Source of the DNA: a virus
Length of the DNA: 64,000 nt
Virus record (IMG/VR): IMGVR_UViG_3300030109_003751
Location: 3,977-67,976 of that record
Direction: 5' to 3' (one strand)
Under the pieces are notes generated by a model that saw nothing but the letters and a program-made list of their open reading frames with translations, did no database searches and was not told where the DNA came from. Below are positions 1 through 64,000 of this stretch, piece after piece. A program made the position numbers and the translations under genes. Positions within the stretch are counted from its first letter, which is position 1. Each line of letters opens with the position of its first letter.

Positions 1-1935
1 TAGAGCTCCCTGTACCTCTGTATCATCATTCAATGTTACACCGCTACTATCTATAGTTGCTTTTGTAACACTATCTATTCTTAATAATAAGTGACCAGTA
101 CCGGTATAAGTTGCTGCATCAATTTCTAAATTATGACTAGCATCTATTAAAGAACTTGCTTGTGTACCACTAGTTTTACCTAAATATATTTTTCCTGAAG
201 TGTTATCTGAAGTTTGTATTCTTAAATCACCGCTTTCAATATAGAACCCATCCACGGTTGCGGTAATATCTGATCCGTCATCCGTCATACTAGAATCTGT
301 AAGGGTATCACTATCTGACCATTTTGCAATTGTATTTCCAGTACCACTTCCATCTGGTCCACTAGCACCAATATATGTTTTAAGATTAGCACCACTAACA
401 TATTTAACGGTACCTGAATCAGACATTAAAAACTTATCTGTGTCACTACCAATTTCTGTTATACTATCTATGGTTACTGCACCTGCAAAAGTTGCGGCAT
501 TTAATGGAAAATATAAGGTATTAGCATCCTCTCTATACATAGCAGGATTACCATATAAATAAATTCCATTAGCAGCTCCATATCCATTTTGAAGATTTAA
601 ATATCCTCTACCAAGGATGTTTCCAGATGTTTGTGATATTGTTCCTCCAGCTTCAACAGTCCCTGCAAAAGTTGCTCCTGTACTATCTATATGAAATCTT
701 CGTGTTATATCACTTGCCGCATCTGATGTACCAATTTCTAAATAACCTAAATAATTACCAGTTGTAGCATTTGATTTACCAGCTTTTATTGTTGCAAATA
801 AACTATCATTTGTAGACGAATCTGTATGTCTACCACCAAAACCTATACTACCACCTAAATCTGCTGCTTGGGCGTTATTGGTATAGATTTCCATATTAGC
901 TCTTTCTGTAGTAATAGCTCTATTAGCTGCAACAAACCTGAAATCAGTAGCGTCTGCTGCTTCATTATTGTTAGTACCATTAACTACATCTAGTTTTGCG
1001 TAAGGGGTTGCGGTCCCAATTCCAACTTTACCTTCAAAAGTTGCTCTTGCATCACCTGAACTCGTGTCTAATGTTAATTGAAGAATCTCACTACCATTAG
1101 CCTTTGTTTCAAATATTATAGCACCATCTTCAGTTCCGTCAGTTACATCGTTAGCTCTAAAACCTATTTTTGAGTATAGTGTTTTTTCATCAGCACTGTT
1201 TAATGCATTAAAACGTAAAGTTGACAGATCACCATCAGTAGCGTTACCTGATCCTTGATTATGATATATTGAAATCATTGGACCATTTTCATCTGATCTC
1301 GTACCAACAACTTCTAATGGTTGGTTATCATTTGAATCTGTTGCGGTAAGAACAAATGAATTACCACTAGTAGCTTTTGTAAAATTTCCACTACCTGTAA
1401 AATCAATACCTGCATTTGTTGTTTGAAGTCTCTCGCTATTATTATAGTAAAGGTAAACACCACCCTCGCCTCTTGCTATTATAGCATCTTCTCCAGCTTG
1501 AGTATATATAAAGACATCATCAGCAGCTTGAATTACAACATCATCATTATCGCTTTGAACATACAAATCTCCCGTATTGAGCGCTTTAATATAACTATGT
1601 GTTCCATCGTGATATAATTGAAGATCTTTTCCAGTACCTAAAGCTATCCTGGATTTATCTGGAAATTTAGTATATAATGCTGTTATTTCAGCACCACTAT
1701 GCTCAGCACTACCACCATCTAATGAAAAATATGTTGTGTCACCATTATCACCATCATCACATTGAAATACCATGTTGCCATTATCAGTACGTTGCATAAT
1801 ATACCAATCGCCGCTAGTATTTTCCATATAAGTACTAGCTCCCGCGTCGTGGTATATTTTTAAATCTGAAGAGTTTCCAAAAGTCAATTGGGCATCATCT
1901 GGAAAATTTCCGGTATTTAAAAATTGTATAGCCAT
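1..1935 (-). CDS. Tail fibre/receptor-binding protein (partial, runs off window start)
   Basis: Not in ORF track. ATG at 1935 gives MAIQFLNTGNFPDDAQLTFGNSSDLKIYHD; the segments translated, including the last 20 codons to base 1, are open. Repeated DL.(I/L)YHD motif typical of phage fibres. Confidence 0.75.
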   Translation of the reverse strand, partial: MAIQFLNTGNFPDDAQLTFGNSSDLKIYHDAGASTYMENTSGDWYIMQRTDNGNMVFQCDDGDNGDTTYFSLDGGSAEHSGAEITALYTKFPDKSRIALGTGKDLQLYHDGTHSYIKALNTGDLYVQSDNDDVVIQAADDVFIYTQAGEDAIIARGEGGVYLYYNNSERLQTTNAGIDFTGSGNFTKATSGNSFVLTATDSNDNQPLEVVGTRSDENGPMISIYHNQGSGNATDGDLSTLRFNALNSADEKTLYSKIGFRANDVTDGTEDGAIIFETKANGSEILQLTLDTSSGDARATFEGKVGIGTATPYAKLDVVNGTNNNEAADATDFRFVAANRAITTERANMEIYTNNAQAADLGGSIGFGGRHTDSSTNDSLFATIKAGKSNATTGNYLGYLEIGTSDAASDITRRFHIDSTGATFAGTVEAGGTISQTSGNILGRGYLNLQNGYGAANGIYLYGNPAMYREDANTLYFPLNAATFAGAVTIDSITEIGSDTDKFLMSDSGTVKYVSGANLKTYIGASGPDGSGTGNTIAKWSDSDTLTDSSMTDDGSDITATVDGFYIESGDLRIQTSDNTSGKIYLGKTSGTQASSLIDASHNLEIDAATYTGTGHLLLRIDSVTKATIDSSGVTLNDDTEVQGAL

Positions 1936-1952
1936 TTAATTTAATTTAATGT

Positions 1953-4304
1953 TTACCCAACATTGTGTAATAACACTATATAGTCACTATCTGCTGGGCT
2001 ATTTAAGAAAGCAAAATCAATTGCTGGATTAGTGGTACCAGTTGTAGTTCTTGCTATTTCAGGGAATGCTGTTGTGCCATCACTAGCTTTATAACATTCA
2101 GCCATAATATTTTCAGCGGAAACACCAGTACCAAATACATTGGTATTATCTAAGTCCACTGTATATGTTTTCACATCACCTGATGTTCCAACACTTATCC
2201 AAGCGTCTGCAGAGTTTAATGTTATTTTTTTACTTGATCCACCGTCTGTTGCAACTGTTGCTGTACCAGAAGAATAAGTTACTGTAACACCAGTTCCACC
2301 CTCAACGATTACCGCACCTTTTTGACTCGCTGTACTATCTACAACGTCTAATGTAGCGGTACCACTTGAATATGGTGCTGTAACTGTACTTGTACTTCCT
2401 GGAACTACATTACCAATACCAACACTAGAAGCTGTTGCTAAATCTACATTTTTTTGTACTTCTGTCCAATCAGCTTCACTAGATGGATTATCATCATTTG
2501 CGATAATTAAATCCCCAACTTCTAGATCAACTGACCAGTAACCACCACCATCACCACCTGTTGTTACAACGTATGTCCAACCTTTTTCTGCTGAACTATT
2601 AGGACCCGTTGTTGATGCATCATAACCCCCTTGAAAAACTAAAGCCCCTGCTGTTGCAGAATCTATATAAGCTTTTACTAACGTAAGAGCAGCCATTGGT
2701 ATATCTCCAAAAGTTGATTCTTTTACTGTAGCTAAATCATCACTATCACTAAATGCTATGCTATCCCCTGCGGCAGCTGTTGCATCAGCCGGTACAAGTA
2801 TATAGTTATCTGTACCTGCATAATCAAGAGCTAATGTTATTGTACCACTTGTTGTAATAGGTGATCCTGAACTAGTTAAACCATCACCACCAGCAACAGT
2901 AACTGAAGTTACCGTACCAGTTCCATAACCTTGACCGGTTACAAAATCATATATTTGATCCCCTGTGGCTAGGTTTGCGCTAGCATCTGCTACAGCCGCT
3001 GTATTAGCTGCAACGGTAGGAGCAGTAGCTGTTCCACCTATAGTTATGGTATCAGTATTTCCACTAGTTACACTAGTCACTGTTCCACCACTGTCTATAT
3101 AAGTTTTTAGTTGAGATAAGTTAACATAATAAGCGTTATCATCACTTGCATCACTCATTAATACTTTATCGGTTGCTGCAGCGGTTAAACTTGTTCCATC
3201 AGCAGCCGCAAGCACAACGTTATCACTACCTGCGTAATCCACCTCAATAGTACCTGTTGTTGTTACTGGTCCACCTGTTAAGCCATCACCTGTCGATACA
3301 CTAGTAACAGTACCATTATCGTATGTTGCTAAATTACCTTCACCATCAATATATTGTGAGGAAGATCCCGCCATAGTAACAGCTATAGTACCACTACTTG
3401 TTACTGGAGCACCACCTACTGTAAACGCATTTCCTTGGTGGGTGTAATTAACCGAAGTAACTGTACCACCTGAGGCATCAAAAGGTAAATCTGAAACATT
3501 ACCTTTTTTAATAACATCATCACTAGCATCACTATACCATATCACATCACTAGTTGCTATACTTGTACCTGTTAAATCTCCAGCTACTAGAATAGCATTG
3601 TCTGTGCCACTGTAATCAATTTCTATTGTTCCTGACGTGGTAATTGTTCCACCTGTTAAACCATCTCCTGTGCCAACAGATGTAACAGTACCTGAGTATT
3701 GATCAGCTGAGTTTATTGTTACTGTAGTACCAGTTACAGAAGTGGTTACGTTAGTACCACCTGAAAACGTAAATGTTCCTGAAGAAGTTATTGCTGTACC
3801 AGTGCCTGAATCGGCAGCTAGCGTTATTGAAGTAACAGTACCTGAGTATTGGTCTGTTGAATTAAAGGTTACAGAATCAGCACCTGCGTCGGTGGTGATA
3901 GTCATATTTGTACCTGCAACAAGCGTTAAAGTATCATCACTTGCATCAGCTACAACGTCTGATTGACCTGAAACTGATATAGTTTTAAAAGCATATAAAG
4001 AACCAGTTGCTGTAATTGTTAAAGTATCAGTGGCACTTACAGCAGTTGTAACTCCTGTACCACCTAAAACCGTTAATGTATTACCAATATCAATTGTTTG
4101 AGAATTACCAGCACCATCTTCTATAGTCCATGACCCACCTATATCGTTCCATCCACCATCATATATTTTTAATGAGTTATCATCAGTATCATAGTATACC
4201 GCACCAGTTTGTGTAGTACTTGGTTCCGCAGATTGGGATTGAATTGCTAGACCTTCACTGCTATAAAAGCCTAAATCGACGTTATTTAAAAATTGTATTG
4301 CCAT
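1953..4304 (-). CDS. Tail fibre-like protein with GTVTSV repeats
   Basis: 783 aa, T/S/G/D-rich, many GTVTS(V/I)...TSGTI repeats. Confidence 0.75.
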   Translation of the reverse strand: MAIQFLNNVDLGFYSSEGLAIQSQSAEPSTTQTGAVYYDTDDNSLKIYDGGWNDIGGSWTIEDGAGNSQTIDIGNTLTVLGGTGVTTAVSATDTLTITATGSLYAFKTISVSGQSDVVADASDDTLTLVAGTNMTITTDAGADSVTFNSTDQYSGTVTSITLAADSGTGTAITSSGTFTFSGGTNVTTSVTGTTVTINSADQYSGTVTSVGTGDGLTGGTITTSGTIEIDYSGTDNAILVAGDLTGTSIATSDVIWYSDASDDVIKKGNVSDLPFDASGGTVTSVNYTHQGNAFTVGGAPVTSSGTIAVTMAGSSSQYIDGEGNLATYDNGTVTSVSTGDGLTGGPVTTTGTIEVDYAGSDNVVLAAADGTSLTAAATDKVLMSDASDDNAYYVNLSQLKTYIDSGGTVTSVTSGNTDTITIGGTATAPTVAANTAAVADASANLATGDQIYDFVTGQGYGTGTVTSVTVAGGDGLTSSGSPITTSGTITLALDYAGTDNYILVPADATAAAGDSIAFSDSDDLATVKESTFGDIPMAALTLVKAYIDSATAGALVFQGGYDASTTGPNSSAEKGWTYVVTTGGDGGGYWSVDLEVGDLIIANDDNPSSEADWTEVQKNVDLATASSVGIGNVVPGSTSTVTAPYSSGTATLDVVDSTASQKGAVIVEGGTGVTVTYSSGTATVATDGGSSKKITLNSADAWISVGTSGDVKTYTVDLDNTNVFGTGVSAENIMAECYKASDGTTAFPEIARTTTGTTNPAIDFAFLNSPADSDYIVLLHNVG

Positions 4305-4327
4305 TATATTTTTTTATTTTAAATGTT

Positions 4328-5053
4328 TTAATTTAAGTAAGCATAACCCTTATTAGCTGCGGATAGCTTAACTTGTAATTTTGAATCAAGATCGTTTCCA
4401 GTACCATCACCATAAACTATTTCAGGTATAATTACAGTGTAATTTGTAGGATCACCTATAACAACTGTTACAGATGGTTTTTTATGTAATGAATGTGTTA
4501 CATTCCAAGTTGCTGCTGAGGATGATTGTGTCCAGGTTTCAGCTGAAGCACCTGTGCTACTAGTATCAAACTGCAACATTGCATATACTGTTTCAGTTAT
4601 ACTACCACTTCCACCAATATAATTTAGACCTAAATCATAAAAATTACTTTCCGATGAAGCTCCCCATGATGTTATTGTATAATGGCCAAAGTTGCTAAGC
4701 GCATCTTGTTGGGTTATTAATATATTACTATTAACTAAATAAGCCATAAAATCATTAACCGTTTGCCCACCAATATCTTTTGCGGCAACCTTTAAGGAAT
4801 TTATAGCTGAAAATGCAGTATTATCCCCACCACCAGCGGTGAAAGATATAGTACCTGTGGCTCTAGGACTAGCAATAGTACTAAAATTATAAAACATTTG
4901 ACCACCTATTTCAATTTTAGCATTTAAATTTAAATATGATGCTACATCTTTAGCAGTAAATTGTTTTGTTGTTTTATTTAAACTATCGGTACCTATCCAC
5001 GCATCATTGTCTGTAACATTAGTATCCTTTGGATATGAACTTATTTTTGGCAT
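4328..5053 (-). CDS. Putative virion structural protein
   Basis: 241 aa; C-terminal W.VTH.L.K.PSVTVV fibre-associated motif; next to fibre genes. Confidence 0.55.
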   Translation of the reverse strand: MPKISSYPKDTNVTDNDAWIGTDSLNKTTKQFTAKDVASYLNLNAKIEIGGQMFYNFSTIASPRATGTISFTAGGGDNTAFSAINSLKVAAKDIGGQTVNDFMAYLVNSNILITQQDALSNFGHYTITSWGASSESNFYDLGLNYIGGSGSITETVYAMLQFDTSSTGASAETWTQSSSAATWNVTHSLHKKPSVTVVIGDPTNYTVIIPEIVYGDGTGNDLDSKLQVKLSAANKGYAYLN

Positions 5054-5057
5054 TTAG

Positions 5058-5510
5058 TTATTTTTTTGTAATAGTTTGAAATTTTTCAGCTCCACGAGAA
5101 CCAAAATAGGCTACATATACTGTAACTAAAAGTGTTTGTAATAATGTCACCCATCCTTCTGCAACGCTAAATTCTATATTTAAACTATCTAATAATATTA
5201 ATACAACCATTGAAACAGTTAAAAATATTAAAGACATTGGTCGCGTGTTTTTAGAAAGCCATGAATCAGATTTCATGTCACTATCCCAGCGTTTGGATAT
5301 TTCTTGCATTTCAACCATATCTTGTTCTAATAATTTTAATGCTTTTTCTTTATCTTCAGGTGGTAGTTGTTTGTCTTTAGTTATTAAATTTTTAACTAAA
5401 CCAAAAACACCAGCATCTGGTAATACATCACCTGCTAAACCTAAAATACCTGGAGCAGCTTTAGATAAAAACGCACCAACTTTAGTATCTTTAAATTTTT
5501 TCTTTGCCAT
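5058..5510 (-). CDS. Putative holin (GTA 3TM-holin-like)
   Basis: DSWLSKNTRP followed by two hydrophobic helices and YFGSRG. Confidence 0.65.
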   Translation of the reverse strand: MAKKKFKDTKVGAFLSKAAPGILGLAGDVLPDAGVFGLVKNLITKDKQLPPEDKEKALKLLEQDMVEMQEISKRWDSDMKSDSWLSKNTRPMSLIFLTVSMVVLILLDSLNIEFSVAEGWVTLLQTLLVTVYVAYFGSRGAEKFQTITKK

Positions 5511-5513
5511 GAT

Positions 5514-6578
5514 TTAACAATCACAAGGAGGACAAACTCCACCTTTGCTTAATCCTTTCTCAACCAACCTTTGACCTCTAGATGGTTTTTCTGGTTTTAT
5601 TTTCTTTTCTCTTATTTTTTTCTCTCTTGGTGGTTTAGGAATTTTTTCTTTTTTAACTCTTGGTGGTATTTCTTTTTTCACCCTTGGCGGTTTAGGCTGT
5701 TTTCTTTTCTTTTCTTTTGGTGGTTTTGTTAACTCACCAACTCTTAACTTTTTACCTTCTAATGGATCTTTATCTACAGAGCTATCGTCACCACCACCAG
5801 TTACTCTGGTAGGCATTGGTATTAAAGATGGTTTATCTATTTTTAATTCTACTGGATCTTTTCTTTCAAGCTTTATGTCTTTTACGGATCTTTCTATACT
5901 AGTATCTGTTTTTACTCTACTCTTCGCACCATAACCAGCTTTATCTGCTTTCCATTTACCATATTCAGTTATATTAGTTACTCCTGAGGGTAAATTTCCT
6001 TTAAGTTTAGTAAACTCAGGCATTAAACTTTTATGATATTTACTTGTACTAGCAACTTTTTCTACTTTTCTACCTGGAGAAGTTTCTGTATAACCTTTTG
6101 TAATTTGTGTACCACCATCAATTGGTGTACGAGTTTCAAAATCACTACCTTCTACTTTTGTATAAACTCTTCCTGAATCATCTAATGGCTTAATTTTTGC
6201 AGCATCAAGAGCTTCTTTTTTTGTATTTAATTGTACTTTTTTATGAGGATGGCTGTGCTCAGGCTTATCTGTATGTAATAAAACAGAACCCTCTCTAGTA
6301 ACTTTTTTACGAGTATTTATTTCATTATCTAGATCTTTTCCTTTAAAAAATTGTCTAATGTTTCTTCTTGATAACCTATCTAGTTTACCTGATCCACCAT
6401 ATTTAGTAGCTACGACACCACCGCTTTCAATAGCAAATTCTGTAGCACCTTCTTTAACAAGATTCTTCATTGCTTTCTTTTGTTGTCTTTGTTGCTTAGT
6501 TAATCCTAATAAAGGACTTGGAATTCCGTGCCCTGTTTTATTAAAAGGACTTCTTCCTGGTGATAATTTAAATGCCAT
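5514..6578 (-). CDS. Basic K/P-rich protein, possible internal virion protein
   Basis: 354 aa; N-terminal SPF/SPL; PPR(V/E)KK repeats; C-terminal CPPCDC. Confidence 0.5.
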   Translation of the reverse strand: MAFKLSPGRSPFNKTGHGIPSPLLGLTKQQRQQKKAMKNLVKEGATEFAIESGGVVATKYGGSGKLDRLSRRNIRQFFKGKDLDNEINTRKKVTREGSVLLHTDKPEHSHPHKKVQLNTKKEALDAAKIKPLDDSGRVYTKVEGSDFETRTPIDGGTQITKGYTETSPGRKVEKVASTSKYHKSLMPEFTKLKGNLPSGVTNITEYGKWKADKAGYGAKSRVKTDTSIERSVKDIKLERKDPVELKIDKPSLIPMPTRVTGGGDDSSVDKDPLEGKKLRVGELTKPPKEKKRKQPKPPRVKKEIPPRVKKEKIPKPPREKKIREKKIKPEKPSRGQRLVEKGLSKGGVCPPCDC

Positions 6579-6597
6579 GTTTTTATTTGTTTAGTAG

Positions 6598-6930
6598 TTA
6601 TGCTCTTCTATAAGCTTCAGCTTCCCAAGGAAGTTTTTTATTACCCTCTTGAATTTTGCTTCTTAAATATTTTTTACCTTTCCAATACACATATGTATCA
6701 TCATAGTTAAGATCACCTCTTTTTATTTGTTCTAGGTGAACTTTTTCATGATTAATTACCTCTTCGCTTTGGCTTGGATGTAATTCTTCTGATATAATAA
6801 TAGTACCATTATTATTAGCTTTGGCTAAAATACCATCTTCCATTTCCACTGTGTATATTGGAGTATTATCTGTTGTGTATGGTGGTTTTAATTTAATTCC
6901 GCCACCCATTGGAAATTTAAATGGAGCCAT
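6598..6930 (-). CDS. Small zincin-like metallopeptidase
   Basis: HEKVH (HExxH) plus downstream PWEAEAY glutamate motif. Confidence 0.55.
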   Translation of the reverse strand: MAPFKFPMGGGIKLKPPYTTDNTPIYTVEMEDGILAKANNNGTIIISEELHPSQSEEVINHEKVHLEQIKRGDLNYDDTYVYWKGKKYLRSKIQEGNKKLPWEAEAYRRA

Positions 6931-6935
6931 TTTTA

Positions 6936-7094
6936 TTATTTTTTCTTATAAGGAAATATTGCGTTTAACGCTTCTTTTCTACCTTGACAGCCGCAGGGTA
7001 TATTTAAACCCTGCGAAACTTTGTCAACGATAGTTTTTACTCCGGTAACTGTTGTAAATTTCTCTACTGTATCACCTAAGCCTTTTGATGTCAT
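6936..7094 (-). CDS. Small conserved phage protein (SKGLGDT...CGC..R..LN type)
   Basis: Manual translation, 52 aa: MTSKGLGDTVEKFTTVTGVK...PCGCQGRKEALNAIFPYKKK. Confidence 0.7.
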   Translation of the reverse strand: MTSKGLGDTVEKFTTVTGVKTIVDKVSQGLNIPCGCQGRKEALNAIFPYKKK

Positions 7095-7104
7095 AAAATT
7101 AGAA

Positions 7105-7413
7105 TTATGCTATAACCATAGAAGTTATACTCATTCCATCTAACATTCTAACAGCTGCAACTTGACCACCTGGGTTAGCTGTAATTGCTTTGCGAATTTG
7201 CTGCGCTACCAACGTTCCTGTGTTGTTTGCACCTCCACCGGTTACTAAAGTGATTTGACTAGTAAGACCATTTTGAAAAATAGTACATTCTGTAGCCGCA
7301 TCAGCTCCACCGGCGCTTTCATCTCCTGGTGCTACAATAAAGATATTCTCTGTATTGATAAGAAGCGTACCTCTATTTGCATCAGCAGTTTCTATTGATA
7401 TAAATTTTGCCAT
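7105..7413 (-). CDS. Hypothetical protein
   Basis: 102 aa ORF in a tightly packed minus-strand operon. Confidence 0.6.
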   Translation of the reverse strand: MAKFISIETADANRGTLLINTENIFIVAPGDESAGGADAATECTIFQNGLTSQITLVTGGGANNTGTLVAQQIRKAITANPGGQVAAVRMLDGMSITSMVIA

Positions 7414-7478
7414 GATTGTTTGTTTTTAATTGTTAATAAATAAATAAATATATAGTGTTTATACGGTTGTCTCCGTTT

Positions 7479-7838
7479 TTATTTTTTAGTTACATTACCC
7501 ATGCGGTTATCTAAAGGCATGTCTTCTGTGTCCGCGTCATGTACACCGTAATTTAATGCACTAGAATTAGAATGTTTAGACATCCAAGATCCCATACGTT
7601 GAGCAGTTTCGTCTATAACGTCTCCGCCTTCACTTAAATATCTTGATTCTGCATGAAAAGGTTCTGAACCATCATTTCCACCCTTCCAGTTATAACTATC
7701 ATGTGCATCATCATATAATGCTTCAGCATGACCTTTATGACCTTCAGCTTCTAATTTTCTACCTCTTTTTACATCTTCTTCTTCCCATGAGTTTACCATG
7801 TGTTTATGTAAAGGACTTCCTTTTTGTTTATAAGCCAT
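7479..7838 (-). CDS. Hypothetical protein, SP[FL] N-terminus
   Basis: MAYKQKGSPLHKH. Confidence 0.6.
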   Translation of the reverse strand: MAYKQKGSPLHKHMVNSWEEEDVKRGRKLEAEGHKGHAEALYDDAHDSYNWKGGNDGSEPFHAESRYLSEGGDVIDETAQRMGSWMSKHSNSSALNYGVHDADTEDMPLDNRMGNVTKK

Positions 7839-7865
7839 TGTATTAATTTTTAAATTGTTAAATAA

Positions 7866-8084
7866 TTATTTTGAACTACATCCAAAGTTTTTAGCGTAAT
7901 TTGCCATTTTTACAACTTCTTCGCTATAGTTATCTGTTTTTGCCATTACAGCGCTAGCAGCAGAACATGCATCTTTATATCCATTTCTTTTTGCCCAAGC
8001 TGTAAATTTTCCTTTATTTTCTTCTTTTATTTCAGGAAAATCCTCTTTTTTAGGAAAAGGTGAGTTATGTTGTTTATATGCCAT
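7866..8084 (-). CDS. Hypothetical protein, SP[FL] N-terminus
   Basis: MAYKQHNSPFPK. Confidence 0.6.
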   Translation of the reverse strand: MAYKQHNSPFPKKEDFPEIKEENKGKFTAWAKRNGYKDACSAASAVMAKTDNYSEEVVKMANYAKNFGCSSK

Positions 8085-8086
8085 GA

Positions 8087-8923
8087 TTATGAGGGGTTAA
8101 TGAATCCTACTAGTGCAGCACTTGCTGAGCTAGTATTAATTCGTGAAACAAAAAACGGTAATGTATCTCCTGCTAAAGGACTAATGCTAAATGTATTACC
8201 CATGCTATCAACACCAGTAATATCACCAGCGTCTTTTGTGTAAATACCTATTTCACCCATACCTTGATTTTTTAGTATATCGGTTACATTTGCAGCATCA
8301 CCTGTTATATCTTCATCTACTAAAGTAATAACTAAAGCAGCTGATCCACCAATAACGCCAGTGGCAACTGTTAATGTATCACCTACTTCATACCCTGAAC
8401 CTGTTGTAGTTACATCAACCGCTGTAACCGCGTTACCACTTACAGTAACATCTATAACTGCTCCTGTTCCAGAACCACTTGTTGAAAACGTAGCACCAGT
8501 GTAAGAACCATTTACACCATCTGTTGTGTTTGTGGTTATTGAAGAGGTTAGAGTACCATCCCCAACTAATAGACTACTAATATCTACCGCTGGAGGTATA
8601 TTTGAAACTTTGTATGCGTGATATATATTATAATCATCACCGTCGTTCCATGTAATGTTTGTGTCTACAGAAGTAATATTACTTCCTGTATAATTTAATC
8701 CTGTTATTACACCAATAGTATTAGGACTAACAGTAGTATTGTAAACTATATCACCAACACTTACCATATTAAAAGTTGTAGCTGGTGAAACTGCTTCAGG
8801 GGTTAAAGTTGTGTTTGCCCCACCCGCGTTAGTTGACGCACCTGTATATAATAAACCTGGTTTGGGTATATTAATAGTAGTACTTGGTATAATTGGAATA
8901 CTTGCTGTTCCTAAATTTGCCAT
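8087..8923 (-). CDS. Putative structural protein
   Basis: 278 aa, T/G/V-rich beta-type segment (GSGTGA.IDVTV...GSGY.VGDTLTV). Confidence 0.5.
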   Translation of the reverse strand: MANLGTASIPIIPSTTINIPKPGLLYTGASTNAGGANTTLTPEAVSPATTFNMVSVGDIVYNTTVSPNTIGVITGLNYTGSNITSVDTNITWNDGDDYNIYHAYKVSNIPPAVDISSLLVGDGTLTSSITTNTTDGVNGSYTGATFSTSGSGTGAVIDVTVSGNAVTAVDVTTTGSGYEVGDTLTVATGVIGGSAALVITLVDEDITGDAANVTDILKNQGMGEIGIYTKDAGDITGVDSMGNTFSISPLAGDTLPFFVSRINTSSASAALVGFINPS

Positions 8924-8933
8924 AATGTTTTAT

Positions 8934-9389
8934 TTATATTTGTTTATATGCTGTTTTTCTATCGACCTTATAGGCTTTTAAACACCTATTTCTATTTTCT
9001 CCTGGATTTACGTAACTAACATGAACCCAATCTGGGTTTTCATCTGTACCAAATTCCCAAATCATCTGATCGAAATCTAAATTTTCTTTTATATAATTGT
9101 ACATAGTAGCATTAGACATATGTCCATATGTATCATCTATGTCCATTGCTTGCCCATTACAATGTTGCGATTTTGAACTTCCACCAATTGCTTTGTTAAG
9201 TTCTGGTCCACGATAAAATGAATTTATACGTATTGGTCCCCCAACAAATTTTCTTAATGGTTCAAATACTTTCACCGCTAATAACTTCATGTTATTGAGA
9301 TGCTCTTCATTAGGTGTGTTATCTAACCCTAGTCTTTTAGCGGTTATGCTTCTTACACCCTCTGAAAGTGAGATGTGTTCACTTATCAT
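8934..9389 (-). CDS. Endolysin, peptidase M15 family
   Basis: INSFYR...N.AIGG...SQH..GQAMD and WVHVS zinc-ligand motifs. Confidence 0.85.
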   Translation of the reverse strand: MISEHISLSEGVRSITAKRLGLDNTPNEEHLNNMKLLAVKVFEPLRKFVGGPIRINSFYRGPELNKAIGGSSKSQHCNGQAMDIDDTYGHMSNATMYNYIKENLDFDQMIWEFGTDENPDWVHVSYVNPGENRNRCLKAYKVDRKTAYKQI

Positions 9390-9390
9390 A

Positions 9391-9414
9391 TCACTTAATT
9401 TTTATGAAATTTAC
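9391..9414 (-). promoter_or_regulatory. Putative phage-sigma promoter (GTAA-N16-GTRA)
   Basis: Minus strand GTAAATTTCATAAAAATTAAGTGA; same spacing as three other copies. Confidence 0.45.
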
Positions 9415-9614
9415 CCTTGGGCTTTCATTGTTATTGGACCACCAGAATAAGGTACTGGATCCAATTTAAGTTTCATACCTTTACAACCCCTACTTGAGCC
9501 AGGAGCATGATCTCTACCTGCTTGACCTAAAGGACCATCCCATATATGAGATTCCCCTACAATCCCTACTGAATTGTGTTTTGATGCTTTTGTGTGTCGT
9601 TTGTCTTCTCTCAT
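9411..9614 (-). CDS. Hypothetical protein
   Basis: 67 aa ORF in operon. Confidence 0.55.
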   Translation of the reverse strand: MREDKRHTKASKHNSVGIVGESHIWDGPLGQAGRDHAPGSSRGCKGMKLKLDPVPYSGGPITMKAQG

Positions 9615-9641
9615 GTTTATTGTTTTTACTTGTTAAATATT

Positions 9642-10202
9642 TTATCCTCCATAGTTGAAATGACCTGGTAAACCACCTCCTAATAGAGAACTCGCTCCAG
9701 TTAAACCAGACGCACCAAACAACGATTGTATGACGCTCTGCTCATTGCTTGTAAAATTACTTTGTGGTGTGGGTGTTGGAGCTGATGTTCCTTGTAAATT
9801 ACTTGTTCCAGCGAATGCAGCTTGATTTTCAGCTACGTAGCCAGGTGCATAACCGCCTTCACCTAACTCCATTTGCGTCATAGCAAAATCACTTGTTGTA
9901 TAATCTGATGCTGGTGGTATATTACTTTGGTTGTAAGTGTTTGGATTAGCCGCTTGTACTGATCCAGCACCTGTAAACATATTTCTAGAACTTAACTTAT
10001 CTTGTACAAATTTACTAGTATCTCCTCCTGGTTGAAAACCCTCAAGCCTAACATCTGATCCAGCTGGATTGTTACGTCTTTTATCAAAAGAGTGAAGATT
10101 CTCTACCCTTGTTCTTTCATATGCTTTAGCAGGTGCTTGTTGAGCGCCCCAACCTAAAAAATTTAAAGGTGAACCTACTGCTGTTGATTTTGTATAATTC
10201 AT
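9642..10202 (-). CDS. Hypothetical protein, SP[FL] N-terminus
   Basis: MNYTKSTAVGSPLNF; low-complexity. Confidence 0.6.
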   Translation of the reverse strand: MNYTKSTAVGSPLNFLGWGAQQAPAKAYERTRVENLHSFDKRRNNPAGSDVRLEGFQPGGDTSKFVQDKLSSRNMFTGAGSVQAANPNTYNQSNIPPASDYTTSDFAMTQMELGEGGYAPGYVAENQAAFAGTSNLQGTSAPTPTPQSNFTSNEQSVIQSLFGASGLTGASSLLGGGLPGHFNYGG

Positions 10203-10205
10203 AGT

Positions 10206-17833: not shown

Positions 17834-18298
17834 ATGAGTAAAATTTTAACACCTGATATAGTCAGGGAAGAATTAGAAAAAGACGGTATTATCTTCGGTT
17901 TAGAAGGTGATGACGCAAAAGAGGTGCTATTTAATGCATGGGAATGTGCACTTGATGTTAAAAGTTCTTGGGCTAATGGCGATGAGAGCTTAATTATATA
18001 TATGCAAAACACAGCTGATAACTATGAGGTGTATATATGTACAGATGACCATAACAACAATTTAAGTTGGGACCATGATGTTTATTACTATGAAGCTCAT
18101 GAAGATTGGATGGAAAGAGTAATTGATGAACTAAGACACGGTGGTTCTGTATGGATCGACGAAGTTATTTGGGAAGATATGGAATATGAAGCACAAAATG
18201 CTTGGAGATACGCTTATGAAGATTGGTTTTCAGGTATGTTTGATGATAAAAAAGATGAACTATTAGACAAAGGAAATTATGAAGACTATAAAGACTGA
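17834..18298 (+). CDS. Acidic hypothetical protein
   Basis: 154 aa, very D/E-rich with many aromatic residues. Confidence 0.65.
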   Translation: MSKILTPDIVREELEKDGIIFGLEGDDAKEVLFNAWECALDVKSSWANGDESLIIYMQNTADNYEVYICTDDHNNNLSWDHDVYYYEAHEDWMERVIDELRHGGSVWIDEVIWEDMEYEAQNAWRYAYEDWFSGMFDDKKDELLDKGNYEDYKD

Positions 18299-18563
18299 AA
18301 AAGAAGTAAAAAATAATTTACCTAAATGGTTTAAAGGAGAAGTATATCATCGAGGTGATATAGTGAGAAATCCATTTAGTGGAGAAGAATTTGAATTAAC
18401 CGCTGAAGAATTATCAATGTATGATTTTATAAAAGGTGCTGAATTTGTTATGCAAATGAATAAAGGTCACGTATCCACTAGTAAAATGATAGATGAGTTT
18501 CATAAAGGTATAAGATGGTTCTCTAAAAACAACATTAAAGCTTATATGGCTTTATTAGATTAA
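18279..18563 (+). CDS. Hypothetical protein
   Basis: 94 aa; NPFSGE...L...ELS.YD motif, ends YM.LLD. Confidence 0.65.
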   Translation: MKTIKTEKEVKNNLPKWFKGEVYHRGDIVRNPFSGEEFELTAEELSMYDFIKGAEFVMQMNKGHVSTSKMIDEFHKGIRWFSKNNIKAYMALLD

Positions 18564-18569
18564 CCCAAT

Positions 18570-18642
18570 TGACTTGTGGTGTAATTGGTAACACGTCTGG
18601 TTTTGGTCCAGAAGAGTCGAGGTTCGAACCCTTGCAAGTCAG
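18570..18642 (+). tRNA. tRNA-Gln(TTG)
   Basis: TGACTTG/CAAGTCA acceptor, TCTGG-TTTTGGT-CCAGA anticodon arm, TTCGAAC T-loop; no encoded CCA. Confidence 0.92.
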
Positions 18643-18656
18643 CTAAATATAATTAA

Positions 18657-18968
18657 ATGACAAAACAAGAATTTAATAAATTAAGTAAGTCTTTAGAAGA
18701 AATGGCTAAATCTGTCATGAAATCTAAAGGACCGGAATATACTCAAGAAGATGAAGATGTTCTTGCAAACTTTAAAAACACTGCTAGTAGATTAAATACT
18801 ACAGAGCTTAAGGTTTGGGGAGCGTTTTTTGATAAACAAATATCGAGTATATATGCGCATTTAAACAATGCGAATTTGAAAAAAGCAGAGACTATCGAAT
18901 CAAGGTTTGCCGATATAATAAACTATTGTCACCTTGGTTTAGCATTATTTAAAGAAAGACAACAATAA
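18657..18968 (+). CDS. Alpha-helical protein, possibly nucleotide-modification-associated NTP-PPase-like
   Basis: K..EY....D.LANF...A and R..DIINY motifs. Confidence 0.45.
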   Translation: MTKQEFNKLSKSLEEMAKSVMKSKGPEYTQEDEDVLANFKNTASRLNTTELKVWGAFFDKQISSIYAHLNNANLKKAETIESRFADIINYCHLGLALFKERQQ

Positions 18969-19135
18969 TGGGAATGTCTAAAGAAAACCTTATAGCTCTT
19001 TTACAAATATTAGAAAAAGACTATAAATTTAGAATTGAAGCGTCTTATCAAGAAGAAAACTCTGATAAATGGAGTAAATTTCATGAAGAAATAAGACAGC
19101 AAAGATTAACAATGCAAAAAGGTGGAATAAAATGA
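18968..19135 (+). CDS. Small hypothetical protein
   Basis: 55 aa, coupled by TAATG. Confidence 0.5.
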   Translation: MGMSKENLIALLQILEKDYKFRIEASYQEENSDKWSKFHEEIRQQRLTMQKGGIK

Positions 19136-19269
19136 GAAAATTTAACAACGAAGTCTTGTGGAGAGTTACAGTAGATGTAAATGGTAAACAAGAATATAAT
19201 ATAAATGAAAGTAATTATGATCAGTTATGTGATAAACTAACTGATATAATGATAAAAGAAACATTATGA
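19132..19269 (+). CDS. Small hypothetical protein
   Basis: 45 aa, ATGA overlap. Confidence 0.5.
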   Translation: MRKFNNEVLWRVTVDVNGKQEYNINESNYDQLCDKLTDIMIKETL

Positions 19270-19361
19270 CAGTATTAAACGAAGCAATTATGGTACTATC
19301 TATATTCGCTATAGGAATGGCGATTTTAATGTACATATTTGATAAACTAGATAATAAATAA
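19266..19361 (+). CDS. Small membrane peptide
   Basis: 31 aa with one hydrophobic helix, ATGA overlap. Confidence 0.45.
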   Translation: MTVLNEAIMVLSIFAIGMAILMYIFDKLDNK

Positions 19362-19363
19362 TT

Positions 19364-19807
19364 ATGGCAACAAGAGCATTAGTAAGAGTAATTCCTCGAC
19401 AAGAGGGACTATCTTATTCAGAAGGACACAAGCATGTTAGTAAAGCGTTATGTAACATGTATCATCACTATGATGGATACCCGGAATATTTAGGTGTAAA
19501 ATTAGCCAAATTTGTAAAAGATATAAAAATCAGTAATGGTTTAAGTACACAAGCTGATAATATTAAAATAGCAAATGGAGCAGGCTGTTTAGCTGCTAGT
19601 ATGATAGCACACTTTAAAACAGAAGCGGGTAATGTATATTTACATGCTTGTGAACAAGAAGAAGGTGGATGGGAGGAGTATATTTATACTTTATATCCTA
19701 AAGAAGGAGAACCAACTTGGATCTCTATTTATAAAACCTATGGAGATGAAGTAATTTTTGTAGGTAAAGCAGATAAATTAATTAAAAAATATGCCGAACC
19801 AGTCTAA
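19364..19807 (+). CDS. Conserved phage hypothetical protein
   Basis: MATR...YHHYDGYPEYLG motif. Confidence 0.7.
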   Translation: MATRALVRVIPRQEGLSYSEGHKHVSKALCNMYHHYDGYPEYLGVKLAKFVKDIKISNGLSTQADNIKIANGAGCLAASMIAHFKTEAGNVYLHACEQEEGGWEEYIYTLYPKEGEPTWISIYKTYGDEVIFVGKADKLIKKYAEPV

Positions 19808-20252
19808 AATTGATGAAATTTGCATGAAAAATGCCGAAGAATGGCGTAAATTAAGCAAATGTAATCGCAATAAAGTAGCGTGTGTTATTTATAACCCAAG
19901 TAATAATACTATTATATCTGTGGGTTATAATGGAACACCAAGCGGTTTTCCAAACGAGTGTGAAGGTGAACATGAAAATGCAGTAACTACACCTCAAGAA
20001 TATACTCATTGGTGGGTATTACACGCAGAAGCAAATGCTATTGTAAAAATGGCTAAAGATAAAGGGTCTAGTACAAAAGATACTTGGTTATATACCACTT
20101 GTAGTCCTTGTAAAGAATGTAGTAAATTAATAATTCAAGCAGAGATTAAAAGAGTTATATATAAAGAATTATATAGAGATGACCCAGAAAAAGCTATGCC
20201 GGGAATTTATCTTATGCAAGACGCTGGTATAGACGTTAGTCAAATGGAATAA
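19791..20252 (+). CDS. dCMP deaminase
   Basis: GYNG, HAEANA and PCKEC zinc motifs. Confidence 0.9.
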   Translation: MPNQSKIDEICMKNAEEWRKLSKCNRNKVACVIYNPSNNTIISVGYNGTPSGFPNECEGEHENAVTTPQEYTHWWVLHAEANAIVKMAKDKGSSTKDTWLYTTCSPCKECSKLIIQAEIKRVIYKELYRDDPEKAMPGIYLMQDAGIDVSQME

Positions 20253-20253
20253 T

Positions 20254-20283
20254 ACGAACTAAATACGATAATATATGGATAAT
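20254..20283 (+). promoter_or_regulatory. Putative early promoter P6
   Basis: ACGA-N6-TACGA-N7-TGGATAAT; ATG 7 nt downstream. Confidence 0.7.
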
Positions 20284-20289
20284 ATTAAT

Positions 20290-20571
20290 ATGACAGACGA
20301 TGAATTAAACTTATTAGCAGAAAAAGTACTAGATAGGTTAATTGAAGGTACTCAAAACTCTAGATGGCACCAAATGAGTTCACCAATGACTGTTGGAGAA
20401 CTATTAAAAGGACAATTGCCATTTAAAGAAAGTGAAGAAGAAATGTTAATAGCTGAACTAGCTAGATTAACTACACTACTAAACTTATATGAAAATAATG
20501 AAGAGTTTATGAAAGCGGCTATTATAAAAAGAAAATTAGAAATAATACAAAATAAATTAGACAAACTATGA
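20290..20571 (+). CDS. Hypothetical protein with UVR-like C-terminal helix
   Basis: EEFMKAAIIKRK; start moved downstream of P6. Confidence 0.55.
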   Translation: MTDDELNLLAEKVLDRLIEGTQNSRWHQMSSPMTVGELLKGQLPFKESEEEMLIAELARLTTLLNLYENNEEFMKAAIIKRKLEIIQNKLDKL

Positions 20572-21413
20572 ATATAAAACCAATGTTAGCTCACAAATTT
20601 GATGAAGCTAGAATAGATTTTAAAAAAGATGTAGTATACATGCAACCCAAACTAGATGGCGTTCGCTGTCTGTTTACTAAAGACGGTGCGTTTTCTCGTA
20701 CTGGTAAACAATTCATGAATATACAACATATTGAAGAATCTCTAAAAGATTACTTCAAACAAAACCCTGCTATGGTATTAGATGGTGAGTTATATAATCA
20801 CGATTTAAAAGATGATTTTGAAAAAATAATATCATTAGTCAGAAAACAAAAACCAACAGACGAGGACAGGTCTGAGGCACGTAGATTAACACAATATCAC
20901 GTGTACGACTATACTAATATACTTATGAATAACATGGTTAATTATAGGTATAGATTAGATCAGTTAACTTGTTCTAACTTATACAATGATAGTATACACT
21001 ATGTTGAAAGTAGAAGAGTTAAAACTATGAAACAAGCAAAAGATTTTCATACAAGAAAGTTAAATGAAGGATATGAAGGTTCTATACTAAGAACTGATAC
21101 ACCGTATAAACATGGTAGATCTTTTGGCTTAATGAAATTTAAAGATTTTTCCGATACCGAGGCAACTATTATCGGATACGAAGTAGGTAAAGGCAAAAGA
21201 ACTGGTACACTAGGTAAGTTCTTAATGCAAGATGATGATGGTATTAAATTTGGTTGCCCACCAGGTAAAGGTTATACGTATAAAGATTTAACTGCAATGC
21301 TAAACAATGTTGCAGATTATATTGGTAAACGTGCAACTTTTACTTATTTTCAAAGAACTAAAGCAGGTTCATATAGACACCCGCTTTATAAATGTATAAG
21401 AAACTACGAATGA
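20568..21413 (+). CDS. ATP-dependent DNA ligase
   Basis: PKLDGVR (KxDG), LDGEL, EG.ILR and LMKFK motifs. Confidence 0.93.
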   Translation: MNIKPMLAHKFDEARIDFKKDVVYMQPKLDGVRCLFTKDGAFSRTGKQFMNIQHIEESLKDYFKQNPAMVLDGELYNHDLKDDFEKIISLVRKQKPTDEDRSEARRLTQYHVYDYTNILMNNMVNYRYRLDQLTCSNLYNDSIHYVESRRVKTMKQAKDFHTRKLNEGYEGSILRTDTPYKHGRSFGLMKFKDFSDTEATIIGYEVGKGKRTGTLGKFLMQDDDGIKFGCPPGKGYTYKDLTAMLNNVADYIGKRATFTYFQRTKAGSYRHPLYKCIRNYE

Positions 21414-21919
21414 ATATATTTTACTTAGATAAATGTCCTGATAAAGCAGCTAGACTACAATATAATAAGCATGTTGTTAAGATGATATTAGAATCAGCTC
21501 AAATGCTGTGTGCTGCGCATCATGTGATAGGTAATCCTGATGACGCACCATATAAATTGGCACATAAAAATCATCCGTCAACTATATGGGTTAGAGAATC
21601 TATACATCATTATGATTGGTTATGGAATCATATGATAGCATTAGGTGATGAATACACGAAGCGTTATGGTAAAACACATTTATCAATAACTAAAATGAAT
21701 GATTATAATATGTATTGGGCTCCATTAAACATGCCTAATACAGAATTTAAACAACCTCCACAGTGTATGCCCGAAGAATTTAAGCGTGATTGTGCTATAC
21801 ACGCGTACTGGCTATATTATGTATACGACAAGAAAACTATAGCGCATAACAAAGAATCAATATATGATACTAAATACATTAAAAGTACTTTTGGTTACAG
21901 CGACGATCTATCATGCTGA
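21410..21919 (+). CDS. Pyrimidine-dimer DNA glycosylase-like protein
   Basis: MNIFYLD, KHVVKMILESAQML, HKNHPST.W and RYGK.H motifs. Confidence 0.7.
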   Translation: MNIFYLDKCPDKAARLQYNKHVVKMILESAQMLCAAHHVIGNPDDAPYKLAHKNHPSTIWVRESIHHYDWLWNHMIALGDEYTKRYGKTHLSITKMNDYNMYWAPLNMPNTEFKQPPQCMPEEFKRDCAIHAYWLYYVYDKKTIAHNKESIYDTKYIKSTFGYSDDLSC

Positions 21920-22205
21920 TCCTGCACAAACTGATGATACACCGTTTATAACGGCATCAGGTGCACATATTAACCCAGAAAATCCTCAAGGTCATAGATG
22001 GATAGCAGTATCCAGAGATTTAGAGGGTGAAGGGTTAACATTTGGCGTGAAAGTAAAAATTTCAGGAGCAGGTCATTTAGATGGCGTGTGGACTGTACAA
22101 GATAGAATGAATGAAAGGTGGAATCATCGAATTGATTTTTTAGTTAATAAAAAATTAAAAGGTGGTAAATGGGAAAAAGTTGAAGTTGAAATACTGAGAC
22201 AATAG
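21864..22205 (+). CDS. 3D-domain protein (putative peptidoglycan glycosidase)
   Basis: QTDDTPFITASG, IAVSRD, VQD.MN and RIDF (three conserved Asp). Confidence 0.75.
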   Translation: MILNTLKVLLVTATIYHADPAQTDDTPFITASGAHINPENPQGHRWIAVSRDLEGEGLTFGVKVKISGAGHLDGVWTVQDRMNERWNHRIDFLVNKKLKGGKWEKVEVEILRQ

Positions 22206-22240
22206 GCTTTAAATAATAAATAAGTAATAGGCTAATGTCA
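22197..22240. promoter_or_regulatory. Spaced inverted repeat (copy 2) overlapping the start of the HTH gene
   Basis: AGACAATAGG-N24-GCTAATGTCA; shares the 14-mer ATAGGCTAATGTCA with 14223-14236. Confidence 0.55.
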
Positions 22241-22840
22241 CAAGATAGAAACATAAAGTGGTTAAATGATAGAAAGATTATTTATAGGAGTTTTCCTATT
22301 AATGATAAACCTACCATAGAAACAAATCAGTATATGTATTACGAGAATGGTACTTATGAGTGCTATACATTGTTTAATACACGTGCGAAGATTACTACTT
22401 ATAAATCTCTTAAGTGGCATTTCCTAGTACTTTATTATTTAAATGATGAAATAAATTTAAAGCATATCTTTAGATTTATAGCAGATAAAGAAAATGGTTT
22501 TGTTACATTTTTTATTAAGCAAAAATTATTAGATAGCATGATAATAGATGTATTAAAACAAGGTGGTGAGCCACCAGTAAATAAAATTCGTAAAGTTATA
22601 TTTAAAGACTTTAGCGGGTTAACACTAAGTGAAAAACTTAGTATTGTAGGTAAGTTAATAGGTAGATCAAGCATAGACACTGAAATGATATATCATACAA
22701 TGTTAGATTTAAACGACATGAGTAAGAAGATTACTGTAGGTCGAATTGCAGGTTTGCTTAACTGTTCTACAAGAACTATTTATCGTCACATGTGTGATGA
22801 ATTAAAACAAGAAAAACAAATTTTAAACAATCAATTATGA
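22235..22840 (+). CDS. DNA-binding protein with C-terminal HTH
   Basis: ITVGRIAGLLNCSTRTIYRHM. Confidence 0.7.
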   Translation: MSQDRNIKWLNDRKIIYRSFPINDKPTIETNQYMYYENGTYECYTLFNTRAKITTYKSLKWHFLVLYYLNDEINLKHIFRFIADKENGFVTFFIKQKLLDSMIIDVLKQGGEPPVNKIRKVIFKDFSGLTLSEKLSIVGKLIGRSSIDTEMIYHTMLDLNDMSKKITVGRIAGLLNCSTRTIYRHMCDELKQEKQILNNQL

Positions 22841-23595
22841 AAAAATATAATATAGAAAATTATATTAGGTATAAAGAAGATTTATCTTCTGTTATGCCAA
22901 AAGATCAAGATTGGGAAAGTTATACGAGAAATGAATTAATTACTAAATTCATGCCTTTGGTTGAAAACCTAGCTCGTAAATTTTCTACAGCTCAACAAGC
23001 ATCAGGTGTAATGGATATTACAGATTTAATTCAATGTGGGAATGAGGCTTTAACTCGTGCTACAGATAAATTAGATTTTAACTTATTAAAAGAGTCTGAC
23101 GATGTTGAGAAAACTTTAAAATCATTTTTTAGTAAAAGAGTTAAAGGAGCTATTAGGAGACAAATTGACATCAATAGAGGTGACATGAGAATTCCTGAGC
23201 ACAAATTAAATGAAATAAGAAAAGATAACGGTAAAGATAAAAGGATGGTTGAGATGTTTTTTAATTCTATATTTTTAAGTATAGATGCTCAACCAAAAGA
23301 TCATGATGGGGATAATTTATTATATCAAATTCCTGATAAATCAGAGCCTTATAACATTCATTTATTAAATGCTTATTTAACAAGTTTATTAAAGAAAAAC
23401 TTAACAGGAAGTGAGTACGAGGTTTTAAGACTAAGTTATGGGTTGGATTGTGAAAAACATTCCGCTAAACAAATAGCTGAAAAATTAAATATTACTGGAA
23501 CTAGTGATTATGTTAGAATATCAGAACTCAAAAAACAAGCAGTTCAAAAATTAATTGATAACGTAGATCACTCTCAAGTACTTGATTACCTGTAA
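22837..23595 (+). CDS. Phage RNA polymerase sigma-70 family factor
   Basis: Region 2 (PLVENLARKF...DLIQ.G), RIP motif and region 4 (EVLRLSYGL...QIAEKL). Confidence 0.88.
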   Translation: MKKYNIENYIRYKEDLSSVMPKDQDWESYTRNELITKFMPLVENLARKFSTAQQASGVMDITDLIQCGNEALTRATDKLDFNLLKESDDVEKTLKSFFSKRVKGAIRRQIDINRGDMRIPEHKLNEIRKDNGKDKRMVEMFFNSIFLSIDAQPKDHDGDNLLYQIPDKSEPYNIHLLNAYLTSLLKKNLTGSEYEVLRLSYGLDCEKHSAKQIAEKLNITGTSDYVRISELKKQAVQKLIDNVDHSQVLDYL

Positions 23596-23600
23596 GTTAT

Positions 23601-23624
23601 GTAAATCATGTTAATAACATGTAA
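23601..23624 (+). promoter_or_regulatory. Putative phage-sigma promoter for replication genes
   Basis: GTAAATCATGTTAATAACATGTAA directly after the sigma gene. Confidence 0.5.
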
Positions 23625-23656
23625 TTATTATAATAAGCAAATTTAAACACAAACGA

Positions 23657-24178
23657 ATGAACATAAACGAAAAATTAGCTAATATTCAAACCAAATTTAA
23701 ATCTAAAAAATCTAGATTTAACAGCTTCGGCAAATATTACTTCAGATCAGCCGAAGACATTCTCGAAAGCATAAAGCCCTACTTATTAGAGTATGGAGTT
23801 ACAGTAGTAATAAATGAAAAATTCATTAAGGATAGAGATGTTGTTATACTTAAATCAACAGCAACTTTAATTGATGAAAAAGGAATGCGTATTGCTGCAA
23901 CCGCTATAGTAGGAGTTGATCTTGAACAGAAAGGTATGCAAATGCCACAACGATTTGGAACAGCATCTTCATATGGAAAAAAATATGCCCTAGGTAATTT
24001 ATTTCTAATTGATGATACGCAAGACAGCGATGCAATTAATACGCATGGTAAAGCAATGTCTGACGATCAAATTAAGGCAGCAAAGCAATTTGTGAAAGCT
24101 GGTGGTACGATTGAAGCTATTAAAAAGAAGTATAAAGTAAACCCTCAATTAGAAAAGGAACTAACGACACTAAAATGA
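23657..24178 (+). CDS. ERF-family single-strand annealing protein
   Basis: FG.Y.FRS.EDI...KP and Q.FG.ASSY.KKYAL..LF.IDD..D.D. Confidence 0.8.
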   Translation: MNINEKLANIQTKFKSKKSRFNSFGKYYFRSAEDILESIKPYLLEYGVTVVINEKFIKDRDVVILKSTATLIDEKGMRIAATAIVGVDLEQKGMQMPQRFGTASSYGKKYALGNLFLIDDTQDSDAINTHGKAMSDDQIKAAKQFVKAGGTIEAIKKKYKVNPQLEKELTTLK

Positions 24179-24906
24179 GAAAAACAGACATCTTGAAAAA
24201 GCTCCGTGATGATGAACATTATTACGGAGACTTTGGAAAGAAATATTTGAGTAATTCAGATATATCTACATTACTTAAAAACCCTTTAGCATTAGGAAAA
24301 CCAATGAAGCCTTCACCAGCTTTTTTGGTAGGTAGTTATTTTCATACGGCTATTTTAGAACCTAATAAACTTAAAAAGTTTAAAGTTGTAAAATCAACCA
24401 CAAGAAATACTAAAATGTATAAAGAGATAACTGGCGGTGAACTTTGTTTATTACAATCAGAAGTTGATCAAATTGAATTAATGACTGAGAAAATATTAAA
24501 CAATAATATATGTAAAGATCTTATACAAGGTAAAAATATTACATATGAAGAACCAGGTATTACAGAACTTGAAGGAGAAATGTGGAAAGGCAAAGCAGAT
24601 ATTATAAATAAAAATGAAAAATTAATAATTGATTTAAAAACGACCGCAGATATTTCAAAATTTAAGTGGTCTGCTTCTAAATACAATTACGATTCACAAG
24701 CTTATATTTATAGTAAACTATTTGGCTATGAGATGTTATTTATTGTTATAGATAAAACAACTCATCAAATAGGTTTGTTTGATTGTTCCCCTGAATTTTA
24801 TAATAGAGGAGCAGAAAAAGTAAAACAAGCTGTTGATCAATACAAGCTATTCTTTAAGTCTGAGGGATTTGATCCCAATCAATTTTTTATTAACAAAACA
24901 CTTTAA
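24175..24906 (+). CDS. PD-(D/E)XK exonuclease (RecE/DUF3799-like)
   Basis: LS.S, G..FH.AILEP, KGKAD, IDLKT and Y..QA..Y. Confidence 0.8.
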   Translation: MRKTDILKKLRDDEHYYGDFGKKYLSNSDISTLLKNPLALGKPMKPSPAFLVGSYFHTAILEPNKLKKFKVVKSTTRNTKMYKEITGGELCLLQSEVDQIELMTEKILNNNICKDLIQGKNITYEEPGITELEGEMWKGKADIINKNEKLIIDLKTTADISKFKWSASKYNYDSQAYIYSKLFGYEMLFIVIDKTTHQIGLFDCSPEFYNRGAEKVKQAVDQYKLFFKSEGFDPNQFFINKTL

Positions 24907-24915
24907 TTTAATATT

Positions 24916-25083
24916 ATGGCAAGAACTAGAAAAAGAACCTGTGACGTAACAGGTATGACTACAAGCACTAACAATTTTTACACGAATCAATCTCATGTAA
25001 AAGCTGTTGACAATTTAAGAAGATTAACTGGAGCTAATAAGATTCAGTTAACTAGAATGTTTAACCAATTAAACGCATATTAA
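24916..25083 (+). CDS. Small hypothetical protein
   Basis: Manual translation, 55 aa, MARTRKRTCDVTG...; fills the gap between neighbours. Confidence 0.6.
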   Translation: MARTRKRTCDVTGMTTSTNNFYTNQSHVKAVDNLRRLTGANKIQLTRMFNQLNAY

Positions 25084-25084
25084 T

Positions 25085-25405
25085 ATGGCATCAATAATTA
25101 AAGCTAGTATTAACCTTAGTAATATCGATAAATCAAAAATTATCGAAGGAAAAAAAGGAAAATACTTACCCATTAGTATAACTATTAATGATGAGGTTGA
25201 TCAATTTGGAAATCAAGGTCCAGTGATTATATCTCAAACAAAAGAAGAACGAGATAATAAAACTGCTAAAGTTTATTTAGGTAACGTTCAAGTAGTTTGG
25301 ACTAACGGGGACAACGTATCAGTTGCTCCAAGAGATGACGCTCCAAAAGCAACACAACAAAAACAAGAAGACAAAGTACAAGTAGGAGAAGACCTACCAT
25401 TTTAA
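25085..25405 (+). CDS. Putative single-stranded DNA-binding protein
   Basis: GKKGKYL...D.FGN core, acidic tail EDLPF, next to primase-helicase. Confidence 0.65.
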   Translation: MASIIKASINLSNIDKSKIIEGKKGKYLPISITINDEVDQFGNQGPVIISQTKEERDNKTAKVYLGNVQVVWTNGDNVSVAPRDDAPKATQQKQEDKVQVGEDLPF

Positions 25406-25418
25406 TATAATTTAATAT

Positions 25419-27131
25419 ATGCAAACAGAGATCAATGGATTTTTGATTGATGATTTCAATCAATACAACCTTAAGGTGAAAGATAAACAAGGGATTTGTC
25501 CTTTGTGTTCACATGATAGGAAACCCGAACATAGGAAACTTAAATGTTCTTCTTATGATTGGGAACGGGGTCTCGGTACTTGTCACAATTGTAATACAAC
25601 TTTTCAACTACATACTTACCAACGTAAGGGAAGTAGTGAAAAAGAATATATCAGACCTGACTTTTCTACTCAAACGCATAAAGCGCCAACTAGCAAAGTA
25701 CTACAATGGTTTGATAGTAGAGGTATATCTCAAAGGACTCTTGAAGACTTAAATGTTTCTGAGGGTCCTGAGTATATGCCACAAACCGGAAAGACCGAGA
25801 ACACAATTAAATTTAATTACACAATAGGTAATGAACTTATTAATATTAAATACCGCGACGGCAGAAAGAATTTCAAACTATATAAAGGGGCTGAGAAAGT
25901 ATTTTATAATATTAATAGTATAGTTGGTTATAATAATTGTGTAATAACAGAGGGTGAAATGGACGTATTAGCGTTTCATGAAGCCGGTGTTAAAAATGTT
26001 ATATCAGTTCCTAATGGAGCAACTATAACTAATAATAATTTAGACTATCTTGACAACTGTATAGATTATTTTGAAGACAAAGAAAAAATAATTTTAGCAG
26101 TAGATTCAGATGCGGCTGGACAAACATTACAACAAGAGCTAGTTAGAAGACTAGGTGCTGAAGTATGTTTTATAGCAGATTTAGAAGATTGTAAAGATGC
26201 TAATGAATACTTATTAAAATATGGAAAAGAAAAATTGGCGGAGCGTGTTACGCAAGCAAATCCAGTACCGCTCGAAAACGTTACAACGTTTAGAGACATC
26301 GAAGGAGAAATTACTGATTTTGTTACCCACGGGTTTAAACCAGGTTATCAAATCGGTTTACCAAACTTTGACAGGATTTTTTCAACTTATACATCCCAGT
26401 TTATTACTGTTACTGGTATACCTAGTAGTGGTAAGTCTGATTTTGTTGATCAAATGGTCATAGGTTATAACCAAAACTATGGATGGAAAACAGCGTATGC
26501 TTCACCAGAAAATGCACCTACACATTTACACGCTCATAAACTTATGAGAAAAATATGGGGACAAATGCCTAATAAAGGAGACATTGGAAGCAAGAGATGG
26601 AATGAAGTAGCAGATCATATAAATGATAACTTCTTTTTTATAGACATGGACCGATATACTTTAGATTCAGTATTAAGAAAAGGTGCTGAATTAGTTAAAC
26701 GTAAAGGTATTAAATGTTTAGTAATAGATCCGTATAATAAGGTAAGAGATGTAAATAGTAAAACAGAGGATGTGAATAGGTATACTATGGAATATTTAAC
26801 AAAAATAGAAACTTTTTGTAAAAAATATGACGTGTTAACTTTTATTGTCGCGCATCCAACTAAAATGTATAAAGACAAAGATGGTAAAATGGAAGAGCCG
26901 AACATGTACAATATTAAAGGTGGTGGCGAGTGGTACGATGCTAGCTATCACGGCATATTGGTTCACAGGAATTATGAAGAAAAAACTACAAAAGCAAAAG
27001 TCCTTAAAGTAAAATTTCAAAACTTAGGGGAAAATGGTGCTGAGGCTTATTTTAAATGGGAACCAGGATCCGGTAGATTTTTACCTCATGAATCTGTTTC
27101 ATTAGACAATGAAAAACTACCCTGGGAATGA
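25419..27131 (+). CDS. Primase-helicase (T7 gp4/Twinkle-like)
   Basis: CPLC...CHNC zinc ribbon, TOPRIM (EGEMD, DSD..G), Walker A GIPSSGKS, IDP and VAHP. Confidence 0.93.
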   Translation: MQTEINGFLIDDFNQYNLKVKDKQGICPLCSHDRKPEHRKLKCSSYDWERGLGTCHNCNTTFQLHTYQRKGSSEKEYIRPDFSTQTHKAPTSKVLQWFDSRGISQRTLEDLNVSEGPEYMPQTGKTENTIKFNYTIGNELINIKYRDGRKNFKLYKGAEKVFYNINSIVGYNNCVITEGEMDVLAFHEAGVKNVISVPNGATITNNNLDYLDNCIDYFEDKEKIILAVDSDAAGQTLQQELVRRLGAEVCFIADLEDCKDANEYLLKYGKEKLAERVTQANPVPLENVTTFRDIEGEITDFVTHGFKPGYQIGLPNFDRIFSTYTSQFITVTGIPSSGKSDFVDQMVIGYNQNYGWKTAYASPENAPTHLHAHKLMRKIWGQMPNKGDIGSKRWNEVADHINDNFFFIDMDRYTLDSVLRKGAELVKRKGIKCLVIDPYNKVRDVNSKTEDVNRYTMEYLTKIETFCKKYDVLTFIVAHPTKMYKDKDGKMEEPNMYNIKGGGEWYDASYHGILVHRNYEEKTTKAKVLKVKFQNLGENGAEAYFKWEPGSGRFLPHESVSLDNEKLPWE

Positions 27132-27406
27132 CAGCATTCTATAAAAGGAAGTTTTCAATGGGAGACTATAAAAGAAATGATGAAGAAGAAAAAGCTAGAC
27201 TCTGGTGTCATGAAAATAACATATGTATAACACCACGTCAGTCTAAATGGGGAGAAAAAAGTTGGATAATAGAAATCGAAACAGGTTTTTATCCTAATAG
27301 AAAGAAAATAGGAGAAAGTCCACAAGCTTATGGTCCAGGAGAAATATGGAAAAAAATATGTGAATATCAAAAGTATTATTATGGCAAATATAAAAACAAA
27401 GTTTAA
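27128..27406 (+). CDS. Hypothetical protein
   Basis: 92 aa, ATGA overlap. Confidence 0.6.
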   Translation: MTAFYKRKFSMGDYKRNDEEEKARLWCHENNICITPRQSKWGEKSWIIEIETGFYPNRKKIGESPQAYGPGEIWKKICEYQKYYYGKYKNKV

Positions 27407-28031
27407 AAACGCTAATGAAGCGTATGAGTACTTCTTAAAGTTAATACCAAAAGAAGGCATTGAATTTAGTGACACAAAAGCTTTATTCAATATAGGTTTT
27501 GAGATAACAAATCCCTTAGATAATAAAATAAAAAACAAAAAGAGAAAATGGAAACATGATTATGCCGAGGCTGAATGGCAGTGGTATTTATCTGGTGATC
27601 CTAACATTAAGGCATTAGAAAATATTTATGGTAAAGTACCAAAGATCTGGTGTCATATGGCTGATGAAAAAGGTAGAGTTCAATCTAATTATGGATGGCA
27701 ATGGATGAGAGGACAGCAACTTAATAATATAGTAGCTAAATTAAAATCCACCCAAGACACGAGACATGGAGCTATTAGTATTTATGACGCAAAAGAAATG
27801 CGTAATTATGATTACGATACCCCGTGTACTTATGCGGTTCAGTTTACAATAATTAATAACAAATTATGCATGTCTGTTTATATGCGATCTAATGACCTCT
27901 GGTACGGCTTTTGTAACGATCAATACTGTTTTAGTATGTTACAAAAATTAGTTGCAGACAGGTTGTCTATAGACACAGGATGGTACTATCATCACGCGCA
28001 TAATTTACATTTGTATAACGATAAATTATAA
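27381..28031 (+). CDS. Thymidylate synthase superfamily enzyme, dCMP hydroxymethylase (T4 gp42)-like
   Basis: PKIW, SNYGW, PCTYAVQF, YMRSNDLWYGFCND and NLHLY; Asp at the substrate-specificity position. Confidence 0.8.
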   Translation: MANIKTKFKNANEAYEYFLKLIPKEGIEFSDTKALFNIGFEITNPLDNKIKNKKRKWKHDYAEAEWQWYLSGDPNIKALENIYGKVPKIWCHMADEKGRVQSNYGWQWMRGQQLNNIVAKLKSTQDTRHGAISIYDAKEMRNYDYDTPCTYAVQFTIINNKLCMSVYMRSNDLWYGFCNDQYCFSMLQKLVADRLSIDTGWYYHHAHNLHLYNDKL

Positions 28032-28032
28032 T

Positions 28033-28803
28033 ATGTATTATTTATACCACATACCAGGTAAAAAAATTGGAGTAACAAGTAATCTTAATAAGAGGGTTAC
28101 GGTTATCCAAGGATATAGACCAGATGAGTATGAAGTTCTTGATCAAAGTAATGATATAGATTATATATCAGACAAAGAGATAGAACTTCAAAAGTCTTAC
28201 GGCTATAGAGTAGATAGAAAATTATATAAAAACTTATTTAATAAAATGAATTATTTTAAAATAAACGTAACAGAACAAACAACCACCTTTCCTTGTCCTT
28301 TAGACAAACTGAAAGGCCGACTGTTTGATAATATAGGTATGGAGTGGGATACCGAGCACGGAAAGCTAAATATAACCCCTAACACAATAAGTTGGATAAT
28401 GAAAAACGTAAAAATCTCTATGTATAACCCAGAGAGATGTTATGTTTATAACAAAGCATTTGCTACGTGGCTTATACCAACAACAAAAAAATGTTCTAAG
28501 AAACCTTTAAAAATGTTCGAAAACATTAGACAATGGGCTGAAGATAGAGGCTTGTATGATAAAGGTGATTCCAAAACACAGTTCCTAAAGCTCCAAGAAG
28601 AGTCAGGAGAATTATCAAAAGCGTTATTACATGATGATCAAGAAGAAGTAATAGATGCTATTGGTGACATGGTAGTAGTACTTACTAACTTAGCTCATTT
28701 AAGAGGTGTGCATATTGAAACTTGTATTGCATCCGCATATAATGTTATAAATAAAAGAACAGGTAAAATGATTAACGGAACATTCGTAAAAGATGCAGAT
28801 TAA
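28033..28803 (+). CDS. MazG-like NTP pyrophosphohydrolase with N-terminal GIY-YIG-like extension
   Basis: WA..RGL...Q.LKL.EE.GEL...D.IGD C-terminal domain; N-terminal Y.Y.....KIG.T.N...R. Confidence 0.7.
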   Translation: MYYLYHIPGKKIGVTSNLNKRVTVIQGYRPDEYEVLDQSNDIDYISDKEIELQKSYGYRVDRKLYKNLFNKMNYFKINVTEQTTTFPCPLDKLKGRLFDNIGMEWDTEHGKLNITPNTISWIMKNVKISMYNPERCYVYNKAFATWLIPTTKKCSKKPLKMFENIRQWAEDRGLYDKGDSKTQFLKLQEESGELSKALLHDDQEEVIDAIGDMVVVLTNLAHLRGVHIETCIASAYNVINKRTGKMINGTFVKDAD

Positions 28804-29017
28804 AACTACAGACAAGATAGTACAAGCAGTACTAAGGAAGATGGACGATCGTAGTATTATAGGCCAAAAGAAATATGGTCAGACAATGCATAACGAAATA
28901 GAAACAGGTAAAAAAGATTTACATAAGTTTCTAGTTGATGTACAAGAAGAGATAATGGATGCATTATTGTATATCGAAGCAGCTAAAAAATGTATTGAAG
29001 ATGAGAAGAAAAATTAG
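28793..29017 (+). CDS. Small conserved phage protein (G..KYG...QEE.MD...Y)
   Basis: 74 aa helical protein in the nucleotide-metabolism cluster. Confidence 0.6.
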   Translation: MQIKTTDKIVQAVLRKMDDRSIIGQKKYGQTMHNEIETGKKDLHKFLVDVQEEIMDALLYIEAAKKCIEDEKKN

Positions 29018-29453
29018 AAGAAAAAAGGGACCAGTTCAGTCTAAAAAAATAACGTACGATAATATAACCTTTGCTTCAGGTTTAGAAAAATATATGTACA
29101 CTGTACTTGGACAAGCTAAAATAAAAGCTTTATATGAAGGTCAAACATTTGAACTCGTTGAAGGATTTGATTTTCCATTTGAATGTTATGAACGATGTGC
29201 TAATGGAAAAGGAAAATACCAAAACCGAGGAACAAAAAAAATACTTAATATAAAATATACTCCTGATTTTATAGGAAAAAATTTTATAATTGAGTGTAAG
29301 GGTAGAGCTAATGAAAGTTTCCCTTTACGTTGGAAGTTATTTAAAAAGCTTTTAACAGAAAATAGATTAGGACCATTTACATTATACAAACCTCAAAATC
29401 AAAAAGAATGCGAAGAAACAGTACGCTTAATACTGAAGAGACAAAACGGTTAG
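29001..29453 (+). CDS. T7 endonuclease I-like resolvase
   Basis: F.SGLE, YTPDF and IECKG motifs. Confidence 0.8.
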   Translation: MRRKIRRKKGPVQSKKITYDNITFASGLEKYMYTVLGQAKIKALYEGQTFELVEGFDFPFECYERCANGKGKYQNRGTKKILNIKYTPDFIGKNFIIECKGRANESFPLRWKLFKKLLTENRLGPFTLYKPQNQKECEETVRLILKRQNG

Positions 29454-29575
29454 CACGAAAAAAATACGCAGAAAGACAAATTGATAAGTGGGTTAAATGG
29501 AGTTGGAACATGCGTGGTAAAGTTTTATATAAAGAGTTAATAGAAAAAATAAAACAATATAAATTAGATGGCTAA
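29408..29575 (+). CDS. Small hypothetical protein
   Basis: 55 aa basic ORF; start uncertain. Confidence 0.45.
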   Translation: MRRNSTLNTEETKRLARKKYAERQIDKWVKWSWNMRGKVLYKELIEKIKQYKLDG

Positions 29576-29717
29576 AAGAAAAATGTTTGGAAGTGCCCTT
29601 GCTTTATTTGATAAACCAAAAAAGAAAAGACCAGGGGTTCATTGCAAAAATAGAAACACAAATCAAAAAAACGGTAAGTATTATAGTGGTACTAAATACC
29701 GTGGACAAGGACGATAA
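29568..29717 (+). CDS. Small basic protein ending KYRGQGR
   Basis: Manual translation, 49 aa; KKRPG.H.K and YRGQG motifs. Confidence 0.65.
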   Translation: MAKRKMFGSALALFDKPKKKRPGVHCKNRNTNQKNGKYYSGTKYRGQGR

Positions 29718-29728
29718 AATTTAACAAT

Positions 29729-29878
29729 ATGAATATAACAAGATGGGAAGTAAGCTTTGGATTATACGAAGGCTTATTATTTGGATATAGAAATTATCCT
29801 GACTGGGATAATGGTAAAATAGATCACGTAATCTACTTAGGATTATTTGATTGTTGTATAACGCTTTTTTATAATTAA
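29729..29878 (+). CDS. Small hypothetical protein
   Basis: 49 aa, ends 2 nt before nrdB. Confidence 0.55.
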   Translation: MNITRWEVSFGLYEGLLFGYRNYPDWDNGKIDHVIYLGLFDCCITLFYN

Positions 29879-29880
29879 TT

Positions 29881-30852
29881 ATGGGATTATTTGATGAACG
29901 TATACCGTATAAACCTTTTGAATATCCAGATTATTATACAGAAGGTTGGTTAAAACAAGCGCAAGCATTTTGGTTACATACTGAAATACCAATGCAAGGC
30001 GATGTAAAAGACTGGAATGAGAAATTAACAAAAGAAGAAAAAAACTTAGTAGGAAATATCTTATTAGGCTTTGCACAAACAGAATGTGCGGTGTCAGATT
30101 ATTGGACACAAAAAGTTGTATCATGGTTTCCAAAACATGAGATACAACAAATGGCAATGATGTTTGGATCACAAGAAACAATACACGCTGTAGCATATAG
30201 TTATCTAAATGAAACATTAGGATTAGAAGACTATGAAGCATTTTTACATGAACCCGCAACAGCACAGCGATTTGATAACTTAGTAAGTTATGATGGTAAA
30301 CATGATCCAATTATGATTGGTAAGTCATTAGCTGTATTTTCAGCTTTTGCAGAAGGAGTAAGTTTATATTCTGCATTTGCTGTTTTGTATTCTTTTCAAA
30401 TGAGAAATCTTTTAAAAGGAGTAGGACAACAAATGAAATGGAGTGTGAGAGACGAGTCTCTTCATAGTAAAATGGGTTGTCAACTATTTAGGCATATGTG
30501 TGAGGAAATTCCTGAATTAAAAAAGGAATGTGAAGATCATATATTAAAAGCCGCTAGAATAATGGTTGATTTAGAATTAAAATATATAGATAAAATGTTT
30601 GAGATGGGTGATATAGAAGGATTAAAAGCAGGTGATCTTAAACAGTTTATTTTAAAAAGAGCTAATGAAAAATTAGTTGAATTAGGATATAAACAACATA
30701 AGTCTTTATTTGAATTTGATGATAAAGCCGCAGAAAATCTAGATTGGTTTTATCATTTAACTGGTGGACACACACATACTGATTTTTTTGCTATGCGTCC
30801 AACAGATTATAGCAAGGCAAATGAAGGTGAAGACTTTGAAAATATTTGGTAA
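29881..30852 (+). CDS. nrdB: Ribonucleotide reductase class Ia beta subunit
   Basis: FW...E, E.IH...YS, EG..LYS.F, RDESLH and DFF motifs. Confidence 0.95.
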   Translation: MGLFDERIPYKPFEYPDYYTEGWLKQAQAFWLHTEIPMQGDVKDWNEKLTKEEKNLVGNILLGFAQTECAVSDYWTQKVVSWFPKHEIQQMAMMFGSQETIHAVAYSYLNETLGLEDYEAFLHEPATAQRFDNLVSYDGKHDPIMIGKSLAVFSAFAEGVSLYSAFAVLYSFQMRNLLKGVGQQMKWSVRDESLHSKMGCQLFRHMCEEIPELKKECEDHILKAARIMVDLELKYIDKMFEMGDIEGLKAGDLKQFILKRANEKLVELGYKQHKSLFEFDDKAAENLDWFYHLTGGHTHTDFFAMRPTDYSKANEGEDFENIW

Positions 30853-31412
30853 TGATTTATATAGTAGATAACTTTATAGAGGAAATGTATTTTAAATTAG
30901 TTAAGTCACAGTTAACGGATTTTAAAGAAGTTAAAACACCTGGTAAATCCTTTTGGGTTATGCCAGCGCATGAAGACTTTATAAAACATGTAACAAACAA
31001 ATTAACTGAATTAGAAGGAAAAGAGATAGATGTTATATTGTCATTTTTTAGACAAGCAAATTTAAAAGAAGATAACACGTGGAGAATACATAATGATTCT
31101 ATTATAGACAATCAACAACCAGATAGAGCTATAGTTCTTTATATGTCCGATAATGAAACCGATGATTTAAATGGTACAGCATTTTGGGAACATAAAGAAT
31201 TAGGCGATAAATATATAAACAAATCTAAAGAAGATTTTGATAAGTTATTAACTAAAGATTCTGAGGATTTATCTAAATGGAATGTGAGATCAGTTATAGG
31301 TCATAAACCTAACAGACTGATTTCATATCCATGTAACTATTTTCATAGCAAATATCCTGCTAGATTTATAAAACCTAGAAAAGTATTTGTTATGTTTTAT
31401 AAAATTAAATAA
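30852..31412 (+). CDS. 2OG-Fe(II) oxygenase-like protein
   Basis: HND (HxD), GTAFW, NRLI.Y....FHS and distal Arg. Confidence 0.7.
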   Translation: MIYIVDNFIEEMYFKLVKSQLTDFKEVKTPGKSFWVMPAHEDFIKHVTNKLTELEGKEIDVILSFFRQANLKEDNTWRIHNDSIIDNQQPDRAIVLYMSDNETDDLNGTAFWEHKELGDKYINKSKEDFDKLLTKDSEDLSKWNVRSVIGHKPNRLISYPCNYFHSKYPARFIKPRKVFVMFYKIK

Positions 31413-31413
31413 A

Positions 31414-31785
31414 ATGATATTAAATAAAATTATATTAACAACATTAGTGTTTTTTCTTTTTAACCAAGGAGTTGATAAAGCAAAAGCAGAAAAAGGGTCT
31501 GTGATTTTATACACAGCCAATTGGTGTGAACCATGTGACGAAATGCAAGATTATTTATTAGAACTACAAAAAGATTCTTTAGTTGCTAGTAGATATAATT
31601 TTTACGTAGTAGATATAAACCAAGTGTATTGTGTAGAAAATGGAGAATTAGATTTTCCTAACGAATATGATATTGAACCAAACATGATATATCCTACTGT
31701 AAAAATATTTAATAAAAATAAAACCGATAGATTAAGAGGTTTTGGCTTCACATATAATGAAGTAAGAGATTATATATTAGAATGA
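31414..31785 (+). CDS. Thioredoxin-like protein with predicted signal peptide
   Basis: WCEPC and YPT (cis-Pro); hydrophobic N-terminus with AKA-E site. Confidence 0.7.
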   Translation: MILNKIILTTLVFFLFNQGVDKAKAEKGSVILYTANWCEPCDEMQDYLLELQKDSLVASRYNFYVVDINQVYCVENGELDFPNEYDIEPNMIYPTVKIFNKNKTDRLRGFGFTYNEVRDYILE

Positions 31786-32036
31786 AAGAAAGTAAATTAT
31801 TAGAAATGCAAAATAAAGTTGCTGCATTAACAAGAGTAGTGCAGCAGCTTATTAATGAAATAGATAATATCAAAAATTTATCTGTTGGAACATTAGAGAC
31901 AATTAAAAAAATGCCAGACTATAATAAAGCTTTAGAAACTTTAAAAAAAGAAATGGAGAAGAAAGCTAAGATGAATGAAAAAAAGTTTGAAACATTAGAA
32001 GAATTACAAAAAGAAAAAGAAAAAAAGAATAAATAA
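31782..32036 (+). CDS. Coiled-coil hypothetical protein
   Basis: 84 aa, directly precedes nrdA. Confidence 0.65.
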   Translation: MKESKLLEMQNKVAALTRVVQQLINEIDNIKNLSVGTLETIKKMPDYNKALETLKKEMEKKAKMNEKKFETLEELQKEKEKKNK

Positions 32037-33761
32037 ATGTGGAATAAAAATTGGAAGAAAGGTATAGATTATCCCGAGTGGGGTAACACAGATGTGTATA
32101 AAAAAACTATAACAGGAGGTTATTTATATAATGGTGAAAGTCCTAAAGATGCTTATATGAGAGTGTCTAAAGCTGTAGCTAAAAGATTATATAAACCTGA
32201 AATGGCTGATAAGTTTTTTGAATATATTTGGAATGGTTGGCTGTGTTTAGCTTCTCCGGTTTTATCTAATACAGGTACTGATCGTGGTTTACCTATTAGT
32301 TGTTTCGGTATTGATATAGCTGATAGCATTTACGATATAGGTACTAAGAATTTAGAAATGATGCTTCTTGCGAAACACGGCGGTGGTGTAGGAGTAGGTA
32401 TAAATATGATAAGACCCGCCGGATCTAAAATAACAGGAAATGGAACATCAGACGGAACAGTACCCTTCTGCAAGATCTTTGATTCAACAATCCTTGCAAC
32501 AAACCAAGGATCAGTTAGACGCGGAGCTGCGTCAGTTAACATCAATATTGATCACGGAGATTTTGAACAGTGGCTTGACATACGAGAGCCTAAAGGAGAT
32601 GTCAACAGACAAAGCCTTAACTTACATCAATGCGCAGTTGTTGGTGACAAATTTATGCGTAAGCTTGAACAAGGCGATGCAGAAGCACGAAATAAATGGA
32701 GTAAATTGCTTAGAAAAAGAAAAGCAACTGGAGAACCGTATATCCTCTTTAAAGGAAATACTAACAAAGCAAATCCAAAAGCGTACAAGTCAAACGCTTT
32801 AAAGGTACACATGACTAATATCTGTAGTGAGATAGTTTTACACACAGATGAGAGTCATAGTTTTGTGTGTTGTTTATCTAGTTTAAATTTAGCAAAATAT
32901 GAAGAATGGAAAAATACAAATATTGTTCAAGATTCTATCTGGTTTTTGGATGGGGTTTTGGAAGAGTTTATCCAACGCGCTAAAGGCCTTAAAGGTTTTG
33001 AAAATGCAGTTAGGTCTGCTGAAAAAGGTAGAGCGCTTGGCTTGGGAGTTCTTGGGTGGCATACGTATTTACAAGAAAAAGGTTTTCCTTTTGAAGGATT
33101 ACTTGCTCAATACGAAACTCGGAGAATTTTTAATCAAATTAAGTTTGAAAGTGAACAAGCTTCTAGGAGACTTGCTGAGACATATGGTGAGCCTCTTTGG
33201 TGCGTTAATACTGGTATGCGGAATACTCATCTTAGGGCTATTGCTCCTACCGTTAGCAATAGTAAGCTTGCTGGCAATATTAGTCCTGGTATCGAGCCTT
33301 GGGCCGCTAACGTTTTTACTGAGCAGTCTGCTAAAGGTACTTTCATACGTCGCAATCCTACGCTCGAACTTTATCTCAAAAAATTCAAATTAAATACAGA
33401 TAAAATATGGGAACAAATTTTAGAAGATGGAGGTTCGGTTCAAGGTCTCAAAGCGTTAGATAAAATAATGATTGGACCTGAAAAAAATATACCTATAAAA
33501 GAAGTGTTTAAAACTTTTAAAGAAATTAATCAATTAGAGTTAGTTAATCAAGCTGGTATAAGACAACAATATGTAGATCAATCAGTTAGTTTAAACCTAG
33601 CTTTTCCTTCACAAGCAACACCTAAATGGATTAATCAAGTTCATATGGATGCTTGGCGTAAAGGTATTAAAACTTTATATTACATGAGAACAGAATCTGT
33701 ATTGCGAGGAGATATTGCTTCACAAGCAATGGATCCTAATTGTTTAGCTTGCGACGGTTAA
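32037..33761 (+). CDS. nrdA: Ribonucleotide reductase class Ia alpha subunit
   Basis: ISCF, GGG.G, TNICSEI, LGLG, APT, DQS.S.N, KTLYY and C-terminal CLAC. Confidence 0.95.
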   Translation: MWNKNWKKGIDYPEWGNTDVYKKTITGGYLYNGESPKDAYMRVSKAVAKRLYKPEMADKFFEYIWNGWLCLASPVLSNTGTDRGLPISCFGIDIADSIYDIGTKNLEMMLLAKHGGGVGVGINMIRPAGSKITGNGTSDGTVPFCKIFDSTILATNQGSVRRGAASVNINIDHGDFEQWLDIREPKGDVNRQSLNLHQCAVVGDKFMRKLEQGDAEARNKWSKLLRKRKATGEPYILFKGNTNKANPKAYKSNALKVHMTNICSEIVLHTDESHSFVCCLSSLNLAKYEEWKNTNIVQDSIWFLDGVLEEFIQRAKGLKGFENAVRSAEKGRALGLGVLGWHTYLQEKGFPFEGLLAQYETRRIFNQIKFESEQASRRLAETYGEPLWCVNTGMRNTHLRAIAPTVSNSKLAGNISPGIEPWAANVFTEQSAKGTFIRRNPTLELYLKKFKLNTDKIWEQILEDGGSVQGLKALDKIMIGPEKNIPIKEVFKTFKEINQLELVNQAGIRQQYVDQSVSLNLAFPSQATPKWINQVHMDAWRKGIKTLYYMRTESVLRGDIASQAMDPNCLACDG

Positions 33762-33780
33762 ACAACATTATAACCAAATA

Positions 33781-33809
33781 GAAAAGGGGATCTTCACGAT
33801 CCCCTTTCT
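33781..33809. terminator. Probable bidirectional intrinsic terminator between convergent operons
   Basis: AAAGGGGATC-TTCAC-GATCCCCTTT hairpin. Confidence 0.8.
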
Positions 33810-33863
33810 GGTTACAAGAACTTTTGGGTATGGTACGCCCAGTTTATTTTGTTCCTGATTTTT

Positions 33864-33974
33864 TTATTCACATTCTTTAACTAGTAATTTACTTATTAGT
33901 TTATTCCAACCATAAATAATTTTACACCAAAGTTGTGAAATTTTTTCTCCTAGTTTTATTAATAGTTTTCCCAT
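33864..33974 (-). CDS. Small amphipathic peptide
   Basis: Manual translation, 36 aa: MGKLLIKLGEKISQLWCKIIYGWNKLISKLLVKECE. Confidence 0.5.
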   Translation of the reverse strand: MGKLLIKLGEKISQLWCKIIYGWNKLISKLLVKECE

Positions 33975-33975
33975 A

Positions 33976-34224
33976 TTAGTTGTTTTGTATTGAATCACTT
34001 TTTAATTTTAAGCTATCAAACTTAGCATCAATAATAGCTTTTTTCTTTTCCCACCTTGCTTCTCTATATTTTATAATAGAATCAGGGTGTAAATTTTTTA
34101 AGCTATCTCTCATTTCCATTTTTCTTTCTTTATGTTTCCATTTAGGTTGATCACAACCTTCCGTAATTATTGCTAGTGCAACAGCTAGTAATATTGATAA
34201 TAGTCTTGTGTTTTTGTTTTTCAT
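33976..34224 (-). CDS. Putative lipoprotein
   Basis: Basic N-terminus, hydrophobic core, TEGC lipobox-like site. Confidence 0.55.
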   Translation of the reverse strand: MKNKNTRLLSILLAVALAIITEGCDQPKWKHKERKMEMRDSLKNLHPDSIIKYREARWEKKKAIIDAKFDSLKLKSDSIQNN

Positions 34225-34228
34225 TATT

Positions 34229-34642
34229 TTAAAATTGTCCCGCTTTATTTATCTCATTAATCGAGCCCTGCAGCTCATCGATTGAAACTGGTAGCAGGAG
34301 GTCTAAACCAGCTTTAAACGTTTTTTCTCTAATACCATCTTTAAATATAATGATAGTAGGTACCATTCTTACTTTATATTTTTTCTTAGCAGCAGCCGCA
34401 GTCGCGACGTCAACTCTATAATATATAGCATCTTTAATTTTATCCCACTCTTCCAAGCAATTGCTGGAATTAAAGGAAGCCCAAAACTCCACCACAATAG
34501 ACTTGTGATTATCCTCTCCAAAAGCATGTTTTTCATTTATCTTCTTTTCAAAGTTAGAATCATTAATCCAATGTTCTGCTGGTACATCTACTTGACCAAG
34601 CATTATATAAGGTATAAAAAATATAAATATAAATTTTTTCAT
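34229..34642 (-). CDS. Exported thioredoxin-fold protein lacking CxxC
   Basis: Start MKKFIFIF; VEFWASFN...C and VPTIIIFKDG. Confidence 0.65.
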   Translation of the reverse strand: MKKFIFIFFIPYIMLGQVDVPAEHWINDSNFEKKINEKHAFGEDNHKSIVVEFWASFNSSNCLEEWDKIKDAIYYRVDVATAAAAKKKYKVRMVPTIIIFKDGIREKTFKAGLDLLLPVSIDELQGSINEINKAGQF

Positions 34643-34646
34643 AATT

Positions 34647-35057
34647 TTAATTTTTTCTTTTAGGATTTTCTCTAGCTGGATTAGGGGGATTAGGTGGTGT
34701 AACAATATTTGGACTAGACACATTAGGTCCAGATCCACTTTGATTTATATTGGGGCTGTTAATATTATTACCTGGTCTAGAAGTATGTTGACCATAAATA
34801 GGTTGATACCTATGTGGGCTATAATAAAAATAATTAGGTGTAATAGGGTATCTATTAGTGGGGTAGGTATTATAATTATATATAGGTCTTATTACATCAA
34901 TAGGTAGTTGTAATGTATCTCCTTCTGCTGTTACAGCTAACACTGACGTTATTTTCATTTGAGGTTGTCTATATACCGTACAAGCATTTAAAACTAAAAG
35001 CATAGCACAAATACCTATTATTACAGGCAACCATTTAATTATGTTTTTGTTGTTCAT
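34647..35057 (-). CDS. Putative lipoprotein, P/N-rich tail
   Basis: LLVLNAC lipobox. Confidence 0.6.
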   Translation of the reverse strand: MNNKNIIKWLPVIIGICAMLLVLNACTVYRQPQMKITSVLAVTAEGDTLQLPIDVIRPIYNYNTYPTNRYPITPNYFYYSPHRYQPIYGQHTSRPGNNINSPNINQSGSGPNVSSPNIVTPPNPPNPARENPKRKN

Positions 35058-35335
35058 TTTTCTTTATGTTTATTACAAAAGTTTCTAGCGGCTTCTTTAC
35101 TACCAAAACCCCATTTTTTTAACGCCATTTTTAATTTGGTTGGTTCACCTTTAGCATCTTTTAATGCTCCAGCCATGCCAGCAAACCTACAAGCAAAGGA
35201 TACTCGCCTTTTACTTGTACCACTAGTTTGTCTACTACCTAAAGTATTACCAGTTTCTTTTTTATGCTCAGCTCGCATTTTTCTATTTTGCTTTTCGTAA
35301 GCTTCTTCTTTTATATAAAATGGTGATTGTTTCAT
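35054..35335 (-). CDS. Small basic conserved phage protein (DUF6321-like)
   Basis: RR.SF.CRF.GM.G...G.PT....AL.KW; N-terminal MKQSPF. Confidence 0.65.
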   Translation of the reverse strand: MKQSPFYIKEEAYEKQNRKMRAEHKKETGNTLGSRQTSGTSKRRVSFACRFAGMAGALKDAKGEPTKLKMALKKWGFGSKEAARNFCNKHKEK

Positions 35336-35340
35336 AATTA

Positions 35341-35499
35341 TTATTTATTTTTCATTCCTCTTTGTACATGACTTTCCCAGCAAGGATCACCTTTTGGTTT
35401 AGGTAATTTATCTTTTCCTGATCCTCTTGGGATACAGTTAGGTACTTGTCTATTTAAAGGACTTTTTGCCATGAATGGCGAACTAAATTTACTACTCAT
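35341..35499 (-). CDS. Small protein with SPF/SPL N-terminus and VPNC/CW motif
   Basis: Manual translation, 52 aa: MSSKFSSPFMAKSPLNRQVPNCIP...DPCWESHVQRGMKNK. Confidence 0.65.
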   Translation of the reverse strand: MSSKFSSPFMAKSPLNRQVPNCIPRGSGKDKLPKPKGDPCWESHVQRGMKNK

Positions 35500-35819
35500 C
35501 TTTTTTTATTTTGTAAGTCATAGAGCCTTTGATCCATTAACTCTAATGTTTTCTTAATTTCTTTAACATCTTCTTGCGTATCCATTATGGTTTGTCGAAT
35601 CAATTCATCTTTCATATCAAATTCCATTTTAGATATTTCAGGTTTAGGTAACTCTTTAGCTTCTTGTATATCAGCTTGTAAAGAAAACCACACCCCTGCT
35701 AATGATACAATTGCAAATATCATTGCTCCAATTGTTTTAATTGATAATGAAAAATCTGATTTACCATCTCCATCAATATCAATACCCATAGAGGTATTTT
35801 CATCTAATTGTTTCGCCAT
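35496..35819 (-). CDS. Single-pass membrane protein with coiled coil
   Basis: One TM helix followed by a heptad region; N-terminal DIDGDGKSD (Ca-binding-like). Confidence 0.65.
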   Translation of the reverse strand: MAKQLDENTSMGIDIDGDGKSDFSLSIKTIGAMIFAIVSLAGVWFSLQADIQEAKELPKPEISKMEFDMKDELIRQTIMDTQEDVKEIKKTLELMDQRLYDLQNKKR

Positions 35820-35826
35820 TTTATTT

Positions 35827-37011
35827 TTATTTTAATGTTATATTTAAACCAATGTTACTATTAAATATTTTTGAATCCCAAAATTTAGTATATTCACCTT
35901 CAACAAATACACCAAACATCTTTCCAATTTTCCACCCAAACATTAAACCATATTGATAATCACTCCATTGCTCGTGAACAGAAAAAGGTCTTAAACCTCC
36001 CTTGCCCCAGTTGTTTCTATTTAAATAACTAAAATCTTCATCTCCTTTTATATATCTATGATAAGGTAATATCCAATTAAAGTAACTATGTAGCCAAAAA
36101 TTATTTTGGTAATGATAAAAATCTAAACCGACAATAGGTGCAATCTCACCGTATGGATCTAATGTATCCAATATTTCGTTATTATAGCGATTCATTAAAT
36201 CTCCAAAAACCTCATCTCTAAACACCTCATCTGTGTGAGCTACAAGTACATCATTTTCATCCATCCAAAACCATGCTGGAAATTGTACAAAATTTCCTTC
36301 TTGATCATAATATTCTGCAACATAGTATGTATCATAATACCCATACTCATAACCTAGTGTATACCAAGGATTAGCTGCTAACCCATTTTCATCTTCTTCA
36401 TTTAACCATATTTCTATAGGATTATAACCGTAAGCTTTTTCATGGGTACGGTAAATTGCTCCAGCTGATATACTAAATTTTTTACCAATAGGTAACCTTA
36501 CTCTAGCTTCAGCAGAATTATATTTAAAACCTATATTTCCTTGAGATCGTTGTTCAAGCTTTACAATATGATTTTTACCGGTATGTCTGATAAAGTATCT
36601 ACTATTTATCCATTCTTCTCCACGTTTTCTTTCTTTTTCATAATGTATTAAATATTCAAAACCTTTTATTGCAGCTGATGGAGCAGATAAAGCCATATTG
36701 TTTTCGGTACCATTATAAAAATTAGAACCCTTAACCTCATAATCAAATCGAGCAAGCTTTCTAATACCAATACCATATCTATAATCAAATGGATGATATA
36801 CTGTTTCATCTACCACTTGTGGAATAGCATATAGGTTATCTGGATTTGTTCTTACAAAATATTCAGGTCTCTGAGTTTCATAAGGGCTTGTAGCATTACC
36901 AGCCACGTATACTGTTCCATACTTTAAAAAGTCTTCATATAAGTCTTTAAAAAATTGAGCGTTTGAATTTTGTGTTATTAATAAACAAATAATTAATAAT
37001 ATTTTTCTCAT
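35827..37011 (-). CDS. Exported protein, putative outer-membrane beta-barrel
   Basis: Signal peptide SNA-Q; aromatic-rich alternating strands (YQYGLMFGWK, GVFVEGEY, NIGLNITL). Confidence 0.55.
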   Translation of the reverse strand: MRKILLIICLLITQNSNAQFFKDLYEDFLKYGTVYVAGNATSPYETQRPEYFVRTNPDNLYAIPQVVDETVYHPFDYRYGIGIRKLARFDYEVKGSNFYNGTENNMALSAPSAAIKGFEYLIHYEKERKRGEEWINSRYFIRHTGKNHIVKLEQRSQGNIGFKYNSAEARVRLPIGKKFSISAGAIYRTHEKAYGYNPIEIWLNEEDENGLAANPWYTLGYEYGYYDTYYVAEYYDQEGNFVQFPAWFWMDENDVLVAHTDEVFRDEVFGDLMNRYNNEILDTLDPYGEIAPIVGLDFYHYQNNFWLHSYFNWILPYHRYIKGDEDFSYLNRNNWGKGGLRPFSVHEQWSDYQYGLMFGWKIGKMFGVFVEGEYTKFWDSKIFNSNIGLNITLK

Positions 37012-37058
37012 TTTGTGTTTTATTTTTTAAACGTTAATCATTTAAGATTATATATAAT

Positions 37059-40000
37059 TTAATTATCAAGAATTGTTCGTGTTTTTCTTGATGATTTATA
37101 TTTTTTCTTTTTTCTATCTGTTGAGGTTTTAGCTCCTTGTTCTAGTTCCCATAAAGACCAACCACTTAATAAGGCTAATTTTTGCCAAACCTCTGTATCT
37201 TCACCAACAGCATCAGCTATGTTATTAGTTTTTCTAATTAATCTATCCAAAGGCACATTAGTTGTTGCTGAAATTATCTGACCACCAGCCATGTAACCTG
37301 GGTTATCTAAACTAAATCCTTTTTCTTGTATTTCCTTTGCGTTCCAATCAACTGTTCTCAAAGCAGATCTTACTTTTGTAACTTTAGAAGATATAGGTGG
37401 GGAAAAATCTAACATCTCCCATGTTGCATTTTCATATTTAGGATTTCCTTTTTGATCTTCTTCATATAGTTTAACTAATATATTTTTAACAGTACTAACA
37501 GCAGCACCACCAATTCCTATTCCTCTTAATATAGAATCCATCATACCATTACCTAACCTAATAGCTCTACTTTCATCAATCTCTTCTTCATCGTTAAATA
37601 ACATAGTAAATAAAGCTTGCTGTATAGCGTTAAATATAAAGTTCTGTACTACACCATAGTAAGCTATTTTAGACATGTTTGTTTTCCAATCACCTCTTCT
37701 ATCTTTTAAATCTAAAAATGCTTTCTTCTGTAACCTAGCATACTGCATTGGGGTATTAGCAAACGCTAATATAATTCTACCAGCAGCTGAAGCTTGTTCC
37801 ATACTTATTCTATCTGTTCTACTAGATTGTTGACTTTCTTCTGAAATATTATACCAATCTAAATAAGCTTGTTCGTCTGCTTGCTTAGTATTTAAACCTT
37901 GTTTCTTGTAAGTATTAATTCTATTTCTATAAAAACTAGCACCACCAGAAGCAATAGCAAAGCTATCTGCAAATTGTGTTAGTACGAATCCCTTTTTTAA
38001 TAAGTAACTTATAACACCATTAACACCTTGTGGTCCCGTGGCAGCATCAGCAATTTCTGATTCAGTTACATTTATTTGTAATCCTTTTCTTCTTGTTACA
38101 AGATAATCAGAATTAATAAGCTTCATAAAGTCACTCCAAAATTGTTTTTGATTTGCAAATGCGATACCAGCTTTTAAAGGATTGTTATCTGTCCAGTTCA
38201 TATAGTTAATAGCGGATATAGTTTGTAGTACAGCAGATCTTGTATTTAAGAACATAATTGCACCAACAGAGTTATTCACCCAATCTAAAACATTATTAAC
38301 TACTCTATTACCTGTATCTAGTTTATTAGAACCTTTTTGCATACGAGTTAAAGTATTTCTTAAAGCCTCTACATATTTAGTTCCATAAGCAGCTTCAAGT
38401 TTATTCATGTTTTCTGTTGAAAATATAATATCAACATTTTCTTGCCACTCTTGTAAATATTCTTTTCTATTAATTTTATTTATACCACCAATTAAATCAG
38501 TTGTTAAATTACCAGCCAACCAAGTTTCTTCTGGAGCAGGGTAGGGTTTTCCTTTTTGAATTCTAATTAATTCATTAGCGAAACTATTTAACTCTTTATT
38601 ATCAGTTATAAATTTTTTCAATTGATTTATATCTCTTTTTGCTAGTCCAGGAATTTCCTCTCCTTGTTTATTCCATATATAAACTCTTAATGCTTGTTCA
38701 TATGTAAATCCATCAACAGCTTCTTTTTTTAAGGTTTTAGGAATTGTTTTATAATTTCTTTTTAATTGTTTAAAATCATTAGCCGTGGATATTCTATCTT
38801 GTGTTATTGTTGCCTCTGCTCTATTAAATGGATCTAATAAGTTTGTTTTAAACCAAGCCATTTGAGCATCTCCTTCTTTTCCTTTACCAAGTAATGGATA
38901 AATTAAACCTGTAAAATCTTCAGCAGAGTAAGGAATCCAGAAATTAAATCTACCTTTACTAGCTCCAACGGTTTTAGCTCGTGCTGGAGAATATTGAGCC
39001 TCTCTTGCTAAACCAGTTTTCTTTTCTAGTATTATATTAAATTCTTTATTTAATTTTTTAGTTTTACTAAACTTAGCTTGTTGTACTTTAGATTTAACAT
39101 CTATTTGATCTAATATTTGTTTAACTGCTTTTACGTTTTTAATAGCGTCATCAGCAAAATAAAAATTATTATATCCTTTAGCTGCTTTGTCTGCCACCCA
39201 ATTTGCTTTTGCTTGAGGTGTACCATCTTCTAAACCAGTTATATTATCTAAAGGAATTTCTAAACCTATACCTTTTAAGAACCTATGAATAGCTGTCGCT
39301 GCTTGTTGTGGTCGTGCTGTTAAAACAAAAATATCTTTACTACCAAACTTACCTTGACGTTTTAAAGCAAGATCTGCTAAAGGTCCTTTTTTACCCTTAA
39401 TAACTTTATTAAATTCAGAAAAATCAAAAACAGCTCCCGCATCTTCTAATGATTTAGATTTAACCGCGAATTCCGTAGCACTAAGTTTACCTTTCTTTCC
39501 ATTAGGGAGCGTGTAAAGTACCTTAGATTGAGTTTTAGCTAGAGTATCATCAAAATCAAAAACACTAATACCTTTTTCCGGTGTTTTTAAAGCTCTTCCT
39601 AATTTAGCAGCTTCATCATAGTTTGATAAAGTTTGTAATTGACCAATAGAAGATTTAGTTCTACTTAATTTATCAGGGAAAACTTTACTATTTTTATTAG
39701 CGGCTTTGTCTTGAGATTCTAAATTTTTCAAGGTTGTTAATTGTCCATCGGCACCTACTTTAAATTTATCAAAAGCAGTTTTACCATCTATAAAAACTAA
39801 AGATCTAGTATCAATACCACCCTCGTCTTTTGCTACGTCATTATTAAAGTATCTTTGCCACCAATAATTATTTAACAATCTCCATCCTTTAGGCATTTTC
39901 TCTGATAGCTTCGCTGTATTTAGTTTACCATTATCAAATTTATCTAATGCTATTAATTTATAATTATCCATAACAGCAGCATATTCATTTTTAAAGTTTC

Positions 40001-43000
40001 CGTTTTCTAAACTAATATTTAATAAATATAAATATGCGGCAGTAGCTGGCACAGCATGTTCCCACTCGTATGTTCTACCTTTAAATCCTTTTGGATTAAT
40101 AGATCTTGCAACAAGCTCTGCACCTTGTCTATGAGCGTGATCAGACAGGTTGCCAGTCATCTTTAAAAAATTACCTATTACCCTAGCGTTTTCTTTATTA
40201 TCTCTAATACTCTTATCTATTCTCTCCCACATTTGACGATGCATGCTAGTATTAATTTCATTATATTTTTTAACAGTACCATCTTTAAAAGCTTTGTTTA
40301 CTTTGCTTTCATTTTCTCCAAATATGTTATCATAAGGTCTAGCTTTCCATTCCTTTCCTTTACCTGTAAAGTCTTTTCCATACGTTAAATCTGAATCCAT
40401 TAATAGATTATCTCTTTGTTGAGTATAGTAGTTATCTACCGTTGTTTTTGTACCGTCAACATTAATTTCTTTTTTACCTTTTAATGGAAGTATTCTATTG
40501 CTTGGTCTTAAAACTGTTTTATTTATAAATCCTTTTGGAAATAGTGGTATTAATATATTTTTAACAGCTGTAATATATTCGTCTATATTTTCTTTAGTAT
40601 CTAATTTATAAGTTGGTTTACCAATGGTAACTTCTAATAACTTATCAATACGTTTATCAGGATTAAACTCTTGATCAATAATTTTTTGACTAATAGAAAA
40701 CTTTTCTTCCATGTCTCTATCAATCTGTTTGCCTATAAGAGCTGTTTCTTCTGTGGTATCAATAACATCTTTTTCTAATTCCCTTATAGCTTTTCTTTTT
40801 TCAGCAACCTCGGTAGTTTGAGATACTTCAGGTGTAGCATCAAAGCCTAATTCTTCGGCTATAGCATCGGCTAAAGCATCTTTACGAGTTCCTTTAGTAG
40901 ATGGTGCCACATCATCTCCTAGGAAATGATTAATAAAATCTTGTTGAGTAACAGCTTTTTTATTATATAAAGTAGGGCCAGATGTTCTATTAACATTCCA
41001 AGCTAATTTTCTATCTTTAATAGCTTGATCCACTTCTGTAGGGCTAATATTTGTTTTAACAACTTTAGTAAATACCCTATCATTAGGTGATTTCATTCTT
41101 TCAAATTTAACCAATGTGGTTACAGGTAATTTATCAACAATTGTTTTCCAGTTTTTCTTTAAAAAGTTTTTATACTCTTGTCTTGTACCCATTAAGTTAG
41201 CAACAGGAGTTTTTAATTCTGTTTTATATATTTTACTAAGATCGTCTTTGAATTGTTTATTTGTAGCACTTGGTAATTTAGTACCAAAAGCTTTTTTAAC
41301 AGCACCTTTTACTTTATCAACTAACTCAGTATCTATTTCTAATAATTTTCTAAATGATTTTGGTTTAGTTTTTTCTTTAGTTTTTATAATTTCTTCTTCT
41401 ACTATAGTATCTTCTGCCGTTTGAGGAGATGTTACTGCTCTAGCCTCTGTTACATCACTTGTGAATTCAGTATCCAATACTCTGTTAGCTGCCTCAATTG
41501 TTCTAGCTTTTAAATATTTGTTTATGTAAGCGGCTAAAGGAACACCTTGTTCAGGTCGATAAGCACTAATTAAATCATACACACCACGTGGACCAGTTAA
41601 TATTTCATCTATTAAAATATCCTTGTTGGTTGTGTAACCAGGCACCGTATTAAAGTTACTAGCTAACTTAGCGGCCATTGGTTTATATTCTTCTATAATT
41701 TCAAAAGCTCCTTGTAATCCCTTTTCATTATATATATCTTGAACTTTAATAGAAGCTGATTTAGATAATTTATCTCCTTTAATAGTTCTAGCCCCTTTAG
41801 TTTGTACAGTAATATTTTTAGTAGCTCCTTCAATATTTCTAGTATATTCTTTTATAAAATCCCTTATACCTTTACCTGTTTTAAAATCTGCTTTAGCCCA
41901 TCCAAACTTTCTAAGTACTGGTAAAATTACTTTATCTTTTATCTTAGTTAATATCCCTTCGTCACCTTTTATATCACCCTCTTTTATCATAGAAGAATAC
42001 ACAGTGAAATACTCATCAGGATTTTCTTTTAAATATTTAGAATCATAATTTTCTGTAACTCTTTTTTCTAATAAAGTTAATTCGTCTTTAGATAAACTAT
42101 CTTTAAAATCATTAACTAATTTATCAACTTGAGTTTTATCAGAGAATTGATTATTTAATATACGATGTAATAACTCATGTTGTGGTGCACTAAAAGCTCC
42201 AGTTTCTTTTGCTGCTTCTTTATTAATATATATTTGACCAGCCTTGTCTATAAACGCATCAACACCATCTTTTTCTTTCCCAAATTTCTCTATAAACTCT
42301 TTGTTTGTTTCAAATGTAGTTGTAGCGTCGAAACCTAAATCTTTCGCGATTACATCAACCTGTTCTGTTTCTGTGGCTAATTGACCCTCAACAGCCTCTT
42401 TTCTAATGTCATCTAGTTCTTTATCTATAGCATTTGATTGATTATTAATAGCTCTTTGATAACCACCTAGTTGTTGTTTAGTTATTTCCCCTGCGCTTAG
42501 TTGATCTCTTAAACTAATAGACTGCTTATATAGATTATCTTTCTTATCCATTAACTCTATAAGTCTATTCTTTTGAGATGAATCTAAATAACCCACTATA
42601 TCATCATTACTTTTAATATAATCTTTTAGTTCACTTGTAACTCTTTGTATTTCCCCTTCAATAATAGGTTTGTTTTTTGGACTTGCTTGACCTTTTTGTA
42701 AACCTAATGCGGATAATTCTTGAATTTTTCTATTAACAAATCTAGTACCATCAGTACCATTTCTTAAAGCTCTATTTATCTGTCTACCTCCACCAGCTAA
42801 AACACCAGCTCCAACCACTCCTCTAATATATGATTCCAAACCATCATCTGACAACATTTTGTCCCAAGCTACTTGCCCAGATTCTAACATTGATTTACCT
42901 TGGGCTAATTCTAAATTTATTGTTTCAGCACCAAGCTGTCCCCACTCTGTTAAACCCTCTCTTTGTGTTGTTGTAAGTAATGTAGCAGCACCTCTACTTA

Positions 43001-44219
43001 AAAAGCTTTTTTGCATAACATACTTTGACATACCCTTTATCCCAAATCTTTCCATTCCAATTGAAACAGCGGTTAAAGCGGTTGGTGCTATAACGTCAGT
43101 TTGTTCTGTAAAAATTAAATCTTCTAGTGGATTTTCTGAATCAGGGAAAAGATGTTCTGCTTTTTGAATTTGATAATCAGCAACCATAGGTCCACCAATT
43201 TGTCCAATTAAACTTAAACCCCGTGTTGCAACGGCCGGACCAACAGTCGCAAACATGTCTGCCACTGTCTCAACTGTACCAACTAAAGCATCTCCAGGAT
43301 TTGAAGCCGCATACGAAGGTAGCATGGTGGGTGCGACTGAACCTAAACCTTTAACAATACCGGTACCTGTAGGTAACCTTGATTCTGTAATCTCTTTGTA
43401 TCCACCAAAGTTTTTGATTAAATAATCATAAGAAGCTTTACCAACTTGTTCTCTAGTGTTAGAATATATAGCTTTAATTCTACCTGTTTGTGAGCCTTCT
43501 ATGTCGTTTAAAAACCCATCATTGTGTCCACGTTGTGCTTTGTCTAATTCTTTCCACCTATCAGGGTTTATGTTTATATCTATTTCTTCCCCGTTAACTG
43601 GATCTATATATATTACATCACCTTGTTTTTTACTCCAACTAAGATAACCCTCTGAATATGGCTGCTCAATTTCAAGTAGTGTTTCTCCTTTTTCATTTTT
43701 CACAGGAGTTGTAACGTTTCCTCGCACCATATAATCTGATAATTTATTAGCCTCGATAAATGGTTGATATTCAGCTAATGATCTTTCTAATAAATGCCAC
43801 CATCCTTTAGAAGAAGGTATTGCACCAGTGAAACCACCCGGGTTACTTAAAAAATTTTTACCTACATTTTCTAATTTTTCCCAAGTTGTTAGATCATAAC
43901 CATACGGATCTTTTTCTTCTTGTATTTCAAAATCAAATTCATCAGCAACATTATCAATAATTTTTTTATTTTCTTCTCTTTGATCACCAGCTTCTTTGTC
44001 ATCACCAACACTTTTAGATATTTGAACAACTTCTTGAGGTTCTAATAAAGTACTACCCGGTTGTATACCTTTGTTTTCATCTTGATTAATTGGTTCTACG
44101 GTTTCTTCTTCTACTATAGTTTGTTCAACCACAACCGCATCAGGATAATCTTTTAAAAAACCCTCTACCAATTCATCAGGAATATCGTATATATCGTTTC
44201 CTACTTTATATTTTGGCAT
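37059..44219 (-). CDS. Giant internal virion/ejection polyvalent protein
   Basis: 2386 aa after the tail genes; HELLH zincin motif, sigma-2-like segment, HAD motif FDFDDTL. Confidence 0.7.
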   Translation of the reverse strand: MPKYKVGNDIYDIPDELVEGFLKDYPDAVVVEQTIVEEETVEPINQDENKGIQPGSTLLEPQEVVQISKSVGDDKEAGDQREENKKIIDNVADEFDFEIQEEKDPYGYDLTTWEKLENVGKNFLSNPGGFTGAIPSSKGWWHLLERSLAEYQPFIEANKLSDYMVRGNVTTPVKNEKGETLLEIEQPYSEGYLSWSKKQGDVIYIDPVNGEEIDININPDRWKELDKAQRGHNDGFLNDIEGSQTGRIKAIYSNTREQVGKASYDYLIKNFGGYKEITESRLPTGTGIVKGLGSVAPTMLPSYAASNPGDALVGTVETVADMFATVGPAVATRGLSLIGQIGGPMVADYQIQKAEHLFPDSENPLEDLIFTEQTDVIAPTALTAVSIGMERFGIKGMSKYVMQKSFLSRGAATLLTTTQREGLTEWGQLGAETINLELAQGKSMLESGQVAWDKMLSDDGLESYIRGVVGAGVLAGGGRQINRALRNGTDGTRFVNRKIQELSALGLQKGQASPKNKPIIEGEIQRVTSELKDYIKSNDDIVGYLDSSQKNRLIELMDKKDNLYKQSISLRDQLSAGEITKQQLGGYQRAINNQSNAIDKELDDIRKEAVEGQLATETEQVDVIAKDLGFDATTTFETNKEFIEKFGKEKDGVDAFIDKAGQIYINKEAAKETGAFSAPQHELLHRILNNQFSDKTQVDKLVNDFKDSLSKDELTLLEKRVTENYDSKYLKENPDEYFTVYSSMIKEGDIKGDEGILTKIKDKVILPVLRKFGWAKADFKTGKGIRDFIKEYTRNIEGATKNITVQTKGARTIKGDKLSKSASIKVQDIYNEKGLQGAFEIIEEYKPMAAKLASNFNTVPGYTTNKDILIDEILTGPRGVYDLISAYRPEQGVPLAAYINKYLKARTIEAANRVLDTEFTSDVTEARAVTSPQTAEDTIVEEEIIKTKEKTKPKSFRKLLEIDTELVDKVKGAVKKAFGTKLPSATNKQFKDDLSKIYKTELKTPVANLMGTRQEYKNFLKKNWKTIVDKLPVTTLVKFERMKSPNDRVFTKVVKTNISPTEVDQAIKDRKLAWNVNRTSGPTLYNKKAVTQQDFINHFLGDDVAPSTKGTRKDALADAIAEELGFDATPEVSQTTEVAEKRKAIRELEKDVIDTTEETALIGKQIDRDMEEKFSISQKIIDQEFNPDKRIDKLLEVTIGKPTYKLDTKENIDEYITAVKNILIPLFPKGFINKTVLRPSNRILPLKGKKEINVDGTKTTVDNYYTQQRDNLLMDSDLTYGKDFTGKGKEWKARPYDNIFGENESKVNKAFKDGTVKKYNEINTSMHRQMWERIDKSIRDNKENARVIGNFLKMTGNLSDHAHRQGAELVARSINPKGFKGRTYEWEHAVPATAAYLYLLNISLENGNFKNEYAAVMDNYKLIALDKFDNGKLNTAKLSEKMPKGWRLLNNYWWQRYFNNDVAKDEGGIDTRSLVFIDGKTAFDKFKVGADGQLTTLKNLESQDKAANKNSKVFPDKLSRTKSSIGQLQTLSNYDEAAKLGRALKTPEKGISVFDFDDTLAKTQSKVLYTLPNGKKGKLSATEFAVKSKSLEDAGAVFDFSEFNKVIKGKKGPLADLALKRQGKFGSKDIFVLTARPQQAATAIHRFLKGIGLEIPLDNITGLEDGTPQAKANWVADKAAKGYNNFYFADDAIKNVKAVKQILDQIDVKSKVQQAKFSKTKKLNKEFNIILEKKTGLAREAQYSPARAKTVGASKGRFNFWIPYSAEDFTGLIYPLLGKGKEGDAQMAWFKTNLLDPFNRAEATITQDRISTANDFKQLKRNYKTIPKTLKKEAVDGFTYEQALRVYIWNKQGEEIPGLAKRDINQLKKFITDNKELNSFANELIRIQKGKPYPAPEETWLAGNLTTDLIGGINKINRKEYLQEWQENVDIIFSTENMNKLEAAYGTKYVEALRNTLTRMQKGSNKLDTGNRVVNNVLDWVNNSVGAIMFLNTRSAVLQTISAINYMNWTDNNPLKAGIAFANQKQFWSDFMKLINSDYLVTRRKGLQINVTESEIADAATGPQGVNGVISYLLKKGFVLTQFADSFAIASGGASFYRNRINTYKKQGLNTKQADEQAYLDWYNISEESQQSSRTDRISMEQASAAGRIILAFANTPMQYARLQKKAFLDLKDRRGDWKTNMSKIAYYGVVQNFIFNAIQQALFTMLFNDEEEIDESRAIRLGNGMMDSILRGIGIGGAAVSTVKNILVKLYEEDQKGNPKYENATWEMLDFSPPISSKVTKVRSALRTVDWNAKEIQEKGFSLDNPGYMAGGQIISATTNVPLDRLIRKTNNIADAVGEDTEVWQKLALLSGWSLWELEQGAKTSTDRKKKKYKSSRKTRTILDN

Positions 44220-44224
44220 AATAT

Positions 44225-46270
44225 TTAATTTGTTTTATAGTTATTCCAGTCTGTTTTTTTTGTTGGCTTATTAGCTTGGGTAAATCCAACTTTAGTAAAT
44301 GATTCTTCTAATACGTTTAACAACTCTTGTTTCCAACTACCGTCTTTATCAATCTTTATTTCTACTCCATTTGGTAGTTCAATTGCGTTCCCCATTCCTC
44401 TTTGAAAATCAGCAGTCTTAGGATCAATACCATACATCTCAGCTATTGTCATTTTTTGTGATTTACCACTAGCTTTACCCTCTTCTGTTAACGTTTCAAC
44501 ATCAAACTTATGGGTTGTTAAGAAGTTTTCTACTGCTTCTTCTGTATTTTTACCCTCATAGTTTTCTAAAGATTTTCTAAAGTTTTTAAGTGATGGGGAC
44601 CAATCTATTTTTTCTCCTCCATAAGAAACAAAATCACCACCACCTTTAGCGGTAGGAGTTCCAACTAAACCTAAAAATTGTAATATCTTATCTAGTTCAC
44701 CTGGTTGTCTAACATTAAAGTTTAATATATCTCCTTGTTTACCGGTAGATGTAGTTTTACTTTTTAATATAAAGTCATATTCTTTACCATCAGGATCTTC
44801 TACAACGGTCATGTCTTTAATACCAGTTATGGGTTCAAGTAAATCTTTTAATTTATCATAATCTCCCCTACCGTACGCGTTAAAAGCTTTTCCAAACGCG
44901 GAACTAACATTGTTATATATTTTTCTATTAGATCTTTCTCTTTCTGTTCCACCACCATCACCATCATCATCACCTCCAGGTTTATAAGTATAAGGTTTAC
45001 TTTGTCCTATATAACCTTGTTTATTTTCTAGTTGAGATATACCATTTTCAGCTAACCATCCTAAAGCTTCACTAACTTTTAATGGATCTGCAGCATCCCA
45101 CTCACTATCTTTATTCATTGCATCGGTCCATATAACAGCCATATCATTATCTGGTGCTCCACCAGATTGAATCGGTGGATTAAGCAATGCATTATAACCA
45201 CCCATTTGTATTGTAGCTATCATTGCAGCTGTTCTACCATTAACATCATTTTTTGAAGGATCAACACTGCTATAAAAAGGATTTGGTATAGGTTGATTAT
45301 CCTTCATTACTAAACCAGGAATATTTAAATACGGTGACATTACATCCTTAACACTTGGGTCCTGTCTATTAGGCATAGAGCTTTTCCATGTGTACATATT
45401 TACAGCTTCTTTACCACCTGCGGCATTTGTGCCTGGTATAATAACCTCTTCATTTTCTCTATAAGTTCCCATTACCTGACCATCTACTGTAATAGCATCG
45501 TTTATAATATCTAAAGTTTCTTTAGTATAATCTGGCATAGTTTCAAACAACTCTCCACCTCTAGATTCCATATTTAAAAAAGACCCAATATCCATTTGAG
45601 CTCCTTTAGTAGTTATCTCATTACCATTATATGTATAGGTTTGAGGTGGCATATATAAAAATAATTTTCCTTTATTATCAACTAAACCAACATCTGCTCC
45701 ACCATGACCTGTTATAGATTTTAACATAACTTGTAGATCTGTTGGTGATTGAGACCAAATACTACCTTTTTCTCCTTGTGGTATTTTTAATTGTTGATCT
45801 AATAAACCTATAGTTTTTATTAAAGATGGTGCCGCGGTTTTATATTGAGTCATTAAACCTTCTAATTCTGACATAGCTCTTAAACCAGCACTTCTTCTTT
45901 CTGGGTGTTTATCAATATCATTTTTAATATCAATATATTTTTCTTTTAAAGCATAGAAAAAATCCATTTTATTTGTATCAAACGTAGTGTTTCCAGTATT
46001 AACTAAACCCTGTACTTGATTAAGTTGGTTTAATTCATATTCCATAGCTTCTTTATTTAACAACTCTTGTGCTGCTTTTTCCTCTTTAATAGCTTTTAAT
46101 TTCTTTTCTCGACTTAATAAACCTCCTTTAATAGCATCTTGCATTCCCTTGTTAAACACCTCAAAGCTTCTATCTCTGATATATTGAGGATTAGTATATG
46201 CGTCTTTACGAACTGATGGAGCCGAAAACTTAATTGAAGGTAAAACAGAGGGTATTGTATATTTTGCCAT
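44225..46270 (-). CDS. Putative internal virion/ejection protein
   Basis: 681 aa between the pilot-like gene and the giant gene. Confidence 0.5.
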   Translation of the reverse strand: MAKYTIPSVLPSIKFSAPSVRKDAYTNPQYIRDRSFEVFNKGMQDAIKGGLLSREKKLKAIKEEKAAQELLNKEAMEYELNQLNQVQGLVNTGNTTFDTNKMDFFYALKEKYIDIKNDIDKHPERRSAGLRAMSELEGLMTQYKTAAPSLIKTIGLLDQQLKIPQGEKGSIWSQSPTDLQVMLKSITGHGGADVGLVDNKGKLFLYMPPQTYTYNGNEITTKGAQMDIGSFLNMESRGGELFETMPDYTKETLDIINDAITVDGQVMGTYRENEEVIIPGTNAAGGKEAVNMYTWKSSMPNRQDPSVKDVMSPYLNIPGLVMKDNQPIPNPFYSSVDPSKNDVNGRTAAMIATIQMGGYNALLNPPIQSGGAPDNDMAVIWTDAMNKDSEWDAADPLKVSEALGWLAENGISQLENKQGYIGQSKPYTYKPGGDDDGDGGGTERERSNRKIYNNVSSAFGKAFNAYGRGDYDKLKDLLEPITGIKDMTVVEDPDGKEYDFILKSKTTSTGKQGDILNFNVRQPGELDKILQFLGLVGTPTAKGGGDFVSYGGEKIDWSPSLKNFRKSLENYEGKNTEEAVENFLTTHKFDVETLTEEGKASGKSQKMTIAEMYGIDPKTADFQRGMGNAIELPNGVEIKIDKDGSWKQELLNVLEESFTKVGFTQANKPTKKTDWNNYKTN

Positions 46271-46272
46271 AA

Positions 46273-47211
46273 TTATATTTGTTTAAATTCAACGTCTATT
46301 TTAGAATAATCAACTCTATCATAACCGTCTTTGTTTTTTATTACTGCACCCATTGGTATTTCATCTGACATAACACCTTGAAAAATACCTTGACCAAAAG
46401 CTTTATTAATATATTCAAAGTTGTATATTTTTAAACCACTTGGTGAATAACCTATTAGTTTTATATTTTCTTTTAATCTTCTGTCAGAAGCCGGAGGACC
46501 ACCACCACCCATCATCGCTATACTACCTATCTGCCCTATAGCACCTGTAATAGCGCTAGTCTTAGCGGCGTTAGCATCAGCTTGTCTTTGTCTTGCATTC
46601 TGAGCTGTAGCAGAGTATCTAGCTAAATCAGAAGCATCTCTATTTTCTTTAGCCTCAAATTCATAAGCTCTTCCTTGAGCTGTTGCAGCTTGTAATCTTT
46701 GTGCTTCACTCATTTCTATCATTTGCATCCTTTGTGCTTCACTCATTTTTATATCTTGAAGCTTAGCTTCTCCTTGAGCCATTAATTTTTCATTGTTTAC
46801 TTCTTGTTGCTCTATCCCAGCAGCAATACCTTTTTTACTTTTTAATGCGGCTTGAGCTAAAGCTGTAGCACCACCTGCACTAGCACCTGAAGATCTAATC
46901 GTGTCTAGTGTATTTGCTAATGCTATATCTGCTTCTTCCGCTTGCATCTCTGCTGCTTGGGTAGCAACTCCTAAATTAGCGTAAGGATTACTAGCCATAT
47001 CTGATACGTTCTCCGCTAGATGACTCGTGCTCGACACATGGGAATAAGGGTTTATTATTGATGCTCTACCTCTTTCTACATCTTTAACTCTTTTTTCTGC
47101 CCTTGCCGCTGCTGAACCTGCTTTTCTTGCGGCTCTACCCGCTGCTGCTGCGCCAATTGCGCCCGATGCTATTGCCGCTCCTCCCGCGACTATTGCTGTT
47201 ACTGCTGCCAT
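46273..47211 (-). CDS. Ala-rich pilot/ejection-like protein with C-terminal peptidase S74-like chaperone domain
   Basis: A/G-rich N-terminus; SDRRLKENI...GVMS.E...VDYSKI. Confidence 0.7.
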   Translation of the reverse strand: MAAVTAIVAGGAAIASGAIGAAAAGRAARKAGSAAARAEKRVKDVERGRASIINPYSHVSSTSHLAENVSDMASNPYANLGVATQAAEMQAEEADIALANTLDTIRSSGASAGGATALAQAALKSKKGIAAGIEQQEVNNEKLMAQGEAKLQDIKMSEAQRMQMIEMSEAQRLQAATAQGRAYEFEAKENRDASDLARYSATAQNARQRQADANAAKTSAITGAIGQIGSIAMMGGGGPPASDRRLKENIKLIGYSPSGLKIYNFEYINKAFGQGIFQGVMSDEIPMGAVIKNKDGYDRVDYSKIDVEFKQI

Positions 47212-47215
47212 ATTC

Positions 47216-47623
47216 TTAAATATTTTTTATTATTTCATATGAAGGTTTTTTATCAACCTTCCAATTTAATTTTTTATGAATATCAATTAAATGTTTATTT
47301 CTACCAATAGTAAACATATATTTATATCCTAATTCTTTACTTACGTTCTCTGCCCCGTTAATTAATAGCTCGATAGCTTGTTTTCTATCTTTATCTCTAT
47401 ACTCTGGATTAGAAACGATCCATTCTAACAACACTCCTTTTGAATTAGTAAGATATAAAAATCCTGCTACAATAGGTGTGTTATTTTTTTCTACCATAAA
47501 ACCACCTTTACCGTTATCTGGTAAAAAGTCTTGAGGTGGGTTTTCCCACTCTGGCCAAGTTGACCACCAAGATACTAACGTATCCCAATCGGTTTCTTTT
47601 AACCGACGAATATTTAATTCCAT
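47216..47623 (-). CDS. GNAT-like acetyltransferase fold protein
   Basis: Start MELNIRRL; WIVSNPEYR...AIELLI pattern resembles GNAT motif A. Confidence 0.55.
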   Translation of the reverse strand: MELNIRRLKETDWDTLVSWWSTWPEWENPPQDFLPDNGKGGFMVEKNNTPIVAGFLYLTNSKGVLLEWIVSNPEYRDKDRKQAIELLINGAENVSKELGYKYMFTIGRNKHLIDIHKKLNWKVDKKPSYEIIKNI

Positions 47624-47633
47624 ATAATTATAT

Positions 47634-48959
47634 TTAATAAGAAGATTCTGTAAAATCAGTTGAAGTTGCAAACAATTCATTCGTACCAGACGAAGCATCG
47701 TTAACTACACTTAATTTTGCTATTGCATAAAACCCCTTTATACCAGAGATTGATTTACCATAAATAACCTCACCACTAGTTGCGGCTGATGTATTTATTA
47801 AGTTTGCAAAATATTTATCTTCTTTTGCTTTAAATTTATTTGCTAATAATGAAGCTTCCATATCAGCCAACGTTGTTGGTACTGAGTATTTAGCTACAGC
47901 GTTTGCTGTATCTTCATTTGTTATAAAACTTTCTAATGTCCAGTTTGGTCCACCTTCATAATTTATAGTTTTAAATCTTTTTACAGATGATGGTTGTATA
48001 TTAAACACTGTTGTGATATTTGAATTACTTGTTGTCCCATAAAAAGTTGCTCTAGGTATAGGTGAACCAGCATCATCTTGAGTTACATAGTGTTGATAAA
48101 TAGTACCATCTTTTGTGTCACTGTGACCACTAGTTGTTGAGTAAAAATTATTACCTAAACTAAACATATCATCTGGTTTATAACTAAATAAACTTGTCCA
48201 ACCTAATACTTGCTCATCAAAATTTAATGTTTTATACGTGGATCCATCAGAGAATGCTGCTTGTGGTTGAATCGATACTGTATAACATTTATTATGTATA
48301 TCCCATCCACCGATTATTTTACCATTACCTAAGTTAGATAAATGATCTCTAAAGAAATCATACATACCATAATTAGATATTTCAGTTAAACCATCTCTTG
48401 ATAACCTCATAACTGATCCTTTTTCCGCATCAGTAAAATATTTTCTATAACCATATACGGCGAATGATTCTGGATTTGTGGATATACCAAACTCACCAGA
48501 ATAGGATGATATTTGCCCAATAACCACATTTGATGTGGTTTGAATAGGTGATCCTTCTGCTGTATATATAGCGTCTTTATCTATTAAAGCTCTATTTACT
48601 TTTCTTTCTTGAAAAATAATTAAATTAGTATCTTCAGCATGTAATTTTTGTATTGTTCCTTTTGAAGGATCTACAGATTTAGTTATATCTTTACCAGCGT
48701 TAAACACGTTTGTTTGGTTAATACCAGTTCTAGAATTAAACACACCTGAATAAATTAAAGAATTACCCAGAGACTGTTGTAAATTACTTTCAGCTTCAAT
48801 AAAAGCTCTTGGTGCTAGACCAGTTGATACATTGTTATAACCACCTCTTATTCTTGATTCTTCTATATACCAATTATATGAAGTACCATAAGTAGTTGTA
48901 TCAGCTATCTTCTTAAGAATATAGGTGTTATAGTATTTTATATCTACGCTTGTTGCCAT
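47634..48959 (-). CDS. Tail stabilisation/nozzle protein, C-terminal module
   Basis: EFGIS.NPESFA.YG..KYFTD...G.V.RLS.DGLT.IS beta-propeller-like motif. Confidence 0.65.
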   Translation of the reverse strand: MATSVDIKYYNTYILKKIADTTTYGTSYNWYIEESRIRGGYNNVSTGLAPRAFIEAESNLQQSLGNSLIYSGVFNSRTGINQTNVFNAGKDITKSVDPSKGTIQKLHAEDTNLIIFQERKVNRALIDKDAIYTAEGSPIQTTSNVVIGQISSYSGEFGISTNPESFAVYGYRKYFTDAEKGSVMRLSRDGLTEISNYGMYDFFRDHLSNLGNGKIIGGWDIHNKCYTVSIQPQAAFSDGSTYKTLNFDEQVLGWTSLFSYKPDDMFSLGNNFYSTTSGHSDTKDGTIYQHYVTQDDAGSPIPRATFYGTTSNSNITTVFNIQPSSVKRFKTINYEGGPNWTLESFITNEDTANAVAKYSVPTTLADMEASLLANKFKAKEDKYFANLINTSAATSGEVIYGKSISGIKGFYAIAKLSVVNDASSGTNELFATSTDFTESSY

Positions 48960-48968
48960 TTTTTATTA

Positions 48969-48992
48969 TCACTTATTTATTTAGTTACTTAC
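48969..48992 (-). promoter_or_regulatory. Putative phage-sigma internal promoter
   Basis: Minus strand GTAAGTAACTAAATAAATAAGTGA, 9 nt before ATG 48959. Confidence 0.5.
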
Positions 48993-51900
48993 TACAATTC
49001 AGGTCCAGTTTCTCCAGAACTAGATGTTGCTGTAGGTGTTTCACCGTCACCATACATAGGTGGATTGGTATAGGTTGTTGGGTCCATTGATACCAGATTA
49101 CCACTTGGAATAGTTGCTATATCATCTGAAAGACTTCCTTTTGTTGCTACTATATTTATTTGATAACCACTACCATTTGCTTCAGGGATAGTAACATAAG
49201 CATTAGTTATAGCACAATTCGTATAATCATATGGTGTACCCGTCCCTGGTGATTTTTGACCAGGTTTAATTCCAGCATTAACTACATTAGCAGCATTACT
49301 AAAAGCTTCTAAGTAAGCTAATTTTCTATAATTTGAATACCCTGTATATGAAGGTCCTGTACCTGTAAATGAAGGCGCCACTGGTGCACCACCTGTAATA
49401 TCTACTGGTGGAGCATCTTGATCTATATATTCTCCAAAAGCTGATGTAGTACTAGTTCGAGCATTTTTAAATTGTACACTAATTGTTGACGATCCTGCCC
49501 CAAATACTTTACCTACTCTAACAAATAATGTAATTGCATCAGTTGTCCAATTTTGGAATGTTCCAATCCATATAGGGTTTGTTGTTGTCATTCCCGATGT
49601 ACAATCATTAGCGCCACTACTTTGTAGTACTAATGATGAACCAGTTGTGTTTCCAGTTGTATTAGGTTTAGGATTACCCACACATACATCAAACGAAGAG
49701 TTTATTATACTACCATCGTATCTATCGCTAGGTCCAGTAAATGTTATATCTGTTGAAACCGCAGCACCTAATGCATCAGTTAAAGTAGCTGTAACAACAT
49801 ATGTACTACTAGCTACTAACGTATAACCACCAGTCGTTGTCATTCCAAAACCATAATTACTTGTTGCTGGATCATCTGTTAAACAATCTGCCGTGCTATT
49901 TGATCCCTGAGTATTAATAGTAAAATAACTACCAACTGTTTGACTTGCCCCGTCTATTGTTAAAGCTGTTAACGTCCAACCAGCTCCACTAGCTGATGGG
50001 AATAAATATCTTTGACATGCATCTGCACTACCGTTTACACCAGTTGGTCCCGCACCGTTTGTGAATATAGTTGCTGACCCTAGTGTTGGTGTTGGTTGTG
50101 AGTATGAATTTATAATTGGGTTAATATTTTCTAACGTAGTATTAAAGCTTTGAGTAGAAGCTGTACCATCAGACTGGGTAAACTGTATAGTAAATTCAAA
50201 ATACCCCGTGTTAGCATTATCCTCACTTGCATAAAACACTCCGTTTGTTGTAACTTTAAAAGAACCCGTTTGACTTCCATTATTTAAAGTAAATTTGCTT
50301 GTTTCATTAACGTTTAAATTACCTCCTGTATCTTTAGAAAACACTGATTGTAAAGTAGCTGTTGTATCAGTAACATTTTGCCCACCCGCTGTAGGAAAAA
50401 AATCATTTGTTATATCACTTCCACTAACCAAACCTTCATTAAAAGAAACTGTTATACTAGATAGACCAGTTATTGCCCCACTTTCGTTTTGTACATTATA
50501 ATTTAAATCTGATACTAATCCAGCGGTTGAAGTTTCCCAGTACAATTCTAACCGCGATATAACAGGTTTTGTTTCATAAACCGCTAAATTCATATCATCC
50601 GGATATGGACTAGGTGATACTGGTATCTCATACGCATCTTCATCTAAACCAATTGGTTTTTGGGTTGTAAACTTAGCTATATATGGTTTAGATAAATAAT
50701 CATAAATACAATATTGATTTATTTCATCTGCATCACTTCCAGCGGCAATACCTGGGAATACGTCTGCAATTGTCCCTATTAATTCAACTTTATCAGAATT
50801 ACTACTTGGTATAAATTGTTGATTACCAGGGTTGTTACTTGCATTGTACAAAGTGTTAGTTACTCTACCATACATTCTAACGTCGCTATTAAATTGATCA
50901 TCTAATGGACCAACCTCTTGAAGGTTTCTAGGTACTTTATTTATATTATCAGCTATTAAAGTAATAAAACCTATTTCACCTTGTTCATCCGTGTTTGAAA
51001 CAATTGGATAACCACTGACTATACCAGGTAAATAAACATTATAATATTCTTGTTCTTGTTGTTTTATAGCAACTCTATATGTATACCAACCATTTGGGTT
51101 TATTGAATAAGTTGCCCATGTTCCACCTGTTGTTGGTAATTCAGGTTCTGGTCTATCAGTTGTTCCATTTGCTTTGAAAAAATAAGTATCTGCTACTTGA
51201 TCTTTAGTTTCTACTGTAAAATACTGACTAGGATAAATACCACTTATACCGCTAACAGCTGTTATTTCTGTATAATCTTTATATTTTCCTCTCATATATC
51301 TACCAACTTGATATGGAGCATCAGCTCCAACTGTCATTTCTTCAACACACCCACTACCAATTGGATCACAAGGGTTTATATTTATTATTTTAGATTTAAA
51401 TCTTTTATTAAGACCTGGCGTAGAAGAATTACCATAGTAAATTTGAAATCTTACTTCAGAACTACTTGTTAAAGTAACATTATCAGTACCACTTTGATCA
51501 TAAGTTAGTTCTACTTCATTATCAGTACCTTCGGCGATAGAATAACTAAAACCATTTTTCCACCCATCACCGTTATTTACAAAAAAATCATAAGTATTCG
51601 CAGCATCATTAGCATCGTCATATTCTAAACCTGAAAAGGAAAATGTAAAAATATCACCAGTTGGAGCCACATACCCCACATCTTGACTACTTAAATCTTC
51701 AAAATATGCACTAGCAGCATTAGCAGCAGCTACTGTGTAATAAGTACCGCTAGCATAAGCACCTGGATAACCACTAATTGCTGAGAAATTTATTTGCTCT
51801 GGTATAGTATTATTAAAGTTTAGTTTTAAATTATCACCATTCCAACCCTCAACATTATTTGCAAATGCAACATTTTTATAATTATTATAAATATTAGAAC

Positions 51901-53833
51901 CAGGTTGAGGATCTCCACTTGCATCTAATTTACCGTCATAACTAGATAATATTATATCAGTTTGTCTACCATATTTATCAGCTAAAATTATACCTACTTG
52001 ATAATTTCTATTTTGTTTAATAGAATGATTAGGGTATTCTGTTGTTTGTTGTGCGCTTTTCTCTCCAATGCTAACATAATAATCTAAAGCAGTTGGTGCA
52101 GAGTATCCTTCAGTTAAATTTCCATATATAATTCTATTACCTGAACTTTCTTGTGCTAAAGACCTAACTGGTACTTTATCAAAAACCCTAGTATTTTCAT
52201 CTTGAGGTAACGTTTTAAATGGTATCGTTGATTGATAATTGTATTGATATACATTTGTATTAGTTAAACTTGATTTAAAACTAGCATCTACAGGGATAGA
52301 TTCTAATACTTGATAAGCTAAACCATCAGATTCTTTAAATATAATTTCTAATCTATTAATTTTATAATCTTCTAAAATATCTGTAGAAGGTAATTCAATA
52401 TTTAGTATAGCATTATTGATGTTGTTTTGCATAAATTCTACAACAGTTGTTCTAAACGCAGCGTCTTCATCGCTAGAGATTATGTTTCCATCACTATCTA
52501 GTACTGTAAGAAATCTACCTTCTTGTTGAGGTATAAAAACATCTTGACTAAATGGTGCTATTAAAGAATATTCATTATCATCAAATTTAAATCTATAACT
52601 AAATTTAACAAATTTATCTACTAAAAACTCAGGATCACCTTGCCACCCTCTATATCCAGCATTTTTTATACAACGTACTGATCTACCTGCTAACCTAGGA
52701 TTACTTCCAGGAGCAGTAACTTTTGTAGCACTAGCTGAATCATATTCTAGTTTATAGTAATCATCATCACTATCATCACTTGTCCAATAAGTTGCTTGCT
52801 CACCAATGTTAGCAAATGTAGCGCCTGGATCTCTTTCTCCACTAGCTACAGCTGCAAATCCTGTAGAATTATTACCTGGAACACCACCGCTTGTTTTCCA
52901 TGTAGGTATACCTTTTAATTGAGTACCAGCATCACTTAATCCACTTATCATAGTATCCCATTGTGATTCGGTAGGTATAGCAAAACCTATAGGTGCTAAA
53001 CCTCTAGAATCTAAAACAGCCCACTTATTATATAGTTTTCCATAAGTAGCGCTATTATTAAAATCATTATCGTAATAACACCAGCATCCTTCTTGATCTG
53101 TATTTTTAGCATCCCAATCCGTAGCATTTTCTACGTGTGGTATTTCATCTCCATTTTGATATGTTGATACATTTAAATTATTTTCTGTCCAATCTAAAGA
53201 ACCTATAGTTGTTGTTTCAGGATCCGCAGCATTAGACATAGTTCCTGGAAATGGAGTTAAAGTACTTCTTAAATTTATATATTCAGGAGCATTCCATGGT
53301 GCGTATTTAGCAACAGATATTTGATCTTCATTTGTATAATAAGGAGTTGAAGAGTCAGCGTCAAAAGTAACAGCACTATCTACATTTATTTTACGTGGTT
53401 GATTTTTATTGTCAGTCCAAAATAATAAACTTTCTACTAAATTAATTCCATATATAGGAAATTGTTTAGATAAATTTAAAAAACTCCCACGAACTAAAGT
53501 TTTAGCGTTATTAGTGCTAGTATTATATCTTATTATCTCACATAAATTAGATGAAGCGGCTCTATCAGTTAATCCACCATCAAAATCCGTAACAAAATAA
53601 TAAATATAACCATTACTTTCATCGGTATATTGTCCAATAATTTTATTTCCACTAGCTCCAGTAACATTTATTTGTTTATTACCTAGTATAGCTTCTAAAG
53701 CCCCGACATCACTGCCTTCGGACCTGGATACAGCAACGTTTTCAGCATCCCGATATTCATTATTAGGAAGTAGTCTATCATCCAAGTCTTTATTCATCTT
53801 GGATTTAATAAAACTATTTTTGTTTTCTGGCAT
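48992..53833 (-). CDS. Large tail protein (stabilisation protein N-terminal module) with inserted Fib_succ_major-like domain
   Basis: MNKDLDDRL.P..EYRDA.N and LFWTD..NQPRKIN; insert with W..NL, YGKLYNW-like and G.SVRC motifs. Confidence 0.7.
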   Translation of the reverse strand: MPENKNSFIKSKMNKDLDDRLLPNNEYRDAENVAVSRSEGSDVGALEAILGNKQINVTGASGNKIIGQYTDESNGYIYYFVTDFDGGLTDRAASSNLCEIIRYNTSTNNAKTLVRGSFLNLSKQFPIYGINLVESLLFWTDNKNQPRKINVDSAVTFDADSSTPYYTNEDQISVAKYAPWNAPEYINLRSTLTPFPGTMSNAADPETTTIGSLDWTENNLNVSTYQNGDEIPHVENATDWDAKNTDQEGCWCYYDNDFNNSATYGKLYNKWAVLDSRGLAPIGFAIPTESQWDTMISGLSDAGTQLKGIPTWKTSGGVPGNNSTGFAAVASGERDPGATFANIGEQATYWTSDDSDDDYYKLEYDSASATKVTAPGSNPRLAGRSVRCIKNAGYRGWQGDPEFLVDKFVKFSYRFKFDDNEYSLIAPFSQDVFIPQQEGRFLTVLDSDGNIISSDEDAAFRTTVVEFMQNNINNAILNIELPSTDILEDYKINRLEIIFKESDGLAYQVLESIPVDASFKSSLTNTNVYQYNYQSTIPFKTLPQDENTRVFDKVPVRSLAQESSGNRIIYGNLTEGYSAPTALDYYVSIGEKSAQQTTEYPNHSIKQNRNYQVGIILADKYGRQTDIILSSYDGKLDASGDPQPGSNIYNNYKNVAFANNVEGWNGDNLKLNFNNTIPEQINFSAISGYPGAYASGTYYTVAAANAASAYFEDLSSQDVGYVAPTGDIFTFSFSGLEYDDANDAANTYDFFVNNGDGWKNGFSYSIAEGTDNEVELTYDQSGTDNVTLTSSSEVRFQIYYGNSSTPGLNKRFKSKIININPCDPIGSGCVEEMTVGADAPYQVGRYMRGKYKDYTEITAVSGISGIYPSQYFTVETKDQVADTYFFKANGTTDRPEPELPTTGGTWATYSINPNGWYTYRVAIKQQEQEYYNVYLPGIVSGYPIVSNTDEQGEIGFITLIADNINKVPRNLQEVGPLDDQFNSDVRMYGRVTNTLYNASNNPGNQQFIPSSNSDKVELIGTIADVFPGIAAGSDADEINQYCIYDYLSKPYIAKFTTQKPIGLDEDAYEIPVSPSPYPDDMNLAVYETKPVISRLELYWETSTAGLVSDLNYNVQNESGAITGLSSITVSFNEGLVSGSDITNDFFPTAGGQNVTDTTATLQSVFSKDTGGNLNVNETSKFTLNNGSQTGSFKVTTNGVFYASEDNANTGYFEFTIQFTQSDGTASTQSFNTTLENINPIINSYSQPTPTLGSATIFTNGAGPTGVNGSADACQRYLFPSASGAGWTLTALTIDGASQTVGSYFTINTQGSNSTADCLTDDPATSNYGFGMTTTGGYTLVASSTYVVTATLTDALGAAVSTDITFTGPSDRYDGSIINSSFDVCVGNPKPNTTGNTTGSSLVLQSSGANDCTSGMTTTNPIWIGTFQNWTTDAITLFVRVGKVFGAGSSTISVQFKNARTSTTSAFGEYIDQDAPPVDITGGAPVAPSFTGTGPSYTGYSNYRKLAYLEAFSNAANVVNAGIKPGQKSPGTGTPYDYTNCAITNAYVTIPEANGSGYQINIVATKGSLSDDIATIPSGNLVSMDPTTYTNPPMYGDGETPTATSSSGETGPEL

Positions 53834-55059
53834 TAGTATTTAATTATTTTCGATTTATTTCTCATTACTTGGACTATCTCATTTAACTTTATGTTAGATA
53901 ATCTTATTTTAGCATTTCTTAATTTATTACTTCGTTCTCTTTTCCATCTTTGAACAACGTACTCAGGTTGATTGATTCTACTAGCTAGTATAGAGTAATT
54001 TATATGTGCATATAAGGCATCTTCTGCCATTTTAGGTACTTTAGTATCTAAATCATATGCTAAGCCATCAGAGACATATTCTAATATAATTGTAGCATCT
54101 TTTAAATTACTACTAAAAGAAAATTTTCCTTCTCTTTCATTTATAGTAAACCAACCATTGAATTGAGACGTTTCAGGATTTAACCCATATCTTCTACCAT
54201 AAGCCCATCTACTAAAATACCAAGGATCATCGTAATTTTCTGCATAACCTCTCCAATAATCATTAGTCCAATTTTGAGTTATTAATTTATCATTAGCTGT
54301 TCTCCATGCTTCTTCTGTTTGTGAAGTACCTGTTATATTACTACCAAAATTATCTTGAGTTGGTACACCATCATCATCTTGAATAGGTGATTCATATGGA
54401 TCACTTGTTAGACCATTTGCTGGATATATGGGATGTAATACACCTTGATTATCAATCCATTTTAAACTAACATAGTTTACATAATCTTGAGGTATAATAA
54501 CACTTAAACTTTGGTTTGGTAAAGTTAATTCTTGTGATTTTATACTTTTTAAAGTATCATAACTAAACTCTTGTAAACCTCTTTTAGCATGAAAAATTAC
54601 ATCAGTTCTTTTTACATTTGGTATTAATTTATCTTCTCCAACATAGGCTATCAAAAAGTTTTCAATAATATCTTTTAATTTAGTATAAGCATAACTTTGA
54701 AAATTTTGTTCTTTAGGTTGTTCTTTTATTTCACATATAAAAAATGAATTTTGTGCAATAGCATTTTGTAATGTTACTATATTTCCTTTTACCGATGTTA
54801 TTATATAATTAGAATTATTTTGCGTAGTATATTCAGTCCAATTATATCCATCAACACTTACATAAAACCTTTGATTGTTTAAACTAAAATTTGTGTCTGT
54901 TGTGCTGTTACTATAATAAATTAACTCTGTATTAAAGCTACTAAAATCAAATACCGTTTGACCTCCAAGGTCTTCTACATGAATCATAGCTCTTCCCGCG
55001 TAATATTGCTGATTTGATTCTGTTATCAAACCGTTGTTAGGTGGTTTTATTCCTGCCAT
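53833..55059 (-). CDS. Putative tail tubular/adaptor protein
   Basis: 408 aa in the tail operon; P.DYVNYV and LEY.SDG. Confidence 0.55.
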   Translation of the reverse strand: MAGIKPPNNGLITESNQQYYAGRAMIHVEDLGGQTVFDFSSFNTELIYYSNSTTDTNFSLNNQRFYVSVDGYNWTEYTTQNNSNYIITSVKGNIVTLQNAIAQNSFFICEIKEQPKEQNFQSYAYTKLKDIIENFLIAYVGEDKLIPNVKRTDVIFHAKRGLQEFSYDTLKSIKSQELTLPNQSLSVIIPQDYVNYVSLKWIDNQGVLHPIYPANGLTSDPYESPIQDDDGVPTQDNFGSNITGTSQTEEAWRTANDKLITQNWTNDYWRGYAENYDDPWYFSRWAYGRRYGLNPETSQFNGWFTINEREGKFSFSSNLKDATIILEYVSDGLAYDLDTKVPKMAEDALYAHINYSILASRINQPEYVVQRWKRERSNKLRNAKIRLSNIKLNEIVQVMRNKSKIIKY

Positions 55060-55065
55060 AATTTA

Positions 55066-56013
55066 TTATATTTTTTCGTTTTGTTCTTGTTGTGCAATTT
55101 CTTGAGCTGCAGCTTGTACTATACTTGGGTCTTTTATAACAACTCCAGCATATAGTAAAATTTGCAATATAACATTTGTTTGTTCTTGAGGGTCTAGTTC
55201 AAAATCTACAGATGTAGTAGGGTTGTATTCATAATAACCACTTGGCGATGTAAAATTCCACACTGGATCGTTTGGTTTTTTAACATAAGACGCTTGTATA
55301 TTATCTTTAATACTTTCTGGATAAACTATAACTCTATCTTGTTCATATAAATAAACAGGGAAAGCTGTTGATGGTTTTGTATATGAAGATAAATTTAATT
55401 TTATTAACTCTGATCTTGTGATAGGTTGTAGCTCTTGTTCTTCGTTATAAATAATAGTACCTAATTTATAAAAATCTTTAGGATATATTGTTACTACTAA
55501 TGTAGATCCTGTTGCAACTGTGGGTGTAAGTACTAAATTACCACCGGTAATGCTCCATAGTGATGAATCCATTAAGACACCATCTTTAGTTACGGTTACT
55601 GTACTATCTTCAGCTTGAGCTTGAGTAAAACTTGTGATTTCATAATCTGTTTGTAAATTAACAGAGGCAAACGATTGGTTTGCGGTAGGGGTACTAGAAG
55701 AACTAGGTACTGTAAAGTATCCATAGTTTTGATAAGAAATAGGAATAGTAAGATCAGCAGCTGTATAAGTACAAGCACCTACTCTTTTAAAGATTTCTAT
55801 TTTTTCATTAACTGATTTAACACGATTAGCATAGTCACTATCGTTTTGTGGCACACGTATTTGTTGGTTCAAGGTATCAAAATAAGTATCAAATATTTCT
55901 AATTGTACTTGCCTACCTATTTTATTAAACTCATCTGGAGTTAAATAACCTCTTTGTTCTTTATTTATTATTAATAAGACTGTTTTGTAAACCTGATCTA
56001 CGTTTATGGCCAT
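55066..56013 (-). CDS. Putative head-tail adaptor protein
   Basis: 315 aa; NKEQRGY.TP.EFN and Y.KKP..P.W. Confidence 0.55.
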   Translation of the reverse strand: MAINVDQVYKTVLLIINKEQRGYLTPDEFNKIGRQVQLEIFDTYFDTLNQQIRVPQNDSDYANRVKSVNEKIEIFKRVGACTYTAADLTIPISYQNYGYFTVPSSSSTPTANQSFASVNLQTDYEITSFTQAQAEDSTVTVTKDGVLMDSSLWSITGGNLVLTPTVATGSTLVVTIYPKDFYKLGTIIYNEEQELQPITRSELIKLNLSSYTKPSTAFPVYLYEQDRVIVYPESIKDNIQASYVKKPNDPVWNFTSPSGYYEYNPTTSVDFELDPQEQTNVILQILLYAGVVIKDPSIVQAAAQEIAQQEQNEKI

Positions 56014-56040
56014 TGTAATATTTTTATTTAATTTATATAA

Positions 56041-56060
56041 GGGCTCAAATAAATGAGCCC
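56041..56060 (-). terminator. Hairpin, possible terminator
   Basis: GGGCTCA-AATAAA-TGAGCCC with TATATA flanks. Confidence 0.5.
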
Positions 56061-56075
56061 GTATATAATAATGTG

Positions 56076-56912
56076 TTATTTAAGTTTTTTCATTATTGAT
56101 TTAAAAACTTCTACACCTTCATCTGTCTTAAAGAATGCAGCACATGCTGACCAAGGATTTTCATCAAATGGTACTGTAAGTAACTTTCTATCATTACTCG
56201 CCCAATGAATAGTTCTTTGATCTTGAGATAATTTAATAATCCCAGCGGATTGTGCTCTCAATGCAAGATTTCTTAACTCAACATTTTCATCATTAGCAAG
56301 TTCTAAAAATAACTTAGGTTTTCTCTTAGCAAATAATACTAAGTCTCTTTTAAGTTCTTTTGAACTCATTTTTTCAACTTTAGAACCTTCTTCTACTCTC
56401 ATTATTGCTTCTGCTTGATCAATTTCCATGTTCAATGCAGCTGTTGCAGCATTAAGTTCTAATTCTATATCTTCTAATTCACTTGTGGCTTTTATAATAG
56501 GTTTCATTTCATTATAAATTTTATTTAAGCCTGGATGATATAAAGATAATAGTCTTTGTAAATTCTGTTTTTCTTTGGGGACATGTAAAACCCCATCTTC
56601 AAAAACTATATGCGCTAACGTAGCTACTCCTTTTTGTTCATCTACAAAGGGAGACTTCTGATTAGTTGCATAACGTAGTTCTCTTTGATAACCTTTTTCT
56701 TTATCAAACCACATTAAAGGAAATCTTTGTGTGTGTTTTGAAGCCAATGTAAAGGTTAAAGGAGATTGATTATTTGATAAATAATAATTCCTGCTTTTTA
56801 TTTCCCACCCATTATTAATTGAATGGTTTTTAGGTTTTGCTATAGGTTTGTCAATTACTTGAGTTTCCTTTTCAACAAACACCTCTGCTTTTTGTTTTGC
56901 TTTTTTTGTCAT
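56076..56912 (-). CDS. Conserved protein downstream of the capsid gene
   Basis: 278 aa; RELRYA.NQ.SPFVDEQ. Confidence 0.65.
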   Translation of the reverse strand: MTKKAKQKAEVFVEKETQVIDKPIAKPKNHSINNGWEIKSRNYYLSNNQSPLTFTLASKHTQRFPLMWFDKEKGYQRELRYATNQKSPFVDEQKGVATLAHIVFEDGVLHVPKEKQNLQRLLSLYHPGLNKIYNEMKPIIKATSELEDIELELNAATAALNMEIDQAEAIMRVEEGSKVEKMSSKELKRDLVLFAKRKPKLFLELANDENVELRNLALRAQSAGIIKLSQDQRTIHWASNDRKLLTVPFDENPWSACAAFFKTDEGVEVFKSIMKKLK

Positions 56913-56941
56913 AATATAATATAATTAAATAGTTAAAAAAT

Positions 56942-56975
56942 AAAAGCCTAGGGATCCGAAGATCCCTTTGCTTTT
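56942..56975 (-). terminator. Intrinsic terminator after the major capsid gene
   Basis: Minus strand AAAAGC..AGGGATC-TTCG-GATCCCT..GCTTTT followed by a T tract. Confidence 0.8.
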
Positions 56976-56983
56976 AATTGTTA

Positions 56984-64000: not shown

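What the first reader, a model, noticed from the sequence alone, without database searches (positions are those of the whole stretch)
41480..41720. Sigma-70 region-2-like domain inside the giant ejection protein: a virion-delivered sigma factor?
Seen: AFEIIEEYKPMAAKLASNF...DILIDE...GVYDLISAYRPEQGVPLAAYINKYLKAR. This follows the sigma region 2 pattern (LI..Y.PLV..IA...DL...GL......Y.P..G..F..Y). Inference: a sigma-like module injected with the DNA could direct host RNA polymerase to the six TGGATAAT promoters before any phage protein is made. The separate sigma gene (22837-23595) would then drive the GTAA-N16-GTRA class, giving a two-tier sigma cascade that starts in the virion.
Basis: inference. 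Interest (0 to 1): 0.85.

Follow-up and report, generated by a model that had tools for sequence, protein, structure and literature searches.

The report
Sigma-factor docking domain inside giant phage protein
An uncultured marine phage carries, inside a 2,386-residue protein that it probably packs into its particle, a real but distant copy of the part of bacterial sigma factors that grips RNA polymerase, so it may seize the host's transcription enzyme on entry, although packaging, binding and activity are all untested.

Summary
The quoted residues exist: aa 838-906 of a 2,386-aa minus-strand ORF (37059-44219). Standard HMMs miss the domain, but four other lines place aa ~819-920 in sigma-70 domain 2.

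- AF2 model, pLDDT >90. In a search of 48,161 PDB chains, ranks 1-23 are sigma entries, one unidentified (best Z 8.4).
- The family profile's two best PDB sequence hits are SigE and sigma-K, in register (E 0.017, 0.034).
- hhalign to the phage's own sigma gives P 0.0034.
- 22 of 30 nearest named ESM clusters carry PF04542.

A co-fold with Flavobacterium beta-prime 220-360 scores 0.70 against 0.00 for controls, through the region-2.2-like helix. This may reflect likeness to solved complexes. No sigma3 or sigma4 was detected.

Packaging is inferred from position in the structural operon only. Early promoters ending T[GT]GATAAT recur in related phages, but the stand-alone sigma co-occurs too. First reading: partly supported. 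This scan noted the same domain earlier in at least seven other marine phage genomes. I found no paper describing it.

The parts
37059..44219 (-). Giant ORF of 2,386 aa (P0001). It is the last large gene of the structural operon and starts 5 nt after the end of the 681-aa gene upstream.
   Evidence: ORF list and translation. 334 homologues of 1,312-4,176 aa at E<=0.001, none with a functional name. Two conserved cores, aa ~640-1160 and ~1720-2360.
41460..41765 (-). Sigma-70 domain-2-like fold, aa 819-920 (regions 1.2/2.1 to 2.4 by alignment).
   Evidence: AF2 pLDDT >90. VIA-align ranks 1-23 are sigma entries, best Z 8.4. hmmsearch against PDB puts SigE and sigma-K first. hhalign to the phage's own sigma gives P 0.0034. 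ESM Atlas: 22 of 30 nearest named clusters carry PF04542. Present in 81 of 82 related loci.
41577..41639 (-). Region-2.2-like helix and flanks, aa 861-881 (GYTTNKDILIDEILTGPRGVY). This is the predicted contact surface for the beta-prime clamp helices.
   Evidence: complex prediction interface residues 50-54, 56-57, 60-61, 64-66 and 70 of the 114-aa domain. They align to the DLISIGTIGLIKAV segment of SigE. E872, I873, G876 and R878 are conserved in 90% or more of sequences and G879 is invariant.
41787..42302 (-). HExxH region, aa 640-811, a possible zincin-like metallopeptidase. HELLH is at aa 681-685 (42165-42179), with a conserved Glu about 51 residues downstream.
   Evidence: H, E and H columns conserved in 90% or more of sequences. 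E56, H59 and E110 conserved in 90% or more in A4. HE..H found in 64 of 76 relatives in the window taken. Weak PF07737 hit at E 0.021, below cut-off. The profile finds no zincin in the PDB.
40710..41354 (-). Compact basic helical domain following the sigma-2-like domain, aa 956-1170, pI 9.35. It contains the family-wide AFDAT motif (aa 1124).
   Evidence: AF2 pLDDT 87, pTM 0.81. Best structural match Z 5.2, no sigma3/sigma4 among the 50 rows shown. No Foldseek match at E<=0.001. pI. Motif present in 111 of 121 family proteins.
43020..43322 (-). N-terminal Gly/Ala-rich, moderately hydrophobic segment, aa 300-400. It is shared with the giant 'structural proteins' of Elemovirus and phi38:1.
   Evidence: Family profile against Elemovirus gp18 gives 70.0 bits and against phi38:1 gp101 gives 46.5 bits. 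Both are confined to the N-terminal region, with low alignment accuracy and high compositional bias. Hydropathy peaks at aa 312-330 and 376-394.
37140..39062 (-). C-terminal conserved core, aa 1720-2360, the best conserved part of the family. Function unknown.
   Evidence: Covered by 117-119 of 119 homologues. No Pfam or PHROG hit. The nearest ESM clusters are viral hypotheticals; the nearest Pfam-bearing ones are LPD39 (28% of members) and LPD38.
47634..53833 (-). Tail genes upstream of the giant gene. One is a 1,613-aa virion structural protein. The other is a 441-aa protein with a crassvirus muzzle C-terminal domain.
   Evidence: phrog_14478. PF25729 at E 5.5e-8, above cut-off. Both match phi38:1 gp097 'structural protein'.
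22837..23595 (+). Stand-alone sigma-70-family gene (252 aa) with sigma2 and sigma4. It lies downstream of the early promoter cluster.
   Evidence: phrog_351 at E 5.3e-16. PF04542 17.6 bits and PF04545 21.9 bits, both below cut-off. Homologues found in 10 of 10 related records searched.
14469..20283 (+). Cluster of six tripartite early promoter-like sites, TACRA-N6-TACGA-N7-TGGATAAT. The terminal boxes are at 14492, 14631, 15305, 16337, 17366 and 20276.
   Evidence: TGGATAAT occurs 11 times against 4.96 expected, and 0 of 100 shuffles reach 11. Aligned contexts. The same motif or variants with the same terminal box occur in relatives.

Best explanation
Residues about 819-920 of the giant protein are a true but very divergent homologue of sigma-70 domain 2, the module that grips the beta-prime clamp helices of RNA polymerase and reads the -10 element. 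It sits behind an HExxH (probably zincin) region and in front of a basic helical domain. All of this lies in a 2,386-aa multidomain protein encoded at the distal end of the structural operon.

I read the protein as virion cargo, a 'polyvalent' injected protein. After entry, its region-2.2-like helix would dock on host core RNA polymerase. This would capture the polymerase for the phage's non-host-type early promoters, which end in T[GT]GATAAT, before any phage gene is expressed. The stand-alone sigma, which is transcribed from those promoters, would then take over later classes.

Shown in silico: the fold, the in-register sequence likeness, and the predicted beta-prime interface. Inferred: packaging, injection, release of the module, and promoter reading.

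My odds for each step:
- sigma-2 homology: 0.9
- binds beta-prime: 0.6
- packaged and injected: 0.65
- reads the early promoters: 0.35
For: Fold:
- AF2 pLDDT >90 over aa 820-915.
- VIA-align over 48,161 chains: ranks 1-23 are sigma entries (row 14 unidentified). Examples: SigB 8x6g_H Z 8.4/2.8 A/87; ShbA Z 7.9; 7d7d_F Z 7.5; sigma28 Z 7.5; sigma32 and SigE Z 7.0.
- 43 of 46 listed Foldseek rows are sigma or initiation complexes.

Sequence:
- The A2 profile's top two PDB hits are SigE and sigma-K, aligned over regions 2.2-2.3.
- hhalign to the phage's own sigma aligns 28-105 to 32-111, P 0.0034.
- 22 of 30 nearest named ESM clusters carry PF04542, score 0.96.

Docking:
- Co-fold with RPOC_FLAJ1 220-360 scores 0.70 (runs 0.64-0.72); best of 3 controls 0.00.
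- That mark was reached by 58 of 80 solved complexes and 2 of 110 mismatched pairs.
- The runs share at least 87% of contacts, and the partner's pLDDT is at least 82.
- The interface lies on beta-prime 288-319 and on domain residues 50-70.

Context:
- The order is TerL, portal, capsid, tail and muzzle-like genes, then the giant gene, on one strand.
- The syntenic giants of Elemovirus (3,694 aa) and phi38:1 (1,691 aa) are annotated as structural proteins.
- In crAss001 the genes after the muzzle gene encode mass-spectrometry-detected cargo (PMC10172136, passages read).

Need:
- No RNA polymerase was found. PF00623 gives none while the control rings in 14 of 14 genomes; PHROG annotation of large ORFs gives none; the family profile against the PDB gives none.

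Promoters:
- 12 of 24 domain-bearing records have 4 or more copies of TACGA-N7-TGGATAAT at <=1 mismatch, clustered upstream of the sigma gene.
- 3 of the 9 records with no copy carry variants that keep the T[GT]GATAAT box.
- Elemovirus, which lacks the domain, has none.
Against: - Pfam PF04542 does not detect the domain, and only 1 of 77 members gives a weak hit.
- No Foldseek match reaches E 0.001.
- Z values of 8.4 or less lie in the range that the tool warns can arise from common helical arrangements.
- No sigma3 or sigma4 was seen. PF04545 hits only the stand-alone gene. The confident model of aa 926-1170 matches nothing sigma-like in the rows shown.
- By the SigE alignment, only one aromatic besides the invariant Tyr898 remains in the region-2.3-like stretch. 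My mapping to E. coli numbering is recalled.
- The co-fold used a stand-in host. It may also pass from memory of solved sigma/beta-prime complexes.
- Packaging is inferred from synteny alone.
- Neither the giant protein nor the stand-alone sigma has any match in 50,697 deposited phage records. Domain, sigma gene and motif therefore travel together, and co-occurrence cannot tell which one reads the promoters.
- G010 is 99% complete and has both the domain and the sigma gene, yet I found no box cluster there.
- An earlier follow-up on another genome (e1-6002074) concluded that comparison with relatives argues against promoter reading. I could not see its data.
Confidence: 0.4

Rival explanations
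1. The domain does bind host RNA polymerase but not as a promoter-specificity factor. It occupies the sigma-binding site on beta-prime to shut off host transcription at entry, or it tethers the incoming DNA-protein complex to the polymerase.
For: The predicted interface is the canonical sigma-binding surface. No sigma4 or sigma3 was found that would give bipartite promoter reading. Region-2.3-like aromatics are only partly kept.
Against: No phage RNA polymerase was found, so blocking host core would also block phage early genes. The region-2.3/2.4-like stretch GVPLAAYINKFLPxRAIEA is among the best conserved parts of the domain. That would be unnecessary for a mere plug.
Confidence: 0.2
2. The giant protein is not delivered to the next cell. 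Either the domain acts late in the producing cell, as T4 gp55 does for late genes, or it is an exapted helical module with a structural or assembly role and no polymerase contact.
For: The gene is in a late operon. T4's sigma-2-only late factor is among the best structural matches (7d7d_F, Z 7.5). No direct evidence of packaging exists.
Against: The size, the conserved HExxH and the multidomain make-up fit injected polyvalent proteins (PMC5512222, passages read). The gene sits after the muzzle-like gene, where crassvirus cargo genes lie. The N-terminal module is shared with 'structural' giants. A separate complete sigma already exists for later classes.
Confidence: 0.15
3. The giant protein is itself an unrecognised virion RNA polymerase, with the catalytic part in the conserved C-terminal core. 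The sigma-2-like domain would be its built-in promoter-melting module, as crAss-like and N4-like phages inject whole polymerases.
For: The crAss-like virion polymerase also escaped sequence searches before its structure was solved (recalled). The 640-aa C-terminal core is highly conserved and unassigned. The early promoters are long and phage-specific.
Against: The whole-family profile finds no polymerase chain in the PDB at E<=10. There are no PF00623 or PF00940 matches, although the PF00940 control rang nowhere. No conserved DxDxD-type cluster appears among the columns conserved in 90% or more of sequences. The sigma-2-like domain is predicted to fit host beta-prime.
Confidence: 0.1
4. The likeness is a chance convergence of a common helical bundle, and the domain has nothing to do with sigma factors.
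For: All significance values are modest: Z <= 8.4, Foldseek E >= 0.23, HMM E >= 0.017, hhalign probability 9.5%. Pfam is silent.
Against: Four methods of different kinds all point to the same family and the same register. Unrelated helical proteins begin only at rank 24. The motif pattern D-x-I-x-x-G-x-x-G ... P-x-x-G ... Y is conserved across 77 sequences.
Confidence: 0.07

Closest known systems
Sigma-70 family domain sigma2 (Pfam PF04542; regions 1.2 and 2.1-2.4), especially group 3 and ECF factors (SigB 8x6g, SigE 8b3z, sigma-K 8vjl, sigma28 6pmj)
   Same: Same helical fold over about 87-91 residues at 2.8-3.5 A. In-register motif D-x-I-x-x-G-x-x-G-(I/L) ... P-x-x-G ... (A/T)-Y. Predicted contact with beta-prime through the region-2.2-like helix.
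   Different: It is below Pfam detection. It is embedded at aa 819-920 of a 2,386-aa protein rather than at the start of a 20-70 kDa factor. No sigma3 or sigma4 was detected after it.
Bacteriophage T4 gp55, a late sigma consisting of a sigma2-like domain only (I take chain F of 7d7d to be gp55; recalled, not checked)
   Same: A phage-encoded sigma2-only module. Structural match Z 7.5, rmsd 2.8 A, 90 aligned. T4 late promoters are also a single 8-nt -10-type box (recalled).
   Different: gp55 is a small free protein made and used in the same cell with co-activators. Here the domain is part of a giant late-operon protein that is probably packaged.
Virion-delivered transcription machinery: N4-like giant vRNAP and crassvirus cargo RNA-polymerase proteins
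   Same: A giant protein encoded at the end of the structural module, downstream of a muzzle-like tail gene. It is expected to enter with the DNA to start early transcription (PMC10172136 passages; PMC5512222 passages). It carries an HExxH region. [quoted passage not shown]
   Different: No polymerase domain was found. There is no sequence match to any deposited phage. What would be delivered is a polymerase-docking module, not a polymerase.
Polyvalent proteins of phages and conjugative elements (Iyer et al. 2017, PMC5512222)
   Same: A very large multidomain protein with a conserved HExxH motif and variable inserted modules. The nearest Pfam-bearing ESM clusters for the C-terminal core carry LPD39/LPD38 (a lead only).
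   Different: The word 'sigma' occurs 0 times in that paper's main text, and its supplements could not be opened. No LPD or MuF family is detected by HMM.
Free-standing phage sigma factors such as phiEco32 gp36 / SU10 gp32
   Same: A phage-supplied specificity factor reading a single -10-proximal motif (PMC4281155 passages).
   Different: Those are separate middle genes. SU10's factor was seen as one peptide in a proteome that also held many non-structural proteins. That is not evidence of delivery.

Membership tests
Sigma-70 family, domain sigma2 (PF04542) | Match to the family HMM at or above the curated cut-off | tested here: not met
   No PF04542 hit for the protein or for the 187-aa piece at E<=10. 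The six-frame scan of the phage finds only the separate sigma gene. 1 of 77 relatives hits at E 0.0099.
Sigma-70 family, domain sigma2 (PF04542) | Sigma2 fold (helices of regions 1.2/2.1, 2.2, 2.3-2.4) | tested here: met
   Ranks 1-23 of 48,161 chains are sigma entries, Z 8.4 to 5.8. 43 of 46 listed Foldseek rows are sigma or initiation entries. The model has pLDDT >90.
Sigma-70 family, domain sigma2 (PF04542) | Region 2.2 surface that binds the beta-prime clamp helices | tested here: inconclusive
   The co-fold scores 0.70 against 0.00 for the best control, and the interface is on the region-2.2-like helix. This is a prediction with a stand-in host and may reflect likeness to solved complexes.
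Sigma-70 family, domain sigma2 (PF04542) | Region 2.3/2.4 residues that melt and read the -10 element | tested here: inconclusive
   Tyr898 is invariant and aligns with the Tyr of SigE's 'ATY'. An aromatic follows four residues later. Arg906 is invariant. The tryptophan pair of group 1 sigmas (recalled) is not kept.
Complete sigma factor (sigma2 plus sigma4) | A sigma4 helix-turn-helix domain (PF04545/PF08281) downstream of sigma2 | tested here: inconclusive
   The PF04545 six-frame scan hits only the stand-alone gene. The confident model of aa 926-1170 shows no sigma3 or sigma4 among the 50 rows of either search. Absence from a list does not exclude a divergent form.
Polyvalent (injected multidomain) proteins, Iyer et al. 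2017 | Zincin-like metallopeptidase domain with HExxH and a downstream Glu | tested here: inconclusive
   The motif columns are conserved in 90% or more of sequences. PF07737 hits at E 0.021, below cut-off. The profile finds no zincin in the PDB. This region was not folded.
Polyvalent (injected multidomain) proteins, Iyer et al. 2017 | Packaged in the particle and delivered with the DNA | not testable with these tools
   Only synteny and the annotation of non-homologous syntenic giants as structural proteins are available. The basis of the phi18:1 label was not seen.
Virion RNA polymerases (N4 vRNAP, crAss-like gp66 type) | A polymerase catalytic domain | tested here: not met
   PF00623 gives none, with the control ringing in 14 of 14 genomes. 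PF00940 gives none, but its control rang nowhere. The family profile against PDB sequences finds no polymerase at E<=10. The C-terminal core was not folded, so a divergent fold is not excluded.
T4 gp55-type sigma2-only factors | Small free-standing protein acting with a clamp and co-activator | tested here: not met
   The domain is internal to a 2,386-aa ORF. The short homologues found are fragments of giant genes on short contigs or split pieces.

The most novel reading that the evidence does not exclude
These marine Flavobacteriia-type podoviruses inject a sigma-like subunit instead of a polymerase. The giant cargo protein enters with the DNA, and its sigma-2-like domain replaces host sigma-A on core RNA polymerase. 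Perhaps helped by the adjacent basic domain, which could read the upstream TACRA/TACGA boxes, it opens the T[GT]GATAAT early promoters, which a Bacteroidota housekeeping sigma would read poorly. This would be a third way, besides host-type promoters and injected polymerases, for a phage to start transcription.
Probability: 0.3. Interest if true: 0.9.

Novelty: new variant of a known kind. Interest (0 to 1): 0.72.

Why it matters
How a phage gets its first genes read is a basic question. Two known answers are promoters that the host holoenzyme reads and an RNA polymerase carried in the particle (N4-like and crAss-like phages).

A sigma-type docking module carried inside a virion protein would be a further answer. 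It would also explain how a large, abundant and wholly uncultured group of marine phages can use early promoters that do not look like those of their likely Bacteroidota hosts. That group numbers 334 homologues in one search, and 162 confirmed stretches among the first 600 pattern hits in IMG/VR.

The finding also adds a sigma-like domain to the known repertoire of giant multidomain phage proteins. It gives a compact, testable fragment of about 110 aa, or 530 aa with its neighbours, for binding and transcription assays.

Tried and rejected
- Pfam and PHROGs on the whole protein and on eight pieces gave nothing above cut-off.
- The whole-family profile (2,176 positions) against PDB sequences found no sigma and no polymerase at E<=10.
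- Megablast and tblastn of the giant protein, and tblastn of the stand-alone sigma, against 50,697 phage records found no match.
- For aa 926-1170, the best VIA Z was 5.2 (a designed repeat protein) and no Foldseek match reached E<=0.001. No sigma3 or sigma4 appeared among the rows shown. This does not exclude them.
- The HExxH-region profile against the PDB found no zincin.
- I searched for stand-alone forms of the sigma-2-like module. The 28 short hits were mostly on contigs under 3 kb, or were pieces ending at the domain border. I rejected them as evidence of a free factor.
- A Kyte-Doolittle scan found no segment above 1.24, so no clear transmembrane helix.
- The duplicated LGFDAT motif is not a candidate processing site. 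Only 3 of 121 family proteins have two copies, and the conserved copy lies inside a confident helix.
- A Bacteroidota-type promoter consensus (recalled) is not enriched: 22 matches against 20 expected.
- GTAA-N16-GTRA is not enriched.
- In G010, no repeated promoter-like motif was found in the 12 kb beside its sigma gene. This is unresolved.
- Two metatranscriptome runs hold 0.31 and 0.28 of the sampled words of the early region. They were never laid, so this is no evidence of expression.
- Literature searches for a packaged or injected sigma factor returned only reovirus sigma-1 and ECF papers. Searches on crAss-like cargo and on polyvalent proteins found no such domain described. Supplements were closed, so the domain lists in the supplement of PMC5512222 were not seen.
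- The Cellulophaga proteomics paper behind the 'structural protein' labels is not in the library.
Full report
THE OBSERVATION

The window is 64,000 of the 67,976 bases of a virus record that CheckV rates 100% complete. ORF 37059-44219 on the minus strand encodes 2,386 residues. The observation as text is therefore correct.

IS IT SIGMA-LIKE?

Routine searches say no.
- Pfam finds nothing for the whole protein or for a 187-aa piece at E<=10.
- PHROGs finds nothing.
- A six-frame PF04542 scan of the phage finds only the separate sigma gene, at 17.6 bits.

More sensitive methods say yes, and they agree with each other.

1. Structure prediction. An AF2 model of aa 740-1040, built on 49 homologues, has pLDDT above 90 for aa 820-915.
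2. VIA-align, Foldseek-independent. In a scan of 48,161 representative PDB chains, ranks 1 to 23 are sigma factors or complexes that contain one. The exception is row 14, a chain I could not identify.
   - SigB: Z 8.4, 2.8 A, 87 residues
   - ShbA: Z 7.9
   - 7d7d_F: Z 7.5
   - sigma28: Z 7.5
   - sigma32 and SigE: Z 7.0
   - Unrelated helical proteins begin at rank 24, Z 5.7.
3. Foldseek. It gives no match at E<=0.001, but 43 of the 46 rows it lists are sigma or initiation-complex entries.
4. Family profile against PDB sequences. A 77-sequence alignment of the domain from 76 IMG/VR loci (A2) has SigE (E 0.017) and sigma-K (E 0.034) as its two best hits. RpoS and FliA follow, and 5 of the 15 hits are sigma factors. 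The alignment runs through regions 2.2-2.3. It is in the same register as the structural superposition on SigE.
5. hhalign of A2 against the phage's own stand-alone sigma family. It aligns 28-105 with 32-111, P 0.0034, probability 9.5%.
6. ESM Atlas. 22 of the 30 nearest named clusters carry PF04542, at 0.96.

Each signal is modest, and the tools warn that such Z values can arise from common helical arrangements. Their agreement is what makes me put homology at about 0.9.

HOW FAR DOES THE SIGMA LIKENESS EXTEND?

The next 245 residues fold confidently (pLDDT 87, pTM 0.81) into one compact, basic domain with pI 9.35. Neither structure search returns a sigma3 or sigma4 among its rows: the best Z is 5.2 and no Foldseek match reaches E<=0.001. 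PF04545 is found only in the stand-alone gene. What is present is therefore a sigma2-only module, as in T4 gp55, not a complete sigma factor.

THE REST OF THE PROTEIN AND ITS FAMILY

One search returned 334 homologues of 1,312-4,176 aa, essentially all unnamed. An IMG/VR scan confirmed 162 relatives among the first 600 pattern hits. The sigma-2-like domain is found in 81 of 82 related loci at 30-67% identity.

Two cores are conserved, aa ~640-1160 and ~1720-2360, around a variable middle. The first core begins with a conserved HExxH plus a Glu about 51 residues later. It has a weak, sub-threshold hit to the lethal-factor-type zincin family (E 0.021), and its profile finds no zincin in the PDB.

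This make-up fits the 'polyvalent protein' concept of Iyer et al. 2017. They describe zincin peptidases as the commonest hub domain and note that N4-type virion polymerases are always fused to one (PMC5512222, passages read). The word 'sigma' does not occur in that paper's main text, and its supplements were closed.

IS IT A VIRION PROTEIN?

There is no direct evidence. The indirect evidence is this.
- The gene closes a single-strand run of terminase, portal, capsid and tail genes.
- That run includes a protein with the crassvirus muzzle C-terminal domain (PF25729, E 5.5e-8).
- In crAss001 the genes that follow the muzzle gene encode cargo proteins detected in virions (PMC10172136, passages read).
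- The portal's nearest deposited relatives are podoviruses of Flavobacterium (68 records), Cellulophaga (15), Tenacibaculum (2) and Maribacter (1). The host is therefore probably a member of Flavobacteriia.
- In Elemovirus and in phi38:1 the syntenic last gene is a giant 'structural protein' of 3,694 and 1,691 aa.
- Those giants share only an N-terminal, Gly/Ala-rich region with this family (70.0 and 46.5 bits, low accuracy, strong bias). They have no sigma-2-like domain by the A2 profile.

DOCKING ON RNA POLYMERASE

I co-folded the domain alignment with residues 220-360 of Flavobacterium johnsoniae beta-prime.
- Score 0.70 (runs 0.64, 0.70, 0.72); best of three controls 0.00.
- The tool's mark was reached by 58 of 80 solved complexes and by 2 of 110 mismatched pairs.
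- The runs share at least 87% of contacts, and the partner's pLDDT is at least 82.
- The contacts lie on beta-prime 288-319 and 337-345. By recall of E. coli numbering, that is where I expect the clamp helices, but I did not check it.
- On the domain side they lie on residues 50-70, which is aa 861-881, the region-2.2-like helix.

Sigma/beta-prime complexes are solved. The pass therefore shows likeness to a sigma at the interface, not that this copy binds.

THE PROMOTER LINK

The six sites share TACRA-N6-TACGA-N7-TGGATAAT. I tested TACGA-N7-TGGATAAT in 24 records that carry the domain.
- 12 records have 4 to 8 copies at <=1 mismatch, clustered on one strand.
- 3 records have 2 copies.
- 9 records have none. 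These break down as follows:
  - Three (G012, G015, G022) turned out to have the same tripartite layout with altered upstream boxes or TTGATAAT as the last box: 5, 7 and 7 copies.
  - One (G005) is cut off about 1 kb beyond its sigma gene.
  - Four are 38-84% complete.
  - One (G010, 99% complete) remains without a detectable cluster.

Elemovirus has no match, and neither Elemovirus nor phi38:1 shows a cluster of the terminal box.

The terminal box, with A and T at the positions that matter most in a -10 element (recalled), is thus the conserved core of the promoter. That is what a conserved sigma2-type reader would predict.

However, the stand-alone sigma is present in 10 of 10 relatives searched and is also absent from all deposited phages. 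Co-occurrence therefore cannot separate the two candidates. The argument for the giant protein is one of timing: the sigma gene lies downstream of these promoters in every genome examined. An earlier follow-up on another genome concluded against promoter reading (e1-6002074). I could not see its grounds. My finding that apparent motif-less relatives carry variants may bear on it.

NO POLYMERASE

PF00623 has no match, while its control rings in 14 of 14 genomes. PF00940 has no match, but its control was silent. PHROG annotation of the large ORFs gives GroEL, primase-helicase, ribonucleotide reductase and ligase. The C-terminal core was not folded, so an unrecognised polymerase cannot be excluded.

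VERDICT

The domain is a real, divergent sigma2 homologue, probably able to grip beta-prime, in a protein that is probably virion cargo. That it acts as an injected sigma for the early promoters is plausible (about 0.3) but untested.

The same domain was noted by this scan in at least seven other marine phage genomes. My literature searches found no description in print.

Noticed in passing
window 39543-39557 (aa 1555-1559) and about 39150-39587: A DFDDT motif, followed by VLTARP and FADDA, looks like the three motifs of a HAD-type phosphatase. It lies in the variable middle of the giant protein. Pfam finds nothing there at E<=5, so this is by eye only.
   Followed up: partly
window about 40044-40073 (aa 1383-1392): A YEWEHAVPA segment (EHxxP). 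The family consensus shows N...EH..P here, and the short homologue P0266 has YEYEHAMPA. It resembles an HNH-type nuclease motif from memory.
   Followed up: no
window 42318-42335 (aa 629-634) and 40830-40847 (aa 1125-1130): LGFDAT occurs twice in this protein, flanking the HExxH/sigma-2-like/basic block. Only 3 of 121 family proteins have two copies, while 111 have at least one. It is probably not a general processing site.
   Followed up: yes
window 14469-20283 and relatives G012, G015, G022 (L087-L089): In several copies an ATG lies 4-7 nt after the T[GT]GATAAT box (for example TGGATAATatatATG). This suggests leaderless early mRNAs. The upstream boxes differ between lineages (TACGA, TACGY, ACAAAA) while the last box stays.
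   Followed up: partly
window 11639-13192 (-): The phage encodes a GroEL-type chaperonin (phrog_5725, E 1e-139), as the related Elemovirus does. It might help refold large injected proteins.
   Followed up: no
P0053, P0054 (homologues): Two family members of about 2,560 aa carry Zeta-toxin/AAA_33 kinase-type Pfam domains in their variable part. This shows that the family swaps effector-like modules.
   Followed up: no
window 48992-53833 and 47634-48959 (-): The 1,613-aa and 441-aa proteins together match one protein, phi38:1 gp097 (N-terminal part and residues 877-1199). The muzzle-like gene therefore appears split or expanded here.
   Followed up: partly
G009 and G002 (relatives): The stand-alone sigma gene appears in two pieces, with in-frame TAA stops at the junction, in two related records. 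This could be a frameshift or an assembly error.
   Followed up: no
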